Origin: an uncultured Candidatus Saccharibacteria bacterium
GTDB lineage: Bacteria > Patescibacteriota > WWE3 > UBA101185 > UBA10185
DNA: 64,000 nucleotides
Direction of reading: 5' to 3'
NCBI GenBank assembly: GCA_964643995.1
Contig: CAZXUJ010000001.1
Span: 337,492 to 401,491 of the forward strand
Part shown: piece by piece, positions 1-64,000 of the stretch
How positions within the stretch are numbered: position 1 is the first letter of the stretch
Layout: each line of letters starts with the position of its first letter
Translations under genes and position numbers: made by a program
Notes under the pieces: model-generated
Databases searched by the model: none
Told to the model about the DNA's origin: nothing
The model's input: the letters and a program-made list of their open reading frames with translations, nothing else

Positions 1-1
1 C

Positions 2-544
2 TCGAGAGCAAAAATAATAGGGAAAGAAACTTTCCCAGACTTTTTCTTATACGTAGACGAGTTTCAAAATTTTGCTACACCAGACTTTGCTACCATATTA
101 AGCGAAGCGAGAAAATACAAACTTAATCTCACCGTGGCACACCAGTTTATTGCGCAATTACCACAAGAAATAAAAGATGCGGTTTTTGGTAATGTTGGCA
201 GCATGGGAGTATTTAGGATAAGTCCAGAAGACGCTGAATTTGTATTGCCACAGTTTGAGCCGACTTTTTCAGTAAACGATATTATAAGGAACCCTGTGGG
301 CAACTGTTATTTAAAACTTTTGATCGACGGCTATCCAAGCCCACCATTCTCGTTGAAAGTAGATTGGGAGAAAATCACAAGTATGCCAAAGAGCAAAGAG
401 AGGGCGGCACAAATAGTGGGATTATCCAGAAATAAATATGGTGTGGCAAGAAGTGAGGTAGAAGCCTTCATAAATGAACGCTCCGGGCTGAACACACCAC
501 CCCCACCGCCAAAACCAGACCCCAAAAAACTAGTGCCCTTTTAA
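2..544 (+). CDS. VirD4/TraD-like type IV secretion coupling protein (T4SS DNA-binding domain), C-terminal fragment truncated by the window start
   Basis: Frame 2 is open from the window edge and reads ...FFLYVDEFQNFATPDFATILSEARKYKLNLTVAHQFIAQLPQ..., which resembles the conserved C-terminal region of TraD/TraG/VirD4 coupling ATPases. Ends with a proline-rich tail (PPPPPKPDPKK). No start codon lies inside the window. Confidence 0.5.
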   Translation, partial: SRAKIIGKETFPDFFLYVDEFQNFATPDFATILSEARKYKLNLTVAHQFIAQLPQEIKDAVFGNVGSMGVFRISPEDAEFVLPQFEPTFSVNDIIRNPVGNCYLKLLIDGYPSPPFSLKVDWEKITSMPKSKERAAQIVGLSRNKYGVARSEVEAFINERSGLNTPPPPPKPDPKKLVPF

Positions 545-612
545 ACTAGCTATATCTGCTTTGCAATTTATATTAAAATTAGACATAATCAAACTAAGTC
601 CGAAGGTATACG

Positions 613-1839
613 ATGTTAGGATTACCATTTAAAAAAGAGAAAAAACAAAAGAGAGCTTTCCTGACTGTAGATATAGGGTCACAAACCGTTAAGTGTCTGG
701 CATTCAAAAATACAATTGATGAAACCGACATACAACATCCAGTAAAGGTAGTGGGAATTGGAAAAGAGTGGCTAGAGCCATGGAGTGTAAGGAGTGGAAC
801 GATAATTGAAATGGATAATGTGGTCAAAGCCCTGGATGCAGCAATTTTTAAAGCTACAGAGGAAATAGAAGAGGCTATTGATGACGTGATATTCGGGGTT
901 AGTGGAGATGTGAGTACATGTATGGTCACAACAGCGAGAGTTCATAGAAAAAGGCCAGATAAAGAAATTACTACCAAAGAACTCGGGGAAATTGAGGCAA
1001 AGTTATTAAATACAGCGATAACAAACGCACAAAGTAGAATTTCAAAAAAAACTGGGGATATGGAAACAACCTTGGAACTCATCACCACAGCGATAGTATC
1101 CTCGAAACTCGATGGCACCGAACATACCTCCCTGGAAGGCGTAGTTGGAAGAACAATTGAAATAGCATTGTTTAATGTTTTTACACCAAAATATTATCTG
1201 AAAACACTGGAAGATCTAGCCTCAATGCTGAATCTTAATATCTTAGCTATAACATCAAACCTCTATGCTATAAGTGAAAGCCTTAAAAAAGGTAAAAAGA
1301 ATAATAAGCTAGATTGTGTAATTGTAGATCTTGGAAGCGACACAACTGACATCGCAGTGTCGTTTGGAGGCGGTATAGTAACATCAAACACCTTAAATAT
1401 GGGTGGGCGGCAATTCACAAGACATATTAGCAACAGAACAGGTTTAAACTTCGCCGAAGCAGAAAAGAGAAAATATGATTATACGTTCGGAAAACTTGAC
1501 GAGAAAAGTAGCGAAGAGCTAGAAGTTTATTTAGAAGAAGTGACAAGTATATGGTTAAGCGGCATGGAGTTGTTATTTAACAACTTCGAAGGTGTAAAGA
1601 CATTCTCATCGGATATATATCTGACAGGGGGTGGCAGTAAACTCCCACTTGTAGCAGATTTTTTGAGAGAGAAACCCTGGACTAAGTCCATACCATTCAA
1701 AGAGCCACCTACGTTTACTAAGTTAACTGCTAAAGATATAGCCCATGTTTTGGATGCGACTGGTGAAGCAGATAAGGAAGAATACATTATACCCTTGGCA
1801 TTATCTTCGATATACTTAGAACTGATGCCAACGAAATAA
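613..1839 (+). CDS. Actin-like ATPase, PilM (type IV pilus assembly) or FtsA-like
   Basis: N-terminal LTVDIGSQTVKCLAF and C-terminal YLTGGGSKLPLVADFL are typical of the PilM/FtsA actin fold. No ftsZ neighbour; the next gene encodes a membrane-anchored protein, which favours PilM. Confidence 0.55.
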   Translation: MLGLPFKKEKKQKRAFLTVDIGSQTVKCLAFKNTIDETDIQHPVKVVGIGKEWLEPWSVRSGTIIEMDNVVKALDAAIFKATEEIEEAIDDVIFGVSGDVSTCMVTTARVHRKRPDKEITTKELGEIEAKLLNTAITNAQSRISKKTGDMETTLELITTAIVSSKLDGTEHTSLEGVVGRTIEIALFNVFTPKYYLKTLEDLASMLNLNILAITSNLYAISESLKKGKKNNKLDCVIVDLGSDTTDIAVSFGGGIVTSNTLNMGGRQFTRHISNRTGLNFAEAEKRKYDYTFGKLDEKSSEELEVYLEEVTSIWLSGMELLFNNFEGVKTFSSDIYLTGGGSKLPLVADFLREKPWTKSIPFKEPPTFTKLTAKDIAHVLDATGEADKEEYIIPLALSSIYLELMPTK

Positions 1840-1841
1840 AT

Positions 1842-3383
1842 ATGACAAAGATCGAACTAGAAATACATGATGATATTCTTTCCGCATTAGAGAAAATCAA
1901 GAATGTTGACGACCATGGTATTGAACTTATAATCCCAGAGGGATCAGTACTATTCGATAATATCATCAATCTAAAACTACTTGAAAAAGAAGCGGAAAAA
2001 GTAGAAAAAACTCTCCACTTTTCAACAACAGACAAATATGGTCTTAACATCATCGCGGAACTTACTAGTGAGGATTCTCCTGAAGACCTCACGGCAAAGG
2101 AATTCGCCATGGATGAATCTCACCATGAAGAGTCACGATCAAGAAGAGAACCCAAATTTCACGGCCAAAATGCCTTTGCCTCAATAACAAACAGACTTAA
2201 AACACGCAAATCAAAACTCTTCAAACTCCTGCTCATAATGGCAATAATTTTAGGTTTAGGAACTTATGGCGCAGTATACGCACTACAAACTGTACCAAAG
2301 GCTAACGTTAAAGTAATAGTGAATTCACAACCCTTAACAAAAAGTGTGCAAATAAAAGTGATTAAAGATGGTAGTTCGAATGCAGACTCGAAAATTCTCA
2401 AAGGCCACCAGGTAGATACTGTAGTATCAATAACTGAAGTAACCCCTGCCACAGGTGAAAGACTTATTGGAGAAAACGCTGAAGGAAAAATTCGTATTTT
2501 CAACAAAACTATCACTGAAAAAGAGTTCAAAAAAGGACATCTTGTCAGAATAGAGGAAGATGATGAGGAGTTGGAGTATAAACTAAAGGAAACTGTTACT
2601 GTACCAGCAGGAACAGAAGATCCAGACACACACGTCTTCACACCGGGAATTGCCAATGCCAACGTAACAGCAACAGATATTGGCGAGGTATACAACATAG
2701 AGGATGGAAAAGATTTAGAAGTCGACGACGAGGACACTTCAGATTTTATTGCTGAGAGTGATAAAGATTTTTCGGGTGGTAAGAGTGAAAAAATTCTTGT
2801 AGTAACCGAAGCTGACAAAACTTTACTCATAAACAATGCATTGAAAAAAAGTCAGGAAAATATAGAAAGTAACCTGGAAGCTAAAAATTCTACAAGCAGA
2901 AAATATATCAAGGGATCATTTAGCTCAAAAGTAGTTAAAGAAGAGTTCAGTCATGAAATAGACGAAGAAGCAACTGAACTAGAATTAAAGCAAGAGTTAC
3001 TTATAACTGGTCTGGCATACTCGGAAAATGAACTAGATCAGTTACTTTCCAAATTGGTAGAGGGACTGATACCAGACGGGTATACCCTATCATCGCAAGA
3101 TAAGGAAATAAAAGTTGAAGTTTTGGGTAATACTGAAACGACAGTTGCTTCAACAGATGAAGCAGATATTCAGGTGACAATAAAAGCCTTTGTGATAACT
3201 ATTATTGAGCAAGATGATTTAACAGCACAAATGGTGGGAAAACCAATTGAAGAAGCACAAAAAATACTTGGCGGTATAAAGAATATCCAAACGTATGAGC
3301 TTAACGTGTCACCAAGCATACCGTTTTTACAGAAAATGCCGACAAATCCAGAAAACATTAATTTGACTATTGAAAAACAATGA
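1842..3383 (+). CDS. Hypothetical membrane-anchored acidic protein
   Basis: 513-aa ORF with a single hydrophobic segment (LFKLLLIMAIILGLGTYGAVYAL) around residue 130 and a long Asp/Glu/Thr-rich region after it. Start follows the previous stop by 2 nt. Confidence 0.45.
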   Translation: MTKIELEIHDDILSALEKIKNVDDHGIELIIPEGSVLFDNIINLKLLEKEAEKVEKTLHFSTTDKYGLNIIAELTSEDSPEDLTAKEFAMDESHHEESRSRREPKFHGQNAFASITNRLKTRKSKLFKLLLIMAIILGLGTYGAVYALQTVPKANVKVIVNSQPLTKSVQIKVIKDGSSNADSKILKGHQVDTVVSITEVTPATGERLIGENAEGKIRIFNKTITEKEFKKGHLVRIEEDDEELEYKLKETVTVPAGTEDPDTHVFTPGIANANVTATDIGEVYNIEDGKDLEVDDEDTSDFIAESDKDFSGGKSEKILVVTEADKTLLINNALKKSQENIESNLEAKNSTSRKYIKGSFSSKVVKEEFSHEIDEEATELELKQELLITGLAYSENELDQLLSKLVEGLIPDGYTLSSQDKEIKVEVLGNTETTVASTDEADIQVTIKAFVITIIEQDDLTAQMVGKPIEEAQKILGGIKNIQTYELNVSPSIPFLQKMPTNPENINLTIEKQ

Positions 3384-3799
3384 AGACTAAATCCATAGAA
3401 AATACTGTACTTGGGGTGGATTATGGTGGTAGTAATATCGGGTTGGCTTTAGGTAGAAATGGTTTTTCGATGCCATTACATGTGATCTCTGCAAAAAACG
3501 AATCATTAGCACTACAAGAAATAGGCAAAATAACTTACGAAAATAAAGTGGACAAAATAGTCATGGGGTTACCCCTAACTGCGGAAAATAAGGAAACAGA
3601 ACAATCACTGCTGGTAAGACAGTTCGCGAAAAAACTTAAGATTCAGCTTAAAAAACCTGTTGAATTTGTGAGTGAGTATCTGACATCCCAAACAGCTCTA
3701 GAAGGTTCAATAAGTATGGGCACCTCTCAAAAGGGACGAGGTAGTATAGATCACATTGCCGCCGCAATAATACTGAAAAACTATTACGACAAAAACTAA
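3380..3799 (+). CDS. ruvX: Holliday junction resolvase-like / pre-16S rRNA nuclease RuvX (YqgF)
   Basis: GVDYGGSNIGLALG at the N-terminus; size of about 139 aa; typical YqgF architecture. Confidence 0.8.
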   Translation: MKTKSIENTVLGVDYGGSNIGLALGRNGFSMPLHVISAKNESLALQEIGKITYENKVDKIVMGLPLTAENKETEQSLLVRQFAKKLKIQLKKPVEFVSEYLTSQTALEGSISMGTSQKGRGSIDHIAAAIILKNYYDKN

Positions 3800-3804
3800 A
3801 AAAA

Positions 3805-4101
3805 CTAGTTCTTTACTTCAGGAAGATCTATCTTGACTTCTTTAGATCCACATAGCAAGCACTCAAAGTTTTCACCTGGCAACAGGCAAGAAGGGCAGAT
3901 ATACATACCATCCTTGTGTATGAGCTCATTACTTTCGCAGGTATTGCAAAGAAACATGACATCATCTCTAGATATTTGACCACACTTTGGGCAAAGAAAA
4001 TTAGTATGCGTCTCCTCAGGAGTTTCCTCCAAATCAGTATCCTCGAAGCTTTGATCCTCGTTTAAATTATAATCCATATGAAGAATCGTAACACACTTCA
4101 A
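3805..4101 (-). CDS. Small zinc-ribbon protein
   Basis: 98 aa with acidic N-terminus and repeated CxxC pairs (CPKCG, CNTCE, CPSC, CLLCG). Confidence 0.45.
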   Translation of the reverse strand: MKCVTILHMDYNLNEDQSFEDTDLEETPEETHTNFLCPKCGQISRDDVMFLCNTCESNELIHKDGMYICPSCLLPGENFECLLCGSKEVKIDLPEVKN

Positions 4102-4131
4102 AGATCTTGTTCAACATGTTAATCTTATGCT

Positions 4132-4314
4132 ATGGAGATAATCCAATTTGTCATGTATGGGTACTTGGGAATAGGCTTTTTGTATGCACTATATATTCTG
4201 CTTTTTCAAGGGGACCGTTGGTATGCATTTCCAATAAACCTTGCTCTTGGACCGATTTTTCTGGTTTATAACTTCATGGTTTTATATAAAGAAAGAAAGC
4301 ATAGGGAAATTTAA
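4132..4314 (+). CDS. Small hydrophobic hypothetical protein
   Basis: 60-aa ORF with two hydrophobic stretches, immediately upstream of the HAD gene. Only the ORF and its hydrophobicity support it. Confidence 0.25.
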   Translation: MEIIQFVMYGYLGIGFLYALYILLFQGDRWYAFPINLALGPIFLVYNFMVLYKERKHREI

Positions 4315-4316
4315 AA

Positions 4317-5042
4317 ATGTATAAAAGAATCTTTGAAGGAAAAAATACAGCAATCTTTGACCTCGATGGTACAGTAATAGATTCTGAGTACGCTTGGTAC
4401 AAAGCTTTTGAGACTGTTTTGAAAACAGCAGCTCCTGACGCACTTATAGATGCAAAAAATATCATGTTAACTTCTGGAGTACCTATCATGGATAAATGGT
4501 TTTCTTTGATGTCATCCGGAATTGTAAGCGGTAGCAATAATGCAAAGACATTGACCGAAACAACTATAACAGAGTATCTGAAACTTCTCCAGCTAGGTGC
4601 AATACAAATTAGAGAAGGTTTCTGGGAACTCGCCGCGGAATTAAAACTACTAAAAGACTTCAGACTAGCACTCGTAACAAACACCTCAAGAAATGTAGTA
4701 GATCTAGTTTCTAAAAACCTATCCTTTGGAGCAACATTTGACTTAATCATATGTGGAGACGAAATCTCAAAACCAAAACCCAATCCTGAAATATATCTCA
4801 AAGCCCTAAAAGTACTCAATATCAGAGCGAAAGATGCTTTAGCCTTTGAGGATTCTGTAACCGGCGTTACCGCTGCTACAAAAGCTGGTATTGATACAGT
4901 GGTTATATGGGATGGACGTATTCACGAACAGGACTACCCTATGGAAGTGTTGGGATACGTAGCAGACTTCACCCCATTCCCCGGTAATCTTGATAAAACT
5001 ATAAAAGATATAATAAAGGACTACGCACAGAGCAAAAGTTAA
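4317..5042 (+). CDS. HAD-superfamily hydrolase (beta-phosphoglucomutase-like subfamily)
   Basis: FDLDGTVIDSE motif I, then a conserved T/S and K...D at appropriate spacing. Confidence 0.75.
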   Translation: MYKRIFEGKNTAIFDLDGTVIDSEYAWYKAFETVLKTAAPDALIDAKNIMLTSGVPIMDKWFSLMSSGIVSGSNNAKTLTETTITEYLKLLQLGAIQIREGFWELAAELKLLKDFRLALVTNTSRNVVDLVSKNLSFGATFDLIICGDEISKPKPNPEIYLKALKVLNIRAKDALAFEDSVTGVTAATKAGIDTVVIWDGRIHEQDYPMEVLGYVADFTPFPGNLDKTIKDIIKDYAQSKS

Positions 5043-5066
5043 ATCCTAAAATCACATAAGTGAAAT

Positions 5067-5312
5067 TTAGATGAACTGTATTTGTAATTCTTCAACTGTA
5101 CAAAATACAGGTCCTCTCCTGTTTTTGTTTACGAGCGCCCATAGAGCCTTTTTCTCCCCCTCTAGATCCATTTCAATGTGACCATTGTTGTGGTACATGA
5201 TAGAGTGAGTTTTAACTCCATGCTTTCTAGCGTGATATTTATGAAACACATTGTATATGGCACTCTTTAAATTGCCTTTAATGTGCATTTTCAAGCGTGT
5301 ATTGTTCTCCAT
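5067..5312 (-). CDS. Hypothetical small basic protein
   Basis: 81-aa ORF rich in His/Lys (HKYHARKHGVKTH). No family recognised. Confidence 0.3.
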   Translation of the reverse strand: MENNTRLKMHIKGNLKSAIYNVFHKYHARKHGVKTHSIMYHNNGHIEMDLEGEKKALWALVNKNRRGPVFCTVEELQIQFI

Positions 5313-5393
5313 CGCTCCTTTTAATTAAGTACTATTCAAATGATCCTTTTGTGGATCTGACAATTATACCAAGTCCAGGGTAAAATGCAAGTT

Positions 5394-5948
5394 TTAGTTT
5401 AATTTGAGGAAATTAGCCCTATAATACTTTAGTTGCTCAATAGATTCTTGAATATCCTCCAAAGCCCTATGTGTTTCTTTTTTCTTAAAATCAGGTATAT
5501 CAGGCCGCCAACGGCTACATAACTGCTTTAGGGTGGTCACATCTAAGTTTCGATAATGTAGAAAACTGTTTAACTTAGGCATATGTTTATAGATAAATGA
5601 TCGGTCTGTATGAACTGAATTACCACATAATGGTGAAACACCTTTGCTTACATGAGATTTAATAAACTGCAAAATAGTTTCTTCAGCTTCTTCTGTACTT
5701 ATCGTTGAATTTCTTACACTATCAATGAAACCTGATTCAAAAAAACTGTTAAGTACAGCATCTGTACAATCAATTTGTACTATAACATCATCGGGTTGAT
5801 GAATAATTATTTCTGGGGCTGTAGCTACTAGTTCTAGATCTTGAGTAGTGATTATGCAGGCTATCTGAATTATCTTCTGGATTGCAGGATCAAAGCCGGT
5901 CATTTCAAGATCAATCCAGACTAAATTTGTTGCGGGATTTGAATTCAT
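5394..5948 (-). CDS. orn: Oligoribonuclease (3'-5' exoribonuclease, DEDDh family)
   Basis: NLVWIDLEMTGFDP...SPLCGNSVHTDRSFIYKHMPKLNSFLHYRNLDVTTLKQL...THRALEDIQESIEQLKYYR aligns closely with bacterial Orn along its length. The second in-frame ATG is chosen as start. Confidence 0.85.
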   Translation of the reverse strand: MNSNPATNLVWIDLEMTGFDPAIQKIIQIACIITTQDLELVATAPEIIIHQPDDVIVQIDCTDAVLNSFFESGFIDSVRNSTISTEEAEETILQFIKSHVSKGVSPLCGNSVHTDRSFIYKHMPKLNSFLHYRNLDVTTLKQLCSRWRPDIPDFKKKETHRALEDIQESIEQLKYYRANFLKLN

Positions 5949-6009
5949 AAATCCTAAACATAATAACATAAACGAAATAGGGATTACTTGGTATAATCAG
6001 AAAAAATTT

Positions 6010-6357
6010 ATGGAAACAATAAAGCCTACAATTACATACGACGATTTTGCAAAGCTGGATATCAGGGTTGGTTTAGTCACAAATTGCGAAAATGTTCCAA
6101 AATCAGATAAATTACTGAGACTTGAAATAGATTTTGGAAAACTTGGTACAAGACAAATTCTTACGGGAATGTCCATGTGGTATAAACCAAAAGATTTCAT
6201 AAATAAGCAATTTTTGTTCATTGTCAATCTTGAACCTAGAAAAATGATGGGGCTTGAGTCACAGGGCATGCTACTATCCATCGGCACTGATCATGAACAA
6301 AAACCAATATTTATCCAACCTGCTGCTGAAACTACCAACGGTGAAGGGATCTCTTAA
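6010..6357 (+). CDS. tRNA-binding domain protein (CsaA/Trbp111/EMAP-like)
   Basis: DDFAKLDIRVGLV...LLRLEIDFGKLGTRQILTGMS...NLEPRKMMGLESQGMLLS matches the MetRS C-terminal-like tRNA-binding domain. Confidence 0.75.
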   Translation: METIKPTITYDDFAKLDIRVGLVTNCENVPKSDKLLRLEIDFGKLGTRQILTGMSMWYKPKDFINKQFLFIVNLEPRKMMGLESQGMLLSIGTDHEQKPIFIQPAAETTNGEGIS

Positions 6358-6364
6358 ATTTTAA

Positions 6365-7543
6365 ATGCGTGCAGAATACTCTCCAAAAAAATATTATATA
6401 AAAACTTTGGGTTGCCAAGCTAACGTTGCGGATTCAAACACCATTTGTGGAGTACTAGAGGCCCTTGGTTTTGAGGCAACAACACAAATTCAAGATAGTG
6501 ACCTTGCAATCGTAAATACTTGTTCAATAAGGCAAAAAAGCGAAGATAAAGTTTACGGGATGGGGAAAATATTCTTGGGCGAACATGCCCAAATCGAACC
6601 AGAAAATAAACCGTTCGTAGTCATGGCAGGGTGCATGGTGGGATCAGTGACAGGGGAACGTCAAAGATATCAATTCGAGGAACTAAAGAAAAAAACTCCA
6701 TGGGTTGATGAATATATTAACCCTTCACAAATAATGGAACTGCCAACGATACTACAAAAACACCATATATTAGACAATTGGGCAGTTAAAAAATTTGATC
6801 CGGAAAATATAGTTACGGTTCAAAATGATAAAAAAAACGCTTTTGTAAATATTTCCTATGGATGTGACAACTTCTGCACATTTTGCGTTGTACCTTATGC
6901 ACGAGGTAAAGAGATCTCAAGGAGTGAAGAGGCTATTTTGAAGGAGATAAATCATCTGGTTTCACGAGGTTTTACCAAGATCACACTCTGTGGACAAAAC
7001 GTAAACTCCTGGGGACTGAATATGAGGGACAAGTTCGAGATCAGAACTGGTAGCGACCAAAACTTACCATTCGCACAACTACTTAGAAAAGTTCATGACG
7101 TTGCGCAAATCGAAAAAATAAGCTTCTTGTCGTCTAATCCTTTTGATTTCACAAATGACCTAATTCAAACACTAAAACTACCAAAAATATCAAACTACCT
7201 TCATATGGCTATTCAGTCAGGGAGCAATGAAATATTAAAAAAAATGAACCGAAGACATACCATTAAGGAATTTAAGGATTTGGTAAAAAAGCTAAAAAAA
7301 GCTCGCCCCGATATTGAGTTCGGAACGGATGTCATTGTCGGATTTCCGACTGAAACCGAAGAACAATTTCTGGAAACGGTGAAACTTTTTCAAGATGTTA
7401 AATTTAATGTGGCGTTTATATCTATCTACTCACCAAGAAAAGGGACGCCAGCACAAAAGTTTTTTAAGGATGACGTCCCGTTCAAAGAGAAAAAAAGACG
7501 GCACGCAGTACTAACTAAAGTTTGGCAGGAATCCTTAAAATAG
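6365..7543 (+). CDS. miaB: tRNA methylthiotransferase, MiaB-like (radical SAM MTTase)
   Basis: N-terminal YIKTLGCQANVADS, radical-SAM CDNFCTFC cluster, and a TRAM-like C-terminus. Immediately upstream of miaA. Confidence 0.8.
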   Translation: MRAEYSPKKYYIKTLGCQANVADSNTICGVLEALGFEATTQIQDSDLAIVNTCSIRQKSEDKVYGMGKIFLGEHAQIEPENKPFVVMAGCMVGSVTGERQRYQFEELKKKTPWVDEYINPSQIMELPTILQKHHILDNWAVKKFDPENIVTVQNDKKNAFVNISYGCDNFCTFCVVPYARGKEISRSEEAILKEINHLVSRGFTKITLCGQNVNSWGLNMRDKFEIRTGSDQNLPFAQLLRKVHDVAQIEKISFLSSNPFDFTNDLIQTLKLPKISNYLHMAIQSGSNEILKKMNRRHTIKEFKDLVKKLKKARPDIEFGTDVIVGFPTETEEQFLETVKLFQDVKFNVAFISIYSPRKGTPAQKFFKDDVPFKEKKRRHAVLTKVWQESLK

Positions 7544-7551
7544 ACAAAACT

Positions 7552-8487
7552 ATGATCAACAAACTTGTTACAATAGTTGGACCCACCTCAAGTGGTAAAA
7601 CCTCGTTAGCACTAAAGCTATGTGAAATATATGGCGGATCTATAGTATCTGCTGACTCTCGCCAAGTTGTGAAAACAATGGATATTGGAACAGGAAAGAC
7701 ACCTTTGACAAGTGGTAAAAGGTACTCAAACATAGAAATTGTAAAAGATCATTGGAAGATAAACGGCAATAATATATACGGATATGATCTTGTTTCGCCA
7801 GATGAAAGTTTTTCAGCATGGCATTTCGCCAAATTTGCTAGAAACAAAATCAATGAGCTTCTGGAAAAAGACGTTACTCCCATTCTAGTAGGTGGTACAG
7901 GTTTTTACATTGACGCTACATTAGGTAAGGTAAAACTAAGCTCAAAATCTACATCACCTGAGTTACGGAAAAAATTGAACGATATGACGTCTACAGAATT
8001 GCTAGAGTACTTTACGCAATTAAAAATAGACAAAGAAATTGATATGCGTAATAGGGTACGTATACAAAGGGCAATAGAGAATCATTTAAACCTAGAAACC
8101 ACAGAAACATTTCCAGAACTGGAACCTGTTCAGTTACTAGAATTAGGACTTACTTCTGGTAGAGAGTACTTGTTCGAGAGGGTGGACAAATGGGTGGACA
8201 CAATGTGGGAAAACGGGCTCGTAGAAGAAACAAAAAAACTTTTGAAGATTTATGGGAAACAAAACTCAAAATTAACCGGAGTAGTTTATAAAACCGTGCT
8301 GGCATATCTAAATGGAGATTTGTCGGAAGAAGATGCTAAACAACGGACTAAATTTGACCTACATGCATATATACGAAGACAGCAAACATGGTTTAAAAAG
8401 AACGAAAATATAGTTTGGTACGATATTGCCGATACTACCTATCCAAACAAAGTAATTGACCATGTAAGTAATTTTCTAAAATGCTAA
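7552..8487 (+). CDS. miaA: tRNA dimethylallyltransferase
   Basis: P-loop VTIVGPTSSGKTSLAL and ...ADSRQVVKTMDIGTGK. Start placed at the ATG following the miaB stop. Confidence 0.8.
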   Translation: MINKLVTIVGPTSSGKTSLALKLCEIYGGSIVSADSRQVVKTMDIGTGKTPLTSGKRYSNIEIVKDHWKINGNNIYGYDLVSPDESFSAWHFAKFARNKINELLEKDVTPILVGGTGFYIDATLGKVKLSSKSTSPELRKKLNDMTSTELLEYFTQLKIDKEIDMRNRVRIQRAIENHLNLETTETFPELEPVQLLELGLTSGREYLFERVDKWVDTMWENGLVEETKKLLKIYGKQNSKLTGVVYKTVLAYLNGDLSEEDAKQRTKFDLHAYIRRQQTWFKKNENIVWYDIADTTYPNKVIDHVSNFLKC

Positions 8488-8497
8488 AATAGGAACA

Positions 8498-9499
8498 ATG
8501 GACAAAGAAATTGTTATAAGCATAAAAACTATACTCTTCACATTAATTTTGGGCATTAGTGTTTATCTCTTTATAGTTATGAAACCAGTTATACTGACCG
8601 TACTTATAGCAATGATAATTGTTATTGCAATGGAGCATCCGATAGGCATCATAATGACTCAAAAGTTTATGAATAAGCCCGTTTCCAGAGGCGTCGCCGT
8701 AATAATATCCTACTTCACATTAGCAATGTTAGTAATTCTGGCGTTAGTCATAGTGTTGCCACCAGTAGTTACACAAGCACAAAAACTAATGATAAGCTTA
8801 TCCGACTTTGTAAAAAGCATTCCTGGGTTTGAGCAAGCTAATATAGGCGTGAAGGATCTTTTTGGAGACCTATCAAAGGTGTCCGAAAATTTTTTCACAA
8901 CGACGTTTTCATTCTTTTCGGGCATAACAACTGTATTGAGTTTGTTAATAATTTCCATCTACATGTCGGTAGATTGGCCAAACATCAAAAAGAAAATATT
9001 TTCTTTTTTCAGAGGTAATCTCAAACAACAGGTTCAAGATACATTTGACGAGATAGAACTAAGTATTGGGCACTGGGTTAAAGGACAACTTTACCTAATG
9101 GTCATAGTAGGATTCATGAGCTTTGGAGGTCTAGTACTGTTTAGAGTCGAGTACGCACTGGCCTTAGGACTGATTTCAGGATTGTTGGAAATAGTACCCG
9201 TACTTGGACCATTAATAGCTGTTGTAATAGGCAGTATTGTAGGCTTTTCGGACTCTTTCACAAAGGGAGTACTTGTTGTGGGGCTTTTCACACTTATACA
9301 ACAAATTGAAAACAATTTCTTGGTTCCTAAGGTTATGCAAAGGGTATCGGGATTCAGCCCATTAGCGATACTTATAGCATTACTAATTGGAACGAGATTA
9401 CTAGGAACAATCGGGGCAATAATATCAGTACCTACGATGATGGTGGGCGTTGTGATTTTAAAACAAGTTCTCAAATATCAACCAAACAAAAGTGAATAA
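8498..9499 (+). CDS. AI-2E family transporter (UPF0118/PerM-like) membrane protein
   Basis: Polytopic membrane protein with about 8 hydrophobic helices. C-terminal region NNFLVPKVMQRVSGFSPLAILIALLIG is typical of AI-2E transporters. Confidence 0.6.
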   Translation: MDKEIVISIKTILFTLILGISVYLFIVMKPVILTVLIAMIIVIAMEHPIGIIMTQKFMNKPVSRGVAVIISYFTLAMLVILALVIVLPPVVTQAQKLMISLSDFVKSIPGFEQANIGVKDLFGDLSKVSENFFTTTFSFFSGITTVLSLLIISIYMSVDWPNIKKKIFSFFRGNLKQQVQDTFDEIELSIGHWVKGQLYLMVIVGFMSFGGLVLFRVEYALALGLISGLLEIVPVLGPLIAVVIGSIVGFSDSFTKGVLVVGLFTLIQQIENNFLVPKVMQRVSGFSPLAILIALLIGTRLLGTIGAIISVPTMMVGVVILKQVLKYQPNKSE

Positions 9500-9503
9500 A
9501 TCA

Positions 9504-9860
9504 TAAGCAGGAAGCGAATAAGCCAGATTCTGTTTCAAGGCCTTGCGACCTCTAACGACCATCTATCTATGCTCCATCTTCGTACCTCGCCGAGCAAGCT
9601 GTTAACGGTACTGTCGTGGATTGCTGCGGGTGGGATTGCCCGTTTCAACTTTCTCCATACATGAGTTTTGCATCAAACTTAGGAAAAAGCTCGTCTCTGT
9701 TGCTCTCAAAACATGTCCATTCATGCTTTGTTCCTTAAGCTTTCACCTTTGGACACCAGCAGTTTCCTGTCGGAGCTTACACTCCGTTCCCTGCTCTATG
9801 CAGTCTGGACTTTCCTCCTCTTTATATAAAAAAAAGGCGGCCGTACTGCTTCCTGCAGAG
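9504..9860 (-). ncRNA. rnpB: RNase P RNA (bacterial type A M1 RNA)
   Basis: The minus strand reads GGAGGAAAGUCCAGACUGCAUAGAGCAGGGAAC..., the P4 5' strand, and ...ACAGAAUCUGGCUUAUUCG, the P4 3' strand; both are universally conserved RNase P motifs. P1 pairing GCAGGAAG/CUUCCUGC closes the molecule. Length of about 357 nt and no long ORF is consistent. Ends are approximate. Confidence 0.75.
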
Positions 9861-9973
9861 GTATTCTACCACGCGGGCAACTATACGTGCTATAGGTTGA
9901 ATTTTTACGGTTTTGGAGGTAAAATACGCGCACTCTATCTTATTTACACAAGTCACAGTTTAAGGAGATCGAC

Positions 9974-10747
9974 ATGAAAGAAAAAGAACAGAATCGACAG
10001 AGTAACTGGATCCCTTGGGTTTTGGTAGGAGCTTTAGGGATGTTCATCATTATGAGGGCATTAGGAGGGGGGTTCAACCTACCAGCCACTACTGCTGGGG
10101 CGCAAACTGTGCCAGTAGTATATGTGGCACCAACCGCCACCTCCATTCCACAGGTAGTTGTGCAAGCCGCAGCAGATCCAATCGCACAACAAGAACTAGC
10201 ACCAGATGCCTCGGCTGGAAGCAACTCAACTAATGGACAAACAGGTGGGGAATCAGACTCAGGTGCCCTGACAAACGTAGATGGCAATAATGTCGGGGAC
10301 ACGATTGGAGGTGATCAAAACACAACTATCATCGTGAACGCACCAGTGGCAGAAGCCGCCGCATTGTTGGCACAAACAACAGACGTTGACGCCAATGCGA
10401 CCAACGGACAGCCGTTATTGCCATGCGCCAGGATGAACACAGTCGGATCGGGTCAGGTGCTATACACAGTCAAGGAATTTGAATCCATGACACAGCCCAT
10501 TGATCCCCGGACTTCGGCTGGAGAATTCCAGCGCATCGCTGAGGAACAAGGATCGGAAGCCACCGCGGCGAGGCCTGCCATGCAGTCTTGTCTTTTGACA
10601 GCAGAGGCTGTGGCGGAAACAGCGTGTGCCTTCGGTTACACATACGTACTGTTTCGCCCTGAGACGGGATTATCGGGATGGTTTTGGGTTGGCCCACAGC
10701 CACACGGCATCGCAATTGCGAATGCAGTAGTGGCTTGCGAAGGCTAA
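9974..10747 (+). CDS. GC-rich hypothetical exported or membrane-anchored protein (Ala/Thr/Gly-rich)
   Basis: AGGAG RBS lies 8 nt upstream of ATG. N-terminal hydrophobic helix (WIPWVLVGALGMFIIMRAL). Base composition is strikingly GC-rich compared with its neighbours. Confidence 0.5.
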   Translation: MKEKEQNRQSNWIPWVLVGALGMFIIMRALGGGFNLPATTAGAQTVPVVYVAPTATSIPQVVVQAAADPIAQQELAPDASAGSNSTNGQTGGESDSGALTNVDGNNVGDTIGGDQNTTIIVNAPVAEAAALLAQTTDVDANATNGQPLLPCARMNTVGSGQVLYTVKEFESMTQPIDPRTSAGEFQRIAEEQGSEATAARPAMQSCLLTAEAVAETACAFGYTYVLFRPETGLSGWFWVGPQPHGIAIANAVVACEG

Positions 10748-10890
10748 CAGAAGTTGTTTTACAAGTTGAGATAGAGTAAAAAAAAGAGAATTCTACGCCT
10801 AACACTTAGATCATAAATTTGCGAAAGCATAAATCTGAACTAGTGTTAGGCACTCTCCCTTAACCTTAGGCACTATGTTAAAATCATTCC

Positions 10891-11964
10891 ATGACTCCTG
10901 AGCCTTTGGATCCAAACAGATTCCATGTTTTAAATAGAAATCAGAAGGTATTGATTGGATCTGTTACTGCTTTTATATTTCTTGTTATTTTGCCGATGTT
11001 AAGCTTTGGCTACTATAAATTTGCCGTGTTAAGACCTAATCAAAAAACTGATGATACGACTTTTGAGATCGCTAGTGGCGAAAGTGTAGCGGAGATTGCA
11101 GGTAATTTGTATGCACAAGATGCCATTAATTCGGAGTTTTTGTTTAAAGTGTATGTTGTTTGGAACAAGCTAAATCTGCAAGCTGGCATTTACAACATTC
11201 CTGGAGGTGCATCTACGGATGAGGTTGCTAAACTACTTCAACATGGCACAAATGACAAAAGCATTACATTTATTGAGGGTTGGAGGGTTGAGGAATATGC
11301 CGATGCTGTAAGTGGTTATTTCAACAAAGTAGATTACGTAGAATTTGTGAAATTGGCACGTGAACATGAGGGCTATCTGTTTCCAGATACCTACTCATTT
11401 AGTGCAGAGGTAACTGTAAATGAAATGATTGAGGTTTTGAAACAAAACTTCGAGGCCAAAACTGCTAACATTTTTACTCCTGAGAAACTCGCAAAAGTGG
11501 GGTTAACCAAAGAACAAGTAATAATATTTGCATCTATCGTCGAGCGAGAGGTTAACACAGATGCAGATATGCCAATTGTTGCTGGAATACTTGTGAAACG
11601 TTGGAAAAACGGTGAACTTGTTGGAGCCGATGCAACAACACAGTATATAGTTGCAGCACACAGATATGGATGCGCCATTGGAACTCAGGAAGTATGCCCT
11701 AACGCAGAGGATATACCAAACATTAACTGGTGGCCACATGATTTAACACAAGAGGAGCTAGATACGGTAAACGAATACAACACACGGGAGGTGGTGGGAA
11801 TACCACCAAGACCGATTTCAAACCCTGGTCTTGAGAGTATAAATGCGGTGCTAAACCTGGAAGATACTACTTACAACTATTACCTTAACGACGAAGATGG
11901 AACTACACGTTATGCCCAAACTTTGGAAGAGCACAGCCTTAATATAGAGAAATACCTTAGGTAA
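10891..11964 (+). CDS. mltG: Endolytic murein transglycosylase MltG (YceG family)
   Basis: N-terminal TM helix; FEIASGESVAEIAGNL, GIYNIPGG, ITFIEGWRVEEYA and YLFPDTY are YceG/MltG motifs. Confidence 0.8.
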   Translation: MTPEPLDPNRFHVLNRNQKVLIGSVTAFIFLVILPMLSFGYYKFAVLRPNQKTDDTTFEIASGESVAEIAGNLYAQDAINSEFLFKVYVVWNKLNLQAGIYNIPGGASTDEVAKLLQHGTNDKSITFIEGWRVEEYADAVSGYFNKVDYVEFVKLAREHEGYLFPDTYSFSAEVTVNEMIEVLKQNFEAKTANIFTPEKLAKVGLTKEQVIIFASIVEREVNTDADMPIVAGILVKRWKNGELVGADATTQYIVAAHRYGCAIGTQEVCPNAEDIPNINWWPHDLTQEELDTVNEYNTREVVGIPPRPISNPGLESINAVLNLEDTTYNYYLNDEDGTTRYAQTLEEHSLNIEKYLR

Positions 11965-12086
11965 AGCAAAATATCCTAGTCCAAAAAACCTTAGGAAACA
12001 ACAAAAAAATATTCGATTGAACTTCTGCAACGTCCCATAGTGGTATAACGGAAGTCTTATTGTCAAATGTTTTTGGAGGTATTCAG

Positions 12087-12386
12087 ATGAACTGGACACG
12101 AAAAGAATGGTTAGCTGTCGTAGTAATGATGGCTGGTTTGATGGCCATCTGGAATTTTTTTGGGACCACGGCAATGTTTCGGATTGGTGCCGCTGGTGTG
12201 GCCTTCATGGGGCTGGCGATCTTTTTAAAGGGCTACAAAGCCTTTAAACACCCCGAGGCAAGAAATGAGAATTGGAAAGTAAAAGACGATATGGAGTGGG
12301 GCAAAACAGCTATGATCGTAGGACTTGTCCTATGGGTGATCGCTGTAGTGCTTGCCCTATACGTCCCAATACTGTTCAATCTCTAG
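12087..12386 (+). CDS. Small integral membrane protein (hypothetical)
   Basis: GGAGG RBS before the ATG at 12087; three hydrophobic helices; followed by a strong hairpin terminator. Confidence 0.4.
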   Translation: MNWTRKEWLAVVVMMAGLMAIWNFFGTTAMFRIGAAGVAFMGLAIFLKGYKAFKHPEARNENWKVKDDMEWGKTAMIVGLVLWVIAVVLALYVPILFNL

Positions 12387-12393
12387 TGGCAGT

Positions 12394-12443
12394 GACGCTG
12401 TTTTGTTCAAATTTACAATATCGAACAACAACAAAACAGCGTC
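12394..12443. terminator. Bidirectional hairpin terminator between convergent genes
   Basis: Perfect 14-bp inverted repeat GACGCTGTTTTGTT ... AACAAAACAGCGTC with a 22-nt loop, placed between the + gene ending 12386 and the - gene ending 12463. Confidence 0.5.
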
Positions 12444-12462
12444 CTGCCTAATCTCTTACACT

Positions 12463-12909
12463 TTAAAGATCGATTTCCAAACTTCTATCTATCAATTCTT
12501 TTGTAACAATAATCCCTGCATATTTATAAGCATCAACAGCAATCATAATTGGAATATCTGCCAATAGTGCTAAACATATAGCATCCGTGAGTTTAATGTC
12601 GATTTCAGACTCAGTTTCGCCAATTATTACCTTTAGATAAGTATAAAATACATCATCAAGATATTTATAAACGGTTATTCCGGTTATTTTAGCCCCAAGT
12701 GCTTTAATAGTTCTCAAATATGAATCATGTACATGAGGGCGAGAAAGGCGTATTTTTTGTTTGGCGAGCAGGATTGAATCGCACGACCACCGATTAACCT
12801 TATAAGGTACAAGTACCTTGAGACCATAATTAAACAAATAAACTGTAAACAATTCTTGTTTTTTATCTGCAGGCACGATAGCTAAAATATTAAACTCTAA
12901 TGAATTCAT
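12463..12909 (-). CDS. DUF151-like bifunctional nuclease (BFN) domain protein
   Basis: ...DIKLTDAICLALLADIPIMIAVDAY... resembles the core of the DUF151/BFN domain. Size of about 148 aa fits. Confidence 0.45.
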   Translation of the reverse strand: MNSLEFNILAIVPADKKQELFTVYLFNYGLKVLVPYKVNRWSCDSILLAKQKIRLSRPHVHDSYLRTIKALGAKITGITVYKYLDDVFYTYLKVIIGETESEIDIKLTDAICLALLADIPIMIAVDAYKYAGIIVTKELIDRSLEIDL

Positions 12910-12967
12910 AATACTTTCAATTACATATTTAAATGCTCTCGTGGTTGGGATTTTATATTAAGTTTTC

Positions 12968-13423
12968 ATGTATAATTATTGTGTTATGCTCAACCTGCTC
13001 AAAAATGCTCACGACAAAGCTGAAGGATTAGAAGGCACCCGACTAGCTATCGTCCTAGCTGTTACGTTTATCGTTTTCCTAGGGATAGGTGTCACTATTA
13101 ATTACTTTACTAACAGTTCATTAAATAATGATGAAATTTTTAACAATCGTGACAGAGATAAAGATGTAACAAAATATGTTGAGGAAACTTTTGAGGAAGG
13201 CATAATAACTTATGTGGACCCTAATTTTTATCCTAATGAAGGTATTTCATTTTACCTTGCAGATCACACTGGTAAGCAAATAATATTATTAAAAGCACTA
13301 GACCAAAAACTCGAGGTTTCAGAGGGCTTATCAGTAAAAGTATACGGGAAGAAAACCACGACCGCGGATAAGAAAAAAGATGTACTATTAGTTGAAAGAA
13401 TTGTTGTTAAAAACTCCAAATAA
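12968..13423 (+). CDS. Hypothetical membrane-anchored protein
   Basis: ORF with one TM helix (LAIVLAVTFIVFLGIGV); no recognisable family. Confidence 0.35.
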   Translation: MYNYCVMLNLLKNAHDKAEGLEGTRLAIVLAVTFIVFLGIGVTINYFTNSSLNNDEIFNNRDRDKDVTKYVEETFEEGIITYVDPNFYPNEGISFYLADHTGKQIILLKALDQKLEVSEGLSVKVYGKKTTTADKKKDVLLVERIVVKNSK

Positions 13424-13426
13424 TAT

Positions 13427-14110
13427 ATGGCACAGATTGAATATCAAAATATTACGAAAAGCTTCGAAAATGATTTTACTGCGGTAAATGACGTATCTTT
13501 CAACGTAGATCGTGGGGAGTTCATTTTTATAATTGGGCCATCTGGAGCAGGAAAATCTACCTTGGTTAAGATGCTGATTCGTGAGATAAAACCTGATGCA
13601 GGGCAAATACTGGTGGACGGGCAGAATATATTTGATGATGCTTCAATTGATCTTCCAAGCTTAAGAAGAGCAATTGGTGTAGTTTTTCAAGATTTTAAGG
13701 TTTTACCATCAAAAACTGTGTTTGAAAATGTTGCTGTAGCACTGGAGGTAGCAGACACTCCAAAGCACATTATCAAAGAGGTCGTACCTAATGTTTTAAA
13801 CTTGGTTGGCCTTCAGAATAAGAGCGATGTGCTTTCTTATAAATTGTCTGGTGGAGAAAAGCAAAGATTAACAATTGCGCGAGCCTTAGCACACGAACCA
13901 AATGTTTTGGTTGCTGATGAACCTACAGGGATGATAGATCCACGCGCTGCTGAAGAAGTTATGAATATTTTGTTAAAAGTTAATTCTCTGGGCACTACAG
14001 TAATGATGGCTACACATAACGAACAAATTGTTAACGAGCTCAAAAAAAGAGTCATACGCGTCGAACAAGGAAAAATAGTATCAGACATAAAAAAAGGAAA
14101 ATATGTTTAA
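13427..14110 (+). CDS. ftsE: Cell division ATP-binding protein FtsE (ABC ATPase)
   Basis: Walker A GPSGAGKST, ABC signature LSGGEKQR, Walker B VLVADEPTG. Immediately followed by ftsX. Confidence 0.85.
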   Translation: MAQIEYQNITKSFENDFTAVNDVSFNVDRGEFIFIIGPSGAGKSTLVKMLIREIKPDAGQILVDGQNIFDDASIDLPSLRRAIGVVFQDFKVLPSKTVFENVAVALEVADTPKHIIKEVVPNVLNLVGLQNKSDVLSYKLSGGEKQRLTIARALAHEPNVLVADEPTGMIDPRAAEEVMNILLKVNSLGTTVMMATHNEQIVNELKKRVIRVEQGKIVSDIKKGKYV

Positions 14111-14969
14111 TAATCTGAAAAAAGAAAAGTTGTTGGCAATTTCAAACATTTCAGTGATGACACTAACCTTTTTAATTCTTGGGCTCTTCGTAAGCATAGT
14201 CGCACTATCGCAAACCGCCTTACGTAATCTTGAAAAGCAGGCTCAAGTTACCTTATTTTTTAAGGACGACTTTCCAGAACCTAACATTTTAGAACTAAAA
14301 ACGAGGTTGGAATCGGATGAAAGGGTTTCTTCGATTAAATATGTCTCAAAAGAGGATGCTTTTGTACTTTTTACTGAGCTAAACAAGGACGATCCAATTC
14401 TTCTAGAGTCAATTTCTGCAAGTATACTACCCGCTAGTTTAGAGATAAGAACACGCAAATTGGATGAGCTCCCAGTGTTAGCTGAAGAGCTAAGCACAAT
14501 CGATGGAGTTGAGGAAGTAAAATATTTTAAGGACGTTATAGAAGCATTCAGGTTTTGGAGTGGGTTTGCCTACACAGTGGGCTTCACAATGGTAGCTGCA
14601 TTTATTTTAATCTCCTTCGCAGTAATCATGATCACATTAAGGCTTACGATCAATTCAAAAGGTACGGAGTTAGAAATCCTCAAGCTTGTAGGCGCCTCTA
14701 ACGAGTATGTTAAGAAGCCTCTTATAAAACAGAGTGTAACTTTTGGAATAGTTTCAGCATTAATAGCGTCATCAATATTATTTTTGCTTGCGGTAATATT
14801 GCAATTAACCGGAGCCTTCACGGGAAAGATCGCTTTGGGATTTTTACCAGACGTTTTGATAAGTACAACTATTTTTACGTTACTTTTGAGCTTTGTACTT
14901 ATTGCGTCCGGTTTTACCCTAGGGTATTTTGGTAGTATCACAGCAATCAGAAAATATCTTAATTACTAA
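14103..14969 (+). CDS. ftsX: Cell division permease FtsX
   Basis: Four TM segments with a large periplasmic loop after TM1; overlaps the ftsE stop; conserved synteny. Confidence 0.75.
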   Translation: MFNNLKKEKLLAISNISVMTLTFLILGLFVSIVALSQTALRNLEKQAQVTLFFKDDFPEPNILELKTRLESDERVSSIKYVSKEDAFVLFTELNKDDPILLESISASILPASLEIRTRKLDELPVLAEELSTIDGVEEVKYFKDVIEAFRFWSGFAYTVGFTMVAAFILISFAVIMITLRLTINSKGTELEILKLVGASNEYVKKPLIKQSVTFGIVSALIASSILFLLAVILQLTGAFTGKIALGFLPDVLISTTIFTLLLSFVLIASGFTLGYFGSITAIRKYLNY

Positions 14970-14971
14970 TT

Positions 14972-16231
14972 ATGAAGATTAAAAGACTGCTTATAGTGTT
15001 AATACTGATGGTACCTTTTTTGGTTTATTTAAACCCAAACGTTGCAGCCCATATTGGGGGAACTGAAGAAGAAGGGGATGACTCCGAAGTAGTAGAGAAT
15101 CTAGAAGAAAAAATTGAGGAATTAGAAAAAAAGCTAGCAGAAACAAAAAGCAAAGGAGCCTCCTTACAAAGAGAAATCGATTCATTTAACTCACAGATTC
15201 AGCTAACAGAGCTCAGAATTCAACAATCGCTAAACGAAATACAAAAAAAAGAAAAAGAGATAGTCAAACTTGGTGGTGACATTGATGATCTTAAGGGCAG
15301 AATAGTTAAGCTTAGTGACTCAATTGGGCAACAAGAGGAAATCCTAAACGAGAGATTGAGGGCACGGTATAAAACCAAGGAAAATTCTCCAGTAGTAGTT
15401 TTATTCGGTTCCGACACCATAAATCAAATCATTCAAAAATCTGAATATCTACGTGTGATGGAAAAGCAAGATAAAAGACTGCTAGACCAGATGAATAAGA
15501 CAAAAAGCGCATATGGGTTACAAAAGGACCTGTTTGAAGACAAAAAGGAAAAGGAGGAAACTCTAAAAACCCAGTTGGTAGCTGAGAAGGCCAGCTTGGA
15601 GCAATACGAAAGTGATTTAGAAAGACAAAAAAGTGAAAAGGACTCGCTATTACAAAGAACACAAAATGATGAGGCAAAATTTCAGGAACAGCTCGCAGAT
15701 GCCCAAAGAGAGCTAAATCAGATACTTACAGCAGTTAGCGTCCTAAAAAATCAGGAACCTAGAGATGTTGAACGGGGGGAACTTATCGGAATACAGGGAA
15801 ATACAGGCTTTTCATCAGGAGAACATCTTCATTTTGGTGTTTATAGGTATTCCTCGTTCGAAGATATAACGGGATGGAACTGGTATTACTCTAATCATGT
15901 CAACCCTTCAAAGAAACTGGAAAGTCGTGATGTATATTGGAATACTGGTTGTGAATCATCAGGTACCCGCGAGGTTGGTGAAGGTGATTGGGATTGGCCA
16001 ATAAAAAATCCAACAATTTCACAAGGTTATGGGTATACGTGCTATTCAAATAGCTTCTATAACGGCAATCCGCATCCCGCATACGACATGTATGGGGCCT
16101 ATGGATCACCTGTATATGCAGTTGACGATGGAAAAGCTTATTTTTGCGAAAATTGTCTAGGGGATGGTGCGAACGGTGTGTTTATCTTTCATGACGATGA
16201 CTATATGACGGTATATTGGCATCTGCGTTAG
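14972..16231 (+). CDS. M23 family metallopeptidase with N-terminal coiled coil (EnvC-like FtsEX partner)
   Basis: Signal/TM at N-terminus, long coiled-coil region (LEEKIEELEKKLAE...), GNTGFSSGEHLHFGVY (M23 HxH region) and a downstream HPAYD. The C-terminal Cys-containing extension is atypical. Confidence 0.6.
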   Translation: MKIKRLLIVLILMVPFLVYLNPNVAAHIGGTEEEGDDSEVVENLEEKIEELEKKLAETKSKGASLQREIDSFNSQIQLTELRIQQSLNEIQKKEKEIVKLGGDIDDLKGRIVKLSDSIGQQEEILNERLRARYKTKENSPVVVLFGSDTINQIIQKSEYLRVMEKQDKRLLDQMNKTKSAYGLQKDLFEDKKEKEETLKTQLVAEKASLEQYESDLERQKSEKDSLLQRTQNDEAKFQEQLADAQRELNQILTAVSVLKNQEPRDVERGELIGIQGNTGFSSGEHLHFGVYRYSSFEDITGWNWYYSNHVNPSKKLESRDVYWNTGCESSGTREVGEGDWDWPIKNPTISQGYGYTCYSNSFYNGNPHPAYDMYGAYGSPVYAVDDGKAYFCENCLGDGANGVFIFHDDDYMTVYWHLR

Positions 16232-16291
16232 GTCTATTTTTACTAGAAAAAACGTTTTGATATTTTTTCTCCTCCAGAGTTTAATGGTTAT

Positions 16292-16729
16292 ATGAAAATG
16301 ATCATTCTCTTTCTTTTAGCAGCAATGTTAACAACACCTCAAACATATGCTAGTGAGATAAAAATTGGCATAAAAAAAAATGTCATGAATTTTGATAACG
16401 AGATTTTCACTAGCGTCGCAGGCGAATTTGAAACAAACAGATATGTTATCAGGCCAATAGAGGAACGCGGCGTATATATAGAAGTGTATGACGGAAACAA
16501 AAACATATGGGAGTCTAACTCAAGCTTATGGAATGAACAGGTACTTATAGAAAACATGAAAAAGATAAAATTTCGTGATAAACCTGACGAGATGTTTAGA
16601 GTTTATTTTGAATTACTTGATCTTAAGACTAGCAACAAATACGTTTCAACAAAGATACCAATTTTTTCCAACAAAGAGGAGATTAACTTCTTGAACGCAC
16701 TTAACCAAAACCTCAAAAACTCTGATTGA
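16292..16729 (+). CDS. Hypothetical secreted protein
   Basis: Signal-peptide-like N-terminus MKMIILFLLAAMLTTPQTYASE; no family assigned. Confidence 0.4.
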   Translation: MKMIILFLLAAMLTTPQTYASEIKIGIKKNVMNFDNEIFTSVAGEFETNRYVIRPIEERGVYIEVYDGNKNIWESNSSLWNEQVLIENMKKIKFRDKPDEMFRVYFELLDLKTSNKYVSTKIPIFSNKEEINFLNALNQNLKNSD

Positions 16730-16748
16730 AAAATGTTAAAATCAAAAC

Positions 16749-17108
16749 ATGAAGTGGGCTCCAGCAATAGTAATGTGCGTCATAATATTTGCAATTTCCT
16801 CGATACATGGAAACACAGTTAATAGTATAGGTTTGGGGAGAGAGAGCTATCATATTAATGGACACTTTGTTTTGTACATGTTGTTATGTATAGGGTTTTT
16901 CAAGGCCACGAAAATTTATATAGGGGCAACGGTTCTCTCTGGGTTATATGCGCTGAGTGACGAGTTTCATCAAACTTTCGTGCCTGGAAGATCTTGGGAG
17001 AACTTTGACCTTATGGTAGATGGTTTAGGAATAGCATTAGCTATAGTAATAGTATGGAAAATAATACATACACAATCGAACAAGTTAAAAAATTGGCTAC
17101 TGAGTTAG
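16749..17108 (+). CDS. VanZ-like family membrane protein
   Basis: SDEFHQTFVPGRS motif, characteristic of VanZ, between hydrophobic helices. Confidence 0.55.
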   Translation: MKWAPAIVMCVIIFAISSIHGNTVNSIGLGRESYHINGHFVLYMLLCIGFFKATKIYIGATVLSGLYALSDEFHQTFVPGRSWENFDLMVDGLGIALAIVIVWKIIHTQSNKLKNWLLS

Positions 17109-17497
17109 CTAGAGACATAAGACCTCAGGATGTGTTAGCGCTGTATGGTGATTTAGGAAGTGGAAAAACAACTTTTACGAATTATTTGGTGCAAGCACTT
17201 GGTTTCAAAGATCGGGTGCAAAGCCCAACATTTGTACTTTTACGTAGATATACAGAGACACCCGAAAGTAACGAGAACAATATACACGTAATTAACCACC
17301 TAGATCTGTATCGACTGAATGACAGTGGTGACCTTCATGAGCTCGGACTTAACGAGATAGTTGAGGAGCCTGCTACAATAACAATAATTGAGTGGCCAGG
17401 TATAGCAGAAAATTTGCTATCAAAAAACACAAAAAAAATATTTTTTGAGTACATAGATGAAAAAACAAGAAAAATCAAAATACATAATAAAAATTAA
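17054..17497 (+). CDS. tsaE: tRNA threonylcarbamoyladenosine biosynthesis ATPase TsaE (YjeE)
   Basis: LALYGDLGSGKTTFTNYL P-loop and SPTFVL motif; about 147 aa. Confidence 0.75.
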   Translation: MENNTYTIEQVKKLATELARDIRPQDVLALYGDLGSGKTTFTNYLVQALGFKDRVQSPTFVLLRRYTETPESNENNIHVINHLDLYRLNDSGDLHELGLNEIVEEPATITIIEWPGIAENLLSKNTKKIFFEYIDEKTRKIKIHNKN

Positions 17498-17798
17498 CAC
17501 TATAGAGAGGCATATAAAAGTGATAGAACTTGTTGAGATAAGTGAAGGAAAAGAACAGCTGATTGATAAGATAGAGGGTAATTTTGATGTGGTCAACGAA
17601 ATTAAAAAACTGCTAGTAAAAAATAAGCTTCGCCCTGAAAAAATATATGAGTATATTCCCAATGTTGGACCCGGAACCTCTTTCACGGGCACAAAAGTAG
17701 GAGTTACAGTCGCTAACGTAATCAACTGGGCATTGGGGAAAAAGAAGCTGGATGAACTTTACAACCCAATTTATATCTCAGAACCTAATATTGGTTAG
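17457..17798 (+). CDS. Hypothetical protein
   Basis: 113-aa ORF overlapping the tsaE 3' end; start uncertain; no family recognised. Confidence 0.3.
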   Translation: MKKQEKSKYIIKINTIERHIKVIELVEISEGKEQLIDKIEGNFDVVNEIKKLLVKNKLRPEKIYEYIPNVGPGTSFTGTKVGVTVANVINWALGKKKLDELYNPIYISEPNIG

Positions 17799-17822
17799 GA
17801 GATGTGGTAAAATGTCGTTGCT

Positions 17823-18791
17823 ATGAAAGTTTTAGTTACTGGAGCTGCAGGCTTTATAGGCTCAAACCTTTGTGAATATCTACTATCTAATAATCACGAG
17901 GTTATAGGTCTGGATAATTTTAACAACTATTACAGTCCAAAAATAAAAGAATATAACATAAAGAGCTTCTCAACAGATAAACACTTTAAGCTGTATAGAA
18001 ATGATTTACTGGATAATGACACCTTAACTACGTTATTTGAAGATGAAAAACCCGAGGCTATAGTACATTTAGCCGCATGGGCAGGTGTTACCAGGTCATT
18101 AAAGGAACCGGTTACCTACGTAAGAAACAATCTCGAAGCCACAGTTAATTTAGCTGAGTTAGCGGTAAAATATGGAATTAAAAGCTTCGTGCTAGCATCT
18201 ACCTCATCGATATATGGCGATAATCCAACACCTTTCACTGAAGACATGACCACAGATCATCCTCTAGCACCCTACCCTGCTACAAAAAAAGCATGTGAAG
18301 TTATGCTGAGTACCTACCATAGAAATTTTGGATTAAATGTCACAATATTTAGAATTTTTAATCCTTTAGGACCAAGACAAAGACCCGATTTAGCACTATC
18401 TATACTAATAAGGTCTTGCTTATATGAGGACGTGGCTTTTCATAAATACCAAACAGGTACTGGGCGAGACTATACATATGTAAAACACATGCTAGAGGCC
18501 ATGGAACATGTAATAAAAAAGCCTTTAGGGTATGAAATTCTAAACTTGGGTAATTCGAAACCAGTAATCCTCGAGGACATGATTGCTACTATAGCCAAAG
18601 TTACTGGGAAAGAACCTCGCATAATCGAAGCTGAAAAACGTCAGGGCGAGATGGAACTTACCTATGCCAACGTCGAAAAAGCTAAAAATATGATAAACTA
18701 CAACCCGTCTACGACCATTGAAGAAAGTATTAGAATTTATTATGAATGGTTTCTTGCCCAAGAAGAGTGGTATAAGAAAGGACAATATTAA
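17823..18791 (+). CDS. NAD-dependent nucleotide-sugar epimerase/dehydratase (SDR family)
   Basis: VLVTGAAGFIGSNLCEYLL Rossmann motif; Y..K active-site pair (YPATKKACE). Confidence 0.8.
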   Translation: MKVLVTGAAGFIGSNLCEYLLSNNHEVIGLDNFNNYYSPKIKEYNIKSFSTDKHFKLYRNDLLDNDTLTTLFEDEKPEAIVHLAAWAGVTRSLKEPVTYVRNNLEATVNLAELAVKYGIKSFVLASTSSIYGDNPTPFTEDMTTDHPLAPYPATKKACEVMLSTYHRNFGLNVTIFRIFNPLGPRQRPDLALSILIRSCLYEDVAFHKYQTGTGRDYTYVKHMLEAMEHVIKKPLGYEILNLGNSKPVILEDMIATIAKVTGKEPRIIEAEKRQGEMELTYANVEKAKNMINYNPSTTIEESIRIYYEWFLAQEEWYKKGQY

Positions 18792-19768
18792 TGTCAGAAA
18801 ATAAACACAGAAAACTAGTCTCTATTGTACTTCCTTGTTATAACGAGGAAAAAAACATAAACAGGATGTTTGATCAGATAGCGGATGTTATGAAAAATCA
18901 TGCCTACGATTACGAAATCATTGCAGTAAACGACGGTAGTAAGGACAACACATGGAATGTTATCAGTGAGTATTCAGCAAAAGATTCAAAAATAGTAGGT
19001 ATAAATCTGATGGGAAATTTTGGACAGAGCAGTGCATACATGGCTGGATTTGATAATGCCTCGGGTGACTATGTTATAACCTTTAATGCTGATTTAGAGC
19101 TTCCAACAGAAAGTTTGATCCAGGTAATAAATTACCTGGATCAAGGGTATGATTTTGTAAACGCACATAGGACAGATCGATGGAGTGCGGAAAAAGCTGC
19201 AAGACAAGTGAAAAGCGGTTATGCCAATAAAATAATTACTGCTATATCGGGAATCGATATGAAAGATCGAGGGTCAGGGCTCAAAGGTTACAAAAAATAC
19301 CTTTTACAAAATCTTAGATTGTACGGAGAAATGCACCGATTTATACCCGATTATCTCTCGGTGTATAGACCAAAAATGATCGAGTTCGAAGTTAAGTTCA
19401 AAGATCGTGACTACGGAGAATCTGCATATAAAGGCAACAAGAGAACCATTAAAGTTTTACTAGACTTGATAACATTGGCATTTATGCTTTCATTTGCACA
19501 TAAGCCATTCAAAATGATGCCAGGGAGGCTTTTTAGTTTTACGGGGGCTTTAATCTCTGGAGCCGGATTTTTAGGACTAGGGTACCTTACTATATTGAAG
19601 TTGATGGGAGAAAGTATCGGGGGGAGACCTTTGTTGATACTCTCGGCGCTGTTGGTAATAGTCGGTATTCAGTCAGTAATGATGGGCTTAATTGGCGAAC
19701 TTATGATGAGAACTTACTTTGAAGCATCCGGTAGAAAAACTTACGCAATAAGAGAAAAAACCAACTAA
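18791..19768 (+). CDS. GT2 polyprenyl-phosphate glycosyltransferase (GtrB/DPM1-like) with C-terminal TM helices
   Basis: LVSIVLPCYNEEKNI, a DGS.D motif (NDGSKDNT), and two C-terminal hydrophobic helices. Start overlaps the epimerase stop (ATGT...). Confidence 0.7.
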   Translation: MSENKHRKLVSIVLPCYNEEKNINRMFDQIADVMKNHAYDYEIIAVNDGSKDNTWNVISEYSAKDSKIVGINLMGNFGQSSAYMAGFDNASGDYVITFNADLELPTESLIQVINYLDQGYDFVNAHRTDRWSAEKAARQVKSGYANKIITAISGIDMKDRGSGLKGYKKYLLQNLRLYGEMHRFIPDYLSVYRPKMIEFEVKFKDRDYGESAYKGNKRTIKVLLDLITLAFMLSFAHKPFKMMPGRLFSFTGALISGAGFLGLGYLTILKLMGESIGGRPLLILSALLVIVGIQSVMMGLIGELMMRTYFEASGRKTYAIREKTN

Positions 19769-19776
19769 AGTCCTTG

Positions 19777-19989
19777 TTACAAAAGCTTATTTTTAAAGAA
19801 TATATAGAGAAATACTACTGAAGCTACTACTGTAACAAACAAAAGCCACAAGTAAGTAAAAGCTGGAGAATTACATTTCCAAGCCTCCTGAATATCAGGT
19901 GCGGCTTCGTGTATAGGACTGCGTAATTCTATACAGATATCTTGTTGCCACTGTGGCAATTTGTTTATGTAATTGTCTATTTTGTTCAT
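19777..19989 (-). CDS. Small membrane protein (hypothetical)
   Basis: 70 aa with a C-terminal hydrophobic helix; weak support. Confidence 0.25.
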   Translation of the reverse strand: MNKIDNYINKLPQWQQDICIELRSPIHEAAPDIQEAWKCNSPAFTYLWLLFVTVVASVVFLYIFFKNKLL

Positions 19990-20123
19990 ATCTTTTTCCT
20001 AACATCCTAAAAATCTTTACGTAAAGAAAAGGTGGTTGCCCGCAGATGTCCCTATTGAAACATTTTTTTCACTGCAATCTCCTTTTTGTTGAGTAAGCTC
20101 TTGCGAGGATATACTAAGAATAG

Positions 20124-21359
20124 CTATAGGTCACGTACAAGTTCGCGTATTGTGTGGCGATAGTCATAAAACTTGTTTCTTAGAGTTGTTTCAATAGGCA
20201 GCTCGTGATTCATGGATTCGGCAGAATCAATCCACACACGGTTTGTACCATCGATGGGAGGTTTGAGCCCCTTGTACCAATAAAAGGTGTAAAAAGATAA
20301 TACAATGTAAAATGATACTAGCATTGGGTATATATAATACTTTTTGTTTACATGTAAGTATTCATAAGTACCCAACATAAAAAATGGTAGTCCCCAGATT
20401 ATATGAGTCCTGTTGAATACAGGTGTAAAAAGGAAATAGAGTGCAAAACAAACTGCAGTGAGAATGTACTTGTCTCTGATATCTCTTTTCAGCAACAAAT
20501 ACAACGTAACCAAAGGCCCCGCAAATAAAGCCAGAGACGAGTAGAAACTAGCGAAGCGCACCTGATAAAAATTTACTCCATAATCCTGAAGATAATAAGT
20601 GATAAAAGAGAGGATTGGCCTACCTTGTATGGTACGTTCTGCGTGAACCAATAACGTCCCTTTAACATAAAAGTAGATATCCGCTATATTTGTTACAAAG
20701 GGTAAACTTATAAAAAGGAAAACACCAAATATTGCTAGTAACACTTTTCTCCAGTCCTTTGAGTGATAAATGAATATTGGAAGTAATATTATCGGGACCA
20801 GTTTTATAGATAGCGCTAGGCCGTAAAAAACTCCTGAGGCATAGTCTTTCTTGCCCAATAAATAAGTTGCCATGAAAAGAAAGAACACCTGAATTGGATC
20901 AAAGAGTGTGTACTCGTACCGTAGCAGAAAGTAGGGATTAAAAAGCCAAAATGTGGCGCAAAACAAACCCAACCATGTATTTCTATTATAAAAATAGCGC
21001 ATTAGAAACACAGCAACACCAAGATCAGCAAGAAGCGTGGGAATTTTCCAAAAAGCTGCCAACGTCAGCTCATTGGGCACAAATTCATTAAACTGCCAAA
21101 GAAAAGTTAAAATGTATAGCAGGGTTGGGAAATATGCGTAACCATGGTCTAGAGATGCGACTCTGAACGAAGATACAGTGTAAATGTATGGATTAACCCC
21201 CACAAGGAATTCTTCAACTGCACGGGTATAAATGTAGTGATCACCACCCTCATGATCAAAGATGTAGAGTCTTAAAATTGTGCTTACAAAAAGCAATGCA
21301 AAGAAAGCAACAAGTGGCAGAGATTTAAGAGACAAATTTTTTCTGAACCAATTTAACAT
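20124..21359 (-). CDS. Polytopic membrane protein, possibly a GT-C-like glycosyltransferase (DUF2029/GT87-like)
   Basis: About 11 predicted TM helices rich in aromatics, adjacent to sugar-modifying genes. The family call is an inference. Confidence 0.45.
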   Translation of the reverse strand: MLNWFRKNLSLKSLPLVAFFALLFVSTILRLYIFDHEGGDHYIYTRAVEEFLVGVNPYIYTVSSFRVASLDHGYAYFPTLLYILTFLWQFNEFVPNELTLAAFWKIPTLLADLGVAVFLMRYFYNRNTWLGLFCATFWLFNPYFLLRYEYTLFDPIQVFFLFMATYLLGKKDYASGVFYGLALSIKLVPIILLPIFIYHSKDWRKVLLAIFGVFLFISLPFVTNIADIYFYVKGTLLVHAERTIQGRPILSFITYYLQDYGVNFYQVRFASFYSSLALFAGPLVTLYLLLKRDIRDKYILTAVCFALYFLFTPVFNRTHIIWGLPFFMLGTYEYLHVNKKYYIYPMLVSFYIVLSFYTFYWYKGLKPPIDGTNRVWIDSAESMNHELPIETTLRNKFYDYRHTIRELVRDL

Positions 21360-21508
21360 GGCAATTTAATTGTATCTTATTGATATAATTTACCAATGGC
21401 AGCTCCAATCACACACATAGTTTTAACGAAGATAGACTCTATTGAGAATAGATAAAAATAGAGTGCCCCGCATTGACTATTGTGCTAGGATGCAGTTAGT
21501 ATTTAATT

Positions 21509-21796
21509 GTGCCCGCTAGAATGTATATGGAAAGTAAAATTATAACCTTTGACCCTGAACTTAAGCATCGTATATTAAAAGCCTTGGGGAAAACTGTAGA
21601 CTCTGAGGGCTTCATTGTGCAAGCGTCAGATGAAACCAACAGGGTATTAGACATATATGGAGAAGAAGTAAAGGTCGCTGAATTTGGTGGATACAAAGAG
21701 GGTTCCGAGCTGTTTGTGAAATCAGACATAAGTGCCCTAATTAAGTTCTATGAGGGGCATTTAAGAGGTCCAAATGTCTCTGGCAGACTTTCTTAA
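21509..21796 (+). CDS. Hypothetical protein
   Basis: 95-aa ORF with no motif recognised. Confidence 0.3.
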   Translation: MPARMYMESKIITFDPELKHRILKALGKTVDSEGFIVQASDETNRVLDIYGEEVKVAEFGGYKEGSELFVKSDISALIKFYEGHLRGPNVSGRLS

Positions 21797-22574
21797 ATCG
21801 TTTGAAGCAATCATTAAGTTTGATAACAGCAACGCACGAAATTTCCGGGATATAAAGTTTTTTAATTTCACCAAAAACGAAACAAACATCACAAATAATG
21901 TCCTGAATTTTAATCCAAAGGATATGTCTGATCAGGAACTAAGTCAGTTCTTGTTGAAAGCCAAAGAGAATGGTTTTACAATAGCCCCTGCAGATACAAA
22001 GTTGTTAAGTCTATCTGAGACATATGAAAGCGATTCTTTTAAAGAAGACGTTTTATGGTTTCAGGGAAAAATACCACAAGCAGATTTAGAGACTCTTAAA
22101 TCAGCCTTTTTTCTAAAGCAAAAACTCGTAAATGATGAGCCCACTGCGGAAATGAAGGAAGGTATTAGAAATAGATTTGGGGCAAGAGGCTCAACAATTT
22201 GCAACCTTTTTAGTGCCCAGTACTTCAAGGAGCTTATCAAACCCTTGTACGAGGCATGTGAAATAGATACAACTTTGGGTAGAAAAACGTTTGATTTGTA
22301 CTACGAGACATTAATAGAGGATTTCCCTGAGGCATTATTCATTTCTACATGGGAGCCCGAAGGAGCTGTGAAGGGTAAGGTTCTTTCCAAAATGGCGTAT
22401 AACAAAAACTATGGAATCTATAAGTTACATCTTCACACAGTAGGTAAAACTAATATTAAGAAAGTACTTTCGGTCGCAAAGTCAATCTGTGAAGAAACTC
22501 CTGAGTTTGAATTTAAAATTACGGATGATAAAGGCCACTACATTAGGCTTACGATGTTTTATAAGCAGAGTTAA
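21774..22574 (+). CDS. Hypothetical protein
   Basis: 266-aa ORF at the left edge of the accessory island; no family recognised. Confidence 0.4.
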   Translation: MSLADFLKSFEAIIKFDNSNARNFRDIKFFNFTKNETNITNNVLNFNPKDMSDQELSQFLLKAKENGFTIAPADTKLLSLSETYESDSFKEDVLWFQGKIPQADLETLKSAFFLKQKLVNDEPTAEMKEGIRNRFGARGSTICNLFSAQYFKELIKPLYEACEIDTTLGRKTFDLYYETLIEDFPEALFISTWEPEGAVKGKVLSKMAYNKNYGIYKLHLHTVGKTNIKKVLSVAKSICEETPEFEFKITDDKGHYIRLTMFYKQS

Positions 22575-22895
22575 CTTACTCTTAGCAGACCCACCTACTT
22601 GGCGTGTAAAATCCAATAATGGTTATACAAGACAAAAAACCCGAAAGGTAATAAACCTACGCCAAAAAGCAAAAGCAGGTAGGGCAGTAGTGAAAGACAC
22701 AATTTGCAGATATATATTCTTGAACATAAAACTCGGAGTTGATGAAGTGCTGTCGTACCAGTTAAAAGAGCCATTTGATACATTACTGAAAAGTAAAGAT
22801 ATACATTCTGGTCGAGCAGTACGGTCATGGAATTTTATATTCTCTAGGCTAGAAATGAGACAAAGGAGACAGTATAAAAAAGGGAGTGTTTTTTT

Positions 22896-23480
22896 TTATC
22901 TTGTAGCATTATTGTGCTCCTGTATTACTTCAAGGAATTTTGTTCCCTCTATTATTAGTACGTTTTTAAAGTTTCCTTCTAGCTTTCCGACCTGCTTAAG
23001 ATAATTAAAGTACCTCTTTAACCTATAGAATAGTTGGTATTTGTCCCCTCCGATTGGTAGCACTATTCCTATCTTTCCCATTACAGATGCATTTAATATA
23101 TCGCCAAAAGCACGTTTTGAATCTTTAGTGTTTTCTATTTCTATTGCAATAAAACACCTCGGATTTTTATTTAGGACACTCATAAAATCTTGAAAGCTCA
23201 TGTACTCATGTCCCTCAGCAACATGCGAAACACTATATAATTTTTCTAACAGATCTTTATGAATTTCGACCATTCTCTCAAATTTGTTGTTATTTACTGC
23301 AAGATTTTTGTCTATATTGAAAGGACCTAATGCAATATCCACCCTTGGTGCATAATAATCCCTACTATTAAAGTCATCTAAGCTGTTTTTTGCAGCATTC
23401 CATTCTTTCACAACACTATCCGGTGCATGTATTTTTTTGAGCTCTCCAAGTATTTTATCTGTGTATTCCTTTGTTTTCAT
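22896..23480 (-). CDS. Hypothetical protein with PD-(D/E)xK-like motif, last gene of the defence operon
   Basis: Start is 7 nt downstream of the helicase stop and in the same orientation. RVDIALGPF ... CFIAIEIENTK resembles the D...ExK nuclease core; this is an inference. Confidence 0.45.
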   Translation of the reverse strand: MKTKEYTDKILGELKKIHAPDSVVKEWNAAKNSLDDFNSRDYYAPRVDIALGPFNIDKNLAVNNNKFERMVEIHKDLLEKLYSVSHVAEGHEYMSFQDFMSVLNKNPRCFIAIEIENTKDSKRAFGDILNASVMGKIGIVLPIGGDKYQLFYRLKRYFNYLKQVGKLEGNFKNVLIIEGTKFLEVIQEHNNATR

Positions 23481-23487
23481 AAAACGT

Positions 23488-26034
23488 TTATCTTATTAGA
23501 AGCTTCGAAATTTCCATATATGCAATACTGTCTGGATCGATACTTTCTACTATAGATTTTATATTGATACTTATCTGTTGGTTTTCATCTAAGGATATTA
23601 GGTCGAAAAAATTTTTAAAAATATATTGCGCAGTATATCTAGATAATCCTAAATCCTGCAAAGCAATAATAAACATATTTGTGGTTCCATACTCTATATA
23701 TTTTGCCCAATTAGGACCTGCTTTGTCTTCACCAACAATGTAAGACAATGTTTGATGATAATGGTTGAAGTATTTTTCTAGCGTAAATCTAAGAATGTCT
23801 TCTATGTCGTTAAGAACACCAATTATTATACTGTTTATGTGTTGTTCGTTATTTTTGTCGAATACCCCTACTGGTTGGCCATATTCGTACATGGTTTTTT
23901 CGTTTTCAGAATACCATTTTATTGTGTTTAGAATAATTCTGTTTATGTTTGCTCCTCCTATCCATTGGTTCATTAGTGCCCCGTAGTAGGTTAATTTGTT
24001 ACTATTATCAAAGTTTTTTTCGATATGTTCCAATTGGTATAAGTCATTAAGGTACTTAAGTACATTCATACAAATTGGGTAGTTGATACTTGTTTCTGGA
24101 AGCGTTACAGGGTTACTCTTTATTGTAGTATAAACTTTGTTTTGTATATCAACATCTATCCACTCGTTTGCGCCCAAAATAGTGTATGGTACAACAATAT
24201 CTTTAACCTTTTCTTCTGCGATAGTCAGTATTTTAGATGAGTTATATGTTTTGATTTTATTGAGGGTGTAACTACTTGTTTCTCTCTTAGTTCCTATGGT
24301 GTCTACGCATATTATGTTGCTTATATACTTAATCTGTTCTTTTTCAGATTGCGTGCCGGATATTGGATTACCCTCAAGAACTTTAGTTAGCTTTATTCTA
24401 TTCCTTTCGAGTTTATCAGTTATAGTAGGTTCAACGTTTATATCTTTGGAGGGTGGTTTTTCTAATGATGTATCTTTTTCATTTTGTATGTAGAAAACAT
24501 TACCAATTAATTCTATATTGGTTCTACCAGCTCTTCCAGACAGATTCCAGAAATCTAGTTCATCCAGTTTAGCCAGGCCTTTTTTATTAGATAGAATGAA
24601 AAGATTAGTTGTTGGCAAATTTATACCTTCAAGTAATGTTGACGTAGTGAACATGTACCTAATTTCATTTTGTTTGTATAAATCTTCTATTATTAATCTA
24701 ATCTCTTGAGGTAGTTTTCCATAATGGAAGGCTATACCTAAAGACAAGAATTTTGCTAAGTAATAATCTTTATGAATATATCCTTTTATCTTATCTATTG
24801 CAGATTTTAGTTTTGGACTTGGTTCTACTTTTTCTACACGGCTAACGTACTCCGCCAGTTTCTTTGCATTTTCAACAACAGAGGCTACGGAATGACAGTA
24901 AACTAAACTATTTGAATATTGTCCTATTTTATGTACTAGTTCAATATAGTTGGTTGCAAAGTCATTCAGATTGTCACTAATGCACCTAAACTCCCCCTGC
25001 ATATTTTGATATATTATGTTTTCTTTGAAGTTGATTTTAAAGACATACTGCGAAACCGTGTTTTCATCAATACTAAAAGACTTGCCTTTGTTTTTTGAAA
25101 ATAATTCTAAATAGACATCTGGGTTTTTTACAAAAGGTGATGCAAAGTATAGATTTATTGCTGGAAATCTGTTTATAGCTTTTTCAATTGCTCTAAATGT
25201 AACTATACTCCGCACATCGTTCTTTGTTGTGATCTTATGTGCTTCGTCAACAAAAAGAAAACCCAATGGGGGGTTATTTTCTTTGTTAGCTAAATACCTA
25301 ATTAATCTCTCAGGAGTTAGTACGAGTAACAGATTTGAGTCTTCCTGAGTATTTATGATGGAACTTACACTTACCTTATAATTGAAGCGTTTTAATTCTT
25401 CTCCTAGTGAGGCATTTATATCTTCAACGTACTGATTTATTAGAGCTTTTGTAGGTACCAATGCCACTATGTTTTCTTTAGGTGCATTATGTAACACATG
25501 CCGTATAAAGTTCTTGATTAAAAAAGATTTACCAATTGATGTTGGACCAGAAAAACTAAACATCTTATTGGTAGTTAGCATGTTGTAAATTTTTAACTGA
25601 GTATCTGTAAAATATAAAGATTCTGTGTTAGGTACTGTATTACGAAGTTTCTTATAAGTTTCGTAAATCTCTCTTTCAAGTGGTACTTTTGTGTAATTAT
25701 CTTTTTCTCTTCCTAGTACATTTTTTGCAGGGAAGTTACCTAAGTTCGTAAATGTATTATATATACTTGTATTATGAAATGGATCATTTGAGAGCCTATT
25801 AACAGTAGCGACAATATTTAGCGCAATGTTCCTAAATTGGGATTCTTGAGTTAGAGATAATATATAGGCGCATCTCAACAGAAAGTCAAAATCTAGTTCC
25901 AAGTCACTCACTGATAGTTTTTCCAACTCAAACAGCTTCGAACTATATAGTAATTGCATTTGTTCATAGGCGTTTGTAAATTGCTCACTATTAACAAGCT
26001 CATTGGCCAATTTTTCTGCAACAGTCTTACTCAT
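23488..26034 (-). CDS. SF2 DEAH-box helicase, HamB-like (Hachiman helicase component)
   Basis: Motif I FSGPTSIGKS, motif II LGFLFVDEAHKI, motif VI NLSGRAGRTN, and a C-terminal extension of about 330 aa. Start codon overlaps the stop of the upstream 306-aa gene. Confidence 0.65.
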   Translation of the reverse strand: MSKTVAEKLANELVNSEQFTNAYEQMQLLYSSKLFELEKLSVSDLELDFDFLLRCAYILSLTQESQFRNIALNIVATVNRLSNDPFHNTSIYNTFTNLGNFPAKNVLGREKDNYTKVPLEREIYETYKKLRNTVPNTESLYFTDTQLKIYNMLTTNKMFSFSGPTSIGKSFLIKNFIRHVLHNAPKENIVALVPTKALINQYVEDINASLGEELKRFNYKVSVSSIINTQEDSNLLLVLTPERLIRYLANKENNPPLGFLFVDEAHKITTKNDVRSIVTFRAIEKAINRFPAINLYFASPFVKNPDVYLELFSKNKGKSFSIDENTVSQYVFKINFKENIIYQNMQGEFRCISDNLNDFATNYIELVHKIGQYSNSLVYCHSVASVVENAKKLAEYVSRVEKVEPSPKLKSAIDKIKGYIHKDYYLAKFLSLGIAFHYGKLPQEIRLIIEDLYKQNEIRYMFTTSTLLEGINLPTTNLFILSNKKGLAKLDELDFWNLSGRAGRTNIELIGNVFYIQNEKDTSLEKPPSKDINVEPTITDKLERNRIKLTKVLEGNPISGTQSEKEQIKYISNIICVDTIGTKRETSSYTLNKIKTYNSSKILTIAEEKVKDIVVPYTILGANEWIDVDIQNKVYTTIKSNPVTLPETSINYPICMNVLKYLNDLYQLEHIEKNFDNSNKLTYYGALMNQWIGGANINRIILNTIKWYSENEKTMYEYGQPVGVFDKNNEQHINSIIIGVLNDIEDILRFTLEKYFNHYHQTLSYIVGEDKAGPNWAKYIEYGTTNMFIIALQDLGLSRYTAQYIFKNFFDLISLDENQQISINIKSIVESIDPDSIAYMEISKLLIR

Positions 26035-26954
26035 TACTTAATTTTCCTTATTAATTCTTTTCTTGTATTAGAAATATCCGATAAAGGAATTATGTACAAA
26101 TAAACATTATGAAAGTTTAGCTCTTTATCCTCTAATGCCTTTGCTATAGTTTCTTTTTTTGACAATACTTCATTTTTAATCTGTTCTCTAAGTGCTACAG
26201 TAAATTCCATAGTTCCTTTGGCTTGCATCTCCTCGTCAAAATCTACATTAAACCCTAGTAAAATGCCGAATGCATCATCTGTTGGTATGTTATCTTTTGA
26301 TAATGCGGGAAAGAGTATTCGTTTAACTATTTTGTATTCATTTTCGCTAAGGCACTCTTTTATAAGGTTGGCATTTATTAGCCCTCGTTCATATGAAATT
26401 TTTCCCTCGGACTTTAACAGTTTTATAGACTTTACAGCCTCACTAATTCCACTTACTAGAGACTTGTGCACTTTTGATTCTCCGTAGATAAGCTGGTATT
26501 CCTCCTCCGATATTTTTAATAGATGAATACCATCAGAGCCTTTTACATAATCATTACCGGCTGTTTTTAATTCTAATTTAGAGATAATTTTAGGCGCCTC
26601 TAAATGACTTTCTAAAAAGCAATATAGGAGTAATTCTCCTAGTTCCCCATCATTAGATGCAGCTTTTCGCAGCTTTTCCTTTGCTCTATCATTTAGTTCC
26701 CCAAACCTTCCCTCTTTTACAAAGTTTTCAATTTCTTTTCTAGAAAGTGCATAATTGATCAGATTATTTGATAGCTCTGGTATCAAGGTGTCGTAGTCGA
26801 ATCTACTATTTCTTGTTTTCAAGATAAATAGGTCCAGTTTCTTATTGTCAGTAAGTTGGATCCCTTGTAATTCATGATAAAACAAGTTTAAGAACTCTTT
26901 ACTTGACCGGATCGACTTATTTATAGGATTTGTACCCATAGTTGCATTATACAT
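26034..26954 (-). CDS. HamA-like protein (putative DUF1837-type effector with D...ExK motif)
   Basis: 306 aa, immediately upstream of and translationally coupled to the helicase, in the classic Hachiman two-gene architecture. GSDGIHLL ... IYGESKVHK gives a D141 / E159-x-K161 PD-(D/E)xK-like arrangement. The domain call is an inference. Confidence 0.45.
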   Translation of the reverse strand: MYNATMGTNPINKSIRSSKEFLNLFYHELQGIQLTDNKKLDLFILKTRNSRFDYDTLIPELSNNLINYALSRKEIENFVKEGRFGELNDRAKEKLRKAASNDGELGELLLYCFLESHLEAPKIISKLELKTAGNDYVKGSDGIHLLKISEEEYQLIYGESKVHKSLVSGISEAVKSIKLLKSEGKISYERGLINANLIKECLSENEYKIVKRILFPALSKDNIPTDDAFGILLGFNVDFDEEMQAKGTMEFTVALREQIKNEVLSKKETIAKALEDKELNFHNVYLYIIPLSDISNTRKELIRKIK

Positions 26955-26988
26955 CCAATTAGTGGCTGTATTGAGGTATATTTTAGTG

Positions 26989-28107
26989 CTACTGTGCTTT
27001 TATAAGCATAGTTAGTTTCTCTTCTGTTTCATAACATCTTAATCTGCCACTCAAATATCCAACCCTATAACTAATACCATCGCTCATTAATCTCCAATTT
27101 GTATCCTCAAGGGTTTTGTTCAGAAGTTTTTTAAGCTGTTGTTTGCTGTCATATTCTTCTCTGTCTGATTTTTCATCTTGGGTAATAAAAGGTACAACAG
27201 CGTATTTACCTAATTCTGGCTTCTCAAATTGAAGTTCAATATAGCCTTCTTTTTCCAATGCCTCTTTAACAAGCTTGTTAAGCTCCACGACTTTTAGTTT
27301 TTTAAGGCTCATGGCTTTTTTATAAGCTGGATCTTCCTTCTTTTCTTTGTCTTTTTTTATATCGCTCATAAGATTAGAGAGATTTTCTGACCATAGTACA
27401 GCTTCATTACCTTCCTTTTCATTAAAACAAAATTCTTTTCTAAACTTTTTAAGTAATTCTTTATCTTTTGCTTCCTCTTTTTCCCGTTCTTCTCTCCATT
27501 TTTTATGATCATCAACTTTAACCTCTTTGTAATCGCAACCTGTGCATTTATGTGTCCAAGTAGTTTTATCTTTGTTATCGTCAATCTTTATTGAAACATC
27601 TATCTCAGAGCCACATTTTTCACATAATGTTGGGTTGCTTTCCCAAACTTCTCCATCATCATAATAGGCTTCTCTTTTGTGACATCTTGGGCATTCATAC
27701 ATAAACAAGACTCTAAAATTACTATCTAAACCTCTTTCCCAAGAGTCTTTGCTTATAACATCAAGCAAAACGTCACAGTCTTTGCAGTAGTATTCTCCTG
27801 AATCTGCATTATCATAAGTTTCTTGTTTTGTTCTATCTTTCTCCATCCATTCATTTATTGTTTTTTTCTTGCTTTTAAATCTTGTAACTTTAATTGAATA
27901 CAAGGTCATGTTTATTAAGCGTAACCAGTCATTTTTACGTTTTTCTTCAGAAATATTTTCTTTGTTTGGTAATTTCATTGCTTCGGGTAGCTTTTTGTAA
28001 AGGGCTTGGTAGTAGTCGAGGCATTCTTTGATTGTTACAAGGTCATGGAGATCGATATAGTATTGTTCTGGTTTGATAAATGTTTCAGATTCTAGTTTTT
28101 TTGCCAT
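26989..28107 (-). CDS. Double zinc-ribbon (4x CxxC) protein with Lys/Glu-rich coiled coil, unknown function
   Basis: CKDC, CPRC, CEKCG and CTGC pairs at residues about 108-190 form two C4 ribbons, followed by a KE-rich helix and a C-terminal domain. Start lies 2 nt after the hsdR stop. Confidence 0.5.
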   Translation of the reverse strand: MAKKLESETFIKPEQYYIDLHDLVTIKECLDYYQALYKKLPEAMKLPNKENISEEKRKNDWLRLINMTLYSIKVTRFKSKKKTINEWMEKDRTKQETYDNADSGEYYCKDCDVLLDVISKDSWERGLDSNFRVLFMYECPRCHKREAYYDDGEVWESNPTLCEKCGSEIDVSIKIDDNKDKTTWTHKCTGCDYKEVKVDDHKKWREEREKEEAKDKELLKKFRKEFCFNEKEGNEAVLWSENLSNLMSDIKKDKEKKEDPAYKKAMSLKKLKVVELNKLVKEALEKEGYIELQFEKPELGKYAVVPFITQDEKSDREEYDSKQQLKKLLNKTLEDTNWRLMSDGISYRVGYLSGRLRCYETEEKLTMLIKAQ

Positions 28108-28109
28108 AC

Positions 28110-31100
28110 TTAAGCATTTGCAAAACTAAATTGTGCATTTGCTCTAATCCCTGAAAGTACCCCAAAGATTAAATCTCTTTCTGCGGGCCCAAATACTCCG
28201 TCTATTCCTCGGTCGTCAATAAAGGTGAATGGCTGATCGTATAGGTCACCTGGCTTAACAATTCCAGTAGCAACGATATGATCTATGACTTTATCTAAAA
28301 ACTGCATTTGAGCCGCATTTAGATTATGTTTTTGCATAAACTCACTAAAGGCTGCTTTTGCTATGTCTCTATCCAGTCCAACAAGACTTCGTATAAATTC
28401 TCCAACTGTTTGTCCTTTGAGTGCATTCTCGAACTCAGTTTTATCGATATCATAGTTACTGCTGATTAATAGTGCTTCAATTTCCTGTATATCCATCTGA
28501 TCTAGTTTTTCATTATTCTTAATTTTCTGTATTGCAGATACAAACTCATTTTCTCTAATGATGGATTGCACCCTTTTCAAATAGTTGTCCCTGTTAGGTG
28601 CGTCTTTAACTACCCCACTTGAAGTGACGGTTGAACCATAAATAGTATCCGTAAAGTTTGTGTAGACTGCCTTTCTGTCTGGTGGATCAAGAAGTTTGAT
28701 TAAATCTCGTAAATCCCTACGTATCTCTTCTAGATCTTCGGTAGTTGGATTAGACCAAAAAGCCTCTTCTTTGATTTTGTTTATAGTAGCAATCTTTTCA
28801 GCAACTGCAGGAATATTGGCTTTCTCAAATAGTAGATCTGCTAATGTCATTACTCTTTTCTTGCTATTAGTAAGATTCTTAGATTCTTTAAGTGATTCAA
28901 CTTGCAGATTTAACATGAGGGAATCAAATCTTCTAGCAAATTCATCGTCATCTACGACAAGATTTGAAAATGGAGCAATGTGTTCATTAACATCCAACAC
29001 ATCTTGTTTACTTAGATTTTCCCAACGATCACGACTACTAAATTCATCAATATATCGTTTGTGTTTGCGTAGACTAAAACTCATCGGAGCCATCTGAGTT
29101 ACATCTTCATGTAGGATATTTAACAAGCTAAGTCTAAAGTCTTGCAAAGGTTGATTTTCGCTATACTTTCCTCCTTGTAGTTCATGCGCCAACTCAACTC
29201 GTCTTTCAAAAATCAATTGTGACAGTGGTTTCTGAGTTGAGCCTTTAATCCCCTCAGGATTGACTTTAAAGAATTCAAAATTTCCACAGAAATCAAAAAT
29301 CAAAAATTCTTTCTTATCGCCTTCTGGGCTATCCGGGCCAAACAGTTTTGGACATAAGCGAGTACCACGTCCTATCATTTGCCAGAATTTTGCTTTGGAA
29401 CGAGTAATTTTGAAAAAGACCAAGTTAACAATTTCAGGAATATCTATACCGGTATCAAGCATGTCTACCGAAACAGCAATAAAAGGGCTATCTGGTTTAT
29501 TTTGCTTAAATTCGTCAATTAAGGTATGAGAATAGTCGGCATAGTTATCGATCACTCTTAGTGCTCTGCCACTATAATGTGGGTAATTTTTGTTAAATCT
29601 CTCCTGAATAAACATGGCATGTTCGTGTCTTTTTGCAAAGATGATGGTTTTACCCAACCTATCACCACCTTCAACTTTTATTCCATTTTCCATTAAGTGC
29701 GCTAAAACCTGATCAACAGTATTTGTGTTGAATACCCAATCATTAAATTGAGATGGCGCAATCATCAATGGTAGTTGTCCGTCATCATCCTCAAAGGTCA
29801 TTTCATACATTTCTTTCTCTTCCTCGCTCAATTCGTCATATGTTAGACCTTCTGTTAAAAATTTGAGGGGTACATCAATCTGTTTTGGAGGTACTAAAAA
29901 CTTATCTTCAACTGCCTGATCTAGTTCATATGAATAAGTTGGGTTGTGGTCTTCTAGTCCAAATAATTCATAAGTGTTGTGATCAACCTCAGCTTTTGGA
30001 GTAGCAGTCAAGCCAATAAGTAGTGAATCAAAGTAATCAAAGATAGCACCATATTTCTGATATACACTCCTGTGTGCCTCATCAATGATAATCAAGTCAA
30101 ATCTACCAATACCAAATCTCTTTACTCCATCCTTCTTTGATTCATCAATCATATTCATCATAGTCGGATATGTGGAGAAAACGATGCGAGAAGTTGTATC
30201 TTCCTTTTCTTTGGTGATATCGATTGTAGTGGCTTCAGGATACAAATCATTAAAAGCCTCCTTAGCTTGAGTTAATAGAGCGTTTCTGTCTGCTAAGAAT
30301 AATACGTTTTTAATCCAGCCTTGCTTCATCAGTAACTCCACTAGAGCAATTGAAACTCTAGTTTTACCCGTTCCCGTTGCCATGACTATCAATGATCTTC
30401 TTTCTTTATGTTCTAGTTGTTCCAATACACTTTGGATTGCTAGTTTTTGGTAATACCTTCCAGCAACTTCATCATTGACCTGTGCTTCCAACAAACTCTT
30501 GCGAGTTTTGCGACGATTGATCATTGTTTGAAGCTGATCCTTAGTGTAAAAACCTTGAATAGGTCGCGGCGGATACATATCATCTTCCCAAATCCAATGA
30601 TCATATCCATTGGTATAGAAGATTACTGGCCTTTGCCCGTGTTTCTTTTCCAAGGCGTTTGCATACAGTTCTGCTTGCCTTTGTCCTTTTTGAGCATCAT
30701 GAGTTGTCCGTTTAGCTTCTACCAAACCTACTGGTAAACCATCATCTCCCCATAAAACATAGTCTACGTACCCAATACCTTTGTTGTTGGGCATACCCTC
30801 CACTTCGTATTCAGCTACATTTTCACCTTGTGGATCCCAGCCAGCCTCTTTTAGTAACAAGTCTATAAATAATTCTCTAGTTTCAGCCTCAGAATAGTCT
30901 TTTTGACTAACTTGTTTCTTATTCTTTTCCTTAGTGACTTGTATTTGTGTACGAAGTTCTTTAAGTTCCTCTTCATATTCAACTAACAGTAACTTCTGTT
31001 GTTCAAATTCTTTACCTTGTGAATCGAGCTTATCTTGCAATTGTTGTAGTTCTTCAGCATTTTTATCAGCCTCTCCTTCACGAGGAATAAAGGATTCTGA

Positions 31101-31502
31101 ATATTGCGGCAATTCTGGTTGCTCTTCACTGTATTGCATAGCCATCCATTCGCAGAAGTTGTAGAGATTTCTCAGAGAAGCTAGCGATTCTTTTTCACTA
31201 ATTGGTTTTCGGCTATGAACAGCTTGATTGCCAATTTTGCGGATGTAGTTGATCAAGTGAAAAAGGTTATATGGCAATAATCTTTTGAAACTTGGTTCAT
31301 GCATTAGGGCAGCCAAGTGTGTTTCGTAAGGTTGCTGCAAATCAGAGTCGTGTAAATACAACCAGTTGATGATCAGCTCTACAGTGCGTCGCGCGTAAAA
31401 CACCGAAGTGCGTGGTGCAGTAAACGTATGCTGTTCTGTTTGTAAAGCCTCTTCATAAATCTGCGGCCAGTTATTTTCTAAAAATGTAAAGTTTGATTTC
31501 AT
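28110..31502 (-). CDS. hsdR: Type I restriction enzyme R subunit
   Basis: N-terminal FLENNWPQIYEEALQTE-type domain, PD-(D/E)xK nuclease motif GYVDYVLWGDDGLPVGLVEAKRT, helicase motif I MATGTGKT, DEAH box IIIDEAHRS, and HsdR C-terminal domain; 1130 aa. Confidence 0.85.
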   Translation of the reverse strand: MKSNFTFLENNWPQIYEEALQTEQHTFTAPRTSVFYARRTVELIINWLYLHDSDLQQPYETHLAALMHEPSFKRLLPYNLFHLINYIRKIGNQAVHSRKPISEKESLASLRNLYNFCEWMAMQYSEEQPELPQYSESFIPREGEADKNAEELQQLQDKLDSQGKEFEQQKLLLVEYEEELKELRTQIQVTKEKNKKQVSQKDYSEAETRELFIDLLLKEAGWDPQGENVAEYEVEGMPNNKGIGYVDYVLWGDDGLPVGLVEAKRTTHDAQKGQRQAELYANALEKKHGQRPVIFYTNGYDHWIWEDDMYPPRPIQGFYTKDQLQTMINRRKTRKSLLEAQVNDEVAGRYYQKLAIQSVLEQLEHKERRSLIVMATGTGKTRVSIALVELLMKQGWIKNVLFLADRNALLTQAKEAFNDLYPEATTIDITKEKEDTTSRIVFSTYPTMMNMIDESKKDGVKRFGIGRFDLIIIDEAHRSVYQKYGAIFDYFDSLLIGLTATPKAEVDHNTYELFGLEDHNPTYSYELDQAVEDKFLVPPKQIDVPLKFLTEGLTYDELSEEEKEMYEMTFEDDDGQLPLMIAPSQFNDWVFNTNTVDQVLAHLMENGIKVEGGDRLGKTIIFAKRHEHAMFIQERFNKNYPHYSGRALRVIDNYADYSHTLIDEFKQNKPDSPFIAVSVDMLDTGIDIPEIVNLVFFKITRSKAKFWQMIGRGTRLCPKLFGPDSPEGDKKEFLIFDFCGNFEFFKVNPEGIKGSTQKPLSQLIFERRVELAHELQGGKYSENQPLQDFRLSLLNILHEDVTQMAPMSFSLRKHKRYIDEFSSRDRWENLSKQDVLDVNEHIAPFSNLVVDDDEFARRFDSLMLNLQVESLKESKNLTNSKKRVMTLADLLFEKANIPAVAEKIATINKIKEEAFWSNPTTEDLEEIRRDLRDLIKLLDPPDRKAVYTNFTDTIYGSTVTSSGVVKDAPNRDNYLKRVQSIIRENEFVSAIQKIKNNEKLDQMDIQEIEALLISSNYDIDKTEFENALKGQTVGEFIRSLVGLDRDIAKAAFSEFMQKHNLNAAQMQFLDKVIDHIVATGIVKPGDLYDQPFTFIDDRGIDGVFGPAERDLIFGVLSGIRANAQFSFANA

Positions 31503-32152
31503 AAACTAAATGATTCCACTAATGCAAATAAATTTTTAATAGCAGGATTTTCCGAAAAATAAAAACGATTATCCTCAAGATTCTTTCTGAGAAAGAATTG
31601 ATAATCTACCTCATTCTCTGTAGATATTGTCATCACAAAATCTAGATAGGGATATTTTAACTTAATTTCTTCATCAATCTCATAAGAATCAAGATTTTCA
31701 TCATATCGAAAACCAAATCTTTCTAATAAATTATTCCTATCAACATCTAAGTGATAGGCAAATACTCCAAATAACGGGATATTATCTTTATCCAAGTTTT
31801 TGATAATTTCAGCATCTTCATTTGCCTTTTTAAGATGTTGATTGGTAAGCCTACTTTTTATTTCCAACACTAGTTTGCAATAACGCACATGCATAACAAC
31901 ATTTCTGCTATTCGGTGGATCCAAGGGAGCACTAATTGAACAAAAAATGCTGTCGCATTGGGGACTGTGGGAGTCGTTGTCATTAAATAGTTCACCACTC
32001 TTAACAACTATATTTTTGTGTCGATTTAAAATTAAATCTTTCAAAAAGTCTTCCCTAACTGTTCCTAGGGTTGGTTTATGGATAAACTCACTAGAAACTT
32101 CATATTGAGCTAGAAGAAGTTTTTGATAATACTCAAAAACTGCATTAGACAT
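31499..32152 (-). CDS. Hypothetical protein inserted between hsdS and hsdR (possible D...ExK nuclease-like)
   Basis: 217-aa ORF overlapping hsdS by 8 nt at its start and overlapping hsdR's start (ATGA). QCDSIF ... CKLVLEIKSR gives a D...ExK-like pattern; this is an inference. Confidence 0.45.
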   Translation of the reverse strand: MSNAVFEYYQKLLLAQYEVSSEFIHKPTLGTVREDFLKDLILNRHKNIVVKSGELFNDNDSHSPQCDSIFCSISAPLDPPNSRNVVMHVRYCKLVLEIKSRLTNQHLKKANEDAEIIKNLDKDNIPLFGVFAYHLDVDRNNLLERFGFRYDENLDSYEIDEEIKLKYPYLDFVMTISTENEVDYQFFLRKNLEDNRFYFSENPAIKNLFALVESFSL

Positions 32153-33323
32153 TTAGACCTCCTATAAATGCTTTTTGCAGTAGAGATCTAAATAATATAT
32201 TGGTTACCTCTTTCGAGTTAATCATTGATTTTTTATTATCATCAATTGATTCAATTAACAACCTATACCTAGTCTGTAACTCAATAGGTGGTGTCAATAC
32301 GCTTATTTTTAATAAATTAGTTTGATTAATACCAGAGATTGTTGACTGAGTAATGTAGGGCTTAACATATTTATTTTTTGACCTTGTGTTGTTAAAAAAC
32401 TGCAGTAAATATTCACTATCAATTTTTGTTTGATTGGGTCTCACTCTAATTAGTGAGGATTCAAACACTAAATCATTGTTATCAATATTCCTAACAATGC
32501 TAGCCTTTGCTGCACCTTCAAGAACCAAAGATCTTCGTGCTATTAACAAATCATTATTATTTAATTGGTATTTTTCCAAATCATCCTTTGTTAACTCAAC
32601 AGACTGTTCAACCTCAGGTGTTACAACATCAGAAAATGCATCTGACATATGCACCATGGGAGTTCCCTCAACATTGTATTTTTCTTTTGGTAGGTATAAG
32701 CCATTTTTTGTATCTTCGACCAATTTATCCAAGGTAATCTCATCCCAGTTTTTAGGATTAGAGGCGGGATCTCCAAAAATTTCATAAAAAATAGCCTCTT
32801 TTAGTTCAGCCAATTTTTCAATTGTTTTTTCTCTTTTCTTTTGCATAGCATCGGCCTCGTCCAAAATCTCCACAATTTGCTGTTGTACTTTAAGTTGAGG
32901 AAGGGGGACTTTAATTTTTTTTAAGTATTTAAAATGACGGCTATACCCGTCATTAGGAAGATTTAATGTATGAAAAAAATAGTAGGCATACTTTGGCTCA
33001 ATCTTTTTATTGCAAGAAATAATTTTGGTACCATCTGCCCCAGCCGCAAAATCAAAATCGATATATTTAAACTTTCTAGTGTGATCCCCAAAAATAATTA
33101 GAGGTTGTGATGCTTCAATAATACCAATATTATTGTTCGTATAACCACCTATAAGCTCATCTCCCTGATCAACGATTGGATAAACCCCCTCATCTATATA
33201 AGATGATTTCTTGAACTTTTTTGGAGGTGTGATGGTATCAAACAAGGCATCAAAGGTAGCAATATCCCAAGTATTTGGCAGACTAGAAAATAATGCTGGA
33301 TTTTGAATTACACTATTTATCAT
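32145..33323 (-). CDS. hsdS: Type I restriction-modification specificity subunit
   Basis: Two target-recognition domains separated by the conserved central helix (LPLPQLKVQQQIVEILDEADAMQKKRE), with a conserved C-terminal repeat (LLQKAFIGGL). Confidence 0.8.
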   Translation of the reverse strand: MINSVIQNPALFSSLPNTWDIATFDALFDTITPPKKFKKSSYIDEGVYPIVDQGDELIGGYTNNNIGIIEASQPLIIFGDHTRKFKYIDFDFAAGADGTKIISCNKKIEPKYAYYFFHTLNLPNDGYSRHFKYLKKIKVPLPQLKVQQQIVEILDEADAMQKKREKTIEKLAELKEAIFYEIFGDPASNPKNWDEITLDKLVEDTKNGLYLPKEKYNVEGTPMVHMSDAFSDVVTPEVEQSVELTKDDLEKYQLNNNDLLIARRSLVLEGAAKASIVRNIDNNDLVFESSLIRVRPNQTKIDSEYLLQFFNNTRSKNKYVKPYITQSTISGINQTNLLKISVLTPPIELQTRYRLLIESIDDNKKSMINSKEVTNILFRSLLQKAFIGGLNV

Positions 33324-34840
33324 AGGTTAGTTTTTAATCTCTTTAGACTTTCCTGAATTTCATATTCAATTTTTTCTAAATCCTCAATAATCCTCTTTGG
33401 TTCTTCATATTCCACGTCTTCATACTCAATCTCTTTATACCGATTTATTGAGAGGTCATAGTCATTTTCGCGGATTTCTTTGACTGGCACTACGAAAGAT
33501 TGATCGGTTCTTACCCTGGCTTCTTCATCTTTAAGATTATGATAGCGTTTGATGATATCGGGAGTGTTATTTTCCTCATGTTTTTCAAGATCAAGCTCTT
33601 GGCGTTTATCATCAAGCGAATACCCATCAGCCTTCATGTCATAAAACCAAACGTTATCAGTACCGCCTGAGTTGGTCTTTGTAAACAGAAGCACTGCAGT
33701 AGAAACACCCGCGTAAGGTTTGAATACACCAGATGGCATGGATATTACTCCTTGAAGCTGATGATCATCTATAAGAAGTTTTCTAATTGCCTTATGCGCA
33801 TTGGAGCTACCAAACAACACACCATCGGGAACAATTACTGCGGCACGGCCACCAGTTCTAAGTTGTTGGATAAATAATGCAATAAACAACAACTCAGTTT
33901 TCTTAGTTCGGACAATCTGCAATAAATCATTTGCTACCACTTCATAATCCAACGATCCTTTAAATGGAGGATTGGCTAGAATCACATCATATTTGTTTCT
34001 TGTTTCTGCTTGGCTTTGAGATAGTGCATCCTTGTCAGTCACGTTGGGGTTTTCGATACCGTGAAGCACTAAGTTCATCACAGCAATACGGATCATAGTA
34101 CGATCAAAGTCGTTGCCATAAAACATAGTGTTGTTGAAATGATCTCGCAATTTATCATCAGTAAATATTTCGGGATAGGTATCACGGACATATTCACTAG
34201 CTGCTACTAAAAATCCTCCAGTTCCACAAGCAGGATCCGCAATCTTGTCAGTTCGCTTTGGTTCCACCAACTCAACCATCATTTTAATAATGTGTCGTGG
34301 AGTTCTAAATTGACCGTTTCTACCTGCCGTCGCTATTTTTGAAAGTAAGTATTCGTACACATCTCCCTTGGTATCTCTGTCATGCATCTTGATTTCATTG
34401 AGCATGTTGACGACCTTGTCCAACAGGTTTGGGGTAGGAATCATGAAGGTTGCATCTTTCATGTATTGGGTATAGGTGTCCTCTGTTTTGCCATTTAGGT
34501 TTTTTATAAAGGGAAAAACATCCTCAGAAACAATCTCATACATCTTTTTGGGCTCAAGATCTTTAAACCTAGACCAACGCAGTTGTTGTTGATTATCAGA
34601 AAAGATTGGCTTAGTTATTTCAGTTTTTTGTGCGTTAGCCTTATTTTCACGCAGTGTGTGGATTTCATCTAAACGTTTAATAAAAAGGAGATATGTGATT
34701 TGTTCTATGACTGTTAGTGGATTAGAAATACCACCTGTCCAAAAAGCATCCCATACTCTGTCAATTTCTGTTTTTAATTTTCCTGTTAACATAAGGACAT
34801 TATAACTCGTGATTTTGTTGTAGTCCTGCAATTTATACAA
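33320..34840 (-). CDS. hsdM: Type I restriction-modification DNA methyltransferase subunit (N6-adenine)
   Basis: HsdM N-terminal domain, motif I DPACGTGGFL, motif IV ILANPPFKGS. The stop overlaps the hsdS start. Confidence 0.85.
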   Translation of the reverse strand: MYKLQDYNKITSYNVLMLTGKLKTEIDRVWDAFWTGGISNPLTVIEQITYLLFIKRLDEIHTLRENKANAQKTEITKPIFSDNQQQLRWSRFKDLEPKKMYEIVSEDVFPFIKNLNGKTEDTYTQYMKDATFMIPTPNLLDKVVNMLNEIKMHDRDTKGDVYEYLLSKIATAGRNGQFRTPRHIIKMMVELVEPKRTDKIADPACGTGGFLVAASEYVRDTYPEIFTDDKLRDHFNNTMFYGNDFDRTMIRIAVMNLVLHGIENPNVTDKDALSQSQAETRNKYDVILANPPFKGSLDYEVVANDLLQIVRTKKTELLFIALFIQQLRTGGRAAVIVPDGVLFGSSNAHKAIRKLLIDDHQLQGVISMPSGVFKPYAGVSTAVLLFTKTNSGGTDNVWFYDMKADGYSLDDKRQELDLEKHEENNTPDIIKRYHNLKDEEARVRTDQSFVVPVKEIRENDYDLSINRYKEIEYEDVEYEEPKRIIEDLEKIEYEIQESLKRLKTNL

Positions 34841-35054
34841 TATTAGTTAGCGGTTGCACCCCCTCTTGTCAAGTAGGGGTTGGTTTGACAACTAAAAACA
34901 AGTGTTGTACTTTATAATTATTGAGAGTTGAATAGTAAAAAAATACCTACCTCTTACTTCATAGTAAGCAGGTTATGCTCGATATGTATGGGGCCGAGCG
35001 TTAGGAAGTAATCACTTCGATTATTTTCTGGCGTTCGGCCCTTTTTTTGTTTGT

Positions 35055-36374
35055 ATGAAAGAAGAATTAAAAATAATAAAAGTTAATATTAAGGACTTAA
35101 AAGTTGCAGATTATAACCCTCGAAAGTGGGATAAAACAAAAACTCAAAATTTAAAAGAAAGTATTGGAAAATTTGGGCTAGTTGATCCCTTGATTGTTAA
35201 TTCTGCACCAAGTAGAAATAATGTTGTAATTGGTGGCCATTTTCGCTTACAAGTTGTCAAAGAACTTGGCTATGCAGATGTACCAATTGTCTATTTAAAT
35301 ATTCCAGATATTGAAAAAGAAAAGGAATTGAATGTAAGGCTTAATAAGAATACAGGTGATTGGGATTACAAGTTGTTAGCCGAGTTTGACTCCTCCTTAC
35401 TAGATATTGTTGGTTTTAACAGTGAGGAGCTAGACGATATCTTTGGTTTAGACGAAACCCCAGAAGAGTTTAATCTGCAAAAAGAGTTAGAAAAATTAAA
35501 CATTCAAGAAATTTCTACAGTAGATGGTGATATCTATCAATTGGGTGAACATCGCCTAATGTGTGGTAATTCAACAATAGAAGATGATGTCCTAAAACTC
35601 ATGGACGGCGAAAAAGCGGATATGTGTTTTACAGACCCTCCATATATTCTCGACTATTTGAAAGGTAAAAAGAAAAGCGATAAGGGTTTTGGACTAAAGA
35701 AAAATAGAAGGTATTTAGGTACAGATTCATTGCCTGATGATTTCACTGAATTATGGATGTCAAACATCTCAAAAGTACAAAAGGATGACTTCTCAATCAT
35801 TGTTTTTGAGAATTGGAAAAACATAAGAACTATCTGGGATGCAATGGAAGATTACTGGAAAGTTAAAAACATGATTGTTTGGCATGTTCCAAATAGGACA
35901 CAGGGGTTTTCTGGAAAATACAGATTTTTCTCAAAGCATGATATTGCAATGGTTGGTGCGTCTCCAAATTCTGATATTCCTTTTAATCTAGAAGAAGAAA
36001 TTGAGGGTCTACAAAATGAGTATGAAACGGCACTATATGCAATTTCTGGTAAACCTCATTGGGAAAGTTATAAAAAGGGTAAAAAATACCAACCAACAGA
36101 TTATATTGATCATCCTGTAGATGATGCCAAACATTCAGGACAAGGTATCGTATTTGGTACGAAACCAATAGAAATATTAATTCCCTATATAAAAGTTTTA
36201 ACTAAAAGAAATGATTTAATAATTGAGCCTTTTGGTGGTAGTGGCTCTACTCTTATTGCCTCTACAAAGATGAAAAGAAGATGCTATGTGATGGAAAAAT
36301 CCCCCGTTTATGTAGAAATAATAAAACATAGATGGGAAAAATTGACTGGGCAGAAAGGGGTAAAAATACAATGA
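35055..36374 (+). CDS. ParB-like nuclease domain fused to DNA methyltransferase (phage-type orphan N6A/N4C MTase)
   Basis: N-terminal ParB/Srx fold (KVADYNPRKW..., GGHFRLQVVKELG). C-terminal MTase motifs DPPY (MCFTDPPY) and FGGSGST (IIEPFGGSGSTLIAS). Confidence 0.8.
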   Translation: MKEELKIIKVNIKDLKVADYNPRKWDKTKTQNLKESIGKFGLVDPLIVNSAPSRNNVVIGGHFRLQVVKELGYADVPIVYLNIPDIEKEKELNVRLNKNTGDWDYKLLAEFDSSLLDIVGFNSEELDDIFGLDETPEEFNLQKELEKLNIQEISTVDGDIYQLGEHRLMCGNSTIEDDVLKLMDGEKADMCFTDPPYILDYLKGKKKSDKGFGLKKNRRYLGTDSLPDDFTELWMSNISKVQKDDFSIIVFENWKNIRTIWDAMEDYWKVKNMIVWHVPNRTQGFSGKYRFFSKHDIAMVGASPNSDIPFNLEEEIEGLQNEYETALYAISGKPHWESYKKGKKYQPTDYIDHPVDDAKHSGQGIVFGTKPIEILIPYIKVLTKRNDLIIEPFGGSGSTLIASTKMKRRCYVMEKSPVYVEIIKHRWEKLTGQKGVKIQ

Positions 36375-36778
36375 GCAAATTAATTCAAAAAAGGCAAAAG
36401 CAAGAAAAAGAAGCATTAATAGAACAATTGAAGAAAACCCCAATAATACAAATGGCGTGCAAAAATGCAGGTGTTGGGAGAGCAACATACTATCGCTGGA
36501 GAAACCAAGATTACAAATTCGCACAAAAAGCAGATGAAGCATTAGAAATGAGTGTAAGTCTTATGAATGATTTAGCTGAGTCCCAGCTTATATCAGCAAT
36601 TAGAGACAAAAACATGACTGCAATAATCTTTTGGTTAAAACATAGGCATCAAGGTTATTCCACAAAAGTACTACTTTCTGGCTCCCTTGAGACCTCTATA
36701 AAGCTTTCTCCTGAACAACAGAAAGTATTTAAAAAAGCCGTACATTTAGTTTTTGGTGAGAATTCAGATGTCGAATAA
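36371..36778 (+). CDS. terS: Phage terminase small subunit (HTH-containing)
   Basis: HTH GVGRATYYRWRN and the IIFWLKHRH motif typical of small terminases. ATGA overlap with the upstream MTase; followed directly by terL. Confidence 0.6.
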   Translation: MSKLIQKRQKQEKEALIEQLKKTPIIQMACKNAGVGRATYYRWRNQDYKFAQKADEALEMSVSLMNDLAESQLISAIRDKNMTAIIFWLKHRHQGYSTKVLLSGSLETSIKLSPEQQKVFKKAVHLVFGENSDVE

Positions 36779-38324
36779 TACACGAAAAAAAGACTTAGAT
36801 ATTGTTTACGAAAGAATCCTAAGCGATAAAGCTTTTAGAATTAAGACTACTTCTGAGATGCACAAGTGGTTTTTTGTTACCTATTTTAGTGAATATGCAA
36901 AGTACAAGATTGCCCCTTTCCAAGAAGAAATGTTCAGATTAAGTGAATTGGATGATACTCCTCTAGTTGTTATCGAAGCGTTCAGGGGTTGTGGAAAGAC
37001 AACTATATTAGTTCTTTCGTACATCTTGTGGGCTGTTTTAGGTAGTCAGGGGAAAAAACACATCTTGATTGCTAGTCAAAGCTTAGATAAAGCAATGAGT
37101 ACCTTAAGAGATATAAAGACCATTCTTGAGACTAATAAATTGCTTATAGATGATTATGGGCCCTTTAGAATTCCTCCTGAACCTTGGAAAGAAAAATCGC
37201 TACACCTACCAAAGTATGATGCAAAAATAGTTCCTATTTCAGTGGAAGTAAGTCCAAGAGGCTATATACACAAAAGCAAAAGACCTGACTTAATAATTAT
37301 TGATGACCTCGAAAGTATAAATACCATAAATTCAGTTGAAATGAGAGATAAAGCGTTTAAATGGTACATGGAAGAAGTTGTTCCTAGTGGTGATGTGGAT
37401 ACAAAGATTGTAATAACAGGTAACTTTTTACATTCTGATTCTTTAATAAAACGCCTGCAAGTAATGATTGATAATGATGAGCTTGACGGCATTTATAGGC
37501 GGTATCCTTTTTATGATTCAGATAATAAACCTTTGTGGTTTAGTAAATTTCCTACATCTAAAGAAATCACCGCTTTAAAGAAAAAGGTTGGAAAAGATTC
37601 TTGGCTAAGAGAGTATCTGTTGGAGGATATTCCAGTCGGAACTAGCCCAATAACTAAAAACCTAATCAAGTATTACTCTGATTTACCTACTCAAAACATT
37701 GCCAAACAAATAAAACTACAGTATGTGGGTACGGGAGTTGACCTCGCTATATCCAAACAATCTACTGCACACTACACAGCTATGGTGTCCGTAAAGGTAT
37801 TTTATGTAGGTAACAAAGTTAATGTCTATATCCTTCCAAATCCTATAAACGCTAGATTAACTTTCCCAGAAGCATTCGATACTGTAAAAAGAGTTTCCAA
37901 AGCATTAGATCCAAATGGGGATGCAACCCCAATAATAGTTGAGACCATAGCTTATCAGGAGGCAATGGAACAGGCTCTAGTGCAGGAAACATTTCCTGTT
38001 AAAGGAATAAAACACAATTCGCTAGATAAAATGGCAAGATTAAGTTTAGTTGCAAATTTTATGGCAGACCATAATATCAATTTTCCAACGTCTGGTTCTG
38101 AATTGCTTATTTCTCAACTTTTAGGTTTTGGTAGTGAAAGATACGACGATCTTGCTGATGCTTTCACAATGATCATGACTGAAGTAATGGAAAGATGTAG
38201 TTTTAGACCATACAACTGGGATTACAAACCAAAGCCAGCACCCCCTTCTAAAAGTTTATTTAGTGACTTACATAGAGATATGTCTGATCCTGTAACAAAA
38301 GGACTAATAGACATGAAATTCTAA
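36753..38324 (+). CDS. terL: Phage terminase large subunit (ATPase + nuclease)
   Basis: Walker A-like FRGCGKTTIL, Walker B LIIIDDLE, and a C-terminal RNaseH-like nuclease region (GVDLAIS...DLADAF). Sits downstream of terS. Confidence 0.75.
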   Translation: MVRIQMSNNTRKKDLDIVYERILSDKAFRIKTTSEMHKWFFVTYFSEYAKYKIAPFQEEMFRLSELDDTPLVVIEAFRGCGKTTILVLSYILWAVLGSQGKKHILIASQSLDKAMSTLRDIKTILETNKLLIDDYGPFRIPPEPWKEKSLHLPKYDAKIVPISVEVSPRGYIHKSKRPDLIIIDDLESINTINSVEMRDKAFKWYMEEVVPSGDVDTKIVITGNFLHSDSLIKRLQVMIDNDELDGIYRRYPFYDSDNKPLWFSKFPTSKEITALKKKVGKDSWLREYLLEDIPVGTSPITKNLIKYYSDLPTQNIAKQIKLQYVGTGVDLAISKQSTAHYTAMVSVKVFYVGNKVNVYILPNPINARLTFPEAFDTVKRVSKALDPNGDATPIIVETIAYQEAMEQALVQETFPVKGIKHNSLDKMARLSLVANFMADHNINFPTSGSELLISQLLGFGSERYDDLADAFTMIMTEVMERCSFRPYNWDYKPKPAPPSKSLFSDLHRDMSDPVTKGLIDMKF

Positions 38325-38446
38325 CCTTTTGAGGTATAATTGCCTTAGAAAATTAAACAGCCGCGAAGAAAATCCACTATTTTGTGGTGCATGAAACCTT
38401 AAAAGGGGCTACTCTTCAGGGTTTCATGCTTCGCGGCTGTTACTAC

Positions 38447-38464
38447 AAGGGTAGTCCCTTTTTT
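38447..38464 (+). terminator. Intrinsic terminator downstream of terL and of a large hairpin
   Basis: AAGGG-tagt-CCCTT stem-loop followed by TTTTTT. Confidence 0.45.
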
Positions 38465-38555
38465 ATGTACAGTTGCAAAAATAACTACAATTTAAAAACT
38501 TGCCTATATTTAAGTGGTCTGTCATCAATCATCTTGAAAAATAAATTTATATTGT

Positions 38556-39302
38556 ATGGAGGTGATTAATACGGAAAATAATGAAAACAAACCAAAAAAG
38601 AAAAGTAAGTTAACAATGTTGGGTTATATAATCGGTGGATTATTCATATTTGGAGGTGTCAGTTTCATCTTTTCAAAAGAGACTGGACCGCTGGTTGGTT
38701 TAGGGTACTTAGCTTCGGGTTTAGTTGTATTTCCTCCGTTTTGGGAGTTTATGAAAAAGAAATACGATTTTGTATTATCTAGACCACTAAAAATTATGGC
38801 ATTTTTAGTTCTTATGGGAATTACAGGAGGTTTACTGGTGCAGAGAGCTGATAAATATCAAGAACCTAAACCTACTGTAGAAAAGATTACCAACGTTACG
38901 TCGCCTACAGTAAAAAAGGAAGTTAAAACTACGCCCAAAATTGTTGAAGAAAAACCCAAAGTAGAGCCTTTGGATATAGCTATTACAAGCCAGATCGTTA
39001 AAAAAGTAGATGGAAAATGCAGATACTTTTTTGATGTAAGGAACACTGATGTAAATGAATTTGAAGGTTCTGTAGAAATTGCACTTATGAACTCATCCGG
39101 AAGTACTTTAGGCAGAGAAACTTTCAACACCAATAAACCTATCCAACCATCTTTAGGTTCAACTGTTTATTTTGATATAAACACTTGTCCAGGGGGAGAA
39201 TTAGGAATATCAGATTATTCATACAAGGTTATGGTTGGGAAAGATATAGTAGCTGAGGGTAAGAAAAGTATTACTTCTAAGTATGAGAACTTGAGTTATT
39301 GA
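38556..39302 (+). CDS. Hypothetical membrane-anchored protein
   Basis: Two N-terminal hydrophobic helices, then a Lys/Pro/Val-rich linker (KKEVKTTPKIVEEKPKVEP) and a beta-rich C-terminal domain. Confidence 0.4.
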   Translation: MEVINTENNENKPKKKSKLTMLGYIIGGLFIFGGVSFIFSKETGPLVGLGYLASGLVVFPPFWEFMKKKYDFVLSRPLKIMAFLVLMGITGGLLVQRADKYQEPKPTVEKITNVTSPTVKKEVKTTPKIVEEKPKVEPLDIAITSQIVKKVDGKCRYFFDVRNTDVNEFEGSVEIALMNSSGSTLGRETFNTNKPIQPSLGSTVYFDINTCPGGELGISDYSYKVMVGKDIVAEGKKSITSKYENLSY

Positions 39303-40114
39303 CCATCTTGGAAGAACCTCTCTGGAGGTTCTTCCACTTGGTTGTTGTCAATTTTTGATAATGCATTTGAGAAGTCGGTTTCAACTTGTTTAAGTATTTG
39401 TTTCAAATCCTCTTTCACATTTCGTCTGAATTCATTTTGACCTTTTAGCCAAAAATGCTGTGTTGTATTGAAATCATAAAAAATTAACTCACTTGTTTCC
39501 CACATCATCAATAACATAAAGTTTGCTAATGATAGGTTTGCTAACGTTCTATATGAAAGTTTCTCTGTATACCCGCCACCTACAATTAGGGTGCCTTCAT
39601 GCATATTGTAATGTGTTCCGATAACTTGCCTTGATGGGTGCGTAACTTTACTCAAAATTCCATACATAGTGCCTGCATCTTTAATTACTGTTTTTAGATA
39701 ACGTATACAATCGTTGCCGCTAACTTTATTTTTTTTATATTTTTCAAATATTGTTTCATCAGCATGAAATGCGAATGCCAAAGCAAGACTTTCAAACGCA
39801 GACCGCATTAGATATTGAGGTTCTAGCACATATCCCTGCTTACTTAATTGAATGGCGCCAATCATGGTGTTACAGGCTTGCCAAATTATCGCTTGTGATT
39901 CAAACAACTCATCAGATACCTTTTCCTGTTCTGTGTTTACAATGATATCTAAGATTTTGTATATATGCGTGAGGATGAAGACATTGTGTGCTAATTGAAC
40001 TTTAAACTTTTTGTTGACTTCCTTTTGAGCATTTTCCGAGTACTCATACATAACTTTAGTTATTAATTCTGCATAATGTCTTAGCTTAGGATCGTTGTGT
40101 ATTTTATCGGTCAT
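39296..40114 (-). CDS. Hypothetical protein
   Basis: 272-aa ORF in the phage-like module; no family recognised. Confidence 0.4.
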   Translation of the reverse strand: MTDKIHNDPKLRHYAELITKVMYEYSENAQKEVNKKFKVQLAHNVFILTHIYKILDIIVNTEQEKVSDELFESQAIIWQACNTMIGAIQLSKQGYVLEPQYLMRSAFESLALAFAFHADETIFEKYKKNKVSGNDCIRYLKTVIKDAGTMYGILSKVTHPSRQVIGTHYNMHEGTLIVGGGYTEKLSYRTLANLSLANFMLLMMWETSELIFYDFNTTQHFWLKGQNEFRRNVKEDLKQILKQVETDFSNALSKIDNNQVEEPPERFFQDGQ

Positions 40115-40196
40115 AGTGCAATTATACTTGGGAAAAGGAAATGCAGGTGAAGTTGTTTTTTCTCAAGAGTTCGTATTTCCAATAGACATTTAGTTT

Positions 40197-40703
40197 TTAT
40201 TGCAATATTTTTGTCATATCTTCTAATAGTGTTTGGCAAAGTTTTTTATTCTCATCTTGTTGCTCTTTTGTAAGAATGTATTGTTCTTTTGTTTGAAAAT
40301 CCATGAGAGCAATAGTTTCGTTATTTGCCTTAAAATACACAGGGTTTAAAACAAACAGTGAATGTTTTACTAAATTTAAAATTTTATTGAACTTCTCTAA
40401 ATCACTAATGATTCTTAGATGCTCTTCTGTGGTAATACCTACCAATTGTAAGTCTATAGATTTAAACTTAGTAAGGTGTTTCCCTAACATGCCTGAGTTT
40501 ACGGGCTGTTCAAACATTTCCAACACTTGCGATAAACTTAGTATAAGGCTATTTCCTAAGGACAATATTGCTCCCATATACATCCATACTCTTTGTATAT
40601 ATTGATCCGCAATTGTTGGTCCATCAGTTGTTTTTTGTATATATATCATCTTCAACGATTTTAGCATTTTAAGTTGCCGTGTTATTAAAAGTATGTCATC
40701 CAT
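40197..40703 (-). CDS. Hypothetical protein
   Basis: 168-aa ORF diverging from the recombinase gene; no family recognised. Confidence 0.35.
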   Translation of the reverse strand: MDDILLITRQLKMLKSLKMIYIQKTTDGPTIADQYIQRVWMYMGAILSLGNSLILSLSQVLEMFEQPVNSGMLGKHLTKFKSIDLQLVGITTEEHLRIISDLEKFNKILNLVKHSLFVLNPVYFKANNETIALMDFQTKEQYILTKEQQDENKKLCQTLLEDMTKILQ

Positions 40704-40710
40704 TGTGTAG

Positions 40711-42006
40711 ATGACTAAAGCAAAAGAAGAATTAAAATACTGTCTTTATGCTCGCAAAAGTTCGGAATCAGATGAACGGCAAGCACGTTCAATAGAATCT
40801 CAAATTAATGAAATGCAGGAACAAGCAAAGAAAGAAGGATTGAATATCGTAGAAGTTAAAAAAGAGTCGCACAGTGCAAAGATATCGGGGACACGACCTG
40901 TATTCTTGGAGATACTTAAAGAAATTAATTTAGAAAAATACAATGGGATTTTAGCTTGGTCACCAGACCGATTGAGTAGAAATGCAGGAGACTTAGGAAG
41001 TTTAGTAGATTTGATGGATAGAAAGAAACTTGTTCATATTAAAACTTATTCTCAATCTTTTACCAACAACCCAAACGAAAAGTTTTTACTTATGATTTTA
41101 TGTTCCCAAGCAAAGCTAGAGAATGACAACAGATCGCTACATGTTCAAAGAGGTATTAGAAACAAATGTGAAATGGGTTGGAGACCTTGCCCTGCACCTA
41201 TTGGCTATATTAATTACTCCCATGAAGGCACTAAAAAAGTGATGCTTGATAAAGAAGCAGCTCCCTATGTAAAGGAACTGTTTGAACTTGTAGCCCATGC
41301 AAACTATAGCGGAAGAGATTTAAGAGAACATCTAAAACAAGATAAAAATCTCCGACGACTAACTAACAAGAAAATATCTTTAAGTATGATTTATACAATA
41401 TTGAAAACGCCTTTTTATTACGGTGAATTCGAATATCCACAAGGAAGTGGGAAATGGTACAAAGGTGCTCACGAACCCATAATTGAAAAGTGGCTATTTG
41501 ATAAAGTGCAAAGGAAATTAGTCACTTCAAAAAAATCGAAATGGGGTTCAACTTTCTTTTTATTTAAGCATGTATTCAAGTGTGCTTATTGTGGAGCAAA
41601 CTTTGTTGGTGAAGAAAAACATAAAATGCTCAAAGGTGGAAAGAAAAGGACATATACATATTATCGCTGTTCCAGGCAAGTGGATCCGAACTGTGAGGAA
41701 CCGTATGTAAATGAAAATGAATTAATTGGTGAGTTAATCAATTATGTGGGATTGATAGAAAATAAGAGAGACTCAAACCTACATCTAAACAGTAAAATCA
41801 GAGGCAGAATGGATAAATTTACCAAGTTAAGAATGTCTTTACTTGAAGGAAAGAATATAAAAGTCCACGAAAAAGTAACATTTACGGAGTATTTCAAATA
41901 CATTATTTATAATGGAACTAAAGAAGAAAAACAGGAAGCAATTGAAACACTGAAACTACCGTTATTCATTCACAATAAGACTGTTTACACACATCCGTTA
42001 GGATAA
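40711..42006 (+). CDS. Large serine recombinase (resolvase/invertase catalytic domain + recombinase domain + zinc ribbon)
   Basis: N-terminal YARKSSESDERQARSIESQ with a catalytic Ser context and ...SPDRLSRN. A C-terminal Cys cluster (CAYCG ... CSRQVDPNC) forms a zinc-ribbon-like element. 431 aa. Confidence 0.8.
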   Translation: MTKAKEELKYCLYARKSSESDERQARSIESQINEMQEQAKKEGLNIVEVKKESHSAKISGTRPVFLEILKEINLEKYNGILAWSPDRLSRNAGDLGSLVDLMDRKKLVHIKTYSQSFTNNPNEKFLLMILCSQAKLENDNRSLHVQRGIRNKCEMGWRPCPAPIGYINYSHEGTKKVMLDKEAAPYVKELFELVAHANYSGRDLREHLKQDKNLRRLTNKKISLSMIYTILKTPFYYGEFEYPQGSGKWYKGAHEPIIEKWLFDKVQRKLVTSKKSKWGSTFFLFKHVFKCAYCGANFVGEEKHKMLKGGKKRTYTYYRCSRQVDPNCEEPYVNENELIGELINYVGLIENKRDSNLHLNSKIRGRMDKFTKLRMSLLEGKNIKVHEKVTFTEYFKYIIYNGTKEEKQEAIETLKLPLFIHNKTVYTHPLG

Positions 42007-42010
42007 AACA

Positions 42011-42730
42011 TCAAATATTTTCACTAAGTTCAAAAACTTCCCTTTTCGAAGGGAGAGGTAAGGGACTTTTCCCAAAAACAACTTTTTTATTTGTCCCAAG
42101 AGAAAATTTACATGAATCAGGTTTTGAATAGTTATTACCATCATTAACAACATCAATTTCTATTGATTTATCTAGTTCCGGCCAAATTCTAGTAAGCACA
42201 AAAGTTTTATTTGGTTTTGGAATAGGACCTATAAGGTATACTGCTGGTTTTGGCTTTATTTCCCTAATTTCATCATGAACCTTTTTGTGATTAATATGTA
42301 CGTTGTTCTTTGTGATATTGCAAAGGATTATAGTCTTGTCGTCATATGCCTTTTTCGCAAGCTTAGGTGATAGTTTAGTATTTATAAGGAAAGTACCTAA
42401 ATCGAGCGACTCTCTTTCTGAGTATTCAACTACTTCCACATCCTGGAGATTCATGTGTACTGGTTTGTCGTCAGACTCTACTAGATTCATTGTTACTATA
42501 TCTGGAGAGTCATTTATAGCTTTGGGTACCTGCATCATGAAGTGCAATCTTGTAAACTTGTTAATTCCTAGTAGCGCTATTGCTACAACTTTTGCTTCTA
42601 TAACTTTTTTAAATTCTCTGGAAGTTAATACTTTGTCCCCATACGTTTTTAGTAGTTCATCGTAATAAACCAGAACTAATCTAGGGGAAACCCAGCATTT
42701 CTCTTGTGCATTATAATAATCTAGTGACAT
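42011..42730 (-). CDS. Hypothetical protein
   Basis: 239-aa ORF between the recombinase and tRNA-Pro; no family recognised. Confidence 0.4.
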   Translation of the reverse strand: MSLDYYNAQEKCWVSPRLVLVYYDELLKTYGDKVLTSREFKKVIEAKVVAIALLGINKFTRLHFMMQVPKAINDSPDIVTMNLVESDDKPVHMNLQDVEVVEYSERESLDLGTFLINTKLSPKLAKKAYDDKTIILCNITKNNVHINHKKVHDEIREIKPKPAVYLIGPIPKPNKTFVLTRIWPELDKSIEIDVVNDGNNYSKPDSCKFSLGTNKKVVFGKSPLPLPSKREVFELSENI

Positions 42731-42779
42731 ATCTGGATGTTAGCATAATTGCCGTCAACTGATGAGTTATACTTAGTTT

Positions 42780-43004
42780 ATGGATAAGAAAGTTCTTATT
42801 GAAAAACTTAAAAATGCTAGATCGACTATGGTTTTGGAAAGAACCCTCATTCAAGTCTTTGAAGATATGAACTATAAAAACAATCATATAGATTTTGAGG
42901 CTTTCAAGAGGGAGCTTGGCTCTGACATCGCAGTATACATCTCAAAAACTTTGGGTGATGGTAGGGGTATAGTAGAGATTCTTGAAGATCACTATAAAAA
43001 ATAG
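42780..43004 (+). CDS. Hypothetical small protein
   Basis: 74-aa ORF; weak support. Confidence 0.3.
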   Translation: MDKKVLIEKLKNARSTMVLERTLIQVFEDMNYKNNHIDFEAFKRELGSDIAVYISKTLGDGRGIVEILEDHYKK

Positions 43005-43125
43005 ATGTTGTTGTAAACTAAACCAAATCAAGCAAAACAGCGGTTCGTGAGTTAAAAAATCAATAGGGGTTTTATCAAACCATTAACGGGTAATTTAAGC
43101 ATCATGGTCACAATGATGCCCATTC

Positions 43126-43202
43126 TGGTCGGGGTGACAGGACTCGAACCTGCGACCTCACGCACCCCATGCGTGCGCGCTAGCCAACTGCGCCACACCC
43201 CG
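43126..43202 (-). tRNA. tRNA-Pro (anticodon GGG)
   Basis: Minus-strand cloverleaf: acceptor CGGGGUG/CACCCCG, D-stem GCGC/GCGC, anticodon stem CACGC/GCGUG with loop AUGGGGU, T-loop UUCGAGU, discriminator A, and encoded CCA. Confidence 0.85.
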
Positions 43203-43258
43203 ACGTATTCGGCGGGATGGTAGTGATGTACTTATCACGTCACACCCCGACGTATTCG
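43194..43258. repeat. Direct repeat (18 bp x2) comprising the tRNA-Pro 5' end plus flank, bracketing a tRNA-5'-half-like hairpin mini-element
   Basis: CACACCCCGACGTATTCG occurs at 43194-43211 and again at 43241-43258. Between the copies the minus strand reads GUCGGGGUGUGACGUGAUAAGUACAUCACUACCAUCCC. Confidence 0.6.
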
Positions 43259-43332
43259 AACAGGTGAATAATACCATTTACATGACATCGCCAACCATAT
43301 ATGAAAAAATTAATGTATAGGAGGTGATAATA

Positions 43333-43779
43333 ATGGACGAAAATATACAGCAAACAACAACACCAGCTGCGCCTAAAGTTGAAATAATGTATGCAACTTT
43401 CATGCAAAGATTTCTAGCAGTATTGATTGATGCAGTACTTGTAGGATTAGTTGTTGGTGTCAGTGGAATTATTCTAAACCCAATATTTGGGGGCGAGGAT
43501 GGTATGTTTTACAACCCTCTTGGAATAGTGCTTGGACTTGGGTATGCGATATTCATGCTAACACAGTATGGGGCGACACTTGGAAAAAAGGCACTTGGCA
43601 TAAAGGTTGTTAAACAAGAAGTTGGCGAAAATCTTAATCCCGTAGACGCATTCTTGAGAGAGGTGGTCGGTAAGTGTTTATCGAGCTTTTTCTTGATAGG
43701 ATATCTTTGGATGCTTTGGGACCCAAACAAGCAGACATGGCATGACAAGATAGCAAAGAGTTTAGTTGTGAAAGCTTAA
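43333..43779 (+). CDS. RDD family membrane protein
   Basis: AGGAGGTGA RBS then ATG. RFLAVLIDAVLVGLVVG followed by hydrophobic helices is typical of the RDD domain. Confidence 0.6.
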   Translation: MDENIQQTTTPAAPKVEIMYATFMQRFLAVLIDAVLVGLVVGVSGIILNPIFGGEDGMFYNPLGIVLGLGYAIFMLTQYGATLGKKALGIKVVKQEVGENLNPVDAFLREVVGKCLSSFFLIGYLWMLWDPNKQTWHDKIAKSLVVKA

Positions 43780-44474
43780 GGTGTTTGTAAAACTACTGGA
43801 GGACGTTTAGTAAGCTTTAGATGGAATAAAGGTCTTTCCTGCCCAAAGCTAAGTTTTTTACTCCAAGTTGAATCGAAATTTTTTAAAGTCTCTTTTTGTA
43901 GAGGGCTTATGGTTACCTCCTGAAAACCTACATTCAGAAAATTTGGGACGACGTTAGCCTTAACATACTCTAGACTCAAATTTTCCAAACCCAATCTGTC
44001 AACTTCGGTTGGTTCTGTTTCCTGCGCATAACCAAACAATATTTCTAGCTCGCCATTCTCTTTCAGTAAGTCATACAACTTTTTTGGTGCCTCAGAATCA
44101 GGCAACACTATAGAACTAAGCAGAGAACCCCAAGGCAATATAACCGTTACTTTGGTGGCGAGACCATAGAGCTCCTCAGGCAATAGCTCGATAGAACCTA
44201 AAACAAATAAACAATTATTAACTTTTGTTTTAACAGCTTTTTTGGAATATTTTTCTAGTTGTGCCTGGCTCGGATCTACACCAATAAAAAGGCCATCTTG
44301 GGTTTTGATAGCATTCTTAAAAACAAAACGACCATCACCGGTACCAATATCAATATGGACAGTATTAAATTTTTGGGTTAACTCGGCGAGATCGAGCCTT
44401 GTGATATCGCGAGTTGAACTACCTAGAATCAGTCGCATTGTTGTTATTATAGCCTTTTCAGCTAAAATAATCAT
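43776..44474 (-). CDS. Class I SAM-dependent methyltransferase, NpmA/KamB (16S rRNA m1A1408) family-like
   Basis: VHIDIGTGDGRFVFKNAI...FIGVDP, ILPWGSLL and WSKKLSFGQERPLFHL parallel the HIDLGTGDG / FPWGTLL / WAKRL.FGR blocks recalled for Kmr-family aminoglycoside-resistance methyltransferases. Comparison is from memory only. Confidence 0.5.
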   Translation of the reverse strand: MIILAEKAIITTMRLILGSSTRDITRLDLAELTQKFNTVHIDIGTGDGRFVFKNAIKTQDGLFIGVDPSQAQLEKYSKKAVKTKVNNCLFVLGSIELLPEELYGLATKVTVILPWGSLLSSIVLPDSEAPKKLYDLLKENGELEILFGYAQETEPTEVDRLGLENLSLEYVKANVVPNFLNVGFQEVTISPLQKETLKNFDSTWSKKLSFGQERPLFHLKLTKRPPVVLQTP

Positions 44475-45914
44475 ATGATCCTCGGAAAACGTGTGAATAA
44501 AACATATTTTTGTGAACCCGTTCTAAAAGAGCTGGAGTTCAAAATTGGCAATAATAAGAAGATTGGGATTGTTGGAAAAAACGGTTGTGGGAAAACCACA
44601 CTCTTAAAACTTATTGCAGGAGAAGAATCTACTACTGAAGGAACAATTGAAATTCAGAGTGAAATTGTAGGTTATATTCCACAAGAGCTGGAATTTTCAA
44701 AGGGTTTGGTAGGCGAATTACTTGAAGAAAGTCTAGAGGGGCATTGGGAATTTTACAAAGCTGAGATCCTGGTTAGCCAACTGAACTATGAAAACTTTGA
44801 TGCTTACCAGGAAATAAAAACGTTGAGTGAGGGTCAGAAAATGAAATTAAAATTAATTGAGACACTTCTTAAGGAGCCCACAGTGCTACTTATTGATGAG
44901 CCAACCAATCATTTAGATATTGAGGGCATTCATTGGTTTGAAGATTACATTAAAAATCTACACAAGACGGTAGTTATGATTTCACACGATAGAACATTTT
45001 TGAACAATACCGTAGATGAAATCTGGGAGATAGAAAATGGTTCAATAATAAGATTTGTAGGTGACTATGATAACTACAAAGGCGAAAAACTTAAATTGAT
45101 AGATAAGTGGGACCAGGAGTATGTACTATTTTTAAAGCATAAAGCAAAGCTTGAAAGACTACTCGACAATGCCAGAAAAATAAAGGGGGATAAACGAGGA
45201 AGAGCTGTGAAAGCTGCTAAGAAGAGAATTGACAGAGAAGTCACACAAAACAGCAAAGAAAAGTATTCCACCAAAATAATCAAGAATGTCGAATTTGATA
45301 CCGATACTAGAAAAAGCAAGCTCATGGTACGGTTTGACCACATCACTAAAGATTATGGCGAAAAAAATGTTTTTACAGACTTATCTTTTGAAGTGCGAGG
45401 CAAAGAAAAAGTTTGGTTATTTGGTCCAAATGGTGGTGGAAAAAGCACCATGGTAAAAATGATTATGGGCGAAGAACAGCCTACTGCAGGAAACATAACC
45501 ATTGGTGACAACATACGAGTAGGGTACTTTGCACAAAAACAAACTCACCTAGATTATGATAAAAGCCTGCTAGATCATTTTATTGAAAAAACGGGATGCA
45601 AGTACGATAAAGCATTTGGAATGCTGGACAAATTCTTGTTTGATAAGGATGCGGTAAAAAAACGTGTGCGTAATTTAAGTCCGGGGGAACGTGCTAGATT
45701 TGCATTTGCAATATTTGCATATGAGGATTACGACATGTTGATTTTGGATGAACCGACAAATCATCTGGATATTGATACCAAAGAAGTCATCGAGAAAAGT
45801 TTATCAAAGTACGAAGGAACGCTTCTTTTGGTCTCACATGATAGATATTTTGTTGAAAGTGTTGGTGTAGGAAAGCTGTTAAATCTACGGGAAGGAACTT
45901 TGGAAATACTTTAG
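44475..45914 (+). CDS. ABC-F family ATPase (tandem ABC domains, no TMD)
   Basis: Two Walker A sites (GKNGCGKTT, GPNGGGKST), two ABC signatures (LSEGQKMK, LSPGERAR), and an inter-domain linker with a basic helix. Confidence 0.8.
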   Translation: MILGKRVNKTYFCEPVLKELEFKIGNNKKIGIVGKNGCGKTTLLKLIAGEESTTEGTIEIQSEIVGYIPQELEFSKGLVGELLEESLEGHWEFYKAEILVSQLNYENFDAYQEIKTLSEGQKMKLKLIETLLKEPTVLLIDEPTNHLDIEGIHWFEDYIKNLHKTVVMISHDRTFLNNTVDEIWEIENGSIIRFVGDYDNYKGEKLKLIDKWDQEYVLFLKHKAKLERLLDNARKIKGDKRGRAVKAAKKRIDREVTQNSKEKYSTKIIKNVEFDTDTRKSKLMVRFDHITKDYGEKNVFTDLSFEVRGKEKVWLFGPNGGGKSTMVKMIMGEEQPTAGNITIGDNIRVGYFAQKQTHLDYDKSLLDHFIEKTGCKYDKAFGMLDKFLFDKDAVKKRVRNLSPGERARFAFAIFAYEDYDMLILDEPTNHLDIDTKEVIEKSLSKYEGTLLLVSHDRYFVESVGVGKLLNLREGTLEIL

Positions 45915-45916
45915 AA

Positions 45917-46717
45917 ATGCTTGAAAACGAAATTCCCAGAATCATTCCCATTTGGAAACCTGTTGGTGAATCAACTCACAGGATTGCTAAAAGTGTTTCT
46001 GAGGTTTACAACATCCTCTCGTCTCATACAGGAACATTAGACCCAATGGCAGAAGGTGTAATTGTTGTGCTAATCGACGAAACAAGGTTAAGAAAATATG
46101 AATATGCCAAGTGGAAAAAAACTTATGAATTTGACATTGTTTTGGGATTAAAATCCGACTCTTTAGACGGTCTTGGTATAGTAGAGATTGTAGAAAATAA
46201 GCAAACATTCAATTTCAAAAAACTTGAAAAAGTTTTGGATAGCATGCAAGGCGCATACACACAAAAAATACCTAACTACTCAGCTATTAAAGTAAAAGGT
46301 AAAGAACTTCATTGGTGGGCAAGAAATAACAGGCTAAGTGAAATAGAAATTCCAACAAGATCTGGTGAAATAGATGACCTGAAACTTATGGAGATAACAC
46401 AGACGAGGTTTGGAGAAATTGCTTTGCAGACAATAAAGGACATTAGGTTAGTAGATGGGGACTTGCGGCAAGATTTAGCAATAGCCTGTTGGAAAAATAT
46501 AGAAAATAAATACGGAGGTGAAAAAACAACAAAATTCAAGCTTAGGGTTCAAATGTCCAAAGGGTTATACGTAAGACAGCTAACTCAAGATATATTGGGT
46601 ATGATTGGATTGATAGGGATCACTTTAAACATAAAACGTACACAAAACGGAAAGTACGCTCAAAACAACTGCTACACGTTGAGTCAAATAATTCCAATAA
46701 CCAGGCCTCACAAATAA
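45917..46717 (+). CDS. truB: tRNA pseudouridine(55) synthase TruB-like
   Basis: HTGTLDPMAEGVIVVLI, the catalytic Asp motif of TruB-family pseudouridine synthases. Confidence 0.65.
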   Translation: MLENEIPRIIPIWKPVGESTHRIAKSVSEVYNILSSHTGTLDPMAEGVIVVLIDETRLRKYEYAKWKKTYEFDIVLGLKSDSLDGLGIVEIVENKQTFNFKKLEKVLDSMQGAYTQKIPNYSAIKVKGKELHWWARNNRLSEIEIPTRSGEIDDLKLMEITQTRFGEIALQTIKDIRLVDGDLRQDLAIACWKNIENKYGGEKTTKFKLRVQMSKGLYVRQLTQDILGMIGLIGITLNIKRTQNGKYAQNNCYTLSQIIPITRPHK

Positions 46718-46743
46718 TCGCCGGAGGCGAGAGATAAAATTTT

Positions 46744-49062
46744 CTAATCTCTCGCTCCTGGCCATTCGCTAATTATCAAAGGTTTTTCGTTAGGCAATAA
46801 ATTCAACCATATTTCTTCAGTCACAAAAGGCATAAATGGATGAAGCAACTTCAAAGATGTCAAATATAAGTGACGTAAAACCGGTAAGGCTACCTGTTTA
46901 TCCTCACGATTCTTTACATTTTCAATATAACTAGACGCCATGTCATCCCACATGAAATGATATATATCCTCCCCCGCTTGTGCGAATCTGTATTTTTCAA
47001 GGTTTTCGTTTGTTGAAATGATTAGAGAATTCATTTTGCTAAGCATTTCCCGATCAATGTCTTTGAGGGAATCAGTATCCAATCCGTTGAAGCTACAAAG
47101 AGTATTTCCAGTATCTTTTTGGTATGACTCCTCCATTAAACCCATGAATCTAGCCATATTCCAGATCTTATTTGCAAAATTCCTATAGCCTAAAACCTTA
47201 TCATGCGGAAACGCAAAGTCTTTACCACCAGCAGTACCAGATATTAAGCCCATACGTAAGGCATCCGCACCAAATTCACTTACATAGTCCAAAGGGTCAA
47301 CTTGATTACCCAAGCTTTTGCTCATTTTTCGACCATCCGATGCACGAACCAAACCATGTAAATAAACATCACTAAACGGTGGTTTACCTGTTAAGTAAAT
47401 GCCAAACATAATCATTCTTGAAACCCAAAAGCGGAGTATTTCCCAGCCGGTTTCCAATACTGCCGTAGGATAAAAGTAGTTAAAATCGGCACTGTCGGGA
47501 TAACCCAAAGTAACGAGCGGCCAATGCCCAGAAGAAAACCAAGTATCGAAGGTGTCTGTTTCTGGAAGCCACCTACCTGGCGTTTCAGGCTCTTTGTCAC
47601 TTATTTCGTACAAAATTTCGTCTTCAGATTTCTCCCATAAAGGAACCCGCAATTGTTGTAAACCTGATTTAATCTCGTCAAAAGGGAATTCCTTTAATAA
47701 ATCTTCAAGAGAGCCATTAAGTTGCCTACCATCTTTAGCAACAAAACTAAGAGTTACTAAAGACTCATGACCTTGTACGTTATACCAAACCGGAATACGT
47801 ATACCCCATACAATCTGACGACTAATCGGCCAATCATGCATTTCCTCCATCCAACGATGATATTTTGTTTCTTGCCACTCGGGATAGATCTTAACCTCAC
47901 CATTTTTTACAACATTAAGCGCCGGTTGTTTCAGGGATTTTTCTGGATGGTCCACACGAACAAACCAGTTAGGTAAGATAAGATTTTCAATTTGATTTTT
48001 GCATTTATAGCAAGTCGCAACAGAATGCTGGTACTTTTCATTAATATTTTCTTTTTTTAACAAACCCTTTGCAATTAGTATTTCTACAGCCTTAGCACGG
48101 GCTTGTTTAGCATATAAACCATCAAATCCAAGTTCGGTAGGAGAATTTATCATTTTTCCGTCAACGCCCACTGCAGTCATCAAGGGGAGTTTATGACGTT
48201 TAGCAGCTTCATAATCGTTCTTATCATGGGCTGGTGTTAACTTAACCACGCCGGTCCCAAACTCTGGGTCCACGAATGAATCAGCAATAATGGTCATCGA
48301 TGCCCCCGTAAGAGGGTTTTCAAGTTGGCGACCAATAAGCCACTTTTTACTTTCATCATCTGGGTTAACTGCTAAATGTGTGTCAACATAAATTGGCTCA
48401 GGTCGGGTGGTCGCAACTTGCACAAATTCTGGTTCATTAGAATGGCTATCCAGTAAGACGTAATCAATATAGTAAAGCGGGGTGTTTTTATCTGTATACT
48501 CTATTTCAAGATCTGAAAGGGTTGTTCCGCAGTGTGTACAGTAGTTAACCATATACTCACCTCGGTAAACTAACTCATCAGCATGCATCTTTTTGAAGGT
48601 TTTATGCACAGTCTGGATGACATCATCGTCTAAAGTGAATTTTTTACGCGACCAGTCGAGACTTGGGCCTAGGCTTCTAACCTGAGCATATATCACGTCA
48701 CCCTGCTCACGCACAAAATCATAGACCATGTTGTACAATGTTTTGCGGTCATAGTCCATCCTAGACTTACCTTCTTTTTTTAAATTTTTTTCAAAAACTG
48801 ACTGAGTCTCAAAACCCGCATGATCAGTTCCTGGTACCCACAAAGCAGAATAACCCTGCATTCTTTTCCAACGAATCAACAAGTCCTCGATTGCAATCAT
48901 CAAAGCATGCCCAACATGTAATTTACCGTTTGAGTTAGGTGGTGGCAAAACTATGGTATAGGACTTTTTAGCTGGGTCAGTTTTCGGAGTAAAATAACCA
49001 CCCTCTTCCCATAGATCGTAGATTTTTGGTTCTATTTCTTTGTGATTGTATGTTTTATTCAT
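46744..49062 (-). CDS. valS: Valyl-tRNA synthetase (C-terminally short form)
   Basis: PPPNSNGKLHVGHAL (HIGH region) and KMSKSLGN; class I editing synthetase layout. 772 aa, so it lacks the long C-terminal coiled coil. Confidence 0.8.
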   Translation of the reverse strand: MNKTYNHKEIEPKIYDLWEEGGYFTPKTDPAKKSYTIVLPPPNSNGKLHVGHALMIAIEDLLIRWKRMQGYSALWVPGTDHAGFETQSVFEKNLKKEGKSRMDYDRKTLYNMVYDFVREQGDVIYAQVRSLGPSLDWSRKKFTLDDDVIQTVHKTFKKMHADELVYRGEYMVNYCTHCGTTLSDLEIEYTDKNTPLYYIDYVLLDSHSNEPEFVQVATTRPEPIYVDTHLAVNPDDESKKWLIGRQLENPLTGASMTIIADSFVDPEFGTGVVKLTPAHDKNDYEAAKRHKLPLMTAVGVDGKMINSPTELGFDGLYAKQARAKAVEILIAKGLLKKENINEKYQHSVATCYKCKNQIENLILPNWFVRVDHPEKSLKQPALNVVKNGEVKIYPEWQETKYHRWMEEMHDWPISRQIVWGIRIPVWYNVQGHESLVTLSFVAKDGRQLNGSLEDLLKEFPFDEIKSGLQQLRVPLWEKSEDEILYEISDKEPETPGRWLPETDTFDTWFSSGHWPLVTLGYPDSADFNYFYPTAVLETGWEILRFWVSRMIMFGIYLTGKPPFSDVYLHGLVRASDGRKMSKSLGNQVDPLDYVSEFGADALRMGLISGTAGGKDFAFPHDKVLGYRNFANKIWNMARFMGLMEESYQKDTGNTLCSFNGLDTDSLKDIDREMLSKMNSLIISTNENLEKYRFAQAGEDIYHFMWDDMASSYIENVKNREDKQVALPVLRHLYLTSLKLLHPFMPFVTEEIWLNLLPNEKPLIISEWPGARD

Positions 49063-49070
49063 AATTTTCC

Positions 49071-49307
49071 TTATTCCTCAACTTCTCCATCTACTGGCTT
49101 GGCTTCATTATCAAACGTAAACTTTCCTTCAGTTTTTTTCCTTTTGTAGTAATCAAGAATCATTGTTACAACCAAAAGCAAGTCCTCAGTGTAGCCCAAA
49201 GGCATTAACACATCAGGAATTAAATCAATAGGTGAAATAACGTAAACAACTACTAGAATTAACTTCCAATGCCTTTTTATAAAACTTTTTAGTTTCACTA
49301 AATTCAT
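49071..49307 (-). CDS. DUF1232 (YkvA-like) small membrane protein
   Basis: ISPIDLIPDVLMPLGYTEDLL motif. AAGGGAG RBS lies 8 nt before the chosen ATG. Confidence 0.5.
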   Translation of the reverse strand: MNLVKLKSFIKRHWKLILVVVYVISPIDLIPDVLMPLGYTEDLLLVVTMILDYYKRKKTEGKFTFDNEAKPVDGEVEE

Positions 49308-49322
49308 AAAAAATGCTCCCTT

Positions 49323-49355
49323 AAAAACAAAAAAACCTCTCACAACAGAGAGGTT
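49323..49355 (-). terminator. Intrinsic terminator/attenuator hairpin immediately upstream of the DUF1232 gene
   Basis: The minus strand reads GGAACCUCUC-uguugu-GAGAGGUU followed by UUUUUUUGUUUUU. It lies 12 nt before the RBS of the downstream gene. Confidence 0.55.
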
Positions 49356-49567
49356 CCATAATTAAATGGAAGGTACCAACCTTCAAACATACTTATTTAC
49401 AGCTGTAACGGGCATTCCCGACGGAGTCTAGCAATAAGGCGCACCTTATGTTCTTTCCGCAGCTCGCTTGGTGACATTACTTCCAAGCTCAACGCTTTTT
49501 TGACTTATTTGCAATTTTATACATAATAGCGATTGTTTGCAAATATCACGTATGAGGAGGCTTGGTC

Positions 49568-49813
49568 ATGTTAAGAAATAGTACGGTATGCCCACATTGT
49601 GGGCGAATTCTGAGGTATTGGTTTTTTGCACCAATGTGGTGCAAAGGTTGCGGATGGGATTTTGTTACCAATGTTTTCCGAAAAATTCGTGACAATGGAA
49701 AATGTGTTTGCGGGCATTCAGCCGCAATGCACAGTCTAAGTAACGGGGGATGTCGGAAACGTGATTGTTACTGCGACGGGTTCATATCAAAAGGCACAAA
49801 TCTGTTCGAGTAA
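49568..49813 (+). CDS. Small Cys-rich protein (putative zinc-binding)
   Basis: GAGGAGG SD lies 8 nt upstream of ATG. CPHCG, CKGCG, CVCGH and CRKRDCYCDG motifs. Confidence 0.4.
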   Translation: MLRNSTVCPHCGRILRYWFFAPMWCKGCGWDFVTNVFRKIRDNGKCVCGHSAAMHSLSNGGCRKRDCYCDGFISKGTNLFE

Positions 49814-49869
49814 CAAAACTCAGTGCTTGTGGGAAGAACCCAATTAGTATACCTACACGCACTGGTTAT

Positions 49870-50643
49870 TTATTCAAAATTTTTTAGGAAATACATCAAA
49901 GCAATACCAACTAAAAACAATAATGTTGATATTATCGAACGCTGAAGGTCGTCATCCTTGCGCAGTTCTGGCAAGAGGTCAGACGTTGATACATAAATAA
50001 AACCCCCAGCAGCGAAAGGAAGCAAAAATCCTAAAAGTATTTCAGTGTAAGATGATAGAAAATACCCTGTTATTCCACCCAAGACAGCGGTTAAAGCAAC
50101 AAGAAGGTTCATTAAGAGAGCCTTTCGTTTTTCGACCCCAGAATAAACTAGGACTCCATAATCGCTTATTTCCTGAGGCACTTCATGAAAAGTTAATGCC
50201 ACAGTGGAAGCAATACCTAGGGGAACACTTACTAAAAATGTTCCTGCAATAATCATGCCATCAATAAAATTGTGAATTGCATCACCAATAAGATTCATGT
50301 GACCAAAAGTATGCTCTTCGCAAGACGCATCGTGACAATGACGCCAGTGCAAAAGTTTTTCTATGAGAAAAAACGTAATAAATGACAGTACTGTAATAAG
50401 AAAAACATTATCAAGTGCCATGCTTTCGGCTGCCTCAGGGAGTAAATGAAAGAAGGCACCACCTAGCAAAGTACCAGTAGATAGACCAACCAAATAGATT
50501 AAAACTCTACCCATCAACTTTGGACTTAGTGACAGGACCAGAATCCCAACCAATGAAAGAAGACTTATAAAGGTCGTTGTTAAAATAATGTAGGTCAATA
50601 TGCTCATATAGATATATTTTATTGATAAAATGAATATATGCAA
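49870..50643 (-). CDS. ZIP family metal transporter (ZupT-like)
   Basis: HNFIDGMIIAG and HEVPQEISDYGVL motifs; 8 TM helices. Confidence 0.75.
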   Translation of the reverse strand: MHIFILSIKYIYMSILTYIILTTTFISLLSLVGILVLSLSPKLMGRVLIYLVGLSTGTLLGGAFFHLLPEAAESMALDNVFLITVLSFITFFLIEKLLHWRHCHDASCEEHTFGHMNLIGDAIHNFIDGMIIAGTFLVSVPLGIASTVALTFHEVPQEISDYGVLVYSGVEKRKALLMNLLVALTAVLGGITGYFLSSYTEILLGFLLPFAAGGFIYVSTSDLLPELRKDDDLQRSIISTLLFLVGIALMYFLKNFE

Positions 50644-51177
50644 AATAATCTAGAAGTGGCTACGTTTGCTGGAGGATGTTTCTGGTGTACCGAGGCGATA
50701 TTTAAGCGCATAAATGGTGTATCAAAGGTTTCATCCGGATATTCAGGCGGTGATATCGAAAACCCCACATATGAGCAAGTATGCAGAAAGGATACTGGGC
50801 ACGCCGAAGCAGTTCAATTAGAATTCGATCCAAAAGTAATCGCCTACAAGGATTTAGTTGAGATATTCTTTAACACTCATGATCCTACAACGTTGAATAG
50901 ACAGGGTAATGATGTAGGACCCCAGTATAGATCTGTTATCTTTTATCATAATGAACAACAACAAAGAGAGGCTAACGATGTCAAAAATGCGCTGGAAATA
51001 AGCAACAAATCTGCGAAACCAATTGTTACAAAGGTAGAAAAGTTCAAAAACTTTTACATAGCCGAAAAATATCATCAGAACTTTTTCGCCGAGAATCAGA
51101 CATACCCATACTGCCAATTGATAATAGAGCCAAAGGTGAAAAAGTTTCTAAACGACTACAAAGATGTTACAAGTTAA
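50638..51177 (+). CDS. msrA: Peptide methionine sulfoxide reductase
   Basis: FAGGCFWCTEAIF active-site motif and a GHAEAVQLEFDP block. Confidence 0.85.
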   Translation: MQNNLEVATFAGGCFWCTEAIFKRINGVSKVSSGYSGGDIENPTYEQVCRKDTGHAEAVQLEFDPKVIAYKDLVEIFFNTHDPTTLNRQGNDVGPQYRSVIFYHNEQQQREANDVKNALEISNKSAKPIVTKVEKFKNFYIAEKYHQNFFAENQTYPYCQLIIEPKVKKFLNDYKDVTS

Positions 51178-51694
51178 CGAAATTCATTAGGGCTTCTTTT
51201 GAAGTTGCGGCAAGCTCGCCTCGAGCAGCCATCTCCTTGATCTCATCCCTTGTACACCACAATGACGTCGTATGTTCAGGTGAATGACTGACTTCGTAAC
51301 CGTCAGTTAGAGCTATTTGAAGATAAGTGTTGGCGGGTACGCCATCATACTTCCCACCCTTCATAACACGGGTACTTTGCATATCTAGCTGATCTGGGAG
51401 AGTTATTTGTAACCCTGTTTCCTCAGCTACTTCACGAACTATACTTTCTGCGACAGTCTCACCGGGGTCAATTTTTCCTCCTGGGAGTTCAAACTTACCG
51501 GCATCAAATGAACCTTCTGAACGCTGTAATAATAGGGCACATGTTTGGCCATTTACTTCACTTAAGATGATAGCGCGCGCCATGTTAAGTTCTTTTGGGG
51601 TTTCAACTGATGGTATTGTGTTTGGAGACACAAAAGCGACTTCTGGTAAGGGAGACACAATTTCATGTGTTGCTGATTCTGTTCTTGGTGCCAT
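51167..51694 (-). CDS. NUDIX hydrolase
   Basis: Nudix box GGKIDPGETVAESIVREVAEETGL. Confidence 0.7.
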   Translation of the reverse strand: MAPRTESATHEIVSPLPEVAFVSPNTIPSVETPKELNMARAIILSEVNGQTCALLLQRSEGSFDAGKFELPGGKIDPGETVAESIVREVAEETGLQITLPDQLDMQSTRVMKGGKYDGVPANTYLQIALTDGYEVSHSPEHTTSLWCTRDEIKEMAARGELAATSKEALMNFVNL

Positions 51695-51772
51695 TAATAA
51701 ATAATGCTATATATAATAAAAAATGTCTACAAAATTGACACTATTTGGGAGCAGGAATATAACTAAGTGAAT

Positions 51773-51846
51773 GTCGGGGTGTGACGTGATGAGTACATCA
51801 CTACCACCCCTCCTTCGTCGGGGTGTGACGCTGACGCTACCACCCC
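51773..51846 (+). repeat. Two tandem tRNA-5'-half-like mini-elements upstream of tRNA-Pro(CGG)
   Basis: GTCGGGGTGTGACGTGATGAGTACATCACTACCACCCC at 51773-51810 and GTCGGGGTGTGACGCTGACGCTACCACCCC at 51817-51846. Each begins like the tRNA-Pro acceptor/D region and ends CACCCC. The first copy is near-identical to the element upstream of tRNA-Pro(GGG) at about 43212-43255 (minus strand). Confidence 0.6.
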
Positions 51847-51855
51847 TCATTTCTT

Positions 51856-51931
51856 CGGGGTGTAGCTCAGTTGGTAGAGTGCACGATTCGGGTTCGTGAG
51901 GCCGAGCGTTCGAGTCGCTCCACCCCGACCA
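51856..51931 (+). tRNA. tRNA-Pro (anticodon CGG)
   Basis: Acceptor CGGGGUG/CACCCCG, D-arm GCUC-AGUUGGUA-GAGU, anticodon stem CACGA/UCGUG with loop UUCGGGU, T-arm GAGCG-UUCGAGU-CGCUC, discriminator A, CCA encoded. Confidence 0.85.
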
Positions 51932-51992
51932 GTAAACTAATTTCATAGTGTTACATATTGCAATATATATTGGTGTTTAGTAATGTTTAGAA

Positions 51993-52247
51993 GTGGATAA
52001 ACTTTCAAGTAAACAATTACTGATAAATCTCTCAAAATTCGTTGCCGAACTAAGCATAAGACTAACATCGTTAGAGAACAAAGTAGAAGTGATGACTAAA
52101 AGAACTGAATCCTATCCAAAACTATACGAAAACGTGGATAAGATCTTGAAAGAAGTGGTGGAACATAGGCAGGAAAGGGCTTTTATTTCAAACAGACTGG
52201 CCTTACACGACAAACAACTTGCGAAACTAAGCTCCTCACATCAATGA
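51993..52247 (+). CDS. Hypothetical small coiled-coil protein
   Basis: 84-aa ORF with no family; its 3' end overlaps the following minus-strand gene. Confidence 0.3.
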   Translation: MDKLSSKQLLINLSKFVAELSIRLTSLENKVEVMTKRTESYPKLYENVDKILKEVVEHRQERAFISNRLALHDKQLAKLSSSHQ

Positions 52248-53442
52248 TATTGGCTAATATCAAAAAGAGACATACTACAGCTATAAATTGGTCTCGATAA
52301 GTAAACCAGAAGTGTATGTAGGCGTGGTTAGCTGCAAACATATACCACAGATAAGGCAACAACCCTAAAAACAATAAAGTAATAATTTTTGGTAATTGTT
52401 CACGTCGAAAATTGTGGAACTTAACAATCAGAAAAACGACCATAAGGATAATTGTAAGCAAGACAGGTGGGTTATTGCCTAAAAGATAGAATAGATTGTA
52501 TTTGATGACTTCTTGATGGGCTAATCCAGCACTATCCATACTACCTGTTCGTAATAAGACATTAACTACCGCGGTAGAGATAGAACCTGGAATAACTAAC
52601 TCAGCTAAAAACCACTTTGTAAGCCAAAACCCCGACCAACCAGAAAACCAAGACAAACAGTTAAGTAAAAGCTTTCGGTTAGAATAGTTCTGAAGCTCCG
52701 CAGATACTAGTAACAACAAGCCAAGCGCGAAGATAGGGGCACTCAGCAAATCAATAAAAACGGTCAATATTCCTGACACAAAGAAAATGATATATAAGTC
52801 TTTTTCTGGTCTAAAAGTATGCAACATATAGGTTACGATGATGAAGTTCAAAATAAAAATACCCGAAAGGTGAATCGACCAACCAACAAACAACACATCC
52901 ACTGCAAGTAAACCTAAAACAATCGAGAAAAAAAATGTTTTTGTGGTCTTGTTCCATAAATTGTAAAGAAATACCCCTAAACTAAAAAGTAGCGAAGCAG
53001 TTAGTAAAATACGGATTTCGGCATAAGAAAAAAATACCAAAAGTGGTCGCAGATAAACAAGATACCCATGCCAATATCTAGAATATTCTACCGGACTAGT
53101 TAAACCACTATTATGTAATTGCTCTAGATTTTCAATTTGGTGTAGGTAATTACCATCAGCTTCTTGCCTAACATTGGCGAGAGATGAAAGAATCGGAGAA
53201 GTACTGTCAACCGAATACGCAGTATTTAACATTAATAGATCACCAAAATTATCATTCTGAACTTGTCGCCAAGTCGGTCCAATCTTCGGATACAAGCCTT
53301 CACTCTTCAATACTGGAATACTCTTACCAATATTATCACGCAAATAGCTCGAGGGAATCATACACGACAACACTAACAAACCAAACAATACCAACAATAA
53401 AACAACATAAACATAAAAAAACTTTAGTAGCTGGTTAAACAT
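52183..53442 (-). CDS. Polytopic integral membrane protein (hypothetical)
   Basis: 419 aa with about 10 hydrophobic helices. Confidence 0.45.
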   Translation of the reverse strand: MFNQLLKFFYVYVVLLLVLFGLLVLSCMIPSSYLRDNIGKSIPVLKSEGLYPKIGPTWRQVQNDNFGDLLMLNTAYSVDSTSPILSSLANVRQEADGNYLHQIENLEQLHNSGLTSPVEYSRYWHGYLVYLRPLLVFFSYAEIRILLTASLLFSLGVFLYNLWNKTTKTFFFSIVLGLLAVDVLFVGWSIHLSGIFILNFIIVTYMLHTFRPEKDLYIIFFVSGILTVFIDLLSAPIFALGLLLLVSAELQNYSNRKLLLNCLSWFSGWSGFWLTKWFLAELVIPGSISTAVVNVLLRTGSMDSAGLAHQEVIKYNLFYLLGNNPPVLLTIILMVVFLIVKFHNFRREQLPKIITLLFLGLLPYLWYMFAANHAYIHFWFTYRDQFIAVVCLFLILANIIDVRSLVSQVVCRVRPVCLK

Positions 53443-53453
53443 TTATAAAGTCA

Positions 53454-54428
53454 TTATAAACGAGATTTTGTAGACGCAGTCATATCAGCAAGAACTACTA
53501 GGCCAAGGAAAATAGTAAACCCAATAAGTCCTGTAGTTAGTCCAATATGGAATTTTTCATGCATCAAAAGTATCGCTTCGGAAAAAGATTTGTAAGCAAG
53601 ATATATAAAAGCGTAAGCAGCCAAGATGGATAACAAGGGACTAACAACAATTTTTTTTGTTAGAGCGGGTGAAGTGAAGATAAGAATATCGATTAAAATG
53701 TCTGCAAAGTAAATGCCTATCAATAAGCTAAAAACATTATAGATAGTCATTGCACCCATATAGCCTACAAGGTCGTCTAGACCAATTATAAAAGGCAGAA
53801 AAAATGACCAGCTGGCTAGACTCTTAAGTGACATTTTCTTGACATTAGGACTACCAAGTTCTGGCATCCAAAAGGTGAAAAGTCTAGTGGGATAATATAA
53901 AACTTCAAGGAGTGTAGTAGTAAATCTGCTAAAGTATTTGTTGATGTTTGAGTGTTCATCAAAGTATTCTTTACCCTCATAAGCTAGTTTTAGCATTACG
54001 CTTCCTGCAAATATTAACAAGGGCAATATTAGCCAAGAGATTTCTTTAGCGTAACCCCACAAAAACAAAACAACACTCACACCAACAAAACAACCCACAC
54101 ATGTGAATACATTCATGATAAAACGTGCTCTTAGTCCGGGGTTTACATTTTGCATGCGTCCTACTATCAAAGCGTAATCCACAGCAGTAACAAAATATAG
54201 AAAAAAACCAACAATGAAATCAAGCGGGCGCAAAATTAGCTGAATAGGCTCAGTTATAGAAGGATTAATAAAAAAAACAATAAAAAAGCGTGACAACTCT
54301 ACAAAAGCGAAAAACAACACAATGCAAACAATGATAGGAAGCAATTGGTTAACGATACGCGTCTTAGTACTATTAGGCGTGGAGTCAATTTTCTCTATAA
54401 AATTATTTAGCTTTCGGAGAAGTTGCAT
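53454..54428 (-). CDS. Polytopic integral membrane protein (hypothetical)
   Basis: 324 aa with about 8 hydrophobic helices; tandem with the preceding membrane protein gene. Confidence 0.45.
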   Translation of the reverse strand: MQLLRKLNNFIEKIDSTPNSTKTRIVNQLLPIIVCIVLFFAFVELSRFFIVFFINPSITEPIQLILRPLDFIVGFFLYFVTAVDYALIVGRMQNVNPGLRARFIMNVFTCVGCFVGVSVVLFLWGYAKEISWLILPLLIFAGSVMLKLAYEGKEYFDEHSNINKYFSRFTTTLLEVLYYPTRLFTFWMPELGSPNVKKMSLKSLASWSFFLPFIIGLDDLVGYMGAMTIYNVFSLLIGIYFADILIDILIFTSPALTKKIVVSPLLSILAAYAFIYLAYKSFSEAILLMHEKFHIGLTTGLIGFTIFLGLVVLADMTASTKSRL

Positions 54429-54540
54429 AGTCTCTTCGTATTTATTGTGTCAAATATTACCAAGAAAAGTGTACAGTACAAAGAAACTAAGAGTTGACAC
54501 CCCCTATAGACTTTGTACAATGACTTAAAGATAGGCAAAA

Positions 54541-56220
54541 ATGAGATACTCCAAACTTTTCGGCAAAACAGTCAAACAAGCAAAAAAAGACATGTCTGCA
54601 ACTTCACACAAGTTGTTGTATCAAGGTGGATTTATAAGAGAAAGTGTTGCCGGCAGATATTACATGCTGCCTCTCGGAATGCGAGTGCGCAATAAAATTA
54701 TTGGGATTATACGTGAAGAAATGGATAAAACTGGCGCACAAGAAATGTTATCCCCAGTACTCCACCCTCTTGAATTATGGAAAGAAACCAATCGAACTAA
54801 TACAGCAGGCTTTGAGCTCATGGTTGTAGCTGACAGGCGCGGTGGTGAATTTGCCTTAGGCGGAACAGGAGAGGAAATGTTCGTTGATGCAGTACGCGGA
54901 TTTACACTGTCTTATAAGGATCTTCCTATAAATATCTACCAGGTATCTTCAAAGTTTCGTGATGAGATTAGAGTCAAGGGCGGTTTGATGAGAACACGTG
55001 AATTTACCATGAAAGATGCTTATTCCTTTCACACTGACGAGGAAGAATTCAAAACAGAGTATGCCGTAATGGCTAGCACTTACACCCAAATTTTTAAAAG
55101 ATTAGGACTCGCTACAACTATGGTTCTTGCAGACAATGGCTACATCGGAGGCGAATACTGTCATGAGTTTGTAGTTGAGAATGATGCAGGGGAAAGCAGA
55201 TATTTTGTAAGTGAGGATGGTAAATATATTGCACATGAAGATGTCGCCGAATTTATACGTAATGAAGTAAATGTTGATGATGAGATTTTAGACTTAGAGA
55301 CTATTGAGCAACCTGAATGGGTTCAAACTATGGAGCATAACGAAAAGCATTACAAACTACCTGCGAGCAGATTTTTAAAGAATGTTGTTTATAAAAACCG
55401 AGTAACAAACGAGATAATTATTGCCGTGATAAGAGGCGACCTTGAGATCAACAAAACAAAACTTGAGCATGTTCTTGATGCAGTAGGACAGCTCGATGAC
55501 GCTACGGACGAAGACCTACAAAAACTAGATACAAAAACAGGTTATGTTCATTCATGGGGGCATACTGCTAGATATATCGGAGATGTTTCATTAAAGACAG
55601 TGAAAAACTTTATTGGGGGACAAAAAGAAGAAAAAACCGACACTCGAAACGTTAACTATGGAAGAGATTTTTCATGTGAGATTTTAGCAGATATTGCCTT
55701 GGCAAAAGACGGTTTTACTGCACCAAACGGCAGCAAACTGATCGAGAAAAAGGGTATTGAGGTCGGAAATATTTTCCAGCTTGGACTTCATTACTCAACA
55801 AAAATGGCAAATGCTGTCTTCACTTCTCAAGAAGGCACAGAAGTCCCTTACTATATGGGTTGTTACGGAATCGGTATCGAACGAACACTAGCAACAATAG
55901 TTGAAAATCATAGTGATGAGCGAGGGATAATTTGGCCTGAAAACGTAGCACCGTTTAAAGTGCACTTAATTGGACTTAATCTTGAAGATGAGCAAATCCG
56001 TAGCAAGGCCGAAGAAATATATAACCAACTTACCAAACAAGGCGTAGAAGTGTTGTTTGATGACCGCTTTGAAAGTTCAGCAGGTGAAAAGTTTGCGGAT
56101 GCTGATCTTATCGGATGTCCTTATAGAGTGGTGGTCTCAAAAAAAACAGGAGATCAAGTCGAAGTTAAAAAACGAAATGAAAAAGAAGCTAAATTAGTAG
56201 ACCTAGCCAATATCTTCTAG
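54541..56220 (+). CDS. proS: Prolyl-tRNA synthetase (bacterial type with insertion domain)
   Basis: N-terminal KLLYQGGFIRESVAGRYYMLPLGMRV..., class II motifs (FRDEIRVKGGLMRTREFTMKDAYSF), and a C-terminal anticodon-binding domain. Confidence 0.85.
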   Translation: MRYSKLFGKTVKQAKKDMSATSHKLLYQGGFIRESVAGRYYMLPLGMRVRNKIIGIIREEMDKTGAQEMLSPVLHPLELWKETNRTNTAGFELMVVADRRGGEFALGGTGEEMFVDAVRGFTLSYKDLPINIYQVSSKFRDEIRVKGGLMRTREFTMKDAYSFHTDEEEFKTEYAVMASTYTQIFKRLGLATTMVLADNGYIGGEYCHEFVVENDAGESRYFVSEDGKYIAHEDVAEFIRNEVNVDDEILDLETIEQPEWVQTMEHNEKHYKLPASRFLKNVVYKNRVTNEIIIAVIRGDLEINKTKLEHVLDAVGQLDDATDEDLQKLDTKTGYVHSWGHTARYIGDVSLKTVKNFIGGQKEEKTDTRNVNYGRDFSCEILADIALAKDGFTAPNGSKLIEKKGIEVGNIFQLGLHYSTKMANAVFTSQEGTEVPYYMGCYGIGIERTLATIVENHSDERGIIWPENVAPFKVHLIGLNLEDEQIRSKAEEIYNQLTKQGVEVLFDDRFESSAGEKFADADLIGCPYRVVVSKKTGDQVEVKKRNEKEAKLVDLANIF

Positions 56221-56661
56221 ATCCTCAATATATTGCAAAATATCCGGAATGTAACAGTCTCTTAAATAATCAAGTTCAATTCCGACAATTTTCTGAGGCG
56301 TGAGTTTTTTACCTTTCCAAATTTCTTCTTGCCACTTTTTTGCTGGGAAAAGGATGAGTGTCTCAAGCACTTTATCCCCTGTAAAAACCAAATCCTCATA
56401 AAGCTCGTCCCAACTGTTTTCAGCATAGTTTATGGCATCATCCTCTTCGTATGGATCTTCCCACGGAATTTCTTTACCCTCTTTGAAATCATCCAAAACC
56501 GCCACCATAAAAATCTCAGCCAATAAAATACGCTTCATTAATTGTGTGATCGTAAATCCATCAAATAGTTGCTCTTCGATTTTTTCAACCGGAAATAGCT
56601 CCAACAATTCTAGAAATTGTGCATATGTAGTTTTGTAGTCTTCAATTAATTCTTCGATCAT
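56203..56661 (-). CDS. Hypothetical acidic protein
   Basis: 152-aa ORF translationally coupled downstream of tsaD; no family recognised. Confidence 0.4.
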   Translation of the reverse strand: MIEELIEDYKTTYAQFLELLELFPVEKIEEQLFDGFTITQLMKRILLAEIFMVAVLDDFKEGKEIPWEDPYEEDDAINYAENSWDELYEDLVFTGDKVLETLILFPAKKWQEEIWKGKKLTPQKIVGIELDYLRDCYIPDILQYIEDLEDIG

Positions 56662-57692
56662 AATTCACTATCAATAGAAACATTCGAATCAGCTTGTATG
56701 TCCGCGAGCTCCCTTTGGATTGGGTTAAAATATCCAGCAGATGCGATATAAATAGCATTATCTCCACACAGCCTCAAAGGTGGAATATACACTTTAATAC
56801 TAATTTCGTCAGCAACAGCCTGCAAACGTGTACGAAGCTGAGTGTTTGCTGCAACACCACCACCAAGCAAAATGCTTTTTACTTGATATTTTTGCGCAGC
56901 TTTAATTGTTTTAGCCACCAACACGTCAACAACAGCATTTTCAAACTCACATGCTACAGCCTCGACAGGAGGGTTTTCAGTTTCAACTAATCTGCGAACG
57001 GCGGTTTTCAAACCAGAAAAAGAAAAATCGAAATCATCATCATTTATTTTTGGACGAGGTAGTCGATGTAACAAGGTATTTTCGGTACATCTTGCAGCAT
57101 ATTCAGAAATCTTTGGACCACCAAGCTTATATTTACTTATTCCCAAAAGTCTTGCAGTCTTATCAAAAGCTTCACCAGCAGCATCATCGACCGTACCACC
57201 AAGATATTCTAGATTTCCATGACCATGCATTAAAACCAAATCAGTATGACCACCACTAACTACCAGAACCAAAGCCGGAAATTCTATCTGATCTTCTTGT
57301 CCAACAAAATTCGCATAAATATGTCCTACCAAATGGTTTACAGGAATTAAAGTTTTGTCCCATGCGAAAGCCAACGCCTTAGCAGCATCAACCCCGATAA
57401 GCAATGATCCGATTAAACCTGGGCCTACAGTAACAGCTATAGCATCAATATCGTCCCTAGACATATTTGCCTTTTCGAGTGTTTGGGAGATTACAGGCAA
57501 GATATATTCTACTTGCTTGCGGGCGGCAACTTCGGGGACTATGCCACCAGTTTTTTCATGAAATTCACGAGAGGTAGCTAAAACGTCTGAAATTTCGTAG
57601 ACACCATCTCTAACAAGAGCGGCTGCCGTTTCATCACATGATGTTTCTATTCCTAGTATGACCATAGTTTGAATTGTACTACAATAAGGCAA
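56658..57692 (-). CDS. tsaD: tRNA N6-adenosine threonylcarbamoyltransferase TsaD (Kae1/Gcp)
   Basis: ILGIETSCDETAAAL N-terminus, HxxGH metal-binding motif (NHLVGHIYA) and SGGVAAN. Confidence 0.85.
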   Translation of the reverse strand: MPYCSTIQTMVILGIETSCDETAAALVRDGVYEISDVLATSREFHEKTGGIVPEVAARKQVEYILPVISQTLEKANMSRDDIDAIAVTVGPGLIGSLLIGVDAAKALAFAWDKTLIPVNHLVGHIYANFVGQEDQIEFPALVLVVSGGHTDLVLMHGHGNLEYLGGTVDDAAGEAFDKTARLLGISKYKLGGPKISEYAARCTENTLLHRLPRPKINDDDFDFSFSGLKTAVRRLVETENPPVEAVACEFENAVVDVLVAKTIKAAQKYQVKSILLGGGVAANTQLRTRLQAVADEISIKVYIPPLRLCGDNAIYIASAGYFNPIQRELADIQADSNVSIDSEL

Positions 57693-58489
57693 TGCTTATT
57701 GACTCTCATTGCCATCTTCCTGACGACTTTAAGTTAATAGATCAAATTCTTGAGAATGCCCTACAAAACGATGTTAATTATGTTGTGAACATTGGGACGG
57801 ATTTGGAGGAAAATGAAAAGGTAATGAAAACTTCGACCGCTTTTGAAAATGTTTTTGGTGTTATAGGAATTTATCCTCATAGCCACAGAGACAAACCAAT
57901 AGACAGTTTGATTGTTGAGCTAGAAAAACAACTACAATCCAAACCCGCTCGCATAGTTGCAATAGGCGAATGTGGGATAGATATTACAGCATGGGAACAA
58001 CAACGACCGGTACCGGATCAAATCCAACTTTTTGAGCAGCAACTAGAGCTTGCGAAAAAATACGCACTGCCTGTGGTAATACACAATCGCAACGGTAATG
58101 AGCAGGTTTTTAATGCACTCAAAAAGCATGAGGGAAGCGTAACCGGCGTCGCACATTGTTTTGACGATGATTGGGAAACTGCAAAAAGGTACTTAGATCT
58201 TAATTTTTTTATATCTTTTTCTGGTTTCATAACTTACAACAGTAAAAAACACCTGCTTGATGTCGTGCGCAATGTGCCTGACGATAAATTTGTGATAGAG
58301 ACTGACGCACCATATATTTTGCCTAAGGGCATAACTGAGAAGCCAAATGAACCCAAAAATGTTAAAATGGTGGCTAGGAAAATAGCTGAAGTAAAGCAAA
58401 AATCGTACGAAGAGATAAGCGATTTATCAGTTAAAAATACTTTGCGGCTATTTACAACAATGAAATTAAATTATGACACCGAAAAATGA
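57692..58489 (+). CDS. TatD family metal-dependent hydrolase
   Basis: MLIDSHCHL N-terminus, ...IGECGID..., and CFDDDWETAKRY (His/Asp metal ligands). Confidence 0.8.
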   Translation: MLIDSHCHLPDDFKLIDQILENALQNDVNYVVNIGTDLEENEKVMKTSTAFENVFGVIGIYPHSHRDKPIDSLIVELEKQLQSKPARIVAIGECGIDITAWEQQRPVPDQIQLFEQQLELAKKYALPVVIHNRNGNEQVFNALKKHEGSVTGVAHCFDDDWETAKRYLDLNFFISFSGFITYNSKKHLLDVVRNVPDDKFVIETDAPYILPKGITEKPNEPKNVKMVARKIAEVKQKSYEEISDLSVKNTLRLFTTMKLNYDTEK

Positions 58490-60035
58490 TCGCATTGTTA
58501 GTCGAATATTTGAGATACTTCCCGGCTTATTTAGCTGGGGGTTTATGTTGTCACCTGTTTGGTTGGGGCTTTTGTATCCTCCAGCTATTATTTATCTTTT
58601 ATCGTTTTTAACTATCTATTGGTGCTACATGGCAATTAAACAAACTTTAGGTTTGATGCTTGGCTATCCACAATATCAAAAGGAAATCGCTATGGATTGG
58701 TGGCAAGAATGTAAAAATCTTGATTACGATACTTTACCTGACAAAAGTACTTTACCTACTTCTTTAGAAGAAATTAAACATTTTATAGTTATCCCTTGTG
58801 TTAACGAACCGGAAGAAGTGTTAAGACCGGCGCTCGAAGCTATCATGAACCAATCAATGCCTCTTAATCATGTTTGTTTGGTTTATTCTATTGAAGAAAG
58901 GTTTGGGGATCAGGTTGAAAAAACCATTAGACATATTATTGGCGACAAAATTAACGAGTTTAATAAAGTTTTAATCTTTAGACATCCTGCAGGTATCGAA
59001 GGCGAGGCAATCGGCTCAGGTGGCGGAAACAGAACTTGGGGAGCAAGACATGCTGTAGAGATTTTGCGCCAAGAAAAAGCAATAATTAAAGATTATATTT
59101 TCACAAGTTTAGATGCCGACCACGTTTTACACAAAGAATATTTAGCTCGCTTAACTTACGCGTATCTACAAGAACCTGATAGAAACAATAAGTTTATAGC
59201 TACGGCTGTACATTTGTTTAACAATAATCACTGGACAGTACCTTCGATGGCGCGCATCGAGGCGAATTTTGTAACTATGGGAACGTTGGCAAATCGAAGT
59301 GTTTTTTGGGCAAAAAGTTCATTAACTGCAGACACCTTCGCAGCATTTTCAAACTCGTTACAAACTTTAATTGATGCAGATTTTTGGGATGTGGCCTCTG
59401 GGGCTGACGATACAACATATTTTTGGCGAGCATTTTTTGCACGTAATGGCTACTTTAGGGCAGTAAAACACTACATACCTTACTCAGCAGACGCTGTGGA
59501 AGGCGCAACATTTTACAAAGCCCACAAGAGCTTATATAAACAGTTACTTCGATGGGGCTGGGGGGTTGTTGAAATTCCAATATCATTAAAAGGCTTTATA
59601 AAAAACAAAAAAGTACCTTTAACACTAAAGTTGCTTTGGATTTACGATCATCTTAAAACCAGAGTGTTTATGATCAACATAGTATTTTTGATAACTTTTG
59701 GTTTTGGACTTCTTACACTTGTAAACCCAAATGTTAAGCAAAGTAGCTTTGCATATCTGCTACCTGACATTATGAGCATTATTTTGACTGTGACACTTAT
59801 TTTCTTAGTACCAGCCGCATATTACAGGTCAAAGCTTACACCAGACATTCCGAAAAACTGGCCATTTTGGAAAAAAACCTTGATATTCGCAGAAGGTTTC
59901 GTGGTTATCATTAATCTGTTAACGTTTTCATTTTTCCCATTAATCGAGGCACAAACTAGACTTATGTTTGGTAAAAAAATGAAAGACGTTTATTTCACGC
60001 CTAAAATGAGGACTAGTGGTAGCAGAACAAAATGA
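58473..60035 (+). CDS. Processive family-2 glycosyltransferase (cellulose/chitin-synthase-like) with flanking TM helices
   Basis: DAD-like SLDADHV and Q..RW motif (KQLLRWGWG); N- and C-terminal TM helices. Confidence 0.6.
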   Translation: MTPKNDRIVSRIFEILPGLFSWGFMLSPVWLGLLYPPAIIYLLSFLTIYWCYMAIKQTLGLMLGYPQYQKEIAMDWWQECKNLDYDTLPDKSTLPTSLEEIKHFIVIPCVNEPEEVLRPALEAIMNQSMPLNHVCLVYSIEERFGDQVEKTIRHIIGDKINEFNKVLIFRHPAGIEGEAIGSGGGNRTWGARHAVEILRQEKAIIKDYIFTSLDADHVLHKEYLARLTYAYLQEPDRNNKFIATAVHLFNNNHWTVPSMARIEANFVTMGTLANRSVFWAKSSLTADTFAAFSNSLQTLIDADFWDVASGADDTTYFWRAFFARNGYFRAVKHYIPYSADAVEGATFYKAHKSLYKQLLRWGWGVVEIPISLKGFIKNKKVPLTLKLLWIYDHLKTRVFMINIVFLITFGFGLLTLVNPNVKQSSFAYLLPDIMSIILTVTLIFLVPAAYYRSKLTPDIPKNWPFWKKTLIFAEGFVVIINLLTFSFFPLIEAQTRLMFGKKMKDVYFTPKMRTSGSRTK

Positions 60036-61564
60036 TTTTTCCTATAGAGAATACTAACGGAATAGGTAAAAAGATTCTTTACTGGTACGGTAAAAACTGG
60101 GTAAGATCATTGCTGGTAAGTTTGCTTTTGGCCTTATTGCAACTTACTTACCTTTTGTTACGCTACAAGTATATTAACGATCAAGTTCCTTTTTTTTATA
60201 CAAAACCTTGGGGGGACTATCAACTAGGTAACAAAGAATACTTATTTGCATTGCCTACCATTTCGGTGTTAATCACAGTAGGGTGCCTGTTGTTCTATAG
60301 GAAAGCAAAAGAATTTTATTGGCAGTTGATGGATAAGTTGTTGCTGCTGATCCCAATAGGCATAAACACTGTTATTGGGCTTTCTTTGATTAGAATTATT
60401 TTTAACGCCTCTAGTCCATTTAAGCCACTAGTTAATCCACAGTACCTTTCGCTAATACCCTCTTTCATTACTGCATTTGTACTAACCTTAGCTTTTACGC
60501 CAAGATTTATAGAATATTTTAACCGCAAAAATATTGTCACTAACCCCAAGGTGCATGCCCACCCTAGTATGATTCTCACAAGGCCTTCGGCAAGGGGCGG
60601 AGGTCTGGTTTTTGCAATATTTTTGATAATCACATCTGCTTTATTTGTCGGATTTTCCAGATACAGCATGGCCATTTATATCTCGATAGCCTTGGTAGCA
60701 CTACTTGGGATTATGGATGACTATCAAAACACCAACCCAAAATCGGTATTAAGATTTTTAGAAAACCCTATGATTAGACTTGCAGGGCTGTTTTGTATTG
60801 TGGCAATACCAATATATATGGGGATACGTATAAACTTTATAAACAACCCATTTAGTGGAATCTTTGATATTTTGCAGTATCAAGTCACAATTGCAGGAAC
60901 TACTATTCCTTGGCTTTCAATAATAGTGACAGCTTTATGGATGGTTTGGGTTATGAACGTATTATCATGGTCAAATGGCGTAGACGGACAATACGGTGGA
61001 ATTGTTGGCATAGCTTGTATCGTGATTGCAATACTCTCATTCAGATTTGATCTGCTCAAAGACATTCACATTGAAACAGCCAAAATTGTCGCCGCAGGAG
61101 CCGGGGCTGCAATTGGACTAACACACTTCAACTGGTACCCATCAAAAATTATGTGGGGTTTCGGAGCAATGGCAGCAGGACTTTTAATATCAATGACCTC
61201 TATCACAATTGGCGCCAAAATCGCCACCTCAACACTGATAATTCTTATTCCATTTTTAGACGCTGTTTTTATATTCATACGAAGACTAGCCCAGAAGAAA
61301 AACCCACTTAAAGGCGATCGTGGACACCTGCATCATTTACTACTAGATAGAGGCTGGGGTGTAAGAAGAATTGCAGCATTTTATTGGGTAACCACAGCTT
61401 TCTTTGGCATAATTGGAATCATTACAGCTGGTCAAAACGTTGCACAACTATCAATGATGGTGATTGGCGGAGTAGCCTTCATAATCTTGTTGTTAAGATT
61501 TACTGCCCACGAAACATTCAAACAAAAACTTAGAAAAATGATTAAAGTACCGAGTAGAAGATAA
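60032..61564 (+). CDS. Polytopic membrane protein, MraY/WecA-like (GT4 phospho-sugar transferase family) candidate
   Basis: 510 aa with 11 or more TM helices; a LGIMDDYQN aspartate-rich cytoplasmic loop and later glycine-rich loops. Family assignment is tentative. Confidence 0.4.
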   Translation: MIFPIENTNGIGKKILYWYGKNWVRSLLVSLLLALLQLTYLLLRYKYINDQVPFFYTKPWGDYQLGNKEYLFALPTISVLITVGCLLFYRKAKEFYWQLMDKLLLLIPIGINTVIGLSLIRIIFNASSPFKPLVNPQYLSLIPSFITAFVLTLAFTPRFIEYFNRKNIVTNPKVHAHPSMILTRPSARGGGLVFAIFLIITSALFVGFSRYSMAIYISIALVALLGIMDDYQNTNPKSVLRFLENPMIRLAGLFCIVAIPIYMGIRINFINNPFSGIFDILQYQVTIAGTTIPWLSIIVTALWMVWVMNVLSWSNGVDGQYGGIVGIACIVIAILSFRFDLLKDIHIETAKIVAAGAGAAIGLTHFNWYPSKIMWGFGAMAAGLLISMTSITIGAKIATSTLIILIPFLDAVFIFIRRLAQKKNPLKGDRGHLHHLLLDRGWGVRRIAAFYWVTTAFFGIIGIITAGQNVAQLSMMVIGGVAFIILLLRFTAHETFKQKLRKMIKVPSRR

Positions 61565-62015
61565 CCAAAGAAGAAACAGCAATTATAAAAATTTGAGTTA
61601 AAATTCCCCAAGGAAGAGGAGCTTGAAACTGCATCCTACTCTGCAAACGACTCAAAGGAACCAAAAACCAAGGCTCCTTCTTAGCAAAGATATGAGGAGC
61701 TTCTAACGCATCAGGCAAAACCGAAGCAATACCACACAAAAAAACATTAAGAGCCAAACTGGAATCGTTTAAATACCACAAAGAATAATAAGTAGCTGTC
61801 AAACCCAAAGCAACACCAGCAACAAGATCAGCCATCACTGCAACAGGACGCCAACCTTCGCGACGTTGCTCTTTAGTTGTGTTGGAATAAAAATCCCAAT
61901 GAGGAACCTTATCACCTAGAAAATGCATAACAAAAGATAAAGGAACCGCAAGAAAAGGGTTTGAAATAGAAGTACCTATTGCTAAACCTACAAAAACGTG
62001 TGGCGTGAGTAGCAT
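61542..62015 (-). CDS. Membrane-bound metal-dependent hydrolase-like protein (DUF457/YdjM-like) candidate
   Basis: 157 aa, hydrophobic helices, His-rich loop HFLGDKVPHWD. Confidence 0.35.
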   Translation of the reverse strand: MLLTPHVFVGLAIGTSISNPFLAVPLSFVMHFLGDKVPHWDFYSNTTKEQRREGWRPVAVMADLVAGVALGLTATYYSLWYLNDSSLALNVFLCGIASVLPDALEAPHIFAKKEPWFLVPLSRLQSRMQFQAPLPWGILTQIFIIAVSSLVIFYSVL

Positions 62016-62125
62016 AAGTACTTATGATTTTAGCATATTAGGAGAAGGGGTTGAAGGAGACTTAAAATATCGCACAAACCTAGTTTAATGAAAATTTCAT
62101 AAGTTGCTTATAAAATTATGGTGTT

Positions 62126-62806
62126 ATGAAAAATACCAAACCTCATGTTTTACTAATCGAAGATGACAACGCACTCTGCCAAACACTAGGCAAGCAACTA
62201 AGTAATGAATATGATATCGATAGAGTTGTAGAAATTAACACAGCCAAAACAATTATAGAGAAAACCACATTCGACCTATTTATAGTTGACCTGATTTTCC
62301 CAGGCCAAAGCACCACTGTGGGAATTGAACTTTGTCATCAGATACGAATGAGGGATAAATCTGCTCCAATAATTGTAATCACAGGTAAGTCGGCTATAAA
62401 TTACAAAATGAGCGCTTTTAAAGCTGGTATAAATGACTATGTGTGTAAACCATTTAATACTTTAGAACTAGGGGCGCGCATGAAGGTATGGCTTAACATG
62501 AATGGGAATATGGAAAAAGTACTAACACATAGGGATATAAGAATTGATCTGGCGATGCATACCGTCACACGTGCGCATAAACCAATTGATTTAAGAAAAA
62601 AAGAATTTGAACTACTAAAGATACTAGTACTCAATAAACAGGCACTACTTACAAGAGATACCATTATGAGGAAGTTAGCTTTGTCCGAAGATATTTTCAG
62701 TAACGTAGTCGATGTTCACATACGAAATCTGCGAAAAAAGATTGATGTGCCGTTTAAATACAAGGTCATAAAAACTGTGCACGGTGTTGGTTATGGGATT
62801 CAGTAA
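62126..62806 (+). CDS. OmpR-family response regulator
   Basis: Receiver domain (LLIEDD ... FDLFIVDL ... K) and C-terminal winged helix (VDVHIRNLRKKID ... TVHGVGYG). Confidence 0.8.
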   Translation: MKNTKPHVLLIEDDNALCQTLGKQLSNEYDIDRVVEINTAKTIIEKTTFDLFIVDLIFPGQSTTVGIELCHQIRMRDKSAPIIVITGKSAINYKMSAFKAGINDYVCKPFNTLELGARMKVWLNMNGNMEKVLTHRDIRIDLAMHTVTRAHKPIDLRKKEFELLKILVLNKQALLTRDTIMRKLALSEDIFSNVVDVHIRNLRKKIDVPFKYKVIKTVHGVGYGIQ

Positions 62807-63515
62807 CACAAAAAATCAAAAAAACGTACGACAAACAGAACTACTCCTGCGTAAAAAACTGGAGGAAGAGTTAAAACGAGTTAGATTCGCAATCTGGGAT
62901 ATCGATAAATTGTACAGACTAGAGCTTTTACAACATGAACTTAAGACACCATTAACTACTCTTACATTGCTTATGGAAAAGATGCAGTACAGCACCAAAA
63001 CAACCAAACAAGACATAAAGTTTGCACAAGATACCTTACATCATATGAAAACAGTGCTTGTAACACAACAAGTAGCAAATGAAACATTTGATCTGATAGA
63101 TACCATCAATGAGTGTATGAAAATATCAAGGATTGAGAGATACGCCATAGATATTATCAGACTCAGGACACTTCCAATGTATGGCAACAGCTGCAAGTTC
63201 CGTCAAATACTAATAAATATACTTAACAACGCAAAGGAAGCAGCTATTACTAATACAGATATAGTACACGTGAGCATAAGACGGAGAAAGGATTGGAGTG
63301 AACTGGAAATTAAAAACGAAGTAACTACTCAAACTTGTCTTCTAAATAAAAGCAATCATATCATAGCAACTAGCCTTAAAACAGAAGCTGAAAACAGAGG
63401 CCTAGGTTTTGCACTATGTAGAAAGATTGCAGAACAAGATTTTTCTGGTACAGTACGCTTGAGGGTACTACCAAATAATACGATTTCTGTAATCCTTAGG
63501 TTTCCAAGAAAGTAA
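62784..63515 (+). CDS. Cytoplasmic sensor histidine kinase (HisKA + HATPase_c)
   Basis: H-box HELKTPLT, N-box ILNNAKEA, G-box ENRGLGFALCRKI; no TM segment. Start may be at 62793. Confidence 0.65.
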   Translation: MLVMGFSNTKNQKNVRQTELLLRKKLEEELKRVRFAIWDIDKLYRLELLQHELKTPLTTLTLLMEKMQYSTKTTKQDIKFAQDTLHHMKTVLVTQQVANETFDLIDTINECMKISRIERYAIDIIRLRTLPMYGNSCKFRQILINILNNAKEAAITNTDIVHVSIRRRKDWSELEIKNEVTTQTCLLNKSNHIIATSLKTEAENRGLGFALCRKIAEQDFSGTVRLRVLPNNTISVILRFPRK

Positions 63516-63541
63516 ACCAATAATGTATAATCAACGAGCAT

Positions 63542-63630
63542 GGAGGGTTGGCAGAGTGGTAATGCAGCGGCTTGCTAAGCCGTCATCGGGTAAAACCGAT
63601 GCGTGGGTTCAAATCCCGCACCCTCCGCCA
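63542..63630 (+). tRNA. tRNA-Ser (anticodon GCU)
   Basis: Acceptor GGAGGGU/ACCCUCC, anticodon loop UUGCUAA, long variable arm (CAUCGG-GUAAAA-CCGAUG), T-loop UUCAAAU, discriminator G, CCA encoded. Confidence 0.85.
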
Positions 63631-64000
63631 TGTTTCAATAAAAACTTCTGGAATAAGTAGCTGATTCCCATAAAGATTGTTAATGCAATAAGTTCAATGC
63701 TTAACATAGTTTCCTATAATTCTCCAAAGCACTCGATTGCCTTTACAATAATCTAGCTTTCTAGTATAAACTATGCTTTCCGACCTTAAGAAATACGATA
63801 CCTGGGATAAGGATATAAGTTTCCTTTAGCGACATCTACCCTTTATACAAATCAGCTGCAATCTCCAAATATATAACCACAAACCTTCGGATATTGGTCT
63901 ACTCCTGTGCAAATTAGCTATTAAAATATATAAAATAAAATCTGTTATCCATGTTTTCAGCTCAGCTCATTTCTGTTTTCTTACGCGCTATGTAAGAGCT

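Follow-up and report, generated by a model that had tools for sequence, protein, structure and literature searches.

Background

Type I restriction-modification (R-M) systems belong to the most studied of bacterial defences, yet they are easily overcome by the anti-restriction proteins of phages. To our knowledge, the only effectors wired to the type I core are the tRNA nuclease PrrC and the membrane toxin RonA. PrrC, the anticodon nuclease that guards the type IC R-M system in EcoprrI, is a latent nuclease effector that combines an ABC-ATPase with a tRNA(Lys) anticodon nuclease. Its gene lies between hsdS and hsdR, and PrrC is nearly exclusively embedded in type I R-M operons (Payne et al.). 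In the Ronin system, where the effector gene is always tightly linked to hsdS and hsdM and where hsdR is usually missing, the 61-aa RonA is neutralised by HsdMS as a decoy and released by the anti-restriction proteins ArdA, Aop1 and Ocr (Silas et al., bioRxiv 10.1101/2023.04.06.535777). TgvAB, the Rlo genes of Campylobacter and the HEC/PDC candidates of PADLOC are likewise defence genes that sit as accessories within type I operons. TgvAB, which is GmrSD-like, acts independently, and the same is true of many embedded genes for which tests exist (TgvAB, BrxU, HECs), which work without regard to their host system.

NucC (PDB 6P7O, 6P7P, 6Q1H, 6UXF and 7ZGV) is the effector endonuclease of type III CBASS and of type III CRISPR systems, a homotrimer that becomes a hexamer when activated, and its plasmid orthologs are annotated as DUF6602. 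Another member of this Pfam family is Damona, a single-gene anti-phage cassette from the chromosomal integron of Vibrio cholerae, whose activity was shown experimentally and which outside integrons is reported mainly in prophages (Darracq et al., bioRxiv 10.1101/2024.07.02.601686). Here we describe a gene, called X below, in a window of 64,000 nucleotides, by which we mean the whole stretch of DNA that was analysed. Like PrrC, X lies between hsdS and hsdR and its subfamily is found almost only in such operons; like the Ronin effector gene, it is tightly linked to hsdS and hsdM; and, like TgvAB and the Rlo genes, it is nested in a type I operon. In family and fold it goes with NucC, which also falls under DUF6602 and which the predicted structure of X matches over its full length at a TM of about 0.7.

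Gene X and its host operon

The operon that holds X encodes a complete type I R-M system (Table 1): an HsdM with the N6_Mtase domain, an HsdS with two Methylase_S target-recognition domains, and an HsdR with both the nuclease and the SF2 motor. By Pfam, HsdR runs from an N-terminal DUF4145 through an intact D...EAK nuclease motif and the SF2 helicase to a C-terminal EcoEI_R_C domain. HsdM is 506 aa long from the TTG start as listed, and 490 aa long in the Logan gene call.

Table 1. Gene X, its two junctions and the surrounding hsd genes (positions in the window)
Feature	Position	Strand	Description
gene X	31499..32152	minus	217-aa ORF, ATG start; predicted NucC-family (DUF6602) PD-(D/E)xK endonuclease
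hsdS/X junction	32145..32162	minus	GGAGG 32162-32158, X ATG 32152-32150, hsdS TAA 32147-32145; read from sequence
X/hsdR junction	31499..31502	minus	ATGA: X stop TGA (31501-31499) over hsdR start ATG (from 31502); read from sequence
hsdS	32145..33323	minus	type I specificity subunit, 392 aa; Pfam Methylase_S 7.2e-24, two stretches
hsdM	33320..34840	minus	type I N6-adenine methyltransferase; Pfam N6_Mtase 1.2e-73, HsdM_N 1.4e-20
hsdR	28110..31502	minus	type I restriction/translocase subunit, 1130 aa; Pfam matches

The original prediction described a 217-aa reading frame wedged between hsdS and hsdR with overlapping start and stop codons, and the coordinates and both overlaps, as read from the sequence, agree with it. 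X shares 8 nt with hsdS (ATGTCTAA) and the 4 nt ATGA with hsdR, and a GGAGG Shine-Dalgarno sequence, made by Gly-Gly codons near the end of hsdS, stands 5 nt upstream of the X start. With the X start overlapping the hsdS stop and the GGAGG lying inside hsdS, this layout fits a translation of X that would be coupled to that of hsdS. The 8-nt overlap is also present in the homolog loci L002, L011, L031, L036 and L050 and on the P0004 contig, and the 4-nt overlap of X and hsdR recurs in L005. A promoter and terminator scan of positions 23000-35200 gave nothing inside the operon above the shuffled expectation. Genes that are simply co-expressed could also show such adjacency and translational coupling.

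Family, fold and catalytic site

The gene had been called unknown, which holds in part: X matches Pfam DUF6602 (PF20247), the NucC family, with a score of 40.1 bits where the cut-off is 27 (E 3.6e-10; residues 19-120 on profile positions 3-104 of 104), so that it is not wholly unknown, and embedding in type I R-M operons is also a known phenomenon. Among PADLOC profiles, X matched PD_DExK (1.5e-13) and NucC (8.5e-4). Structure prediction had been proposed as a check on the supposed nuclease nature of the protein, and it returned a nuclease fold by several routes. The AF2 monomer model has a pLDDT of 96.3, and the best 14 Foldseek matches of this model in the PDB are all NucC (E 4.5e-12 to 2.6e-9), with TM values of 0.59-0.73 over ~235 aligned columns, i.e. 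the full length. When the X family was aligned to a NucC alignment with hhalign, the match extended over residues 1-217 with 97.7% probability (E 9.4e-12), and the X family profile found Serratia NucC at 2.7e-15, even though the sequence identity of X and NucC is just ~12-19%.

A resemblance to PD-(D/E)xK nucleases had been suspected from a D(66)...E-I-K(97-99) pattern. The E97-I98-K99 part was read correctly, while the aspartate is D67, residue 66 being a Cys; with that correction, the pattern coincides with the true catalytic motif of the family. E34, G53, D67 and K99 are invariant among 68 homologs, and position 97 is E in 63 and D in the remaining 5. Conserved residues outside the catalytic site are Y8, L13, F146-G147, Y150-D151 and D171-F172. 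The C-D67...E97-I-K99 stretch of X aligns with D73...E104-A-K106 of NucC, where the motif is I-D-x30-E-A-K, and the two proteins have in common the H-x4-G-x3-E motif, a D-x(29-30)-E-x-K catalytic motif and the N-terminal alpha0 helix. The latter, which serves hexamer packing in NucC, is retained in X as residues 3-20 in both the model and the hhalign alignment. The fold predicted for X is of the PD-(D/E)xK, restriction-endonuclease-like kind, and specifically NucC-like; X is a predicted DNA-cutting enzyme in which the catalytic tetrad E34/D67/E97/K99 is intact. A library of 1.8 billion proteins held 117 cluster representatives homologous to X at E<=1e-3, and about 66 at E<=1e-10.

Loss of the cA3 receptor

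The residues with which NucC binds cAAA (Arg53, Tyr81 and Thr226/Val227) are not found in X. The position of Arg53 is taken by N47 or falls in a gap, and in the family it is N, H, S, D or K and never R. The position of Tyr81 is A75 in X and A, T, S or C in the family, with an aromatic residue in 1/68. X is about 25 residues shorter than NucC, and its C-terminus corresponds to NucC residue 223, before Thr226/Val227. The gate loop of NucC, a hairpin with His136 and Tyr141 that shuts over the bound ligand, is absent as well: both hhalign runs place a 16-residue gap over NucC residues 131-146, and the spacing from K99 to F131 is 28-36 residues in 66/68 homologs. Judged by these alignments, X has no recognisable cA3 site, all known cA3 contacts being gone.

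The genomic surroundings differ in the same way. True NucC orthologs, taken as a comparison set, adjoin CBASS-type genes, with a cyclase accompanied by Cap7 and Cap6 in one case, and an AAA ATPase, a ThiF and Mov34/JAB pair and a nucleotidyltransferase in others. Unlike NucC, which has a cyclase or type III CRISPR partner, X sits in type I R-M operons, and no CD-NTase or Cas10 was paired with it in 41 loci. In the window, 55 ORFs of which were scanned, 33 PADLOC families were matched, and the 25 of them that were listed include neither a CBASS nor a Cas10 family. At one locus, L015, a CD-NTase gene does follow X, but it is followed in turn by its own Cap15-type effector, which implies that this CBASS is complete without X; X was accordingly rejected as the CBASS effector there, and in the remaining 40 loci no cyclase adjoins X. 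That X might still be a true NucC-type effector, activated in trans by a cyclic oligonucleotide from a CBASS or type III CRISPR system elsewhere in the genome, is a thought invited by its full-length homology and fold likeness to NucC and by the gene order in L015. Given the missing contacts and gate loop, the self-sufficient CD-NTase of L015 and the lack of CBASS and Cas10 families among those listed for the window, we consider this highly improbable, and a cA3-activated NucC proper was discarded as an identity for X.

Linkage to type I R-M systems and inheritance

A gene-neighbourhood analysis had been proposed as well, on the reasoning that homologs away from R-M genes would speak against a role in restriction. 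Its result goes the other way: a type I R-M cluster surrounds X in 41/41 non-redundant homolog loci (<=90% identity between X copies), a count that does not equal 41 independent events and that includes related loci gathered in part with a search from a 5-sequence X alignment. In 35 of the 41, wherever hsdR sits, the gene immediately before X is hsdS or an M::S fusion, and the gap from this gene to X is -23 to +13 nt, bar one ORF-call overlap. Three operon architectures carry it, namely M-S-X-R, R-M-S-X and R-M::S-X, and no locus with sufficient flank lacks hsdR. The hosts belong to several phyla (Paenibacillus, Brevibacillus, Gammaproteobacteria, Paceibacterota, Omnitrophota and Rickettsia), and there is also one locus on a Shewanella plasmid and one on a viral contig. 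Plasmid homologs number only three and are distant. In these loci X keeps strictly to hsdS and hsdM, as a fourth gene dedicated to the type I R-M operon. Literature searches turned up no specific report of a NucC-like gene, or of any DUF6602 gene, within such operons, and X matched none of the HEC/PDC models of PADLOC v2.

The dN/dS of X is 0.07-0.12 in homolog pairs, and X is under purifying selection, hence a functional gene; together with the homologs and the pLDDT-96 model, the low dN/dS marks it as a genuine gene and no chance ORF. Compared with HsdM or HsdR, the evolution of X is 2-4 times faster. Inside the clades L016/17/18 and L007/8 it co-diverges with M and R, while a comparison of L039 with L044, where dS is 0.32 for hsdM and 1.3 for X, points to a mosaic inheritance of X relative to hsdM. 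On a rough neighbour-joining tree of X, the operon architectures are interleaved.

It can be hypothesized that X works autonomously, as a single-gene defence nuclease comparable to Damona; it would sense a phage cue by itself, and the R-M operon would be for it only a site of co-transfer and co-expression, with no dependence on HsdM, HsdS or HsdR. Going by the description of Damona, the two share DUF6602 and the same secondary matches (Cas-associated PD_DExK and CBASS endonuclease profiles), and Damona gives phage resistance when cloned alone. The independent action of the embedded TgvAB and BrxU and the mosaic inheritance of X relative to hsdM agree with such a reading, as does the presence of unrelated accessory genes at the same hsdS-hsdR site: a RloC-like gene in L039, an SLFN_AlbA_2 gene in L003 and, in L044, a pair of unassigned ORFs of 342 and 149 aa. 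However, independent systems as a rule lie mostly outside their occasional hosts: for hundreds to thousands of homologs that are not embedded, Payne et al. report single instances that are. The X subfamily, by contrast, is embedded in all 41 loci, nearly always right after hsdS and in three operon layouts. Moreover, Damona is an integron cassette reported to be frequent in prophages, while X is R-M-embedded and had no match in 50,697 phage genomes. The near-exclusive embedding of X is the signature reported for PrrC, and it favours a dependence on the R-M system; we regard an autonomous nuclease as unlikely, though worth keeping in view.

A selfish element, i.e. a free-standing homing endonuclease with its target at the hsdS 3' end, or else a toxin that keeps the R-M island in place by addiction, would go well with the patchy occurrence of X among type I systems, its mosaic inheritance, the interleaving of operon types on its tree and its insertion always at the same kind of site. 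It is difficult to reconcile with a gene that is translationally fused into the operon and has no expression signals of its own. Purifying selection on X has also been strong across deep divergence, and in the clades named above X co-diverges with M and R. The hsdS 3' ends and the downstream genes also differ between architectures, so that no common homing site is evident, and we know of no trimeric NucC fold among homing enzymes. We give this explanation very little credence.

A candidate guardian DNase

The original prediction had proposed an accessory role for the gene, as an anti-anti-restriction or retaliation factor or an abortive-infection module, and by analogy with the known guardians this is the reading that we infer and favour. 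In its general form, X would be a latent DNase tied to the HsdM-HsdS core that acts as a back-up or guardian effector, following the combined logic of PrrC and Ronin; we put the chances of this, together with the pathway set out below, at about even. Since each of the 41 relatives examined lies in a type I R-M operon, X is probably a back-up weapon dedicated to these systems. The likeness to PrrC would lie in location and, presumably, in latency. X is a small PD-(D/E)xK nuclease with no kinship to PrrC in sequence or fold, and the ABC-ATPase N-domain and anticodon-nuclease C-domain of PrrC are absent from it by Pfam, by the model and by Foldseek, so that X is not a member of the PrrC family. 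The release scheme of Ronin is the model that we propose for X, with the difference that RonA is a membrane toxin in a system that usually does without hsdR, whereas X is a predicted DNase in a complete R-M system with an intact hsdR.

The pathway could be envisioned as follows. X is a predicted NucC-family DNase that has lost the whole of the cyclic tri-AMP receptor and has become a type I operon gene, where it would be made in step with HsdS. The protein would be a latent, largely sequence-nonspecific DNase, held in check by the HsdM2-HsdS core or assembled with it. When an anti-restriction factor of a phage, e.g. a DNA mimic of the Ocr or ArdA type, puts the core out of action or occupies it, the freed X would degrade DNA and the infection would be aborted. 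In such a scheme the trimer-to-hexamer switch of the NucC type would be governed by a protein partner instead of a nucleotide. The most specific version, in which X is a widespread and so far undescribed fourth subunit or guardian of type I R-M, a NucC-type DNase with its nucleotide receptor replaced by HsdM2-HsdS control, and in which DNA mimics or other anti-restriction proteins of phages, by occupying or inhibiting the core, cause X to be released or assembled into the active hexamer that destroys DNA, is put forward tentatively, as something less likely than not.

If true, X would be a third and more widespread solution next to PrrC and RonA, a conserved, cross-phylum DNase tied to hsdS, with a guardian that spans from Bacillota to bacteria of the candidate phyla radiation. 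It would give type I R-M its first DNase guardian and the NucC family its first enzyme with a protein partner, in place of cA3, as the switch, and it would illustrate how a signal-gated immune nuclease can be rewired after the loss of its ligand pocket. The X operon would also be a simple four-gene cassette for a direct test of the idea of guarding the restriction enzyme. On the practical side, such DUF6602 genes could be named in annotation, and defence-finding tools could score X jointly with the R-M operon.

HsdR nuclease and an X::HsdR fusion

An alternative that keeps X within the restriction enzyme is that it forms an integral extra nuclease subunit, sitting on the methyltransferase core or on HsdR and sharing in the restriction of unmodified DNA, either by shredding it after the first HsdR cut or by cutting near the recognition site. 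Adjacent operon genes often encode interacting subunits, and the constant, translationally coupled position of X after hsdS, with hsdR present wherever the flank suffices, is in line with this. The EcoEI_R_C domain of HsdR binds the methyltransferase in characterised type I enzymes, and in one homolog, P0147, X (DUF6602) is fused to just this C-terminal domain. The fusion is known from a single contig and its last X helix is missing, as a deletion would predict, and we have down-weighted it on these grounds; it could be the product of a deletion between X and a downstream hsdR and need not reflect docking. The nearest relatives of X, moreover, are allosterically switched, nonspecific suicide nucleases and not R-M subunits, and type I systems without X, which are the great majority, work. 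These points make an integral subunit improbable. The nuclease of HsdR itself also bears on the matter. Its motif, VDYVL...GLVEAKR, is conserved in 9/9 X-carrying operons, so that the enzyme misses nothing that X would have to supply. X as a replacement for a degenerate HsdR nuclease was rejected on the same evidence, the D...EAK residues being intact in all nine, and the intact motif implies that X is an addition to the restriction enzyme.

A predicted NucC-type nuclease within a type I R-M operon

The 217-aa ORF between hsdS and hsdR, here called X, is predicted from its sequence and modelled structure to be a NucC-type PD-(D/E)xK DNase that is both intact and conserved. It matches Pfam DUF6602 with 40.1 bits against a curated cut-off of 27, and among the PADLOC profiles it matches 'PD_DExK, Cas-associated' (1.5e-13) and NucC (8.5e-4) and none of the HEC or PDC candidate models. 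Direct sequence search of the PDB returned Serratia NucC as the sole match (E 0.034), and the profile of the X family matched the NucC proteins of Serratia and Vibrio at 2.7e-15 and 5e-8, respectively. The AlphaFold2 model built from the homolog alignment is very confident (pLDDT 96.3, pTM 0.92), and in a comparison with solved structures NucC takes all of the first 14 places (E 4.5e-12 to 2.6e-9; TM 0.59-0.73 over ~235 aligned columns), with type II enzymes such as BbvCI and SgrAI ranking far below. Global hhalign of the X family against four NucC orthologs paired X 1-217 with NucC 6-223 at 97.7% probability. Since plasmid NucC orthologs are annotated 'DUF6602 domain-containing protein', DUF6602 can be equated with the NucC family.

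An exhaustive HMMER search over 1.8 billion cluster representatives found 117 relatives of X at E<=1e-3, ~66 of these at E<=1e-10; most are full-length, at 210-240 aa. Across 68 aligned homologs, E34, G53, D67 and K99 are invariant, position 97 is Glu in 63 and Asp in 5, and Y8, L13, H25, G30, R33, F131, Y133, F146, G147 and D171 are near-invariant. The original prediction had seen in X a pattern reminiscent of PD-(D/E)xK nucleases, and the NucC-like fold of the model bears this out; E97-I98-K99 stands as described, but the aspartate is at position 67 instead of 66.

Loss of the ligand site

NucC, the cyclic tri-AMP (cA3)-activated nuclease of CBASS and type III CRISPR systems, is a homotrimer that holds its ligand by Arg53, Tyr81, Thr226 and the carbonyl of Val227, beneath a gate loop that is fastened by His136 and Tyr141; the ligand-bound enzyme becomes a hexamer via its alpha0 helices and cuts both DNA strands with the catalytic residues Asp73, Glu104 and Lys106 (Lau et al., bioRxiv 10.1101/694703). 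D67, E97 and K99 of X align exactly with the catalytic residues, E34 lies on the first core helix, and the alpha0 helix is kept. The ligand site, however, is gone. The position of Arg53 is N47 or a gap in X, with Arg in 0 of the 68 homologs; that of Tyr81 is A75, with an aromatic residue in just 1 of the 68; the gate loop has been lost through a 16-residue deletion, the spacing from K99 to F131 being 28-36 residues in 66 of the 68; and the C-terminus is equivalent to NucC residue 223, short of Thr226 and Val227. Because every ligand element is missing, X would belong to the NucC nuclease family without serving as a cA3 receptor, a role that the absent ligand residues, gate loop and C-terminal tail appear to rule out.

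Nor was X paired with a cyclase at any of its 41 loci, as judged from the flanking ORFs, whereas true NucC orthologs adjoin CBASS-type genes. X thus fails three defining features of NucC: the ligand residues, the gate loop and the cyclase linkage. CBASS and Cas10 families were likewise absent from the 25 PADLOC families listed, of 33 matched, for the 55 ORFs of the window. That X is activated in trans by a cyclic oligonucleotide, as its kinship with NucC might bring to mind, is very improbable. A complete minimal CBASS does lie directly after X on the Shewanella xiamenensis plasmid pNUITM-VS2_1 (locus L015, 4930-7665), where a CD-NTase carrying an AGS-C sensor domain is followed by a Cap15-type (Cap15-like) effector; X was rejected as the effector of this CD-NTase, which has its own.

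Linkage to the specificity module

The ATG of X (32152-32150) lies within the final codons of hsdS, which ends in TAA at 32147-32145, and a GGAGG formed by hsdS Gly-Gly codons stands 5 nt 5' of the start. Reading the sequence confirmed the two overlaps originally described, 8 nt with the hsdS stop (ATGTCTAA) and 4 nt with the hsdR start, where the TGA of X and the ATG of hsdR share ATGA (31502-31499). From this arrangement, X is predicted to be co-translated with HsdS.

Features of the R-M operon and its surroundings in the window
Feature	Position	Strand	Remarks
Complete Hachiman system	23488-26954	minus	directly downstream of R-M operon
HamB	23488-26034	minus	PADLOC 9.8e-246
HamA	26034-26954	minus	PADLOC HamA1 5.7e-102
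372-aa protein	26989-28107	minus	multiple CxxC zinc-ribbon motifs; begins 2 nt past hsdR stop
hsdR	28110-31502	minus	ORF listing
X, 217 aa	31499-32152	minus	ORF listing
hsdS	32145-33323	minus	ORF listing
hsdM	33320-34840	minus	ORF listing
Long hairpin	34993-35039	plus	20-pair stem (7 G-C pairs), then T run; between hsdM and ParB-methyltransferase gene
ParB_N + N6/N4 DNA methyltransferase fusion	35055-36374	plus	upstream, divergent from hsdM
HTH_Tnp_1_2 protein	36332-36778	plus	divergent from hsdM
523-aa ORF	36753-38324	plus	no Pfam match; divergent from hsdM

Homologs of X were sampled by sequence only from four sources, namely exact-sequence look-ups, one genome representing each species (6 loci), metagenome contigs (26 loci), and viral contigs (1 locus) and plasmids, and their flanking ORFs were scored by phmmer with HsdM, HsdS and HsdR probes. 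Collapsing copies >90% identical left 40 loci, to which one contig known from its gene table only was added. The gene-neighbourhood check suggested with the original prediction placed all 41 non-redundant loci, which are phylogenetically related and not independent events, in type I R-M gene clusters. X comes directly after hsdS in 29 and directly after an hsdM::hsdS fusion in 6, at -23 to +13 nt with the exception of one locus whose ORF call carries X on into hsdS; the 8-nt overlap recurs several times. In the others, X lies 155 nt after hsdS (one locus), is separated from hsdS by two other genes (L003), follows hsdR (L015) or hsdM (L045 and L047), or has the contig end just upstream (L049). 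Three layouts occur, M-S-X-R, R-M-S-X and R-M::S-X, with the specificity module, rather than hsdR, as the constant neighbour of X. In a rough neighbour-joining tree without support values, the three layouts are interleaved and the X clade stands apart from NucC. Hosts include Paenibacillus, Brevibacillus, gammaproteobacterial MAGs, Paceibacterota, Omnitrophota, a Rickettsia MAG and a Shewanella plasmid.

This exclusive, position-specific embedding counts against the main rival reading, that X is an autonomous nuclease merely sharing the operon, like Damona, the single-gene DUF6602 anti-phage cassette of Vibrio cholerae. Damona is published as acting alone, as are TgvAB and BrxU, and we regard this reading as unlikely, though it deserves serious weight.

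In the Rickettsia sp. MAG (L021, 7305-8586), hsdS is truncated at 223 aa and X broken into ORFs of 148 and 75 aa, with hsdR and hsdM looking intact; decay of the S-X module seems to be under way in this obligate intracellular bacterium. At L003 (6145-7188), an X homolog complete except for its last helix is fused in frame to EcoEI_R_C, the HsdR C-terminal domain (P0147), in a gene that comes after hsdM, hsdS, an SLFN_AlbA_2 gene and a gene of unassigned function; the fusion either arose by deletion or hints that X and HsdR share a docking place. Some operons hold further genes between X and hsdR, such as a P-loop ATPase of 728 aa that has a CPFC motif and is RloC-like by eye (L039, 3918-6104), and a pair of 342 and 149 aa (L044, 3480-4950). 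The HsdR of the window begins with an N-terminal DUF4145 and a Glu/Lys/Gln-rich, coiled-coil-like stretch (residues 1-200) before its nuclease domain; this long form (1107-1138 aa) recurs in M-S-X-R operons, and R subunits in R-M-S-X operons are ~917-949 aa.

Divergence of X and its neighbours

The D...E-A-K nuclease motif of HsdR is kept in 9 of 9 aligned operons, and therefore X would be an addition to the system, not a replacement. That it is an integral extra nuclease subunit of the restriction enzyme is improbable in our estimate. X is under purifying selection (dN/dS 0.07-0.12 for pairs with unsaturated dS; 0.02-0.05 for HsdM and HsdR in the same pairs) and diverges much faster than its neighbours, the identities between the window and L005 being 37% for X, 75% for M and 62% for R. 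Inside close clades (L016/17/18; L007/8), X co-diverges with M and R. Between L039 and L044, on the other hand, HsdM is 97% identical (dS 0.32) and the adjacent X 77% identical (dS 1.3), and these differing histories suggest that recombination can swap X, perhaps jointly with the variable hsdS, independently of hsdM. A further conceivable reading of such a gene, to which we attach hardly any probability, is a selfish element for homing or addiction. This reading, the extra subunit and activation in trans are all less likely than Damona-like autonomy or control by the R-M core.

Possible control by the R-M core

NucC-type enzymes are nonspecific double-strand DNases insensitive to methylation (bioRxiv 10.1101/694703), and therefore X would have to stay latent. 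With the nucleotide switch lost, the most economical control would be a protein encoded next to X. There are two precedents for effectors wired to the type I core: PrrC, an anticodon nuclease encoded between hsdS and hsdR, almost exclusively embedded and unleashed when T4 Stp inhibits EcoprrI, and Ronin, in which the RonA toxin has an HsdM/HsdS decoy. X is related to neither and may work like them. Because it shares the genomic signature of both, we favour, at roughly an even chance, a guardian or back-up model in which X would be held by, or assembled with, the HsdM2-HsdS core (M2S1), and inhibition of that core would activate X, so that DNA is destroyed and the infection aborted.

The embedding of genes in type I R-M operons is in itself known: across BREX, DISARM and type I R-M systems, Payne et al. 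report 3,231 families of embedded proteins. 'DUF6602' is absent from their supplements and appears in a single one of the papers searched, and our literature searches found no description of the X subfamily or of its strict linkage to hsdS.

Surroundings of the operon

The operon sits in a low-GC chromosome with housekeeping genes and, together with Hachiman, is part of a defence island. The 372-aa CxxC protein matches no Pfam family; its own family comprises at least 467 clusters, with most of the matches listed 40-65% identical and the named relatives in Patescibacteria and Levybacteria MAGs, and its gene is not alongside X in the other X loci. Going by these named relatives, the window probably comes from a Patescibacteria (CPR) bacterium. 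The three genes divergent from hsdM may be a mobile-element remnant, and a ParB_N-methyltransferase of similar kind lies ~5 kb from the X homolog P0004. Finally, one of the 55 ORFs of the window matches Pfam NpmA, the 16S rRNA (adenine1408-N1)-methyltransferase family (E 7.7e-52), whose characterised members confer aminoglycoside resistance.

Follow-up and report, generated by a model that had tools for sequence, protein, structure and literature searches.

A satellite-like island with its own terminase at a tRNA-Pro gene represents a widespread and apparently undescribed kind of mobile island in Patescibacteria

Results

A packaging and integration module beside tRNA-Pro(GGG)

The window analysed here, a 64,000-nucleotide stretch of DNA from an uncultured Candidatus Saccharibacteria bacterium, contains the following features between the leader of a methyltransferase gene and a tRNA gene.

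34993-35048, + strand: terminator-like leader hairpin (20 bp plus T-run; terminator scan), 7 nt 5' of the methylase start codon
35055-36374, + strand: core gene 1, ParB-domain N6/N4 DNA methyltransferase (Pfam ParB_N 5e-10, N6_N4_Mtase 6e-21; phrog_498 1e-85)
36332-36778, + strand: core gene 2, TerS, HTH small terminase subunit (PF13022 33.8 bits, cut-off 27.9; terminase-small PHROGs 4e-8)
36768-38324, + strand: core gene 3, TerL, large terminase subunit of Mu-like type (phrog_38 3e-58)
38344-38470, + strand: conserved structured non-coding element directly 3' of TerL (MFE -63 kcal/mol, z = -7.9)
38556-39302, + strand: ORF248, membrane-anchored cargo protein of a recurrent family with 8 members in other islands
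39296-40114 and 40197-40703, - strand: ORF272 and ORF168, a two-gene unit (39296-40703)
40711-42006, + strand: core gene 4, large serine recombinase (LSR)/integrase (Pfam Resolvase, Recombinase, Zn_ribbon_recom; phrog_95 integrase 2e-57)
42011-42730, - strand: ORF239, between LSR and tRNA (AlphaFold model unusable, pLDDT 30)
42780-43004, + strand: ORF74, between LSR and tRNA
43020-43131, + strand: conserved right island end, whose core CATTCTGGTCG (43121-43131) overlaps the last 6 nt of the tRNA
43126-43202, - strand: tRNA-Pro(GGG), the integration target, 3' end toward the module (ARAGORN; Rfam tRNA 60.4 bits)

The initial annotation had reported an intact ParB-methyltransferase, TerS and TerL, together with an LSR, by the 3' end of tRNA-Pro(GGG). 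Pfam, PHROGs, ARAGORN and Rfam place all of them there, and all four protein genes are intact. The tight arrangement of the packaging genes was likewise borne out: the methylase and TerS genes overlap by 43 nt and those of TerS and TerL by 11 nt, and the three therefore form one operon. The methyltransferase has both the DPPY and FGGSGST motifs, and its family conserves G61, R64, D194, G395, S396 and S398. The true start of TerL is the ATG at 36768, which gives a protein of 518 aa (P0001, 100% identical) and replaces an upstream TTG at 36753. The TerL profile matches the ATPase domain of T7 gp19, and the Walker A (AFRGCGKTT) and Walker B (DLIIIDDLE) motifs and nuclease aspartates D325, D460, D461 and D464 show no variation among 18 homologues. 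For the LSR, the nearest solved structure is the SPbeta integrase YokA/SprA; 69 family members show conservation of its catalytic residues R15 and S17 and of zinc cysteines C291, C294, C320 and C328. The gene identities and intact catalytic motifs are thus directly established. The recombinase had also been placed at the tRNA-proximal end; it does lie near the tRNA, but ORF239 and ORF74 intervene and it is not the last gene before it.

Two non-coding elements accompany the operon. The methylase leader is strongly folded (z = -7.5), and since its hairpin sits between divergent genes there is no upstream gene for it to terminate; structure with z < -3 occurs within 110 nt 5' of the methylase at 27 of 97 loci. 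The element that follows TerL has no Rfam match, is also found after TerL in a second related locus (L119), and is ~93% identical in L216, compared with 71-75% for coding regions. L216 is the closest related element, with the same tRNA-Pro junction and different defence cargo.

The module recurs without virion genes

The co-oriented order methylase-TerS-TerL-LSR, with 0-12 cargo genes before the LSR, was found at 185 non-redundant loci, in a census that was anchored on TerL and so counts TerL-bearing loci, not relatives like L216 that lack it. These loci come from at least 529 species genomes and from metagenomes, labelled mostly as Patescibacteria; TerL relatives sharing 38-46% identity were found in these genomes and also in at least 404 metagenome stretches and 45 IMG/VR contigs. 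A co-oriented methylase lies upstream of TerL wherever there is room for it (144/144 loci), and the TerS family was recognised at 113 of the 144. Downstream of TerL, a co-oriented recombinase is present at 120 of 145 loci, directly adjacent in 53, and missing from ~17% of loci with room. Some genomes or contigs hold several copies. The cassette is also present in a complete genome, CP011214.

Both this recurrent synteny and the absence of structural genes are direct observations. In distant real-phage relatives (L130, L131 and L133; TerL 24-31% identical), PHROGs identified portal, protease and major capsid protein genes right after TerL. Portal, protease and capsid genes are absent from every one of the 185 module loci, and tblastn with the structural proteins of these phages returned zero matches in any cassette locus or the window. 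More broadly, no structural genes were found within 10 kb in ~200 loci or in the examined 64-kb window region, and a scan of all genes in two repeat-delimited elements gave no structural or replication match. Neither a replication module nor a recognisable excision factor was found in the window's island.

The five remaining ORFs (38556-39302, 39296-40114, 40197-40703, 42011-42730 and 42780-43004) have no Pfam or PHROG match even at E<=5, which agrees with the initial annotation's statement that structural genes are lacking. Since CPR phage proteins are scarce in databases, such unannotated ORFs could in principle be highly divergent capsid, portal or tail proteins of a complete prophage. We regard this as extremely improbable: they encode just 74-272 aa, are not all on one strand and together amount to 3 kb, less than a virion would need; one of them, ORF248, is membrane-anchored; and structural proteins of distant relatives are readily detected. 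Moreover, the slot between TerL and the LSR contains no gene in 53 related loci, and in others, including L216, the genes that occupy it are unrelated. The ORF272/ORF168 unit has only 3 homologues in 5.8 billion proteins, one of them in L216 with the same neighbours (AlphaFold model unusable, pLDDT 36).

The initial annotation had alternatively suggested a decayed prophage, in which packaging and integration genes are left over from a once-complete temperate phage. All four core genes are indeed of phage type, and the window taken alone would be compatible with deletion. However, 185 loci from many lineages have these four genes in an identical order, their catalytic residues intact and no portal, capsid or tail gene present, and independent decay would not converge in this way; complete repeat-delimited elements are, in addition, just 9.6-19.3 kb. 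We therefore reject decay, a very unlikely origin for this segment, and retain the annotation's other suggestion, a satellite-like unit without virion genes.

Integration at the tRNA 3' end and extent of the island

Beyond the methylase leader, the window continues into a defence neighbourhood transcribed in the opposite direction.

22804-22814, + strand: candidate left junction (attL core) CATTCTGGTCG, repeated at 43121-43131
22896-23480, - strand: ORF194, cargo (no Pfam or PADLOC match)
23488-26034, - strand: Hachiman HamB helicase (PADLOC 1e-245)
26034-26954, - strand: Hachiman HamA (PADLOC 6e-102; Pfam HamA 4e-56)
26989-28107, - strand: ORF372, zinc-ribbon protein of recurrent island family f5 (only weak Pfam zinc-ribbon matches)
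28110-31502, - strand: hsdR, Type I restriction-modification (PADLOC REase_I 6e-191)
31499-32152, - strand: DUF6602/PD-DExK gene (Pfam DUF6602)
32145-33323, - strand: hsdS (PADLOC Specificity_I 1e-74)
33320-34840, - strand: hsdM (PADLOC MTase_I 3e-194)

The geometry at the tRNA is constant across the family, the nearest tRNA downstream of the LSR being convergent with it in 57/57 loci. Six loci carry significant flanking direct repeats of 21-44 nt that coincide with the tRNA 3' end or lie beside it (L065, 34 nt; L074, ~36 nt; L153, 30 nt; L156, 21 nt; L197, 21 nt; L162, 44 nt at 86%), which delimit elements of 9.6-19.3 kb in which 3.5-8 kb of cargo precede the methylase. Serine integrases usually leave repeats shorter than the 21-36 nt seen here, a point that we count against the interpretation proposed below. 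Additionally, a recombinase and its nearest neighbour sit at the same type of tRNA in 35 of 55 comparisons, where ~25% would be expected (permutation p = 0.0005), and we propose that integration-site specificity is set by the recombinase lineage. The tRNA geometry, the flanking repeats and the link between recombinase and tRNA type are all directly established.

The ends of the window's own island had been put at 22.9 and 43.2 kb. The right end is 78% identical to that of L216, which stops at the same tRNA-Pro junction, GCCCATTCTGGTCGGGGTGAC. Within the 35 kb upstream, the sequence at the left end (~22.8 kb) matches the tRNA 3' junction better than any other on the same strand; it lies in a convergent intergenic gap where GC falls from 0.365 to 0.32, and the repeat straddles the tRNA 3' end as do the proven repeats of L065, L074 and L153. 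The 11-nt repeat is nevertheless insignificant alone (score 11; shuffle maximum 13). From these junctions, the attP of the excised island is predicted to read ...AATGATGCC-CATTCTGGTCG-AGCAGTACGG...

The annotation's further proposal of a single mobile defence island holds for at least some of the adjoining defence genes, given the upstream cargo of repeat-delimited elements and ORF372, which is 74% identical in nucleotide sequence to its L216 homologue. Of the 20 members of family f5, 18 lie 5' of the methylase and are encoded on the other strand. Outward from the methylase, the order is hsdM, hsdS, the DUF6602 gene and hsdR, then ORF372 and Hachiman HamA/HamB. The island thus extends over at least 27.0-43.13 kb and probably over 22.8-43.13 kb. 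The best explanation of the segment is that it forms the conserved 'business end' of an island of ~16-20 kb whose integration site is the 3' terminus of tRNA-Pro(GGG).

Defence cargo and the role of the terminase

Cargo across the family is mainly defensive, a direct observation: Type I, III and IIG restriction-modification and reverse transcriptases, with Hachiman in the window. This raises the question of whether TerS and TerL themselves serve defence, as a DNA-binding ATPase-nuclease effector or a packaging-poisoning decoy, with the methylase protecting self and the recombinase merely mobilising the island. The constant co-transcription of the methylase with TerS and TerL would fit such a restriction-like system, as would the density of restriction-modification and other defence genes, the lack of replication or virion genes and the retention of the module in hundreds of streamlined genomes. 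Its broad retention in ~1-Mb genomes also counts against the satellite reading favoured below, being just as compatible with a direct benefit of the module to the cell. We nonetheless consider this reading unlikely. The methylase-TerL linkage is inherited from real phages, in which a portal gene follows TerL; the same order occurs in phages L128-L130; TerL retains the full packaging-type ATPase and nuclease motifs; and PADLOC, which among the core proteins covered the methylase, recognises nothing beyond it. L216 has cleanly lost TerL, yet its methylase, TerS and recombinase are intact, which would be odd were TerL the effector. This loss fits a role for TerS as the specificity factor, with TerL replaceable by that of a helper.

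Another possibility is transfer without a helper phage, either by packaging, possibly in situ in a Mu-like or lateral-transduction manner, into GTA-like particles encoded elsewhere in the genome, or as a plasmid-like, reversibly integrating episome. The Mu-like TerL (phrog_38) and the multiple copies per genome or contig are compatible with this. So is L056, a 17.3-kb contig whose 44-nt terminal repeat and ORF reading through the junction suggest a circular extrachromosomal form, an observation that equally favours the satellite reading. However, L056 showed no recognisable Rep or partition genes, and the absence of structural genes described above speaks against nearby particle genes. We assign such transfer a similarly low probability.

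Discussion

The segment analysed here exemplifies a type of mobile island that is very widespread among ultra-small CPR/Patescibacteria and apparently undescribed. Its members keep only a packaging motor, a protective methylase and a serine integrase, without virus-shell genes, and therefore probably travel in the capsids of other phages. On balance we favour a helper-dependent, satellite-like island that would package itself with its own terminase. The serine recombinase would integrate and excise the island through a crossover within the final few nucleotides of the tRNA gene, while the methylase-TerS-TerL operon, held behind its leader terminator, may be turned on by infection with a helper phage. 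TerS would then recognise the island DNA and TerL pump it into helper procapsids, and prior methylation could allow this DNA to survive restriction in the next cell. The defence cargo might be the payment for upkeep of the island in a very small genome. Several points stand against this model: TerL needs a portal on which to dock, and the known satellites that have a TerL (cf-PICIs) bring their own capsid and portal genes; the window's island shows no replication module or recognisable excision factor; and ~17% of loci with room have no downstream recombinase.

Comparison with known systems

The resemblance to PICIs noted in the initial annotation extends to a chromosomal island of ~10-20 kb at a fixed attachment site, with its own integrase and TerS, frequent defence cargo and no virion genes. 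Membership is not supported: PICIs/SaPIs have a tyrosine integrase, an Stl/AlpA-type master regulator and a primase-replicase with origin, and use the helper's TerL, whereas the window family combines an LSR with a TerL of its own and an obligatory ParB-methylase, and shows no recognisable module for replication or regulation. The cf-PICIs are known satellites with both TerS and TerL, as here, but they also encode the capsid and portal, a protease and head-tail connectors; the window family has none of these.

PLEs are known only from Vibrio cholerae, are not known to carry terminase genes, encode a RepA-type replication initiator and insert at Vibrio repeats, not tRNA genes. They are described as the sole reference satellites with a serine recombinase as integrase (PMC9618062). 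Among VEIMEs, some encode a serine recombinase, TerS homologues, methyltransferases or restriction-modification genes (PMC9618062), and the PICMI core comprises a tyrosine integrase, AlpA and primase without terS (PMC10803314). VEIMEs and PICMIs, minimalist satellites from marine settings, resemble the window family as small integrative elements without capsid genes, and ride helper particles. VEIMEs, however, are defined by recovery from virions; they mostly have tyrosine integrases and replication genes, and the four-gene module has not been reported for them.

The TerL connects the family to Mu-like phages, which share the phrog_38 type and are among its best reference-phage matches (Mu-like Pseudomonas, Mannheimia and Helicobacter phages), though at just 22-34% identity. 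In related environmental phages the methylase precedes TerL, as in the window family, but Mu-like phages go on with portal/Mu-F, protease and capsid genes. The LSR has the same three-domain architecture, catalytic serine and zinc ribbon as SPbeta SprA/YokA, TP901-1, A118 and Bxb1, but its identity to the integrases of the reference phage collection is at most 28%. Known examples from temperate phages insert into protein-coding genes or intergenic sites; the clade of the window's LSR, in contrast, is found consistently at the 3' end of a tRNA gene.

Gene content of the island

The core of the island in the window comprises a methylase, both terminase subunits (TerS and TerL) and a large serine recombinase (LSR) on one strand, together with these neighbours:

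26989-28107, minus strand: ORF372, a 372-aa zinc-ribbon protein, upstream of the methylase
Upstream of the methylase, opposite strand: Hachiman system, HamA/HamB
Upstream of the methylase, opposite strand: Type I restriction-modification (R-M) system, with a DUF6602/PD-DExK nuclease-like gene (31499-32152, minus strand) between hsdS and hsdR
35055-36374, plus strand: methylase with ParB_N and N6_N4_Mtase domains and DPPY and FGGSGST motifs (Pfam, PHROG)
36332-36778, plus strand: putative TerS, a small HTH protein above the Pfam gathering cut-off for PF13022 and matching PHROG small-terminase families
36768-38324, plus strand: predicted TerL (phrog_38, 3e-58)
40711-42006, plus strand: three-domain LSR (Pfam Resolvase, Recombinase and zinc ribbon)
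43126-43202, minus strand: tRNA-Pro(GGG), 3' end toward the module
Window core, mixed strands: five further unannotated ORFs of 248, 272, 168, 239 and 74 aa

The initial annotation had described the module as abutting the 3' end of tRNA-Pro(GGG), with methylase, terS and terL intact, and domain and family matches, together with motifs, confirmed this position and showed all four core genes to be intact. Overlaps join the methylase, TerS and TerL genes into a single operon, in which terS lies immediately upstream of terL and overlaps it by 11 nt. By family (four PHROG terminase-small families matched at E<=2e-5) and position, the product of 36332-36778 is predicted to be a phage terminase small subunit. 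TerL was taken to start at the ATG at 36768, because the protein on record has exactly those 518 aa. Its ATPase domain aligns with T7 gp19 and the residues of Walker A (G74/K77/T79), Walker B (D179/D180/E182) and the nuclease aspartates (D325, D460/D461/D464) are invariant, consistent with a phage terminase large subunit having an N-terminal ATPase and a C-terminal RNase-H-like nuclease. The recombinase, which matches the structure of SPbeta YokA and keeps R15, S17 and four zinc cysteines across 69 members, has the domain architecture expected of a large serine integrase. The catalytic residues of the methylase were also conserved in the family comparison. For the five additional core ORFs, Pfam and PHROG searches were empty even with the threshold relaxed to E<=5, and the AlphaFold2 models of ORF272 and ORF239 were too poor to use (pLDDT 36 and 30).

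The Type I R-M and Hachiman systems together lie within 12 kb, several unrelated anti-phage systems being clustered in a variable locus, as in a defence island. Housekeeping genes on the flanks (a short ValS, TruB, an ABC-F protein and MltG) indicate a genome of the Patescibacteria, as do the names of the genomes with the nearest TerL relatives. ORF372 belongs to a recurrent zinc-ribbon family with 19 further loci, nearly always on the opposite strand upstream of the methylase and beside R-M genes; it may act in restriction or in maintaining the island.

A recurrent cassette

Relatives of the window's TerL are numerous: hundreds in the protein database at 40-47% identity, at least 529 stretches in species-representative genomes, at least 404 in metagenome contigs and 53 in IMG/VR viral contigs. 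About three-quarters of the genome records bear CPR names (Peribacteria, Saccharibacteria, Woesebacteria, Berkelbacteria, Dojkabacteria and others) and the remaining quarter have generic names or labels of automated third-party assemblies, all taxon labels being those given in the records. In reference phage and plasmid collections, by comparison, no entry exceeded 34% identity to TerL, nor did any reference-phage integrase exceed 28% to the recombinase.

ORFs were called and clustered by single linkage in every fetched locus, leaving 185 loci after near-duplicates were dropped. Calling used the longest ORF under the standard code, which would mis-call lineages with recoded stop codons. The census is anchored on TerL, so relatives lacking it are invisible by design, and covers 10 kb on each side, such that many left ends and any distant structural genes fall outside. 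Contig break points in Logan were considered as island ends and dropped, being frequent and uninformative (exact look-ups of the window's proteins matched short contigs of SRR8893623 only).

A co-oriented methylase lay just 5' of TerL in every one of the 144 loci with room for it. Among these same loci, 113 had a recognisable TerS and 63 a second, shorter methylase. A co-oriented LSR followed 3' of TerL in 120 of 145 loci with sufficient room, adjoining it directly in 53 and separated from it by 1-12 variable genes in the other 67. Any further gene family was common to no more than about one-tenth of the loci, and the cargo of related islands included Type I, III, IIG and ISP restriction-modification, SNF2 helicases and reverse transcriptases. 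Pairwise similarities of TerL, recombinase and methylase were weakly correlated (Spearman 0.10-0.15), which is uninformative because the trees are star-like.

One variant, labelled mostly Peribacteria/Peregrinibacteria, carries tandem TerL paralogues of about 540 and 520 aa (loci L005, L006, L018, L025, L028, L036, L053, L062, L083-L085 and L087). It often has a 72-aa ORF in place of TerS, a conserved 380-aa gene upstream and, just after the recombinase, a 71-aa gene without a Pfam match that resembles an excisionase on visual inspection.

Integration at tRNA 3' ends

Within the stretches covered, a tRNA gene was found downstream of the LSR in 57 loci (55 non-redundant) and, in all 57, the nearest one lay on the opposite strand with its 3' end toward the LSR. 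The intervening distance ranged from 95 nt to 8.3 kb and was below 250 nt in fourteen. The tRNAs were mainly Gln and Ser, with Asp, Glu, Asn, Arg, Pro, Tyr and Trp also represented. In some variants, such as L172 and L195, the LSR sits at the opposite end of the module, yet is still convergent with a tRNA. LSR similarity predicts tRNA type: the nearest-neighbour LSR shared it in 35 of 55 cases, when about 25% would be expected (permutation p = 0.0005).

In six loci, statistically clear direct repeats have one copy at the tRNA junction and the other upstream of the module: 34 nt in L065, about 36 nt in L074, 30 nt in L153, 21 nt in both L156 and L197, and 44 nt at 86% identity, just outside the tRNA, in L162. 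A seventh, of 13 nt in L029, is marginal. Except in L162, the repeats, including that of L029, overlap or abut the terminal nucleotides of the tRNA, which places the crossover at the tRNA terminus. The elements so delimited measure 9.6-19.3 kb and contain exactly one cassette each. L065, L074, L153, L156 and L197 are thus clear tRNA-integrated islands with a junction repeat at the far end. The left junctions of L065 and L074 also have a degenerate tRNA-like arm on their inner side, as expected if attP mimics attB. From these data, the LSR is predicted to act as an integrase that consistently targets tRNA ends.

Some genomes or contigs carry two copies, at times in tandem (L019/L028, L090/L104, L098/L103 and L126). 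Neighbouring or tandem cassettes on a single contig occur in L011, L126, L090/L104 and L098/L103. The space from an upstream recombinase to the following cassette in L011 (3774-5305) holds a duplicated tRNA-Arg(TCT), which suggests serial integration at one site.

In a 17.3-kb contig from a Falkowbacteria MAG (L056; JAFGMD010000010.1, 1-17334), both termini carry the same 44-nt direct repeat and the junction is crossed by an RHS-like toxin ORF of 397 aa, suggesting a circular form. No Rep gene was recognised in it, and terminal repeats occurred in none of 80 metagenome loci searched for more circular contigs. We regard GTA-like or episomal alternatives, on which this contig bears, as rather unlikely, and favour an integrating, satellite-like island. 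The L056 cassette has two tandem LSRs (576 and 582 aa), an arrangement that recalls ccrA/ccrB pairs.

Extent of the island in the window

L216 (a Logan contig, SRR32071872) was the nearest relative identified; it has an LSR 84% identical in amino acids to that of the window and ends at the window's tRNA-Pro junction, GCCCATTCTGGTCGGGGTGAC. Blocks at 71-78% nucleotide identity comprise the right end, LSR, ORF168, ORF272, methylase and ORF372; since these are shared, the window island extends at least to 26,989. The restriction cargo of L216 differs, with Type ISP in place of Type I and no Hachiman, and TerL has been cleanly lost, while the methylase, TerS, a hairpin that follows TerL in the window, and the LSR are kept. 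L216 also carries an RNase_H_2 protein, a PDDEXK nuclease and a UvrD-like helicase, and a SHOCT-domain protein replaces ORF248.

Of all upstream positions on the same strand, 22804-22814 resembles the tRNA junction most closely, through the 11-mer CATTCTGGTCG in a convergent intergenic gap where GC drops. Its other copy (43121-43131) spans the final 6 nt of tRNA-Pro, in the same register as the clear repeats of relatives. By itself this repeat is non-significant (score 11, against 13 reached by shuffled queries; p estimated at about 0.1). We therefore consider an extent of 27.0-43.13 kb secure and one of 22.8-43.13 kb (20.3 kb) probable. The proposal that module and defence operon form one island accordingly stands as far as 26,989, the limit of what is common with L216, and is only probable for the 22.8-kb end. 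No second copy of the tRNA-Pro 3' 25-mer was present in the window at up to 3 mismatches, and an empty-site comparison through the left-flank gene ORF266 found no homologue in 5.8 billion proteins, making it an orphan.

An exact 18-nt direct repeat, CACACCCCGACGTATTCG, occurs at 43194-43211 and again 47 nt further out at 43241-43258, with zero expected by chance. The first copy comprises the first 9 nt of tRNA-Pro and 9 nt upstream; the repeat may have been left as a scar by a separate recombination event, or may be a promoter element that was duplicated. Just outside the island (43776-45914) lie a homologue of NpmA/KamB-like 16S rRNA A1408 methyltransferases (129 bits, well below the family cut-off) and an ABC-F ribosomal-protection-type ATPase above the NCBIfam cut-off, a pair that may confer intrinsic protection from aminoglycosides or ribosome-targeting antibiotics.

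Structured non-coding elements

A perfect 20-bp hairpin with a T-run (34993-35048, plus strand) ends 7 nt before the methylase start, between the divergent hsdM and methylase genes. Structure with z < -3 was found at the equivalent place in 27 of 97 related loci, about one-quarter. The element looks like a leader terminator or attenuator of the methylase-TerS-TerL operon, which would fit an operon that is silent until an antiterminator or activator arrives.

A second element, of about 125 nt, follows the TerL stop directly and was located at:

Window 38344-38470, plus strand
L216 4209-4340, minus strand
L119, a further related locus, 6093-6235, plus strand

It is strongly structured (z = -7.9), with a long hairpin followed by a small terminator-like one, and its loop GGGGCTAC could instead pair with the downstream GTAGTCCC. 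The element is about 93% identical in the TerL-less L216, whereas coding DNA is 71-75% identical; in L119 the outer stem has changed in sequence and retained its pairing. No Rfam family matched. A covariance model recovered only the window, L216 and L119, plus a weak match in L198, confining the hairpin to a subclade, and we rejected it as a family-wide pac site. Its role may be that of a regulatory RNA, or it may serve this subclade as a site for packaging or recombination.

Absence of virion and replication genes

The initial annotation had also noted the lack of structural genes, and the searches bear this out. There were no structural matches among the window's ORFs, hypothetical ones included, in PHROG or Pfam. 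Distant relatives supplied portal, protease, capsid and tail proteins as tblastn queries, and these gave no match in the window or any cassette locus. As a positive control, PHROGs detected the portal (fused to a Mu-F-like domain), protease and major capsid right after TerL in three phage loci (L130, L131 and L133). The distinction follows TerL identity: all 45 IMG/VR contigs with a TerL at least 35% identical showed the cassette, and all 8 at 31% or below were ordinary phages. When every gene of the repeat-delimited L065 and L074 was scanned, all were cargo-like or unrecognised, with no structural, replication or tyrosine-integrase gene. Nor was any match to a primase, helicase or Rep found in the window's core, L065, L074 or L056. 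Of related functions, only small genes of XRE and excisionase-like type occurred, in some relatives.

The window thus lacks the portal, major capsid, protease/scaffold, tail and lysis genes of a complete (pro)phage. The absence of these genes could also be read as decay, an alternative given in the initial annotation. However, the same module recurs in 185 non-redundant loci with conserved catalytic residues, and structural genes were never found within the 10 kb covered on each side of TerL; independent prophage decay cannot yield such a pattern, and we therefore rejected a decayed prophage in favour of a recurrent unit. A remnant and a cryptic full prophage are, even jointly, very improbable.

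The 45 cassette fragments without structural genes (L083-L127) are catalogued in IMG/VR as viral contigs. This is no evidence of encapsidation, because IMG/VR also includes predicted proviruses. Cassettes can be miscounted as prophages, and prophage or virus counts in Patescibacteria that use the terminase as hallmark may be inflated.

A model for transmission

The best-supported reading is that of a satellite-like mobile defence island, as the initial annotation had suggested. More specifically, its gene content (a tRNA-end integrase, a terminase with intact active sites, an obligatory co-operonic methylase, no virion or replication genes, and defence-rich cargo) makes a helper-dependent island packaged through its own TerS/TerL somewhat probable. 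In such a model the island would excise from the chromosome, its TerS/TerL would package its DNA into procapsids of a helper phage, prior methylation would let that DNA survive restriction in the recipient, and the island would integrate there at the cognate tRNA.

Three observations hint at this model. Related real phages share the order methylase, then TerL, with the portal coming next; the loss of TerL with retention of TerS in L216 resembles the SaPI solution, in which TerS would provide specificity and the helper TerL; and the leader hairpin before the methylase would fit an operon awaiting activation. Against the model, no recognisable excision factor or replication function was found, and it is unusual for a known satellite to carry TerL and no portal of its own. 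We consider a terminase-derived defence function unlikely.

If the packaging model is correct, helpers must possess portals compatible with this TerL clade, giving a handle on the missing phages. The definition of a satellite would be broadened to include TerS and TerL without capsid or replication genes. For genome engineering, the family may also be useful as a large natural set of serine integrases whose tRNA-end targets can be predicted. Patescibacteria make up a very large share of bacterial diversity, and a single island type conserved across hundreds of their species would provide a major route for gene flow and defence-gene exchange that has been overlooked. According to one paper, only a single Patescibacteria phage had been described as of 2025, and very few defence systems identified in these genomes (PMC12366544).

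Comparison with known systems

In the full-text literature, of which coverage was partial, such that an earlier description is possible, we found no description of the module in Patescibacteria, CPR or Saccharibacteria. The family, of which the window copy is one member, is large and conserved and appears to be undescribed.

Membership of the PICIs, to which the initial annotation had likened the island, was not supported. PICI/SaPI elements require a tyrosine integrase at one end, whereas the window's only recombinase is of the serine type; they also require a primase-replicase with origin and an Stl/AlpA-type master regulator, which are lacking in the window core, L065, L074 and L056. The cf-PICIs carry their own capsid, portal and head-tail connectors with TerS and TerL, whereas the window island has TerS and TerL only. 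With PLE the serine integrase is the sole common feature, the RepA-type initiator, ICP1 dependence and Vibrio host being absent or not applicable here. PICMIs have a core of tyrosine integrase, AlpA and primase, without terS (PMC10803314). Recovery from virions, as concatemers, is what defines VEIMEs, which mostly have tyrosine integrases and replication genes, some having serine recombinases, TerS or methylases (PMC9618062).

By this comparison, the island would work like a phage satellite or 'hitcher' but fit no described class. A new class across Patescibacteria would be the sole one with both terminase subunits yet no capsid gene, would have its own clade of LSRs directed to tRNA 3' ends, and would be the main vehicle of the phylum's defence systems. 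More radically, its terminase may now serve non-viral DNA transfer or act as an effector of a restriction-like kind. Whether the island represents this new class seems to us evenly balanced.

Follow-up and report, generated by a model that had tools for sequence, protein, structure and literature searches.

The window analysed here, a 64,000-nt stretch of DNA, belongs to a host that was placed in candidate division WWE3 (Patescibacteria) via homologues of its RDD protein and of other window proteins. Two tRNA-Pro genes lie in it, and the RDD gene adjoining tRNA-Pro(GGG) has its recorded start at the ATG at 43333. The third tRNA of the window is tRNA-Ser(GCU) (63542-63630; ARAGORN, Rfam), and examination of its leader revealed nothing like the units found upstream of the tRNA-Pro genes. 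The two tRNA-Pro genes and a direct repeat at the start of the first are located as follows:

43126-43202, minus strand: tRNA-Pro(GGG), CCA encoded, acceptor stem CGGGGUG/CACCCCG (ARAGORN; Rfam tRNA, 60.4 bits)
51856-51931, plus strand: tRNA-Pro(CGG) (ARAGORN; Rfam tRNA, 64.2 bits)
43191-43211, no strand assigned: direct repeat copy 1, 21 nt (18 exact), comprising tRNA nt 1-12 and 9 nt of leader
43238-43258, no strand assigned: second copy of the direct repeat, with 95% identity to the first and at a distance of 47 bp

An initial annotation of this DNA had reported an 18-bp direct repeat, with copies 47 bp apart, at tRNA-Pro(GGG). This was borne out: CACACCCCGACGTATTCG is an exact 18-mer with two copies in the window (43194-43211 and 43241-43258), against 0 expected from 100 shuffles. 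If one mismatch is allowed, the repeat reaches 21 nt; read in tRNA orientation, it consists of the 9-nt leader CGAAUACGU followed by tRNA positions 1-12, with G10 changed to A. The gap between the 18-bp copies is 29 bp long and contains no ORF. An assembly artefact was excluded, since the independent sample L002 has the identical structure bar one substitution.

Further examination of the leaders revealed one unit (E1) upstream of tRNA-Pro(GGG) and two units (E2 and E3) upstream of tRNA-Pro(CGG). All three are short hairpins composed of a copy of the first bases of tRNA-Pro and its mirror image. Their parts, and the promoter-like sites upstream of them, are listed below:

43268-43276, minus strand: extended -10-like box TGGTATTAT, 18 nt upstream of E1 (sequence reading; conserved in L002-L004)
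43250-43258, minus strand: distal leader copy CGAAUACGU, directly 5′ of E1 (sequence)
43213-43249, minus strand: E1, a 37-nt quasi-palindrome (sequence, fold and pair counts over 8 homologues, 93% paired)
43249-43234, minus strand: 5′ arm of E1, CGGGGUGUGACGUGAU, tRNA nt 1-12 (one change) plus 4 nt
43233-43228, minus strand: loop of E1, AAGUAC
43227-43213, minus strand: 3′ arm of E1, AUCACUACCAUCCCG
43203-43212, minus strand: linker CCGAAUACGU from E1 to tRNA +1, predicted to be single-stranded, with the proximal leader copy as its last 9 nt (sequence, fold)
51735-51763, plus strand: promoter-like TTGACA-17 nt-TATAAC, 11 nt upstream of E2 (sequence reading; conserved in L188)
51775-51811, plus strand: E2, CGGGGUGUGACGUGAUGAGUACAUCACUACCACCCCU, an E1-type hairpin with 3′ arm CACCCC (dG -19.1, z -3.0)
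51812-51818, plus strand: linker CCUUCGU from E2 to E3, which also precedes tRNA-Pro(GGG) in L003 (sequence)
51819-51847, plus strand: E3, CGGGGUGUGACGCUGACGCUACCACCCCU, short type, inner stem of 2 bp, UGAC loop (dG -12.9, z -2.2)
51848-51855, plus strand: linker CAUUUCUU from E3 to tRNA +1 (sequence)

Each unit is a stem-loop whose basal helix is formed by the copied tRNA 5′ acceptor strand, CGGGGUG, and a downstream CAYCCCK; the fold of E1 has -17.8 kcal/mol and z -2.4. The earlier description of a GUGAU/AUCAC hairpin ending in CCAUCCC was right about the inner stem and the end, but it missed the pairing of CAUCCCG with CGGGGUG, by which the whole 37 nt become one stem-loop. A near-identical unit had also been reported upstream of tRNA-Pro(CGG), which corresponds to E2, while E3 had been overlooked. 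E1 and E2 lie in inverted orientation 8.5 kb apart, share 22/22 specified core bases and are 92% identical, despite about 20 differing positions between tRNA-Pro(GGG) and tRNA-Pro(CGG). The pattern GTCGGGGTGTGACG has four matches in the window compared with 0.07 expected.

Folding of the complete precursors suggested how such copies may interact with the tRNA. For pre-tRNA-Pro(GGG), pairing of the upstream copy with the tRNA 3′ strand gives a swapped fold of the same energy as the native one (-57.3 vs -57.2), and for pre-tRNA-Pro(CGG) the swapped fold is the predicted optimum. In these models, the upstream copy is a genuine thermodynamic competitor for the tRNA 3′ strand, and therefore copies that are locked in their own hairpin should be those that survive. 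The units are separated from the RNase P-type site by a linker of 7-10 nt that is predicted to be unpaired. RNase P requires a single-stranded proximal leader (PMC7897497), and such a linker would leave its site accessible.

Pairing over the eight family members amounts to 93% of cells, compared with 40-70% in slid controls. One pair is changed on both sides (U-A in three members, C-G in four) and one further pair alternates between G-C and G-U; C/U wobble changes are limited to the 3′ arm of the unit. Support from these alignments is good for a kept structure and thin for covariation, because the sequences are few and closely related. In 8/8 family members the internal loop has the bases (G)AC/(C)UAC; this invariance would fit a sequence-specific function and counts against a by-product of mutation. 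We also compared the best 7-nt complement to CGGGGUG (G-U allowed) with shuffles, but a G-rich strand pairs with C/U too easily, and this test was replaced by fold z-scores against copy-free leaders.

Several known classes were considered for these leaders and rejected. With regard to tRNA genes or pseudogenes, ARAGORN found only the three window tRNAs, and Rfam at E<=10 gave no tRNA match on the leaders. For described RNA families (Rfam 15), the matches at gathering score were tRNAs only, and the best permissive match reached 17 bits against cut-offs of 32-72. An intrinsic terminator or attenuator was rejected with 0 terminator-like sites called by the scanner at both loci, the unit tails being CCGAAUACGU, CCUUCGU and CAUUUCUU.

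Both promoter-like sites were read by eye from the sequence and are not scanner calls; the one at the CGG locus was rejected by the scanner solely for a C as the last base of the -10 box. At both loci, all units sit between the promoter-like site and the tRNA. If the promoter readings are right, the units would form the 5′ part of the primary transcript, and the suggestion of a transcribed tRNA-like leader, made in the initial annotation, fits this arrangement. In relatives lacking the element (L176, L178-183), a matching -10 box (TGGTAAAAT / TGGTAGAAT) is located 13 nt upstream of tRNA +1, and the distance from box to copy is 12 nt in L003 and 18 nt in the window. Because the box in L003 is about as near to the copy as it is to the tRNA in the element-free relatives, the copy appears to occupy the original tRNA start, and thus the real tRNA would have been displaced downstream. 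As read from this spacing, the element was inserted between the promoter and the tRNA.

Searching with the RDD gene led to four syntenic genomes with the element; L002, L003 and L004 are described here. Their kinship is at the genus level, with NpmA, ABC and LeuRS 87-93% identical. All three retain the element, with one compensatory pair, and the hairpin is conserved in them; a lack of such conservation is what the initial annotation had named as a refutation. At the GGG locus of L003, GCGAU/AUCGC replaces GUGAU/AUCAC, the 3′ arm is CACCUCU, and the unit has the linker CUCCUUCGU that is found after E2 in the window. At the GGG locus of L004, an E3-type short unit is the sole unit. Units are absent in more distant WWE3 members with the same RDD/tRNA-Pro(GGG) synteny (L176, L178-183). 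Judging from this distribution, the element is inherited within a small WWE3 clade. The units have persisted through species-level divergence, at two loci and in a streamlined genome, an observation that speaks against a pure by-product.

The CGG locus of the L003 genome, a sister species (LeuRS 90% identical), is represented by L187-192. Its leader starts like E2, with one difference in the first 31 nt, and ends like E3, and the flanking intergenic DNA is also about 75-80% conserved. Between these ends, E2 and E3 have been remodelled into one nested palindrome of about 100 nt, which is closed by CGGGGUG/CAUCCCG (dG -53.5, z -7.9). The extra segments of the L187 palindrome are inverted copies of their neighbours and pair perfectly with them. 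Units can also be gained or lost, as shown by L118 and L139, whose contexts are identical apart from one extra unit in L118. Exchange between units, or between the two tRNA-Pro loci, is likely on sequence grounds because E1 and E2 are nearly the same although their tRNAs differ, because the linker after E2 recurs in L003, and because unit types swap loci, the short type being located at CGG in the window and at GGG in L004. Of the recombination invoked in the initial annotation, it is this exchange that was supported.

A recombination event in the stricter sense was also considered, in which a large serine recombinase would use the units as att or crossover sites, or the 8.5-kb segment between E1 and E2 would invert by way of them. 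Sites of serine recombinases are imperfect palindromes of about 40 bp. The quasi-palindromic units resemble such sites, a large serine recombinase gene (40711-42006) lies 1.1 kb from the tRNA, E1 and E2 form a 92% identical inverted pair, and recombinase homologues adjoin tRNA-Pro in L131, L065 and L159. However, the recombinase gene lies beyond the 3′ end of the tRNA, no recombinase is found near the units of L004 and L187-192, and L159 has the recombinase with no unit; E1 was therefore rejected as an att site of the adjacent enzyme. An inversion of the 43.2-51.9 kb segment, which had been suggested for the two loci, was not seen in the relatives: ABC-TruB-LeuRS-ZIP-MsrA-NUDIX-tRNA(CGG) and tRNA(GGG)-RDD-NpmA-ABC are collinear in the three relatives L188, L003 and L004. 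Moreover, the rest of the window was searched for a tRNA 3′-end remnant that would mark the other boundary of an island, with none found, and neither the tandem arrangement of E2 and E3 nor the units in other phyla fit such a site. A role as DNA recombination site thus appears very unlikely.

A hallmark of integrated elements is a directly repeated portion of a tRNA gene (PMC9897764), and it was considered whether the repeat at tRNA-Pro(GGG) represents the scar of a tyrosine integrase or an 18-bp target duplication made by a miniature transposable element. The repeat does duplicate part of a tRNA gene, a variable island is located on the 3′ side of tRNA-Pro(GGG), and L004 has a true 3′-end fragment 130 bp downstream. 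Against this, the repeats are separated by only 29 bp and consist of the 5′ end plus leader rather than the usual 3′ part, and there are no terminal inverted repeats. The att scar of an integrative element was rejected with no mobile element between the repeats, the serine recombinase lying outside them on the tRNA 3′ side, and units still present in L004 (no recombinase or island) and in L187-192 (no recombinase). The fossil of an integration, as the initial annotation had put it, likewise finds no support, given the 47-bp spacing with no coding capacity between the copies.

A MITE or REP element was rejected on the basis of its distribution: the core of the element occurs within the 64 kb only at the two tRNA-Pro leaders, and among 194 loci only in tRNA-Pro leaders of this lineage, and no copy of the 29-bp insert turned up away from tRNA genes. 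A search of 185,579 species genomes with TCGGGGTGNGNCGN{4,18}CTRCCAYCYC returned 56 matches, about the chance rate, all in high-GC non-CPR genomes and none in CPR, so that in the form of this pattern the element is missing among the species representatives. Control tRNAs from the genomes with chance matches (n=7) were too few and were left out. Taken together, an integrase scar or a miniature transposable element is extremely improbable.

To look for analogous leaders, metagenomes were scanned with the pattern GGGGTG, 25-55 nt, then a tRNA-Pro start, which returned 113 stretches; as the scan was ascertained on the tRNA-Pro start, neither frequencies nor Pro-specificity can be estimated from it. 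Dozens of analogous units upstream of tRNA-Pro were found in WWE3, Woesebacteria and Bacteroidales-like contigs. Many of these loci have one to three tandem units, each opening with 7-26 nt identical to the tRNA start, and the units are often preceded by the same last leader bases, with a stable hairpin after the copy. Among 57 unique copy-bearing tRNA-Pro units, the mean fold z is -2.34, 61% lie below -2, and the copy itself is paired inside the unit in 44/57. The scan also yielded 35 copy-free tRNA-Pro leaders, for which the mean fold z is -0.09.

The inner architecture differs between families. In a WWE3 family (L117, L098), a CGGGGUG/CACCCCG helix is stacked on AAGC-NNN-GCUU, and a Woesebacteria family (L131) has the D-loop as the basis of its palindrome. 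CCACGC-AAAG-CGUGG, which is the most abundant family, comes from Bacteroidales-like contigs with TAnnTTTG promoters and shows 95% pairing and two compensatory pairs. Bare tandem copies with no inverted arm are present in L080 (a 28-nt unit, twice), L070 and L091, so duplication at the tRNA start seems to be recurrent. Other units have long inverted copies of tRNA nt 1-24 (L124, L142, L171) or retain parts of the D-arm and the anticodon loop from their own tRNA (L066, L106, L114). At WWE3-like loci, all three tRNA-Pro isoacceptors carry units somewhere, compared with 0/8 non-Pro tRNAs, a hint at tRNA-Pro specificity that counts against a by-product. In other contigs, a few tRNA-Arg, -Gly, -Val and -Leu genes have leaders of the same unit design.

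The retained tRNA pieces raise the question of whether a unit is a decayed tandem tRNA-Pro, that is, a "top-half" pseudogene whose interior was deleted and whose two acceptor strands were left, together with an inter-gene spacer. A tRNA-like 3′ strand is followed by CC (CAUCCCG-CC-GAAUACGU in E1, CACCCCU-CC in E2), possibly the remnant of an ACCA, and the leader is repeated ahead of both copies, as would be expected of two genes in tandem; the pieces in L066, L106 and L114 also agree with it. On the other hand, the 3′ arm in several families (L124, L142, L171) complements tRNA positions 8-24, unlike a tRNA 3′ half, and the nested palindrome of L187 cannot arise by deletion. These two features make such an origin less likely. 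Moreover, E1 and E2 are too similar to each other for descendants of two tRNAs that differ this much, and the units give no tRNA signal in ARAGORN or Rfam. We consider a decayed tRNA-Pro unlikely.

In a functional reading, the units may be acceptor-stem mimics, either cis-encoded minihelices released by RNase P or conformational switches that determine how much mature tRNA-Pro is made. RNase P would then cut 5′ of each CGGGGUG, the context from -1 to -9 being duplicated, and the mimic might act as a decoy, recruiter or timer for RNase P, for 3′-processing and CCA enzymes, or for ProRS and editing factors. An acceptor-type helix of about 7 bp with a single-stranded 5′ leader was indeed found in E1-E3 and their homologues (CGGGGUG with CAUCCCG/CACCCC). 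This helix uses the tRNA's own 5′ strand; in some WWE3 units (L117) the 3′ strand CACCCCG is identical as well, and the helix is stacked directly on a hairpin of 4-5 bp. The duplicated leader context includes U-1, the structure is kept (one compensatory pair, wobble changes limited to the 3′ arm), the internal-loop bases do not vary, units persist at two loci, all three Pro isoacceptors carry them in WWE3, and the alternative fold is iso-energetic. However, the units lack both a 3′ NCCA (their tails begin CCG.., CCU.. and CAU.., with no ACCA) and a T-loop consensus, and the inner hairpins are unrelated across families. In addition, unit number and architecture differ between sister species, bare copies without the helix exist in L080, L070 and L091, close WWE3 relatives are element-free, and a compensatory change can come from template switching alone (PMC8794818). 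An acceptor-mimic function is therefore a possibility that we regard as doubtful.

On balance, we favour the interpretation that the units are fold-back duplications of the tRNA 5′ end which are tolerated, sequester themselves and would be removed with the leader. We infer the origin from the anatomy of the units, and their transcription and removal from their position. In E1, the inserted segment is the reverse complement of its neighbour and is flanked by a direct re-copy; inverted copies are also present in L187, L142, L171 and L124. Template switching during replication is suggested because the direct repeat brackets the inverted copy, because of the distance to the promoter and the nested inverted additions in the sister species, and because units are gained and lost (L118 vs L139) and coexist with bare tandem copies. 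Template switching creates hairpins together with apparent compensatory changes, altering both arms at once (PMC8794818). The alternative offered in the initial annotation, a plain duplication of the leader, nearly matches these data, but the duplication is both direct and inverted and recurs in other lineages.

According to this fold-back scenario, template switching or fold-back during replication at the start of the tRNA gene would copy the leader and the first ~9-16 tRNA nt, once inverted and once direct (DUP-INV-DUP). The old 5′ end would stay by the promoter and become the 5′ arm of the hairpin, the inverted copy would become the 3′ arm, and a fresh leader and 5′ end would restore the tRNA 37-47 nt downstream. 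Units could then multiply, vanish and exchange between tRNA-Pro loci via the shared CGGGGUGUG, dynamics that are partly shown, and could enlarge into nested palindromes. Co-transcriptional folding would keep the decoy 5′ strand off the tRNA 3′ acceptor strand, the single-stranded linker of 7-10 nt would keep the RNase P site open, and RNase P would cut away the whole leader. It seems that the element is a lineage-specific quasi-palindromic insert in a transcribed pre-tRNA-Pro 5′ leader. More probably than otherwise, it would be mainly a structure-filtered by-product of mutation, neither a gene nor an integration scar.

Partial tRNA duplication and structured tRNA leaders are the known kinds of feature behind these units. 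We found no description of such leaders in the literature searched (leader minihelices, partial tRNA duplications, CPR tRNA leaders) or in Rfam, and the tRNA-Pro leader units are an instance of a broader and apparently undescribed pattern. The boldest generalization, that several phyla (WWE3, Woesebacteria, Bacteroidales-like) encode a small-RNA class of "acceptor-mimic minihelices" in the leaders of tRNA-Pro and some other tRNAs, released by RNase P and regulating maturation or titrating an acceptor-stem-binding enzyme, is rather unlikely. If such a class is real, it would show in present-day organisms how minihelices arise from full tRNAs and exist alongside them, and functional units would represent a new kind of cis-encoded tRNA mimic in tRNA-Pro maturation. 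If the units are only by-products, the first bases of tRNAs would be a recurrent hotspot of fold-back and tandem duplication in reduced genomes, and the units a clean natural example of template switching making structured RNA from nothing. These leaders are also relevant to annotation, as they break assemblies and mimic tRNA starts.

Several known systems resemble these units in part. In the literature, tRNA fragments appear as att sites and CRISPR spacers (PMC9897764). The attL/attR fragments (PMC9897764, citing Reiter 1989 and Williams 2002) share with the units a partial tRNA direct repeat beside an intact gene. The units depart from them in several respects: what is copied here is the leader with the 5′ end, no mobile sequence occupies the 37-47 bp up to the copy, the copy folds into a hairpin, and relatives with no neighbouring island have it too. 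Minihelices of the acceptor/T-arm are minimal substrates of RNase P, the CCA-adding enzyme and some synthetases. The units are similar to them in having a 7-bp helix of acceptor sequence on or near a short hairpin and a leader with U-1 (for background on minihelices, see PMC11221534). Unlike minihelices, they are natural and lack a 3′ RCCA and a T-loop consensus, the window family has a 2x2 internal loop, and their cleavage is a prediction.

Flanking structures of pre-tRNAs provide a further parallel. The 3′ETS-leuZ sponge is a functional tRNA spacer RNA. Synthetic sequestor hairpins placed in the leader gate RNase P (PMC7897497). In both systems, as possibly here, a structure in the pre-tRNA flank could affect maturation or act after its release; unlike in sequestor hairpins, the unit hairpin leaves -1 to -7/-10 uncovered. 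Extragenic palindromes of the REP/BIME type are short GC-rich intergenic stem-loops, and in Nanoarchaeum the 5′ half of a split tRNA stands alone, with a complementary stretch after it. The units share the stem-loop with the former and the tRNA 5′ portion plus complement with the latter. They differ from REP/BIME in being tied to their own tRNA and not dispersed, and from the Nanoarchaeum halves in having the intact tRNA as well and lacking a partner 3′ half. The units also resemble template-switch (fold-back) quasipalindromes (PMC8794818; PMC7954356), which likewise have an inverted copy beside a re-duplicated direct copy; such hairpins are born in one step, and both arms can be "corrected" at once (PMC8794818; PMC7954356). 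The nested palindromes of the sister species fit these mutations. Unlike other template-switch cases, the events seen here cluster at the first bases of tRNAs and recur in several phyla, and their products appear to persist in a transcribed tRNA leader.

Leaders resembling the hairpin units of the two tRNA-Pro loci of the window were also found at tRNAs for other amino acids. In the following loci, the sequence ahead of a non-proline tRNA contains a copy of that tRNA's first 9-21 nt and, after the copy, a complementary arm:

L089, tRNA-Arg at 112 and tRNA-Gly at 2558
L086, tRNA-Val at 410
L094, tRNA-Leu at 2172
L085, tRNA-Leu at 4164

One hairpin module, GGUAAGC-NNN-GCUUGGCC, is common to the leaders of tRNA-Pro (the Woesebacteria locus L131, as well as L142 and L171), tRNA-Arg (L089), and tRNA-Leu (L085). 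Longer pseudo-tRNA-Pro copies were observed in three Bacteroidales-like contigs (L064, L101, and L155), 100-170 nt upstream of tRNA-Pro(CGG). In these copies, a local hairpin takes the place of each 5' strand (D stem and anticodon stem), such as UCCCGAG-UAC-UCGGGA adjoining the anticodon loop UUCGGGA. They look like a further case of combined inverted and direct duplication.

In the sister species (L187-L192), the leader of tRNA-Pro(CGG) forms a nested quasi-palindrome of approximately 100 nt (for example, L187 5812-5925, minus strand), composed of pieces similar to E2 and E3, the two units of the window's tRNA-Pro(CGG) leader, plus inverted copies of both. Its predicted fold has a dG of -53.5 kcal/mol and a z-score of -7.9. 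In the window, the entire tRNA-Pro(CGG) locus is flanked by a 23-nt AT-rich imperfect inverted repeat (51692-51714 and 51963-51985, 74% complementary), which may have arisen by chance in AT-rich DNA.

Unit-bearing leaders may fragment assemblies, because in L001, an independent short-read Logan assembly of the same genome, the contig ends within tRNA-Pro(GGG), exactly at the repeat.

Three genes near the tRNA-Pro loci of the window were as follows:

40711-42006, plus strand, large serine recombinase with Resolvase, Recombinase, and Zn-ribbon domains
43776-44474, minus strand, NpmA-family 16S rRNA (A1408) methyltransferase
54541-56220, plus strand, bacterial-type prolyl-tRNA synthetase with the inserted editing domain

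The prolyl-tRNA synthetase gene is 2.6 kb from tRNA-Pro(CGG), and the same neighbourhood is present in L187. NpmA-family methyltransferases are a type known from aminoglycoside resistance; the gene found here is 91-92% conserved in relatives, and the adjoining RDD gene is fast-evolving (58-89%).

A distance of 1.1 kb separates the large serine recombinase gene from the 3' end of tRNA-Pro(GGG), and recombinase homologues are likewise located 3' of tRNA-Pro in L131, L065, and L159. The ~23 kb on this side of the tRNA (window ~19.8-43.1 kb) looks like a variable island, since L004, a genus-level relative, has its orthologue of window 18989-19768 just ~4 kb from the tRNA, and the intervening genes are unrelated. 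A search within the window found no counterpart of the tRNA-Pro(GGG) 3'-end copy carried by L004. In that relative, the 16-nt copy (CCTGTCACCCCGACCA, at about 4660-4675) follows the intact tRNA at a distance of 130 bp, and it is a classical att-type remnant, distinct from the 5' units.
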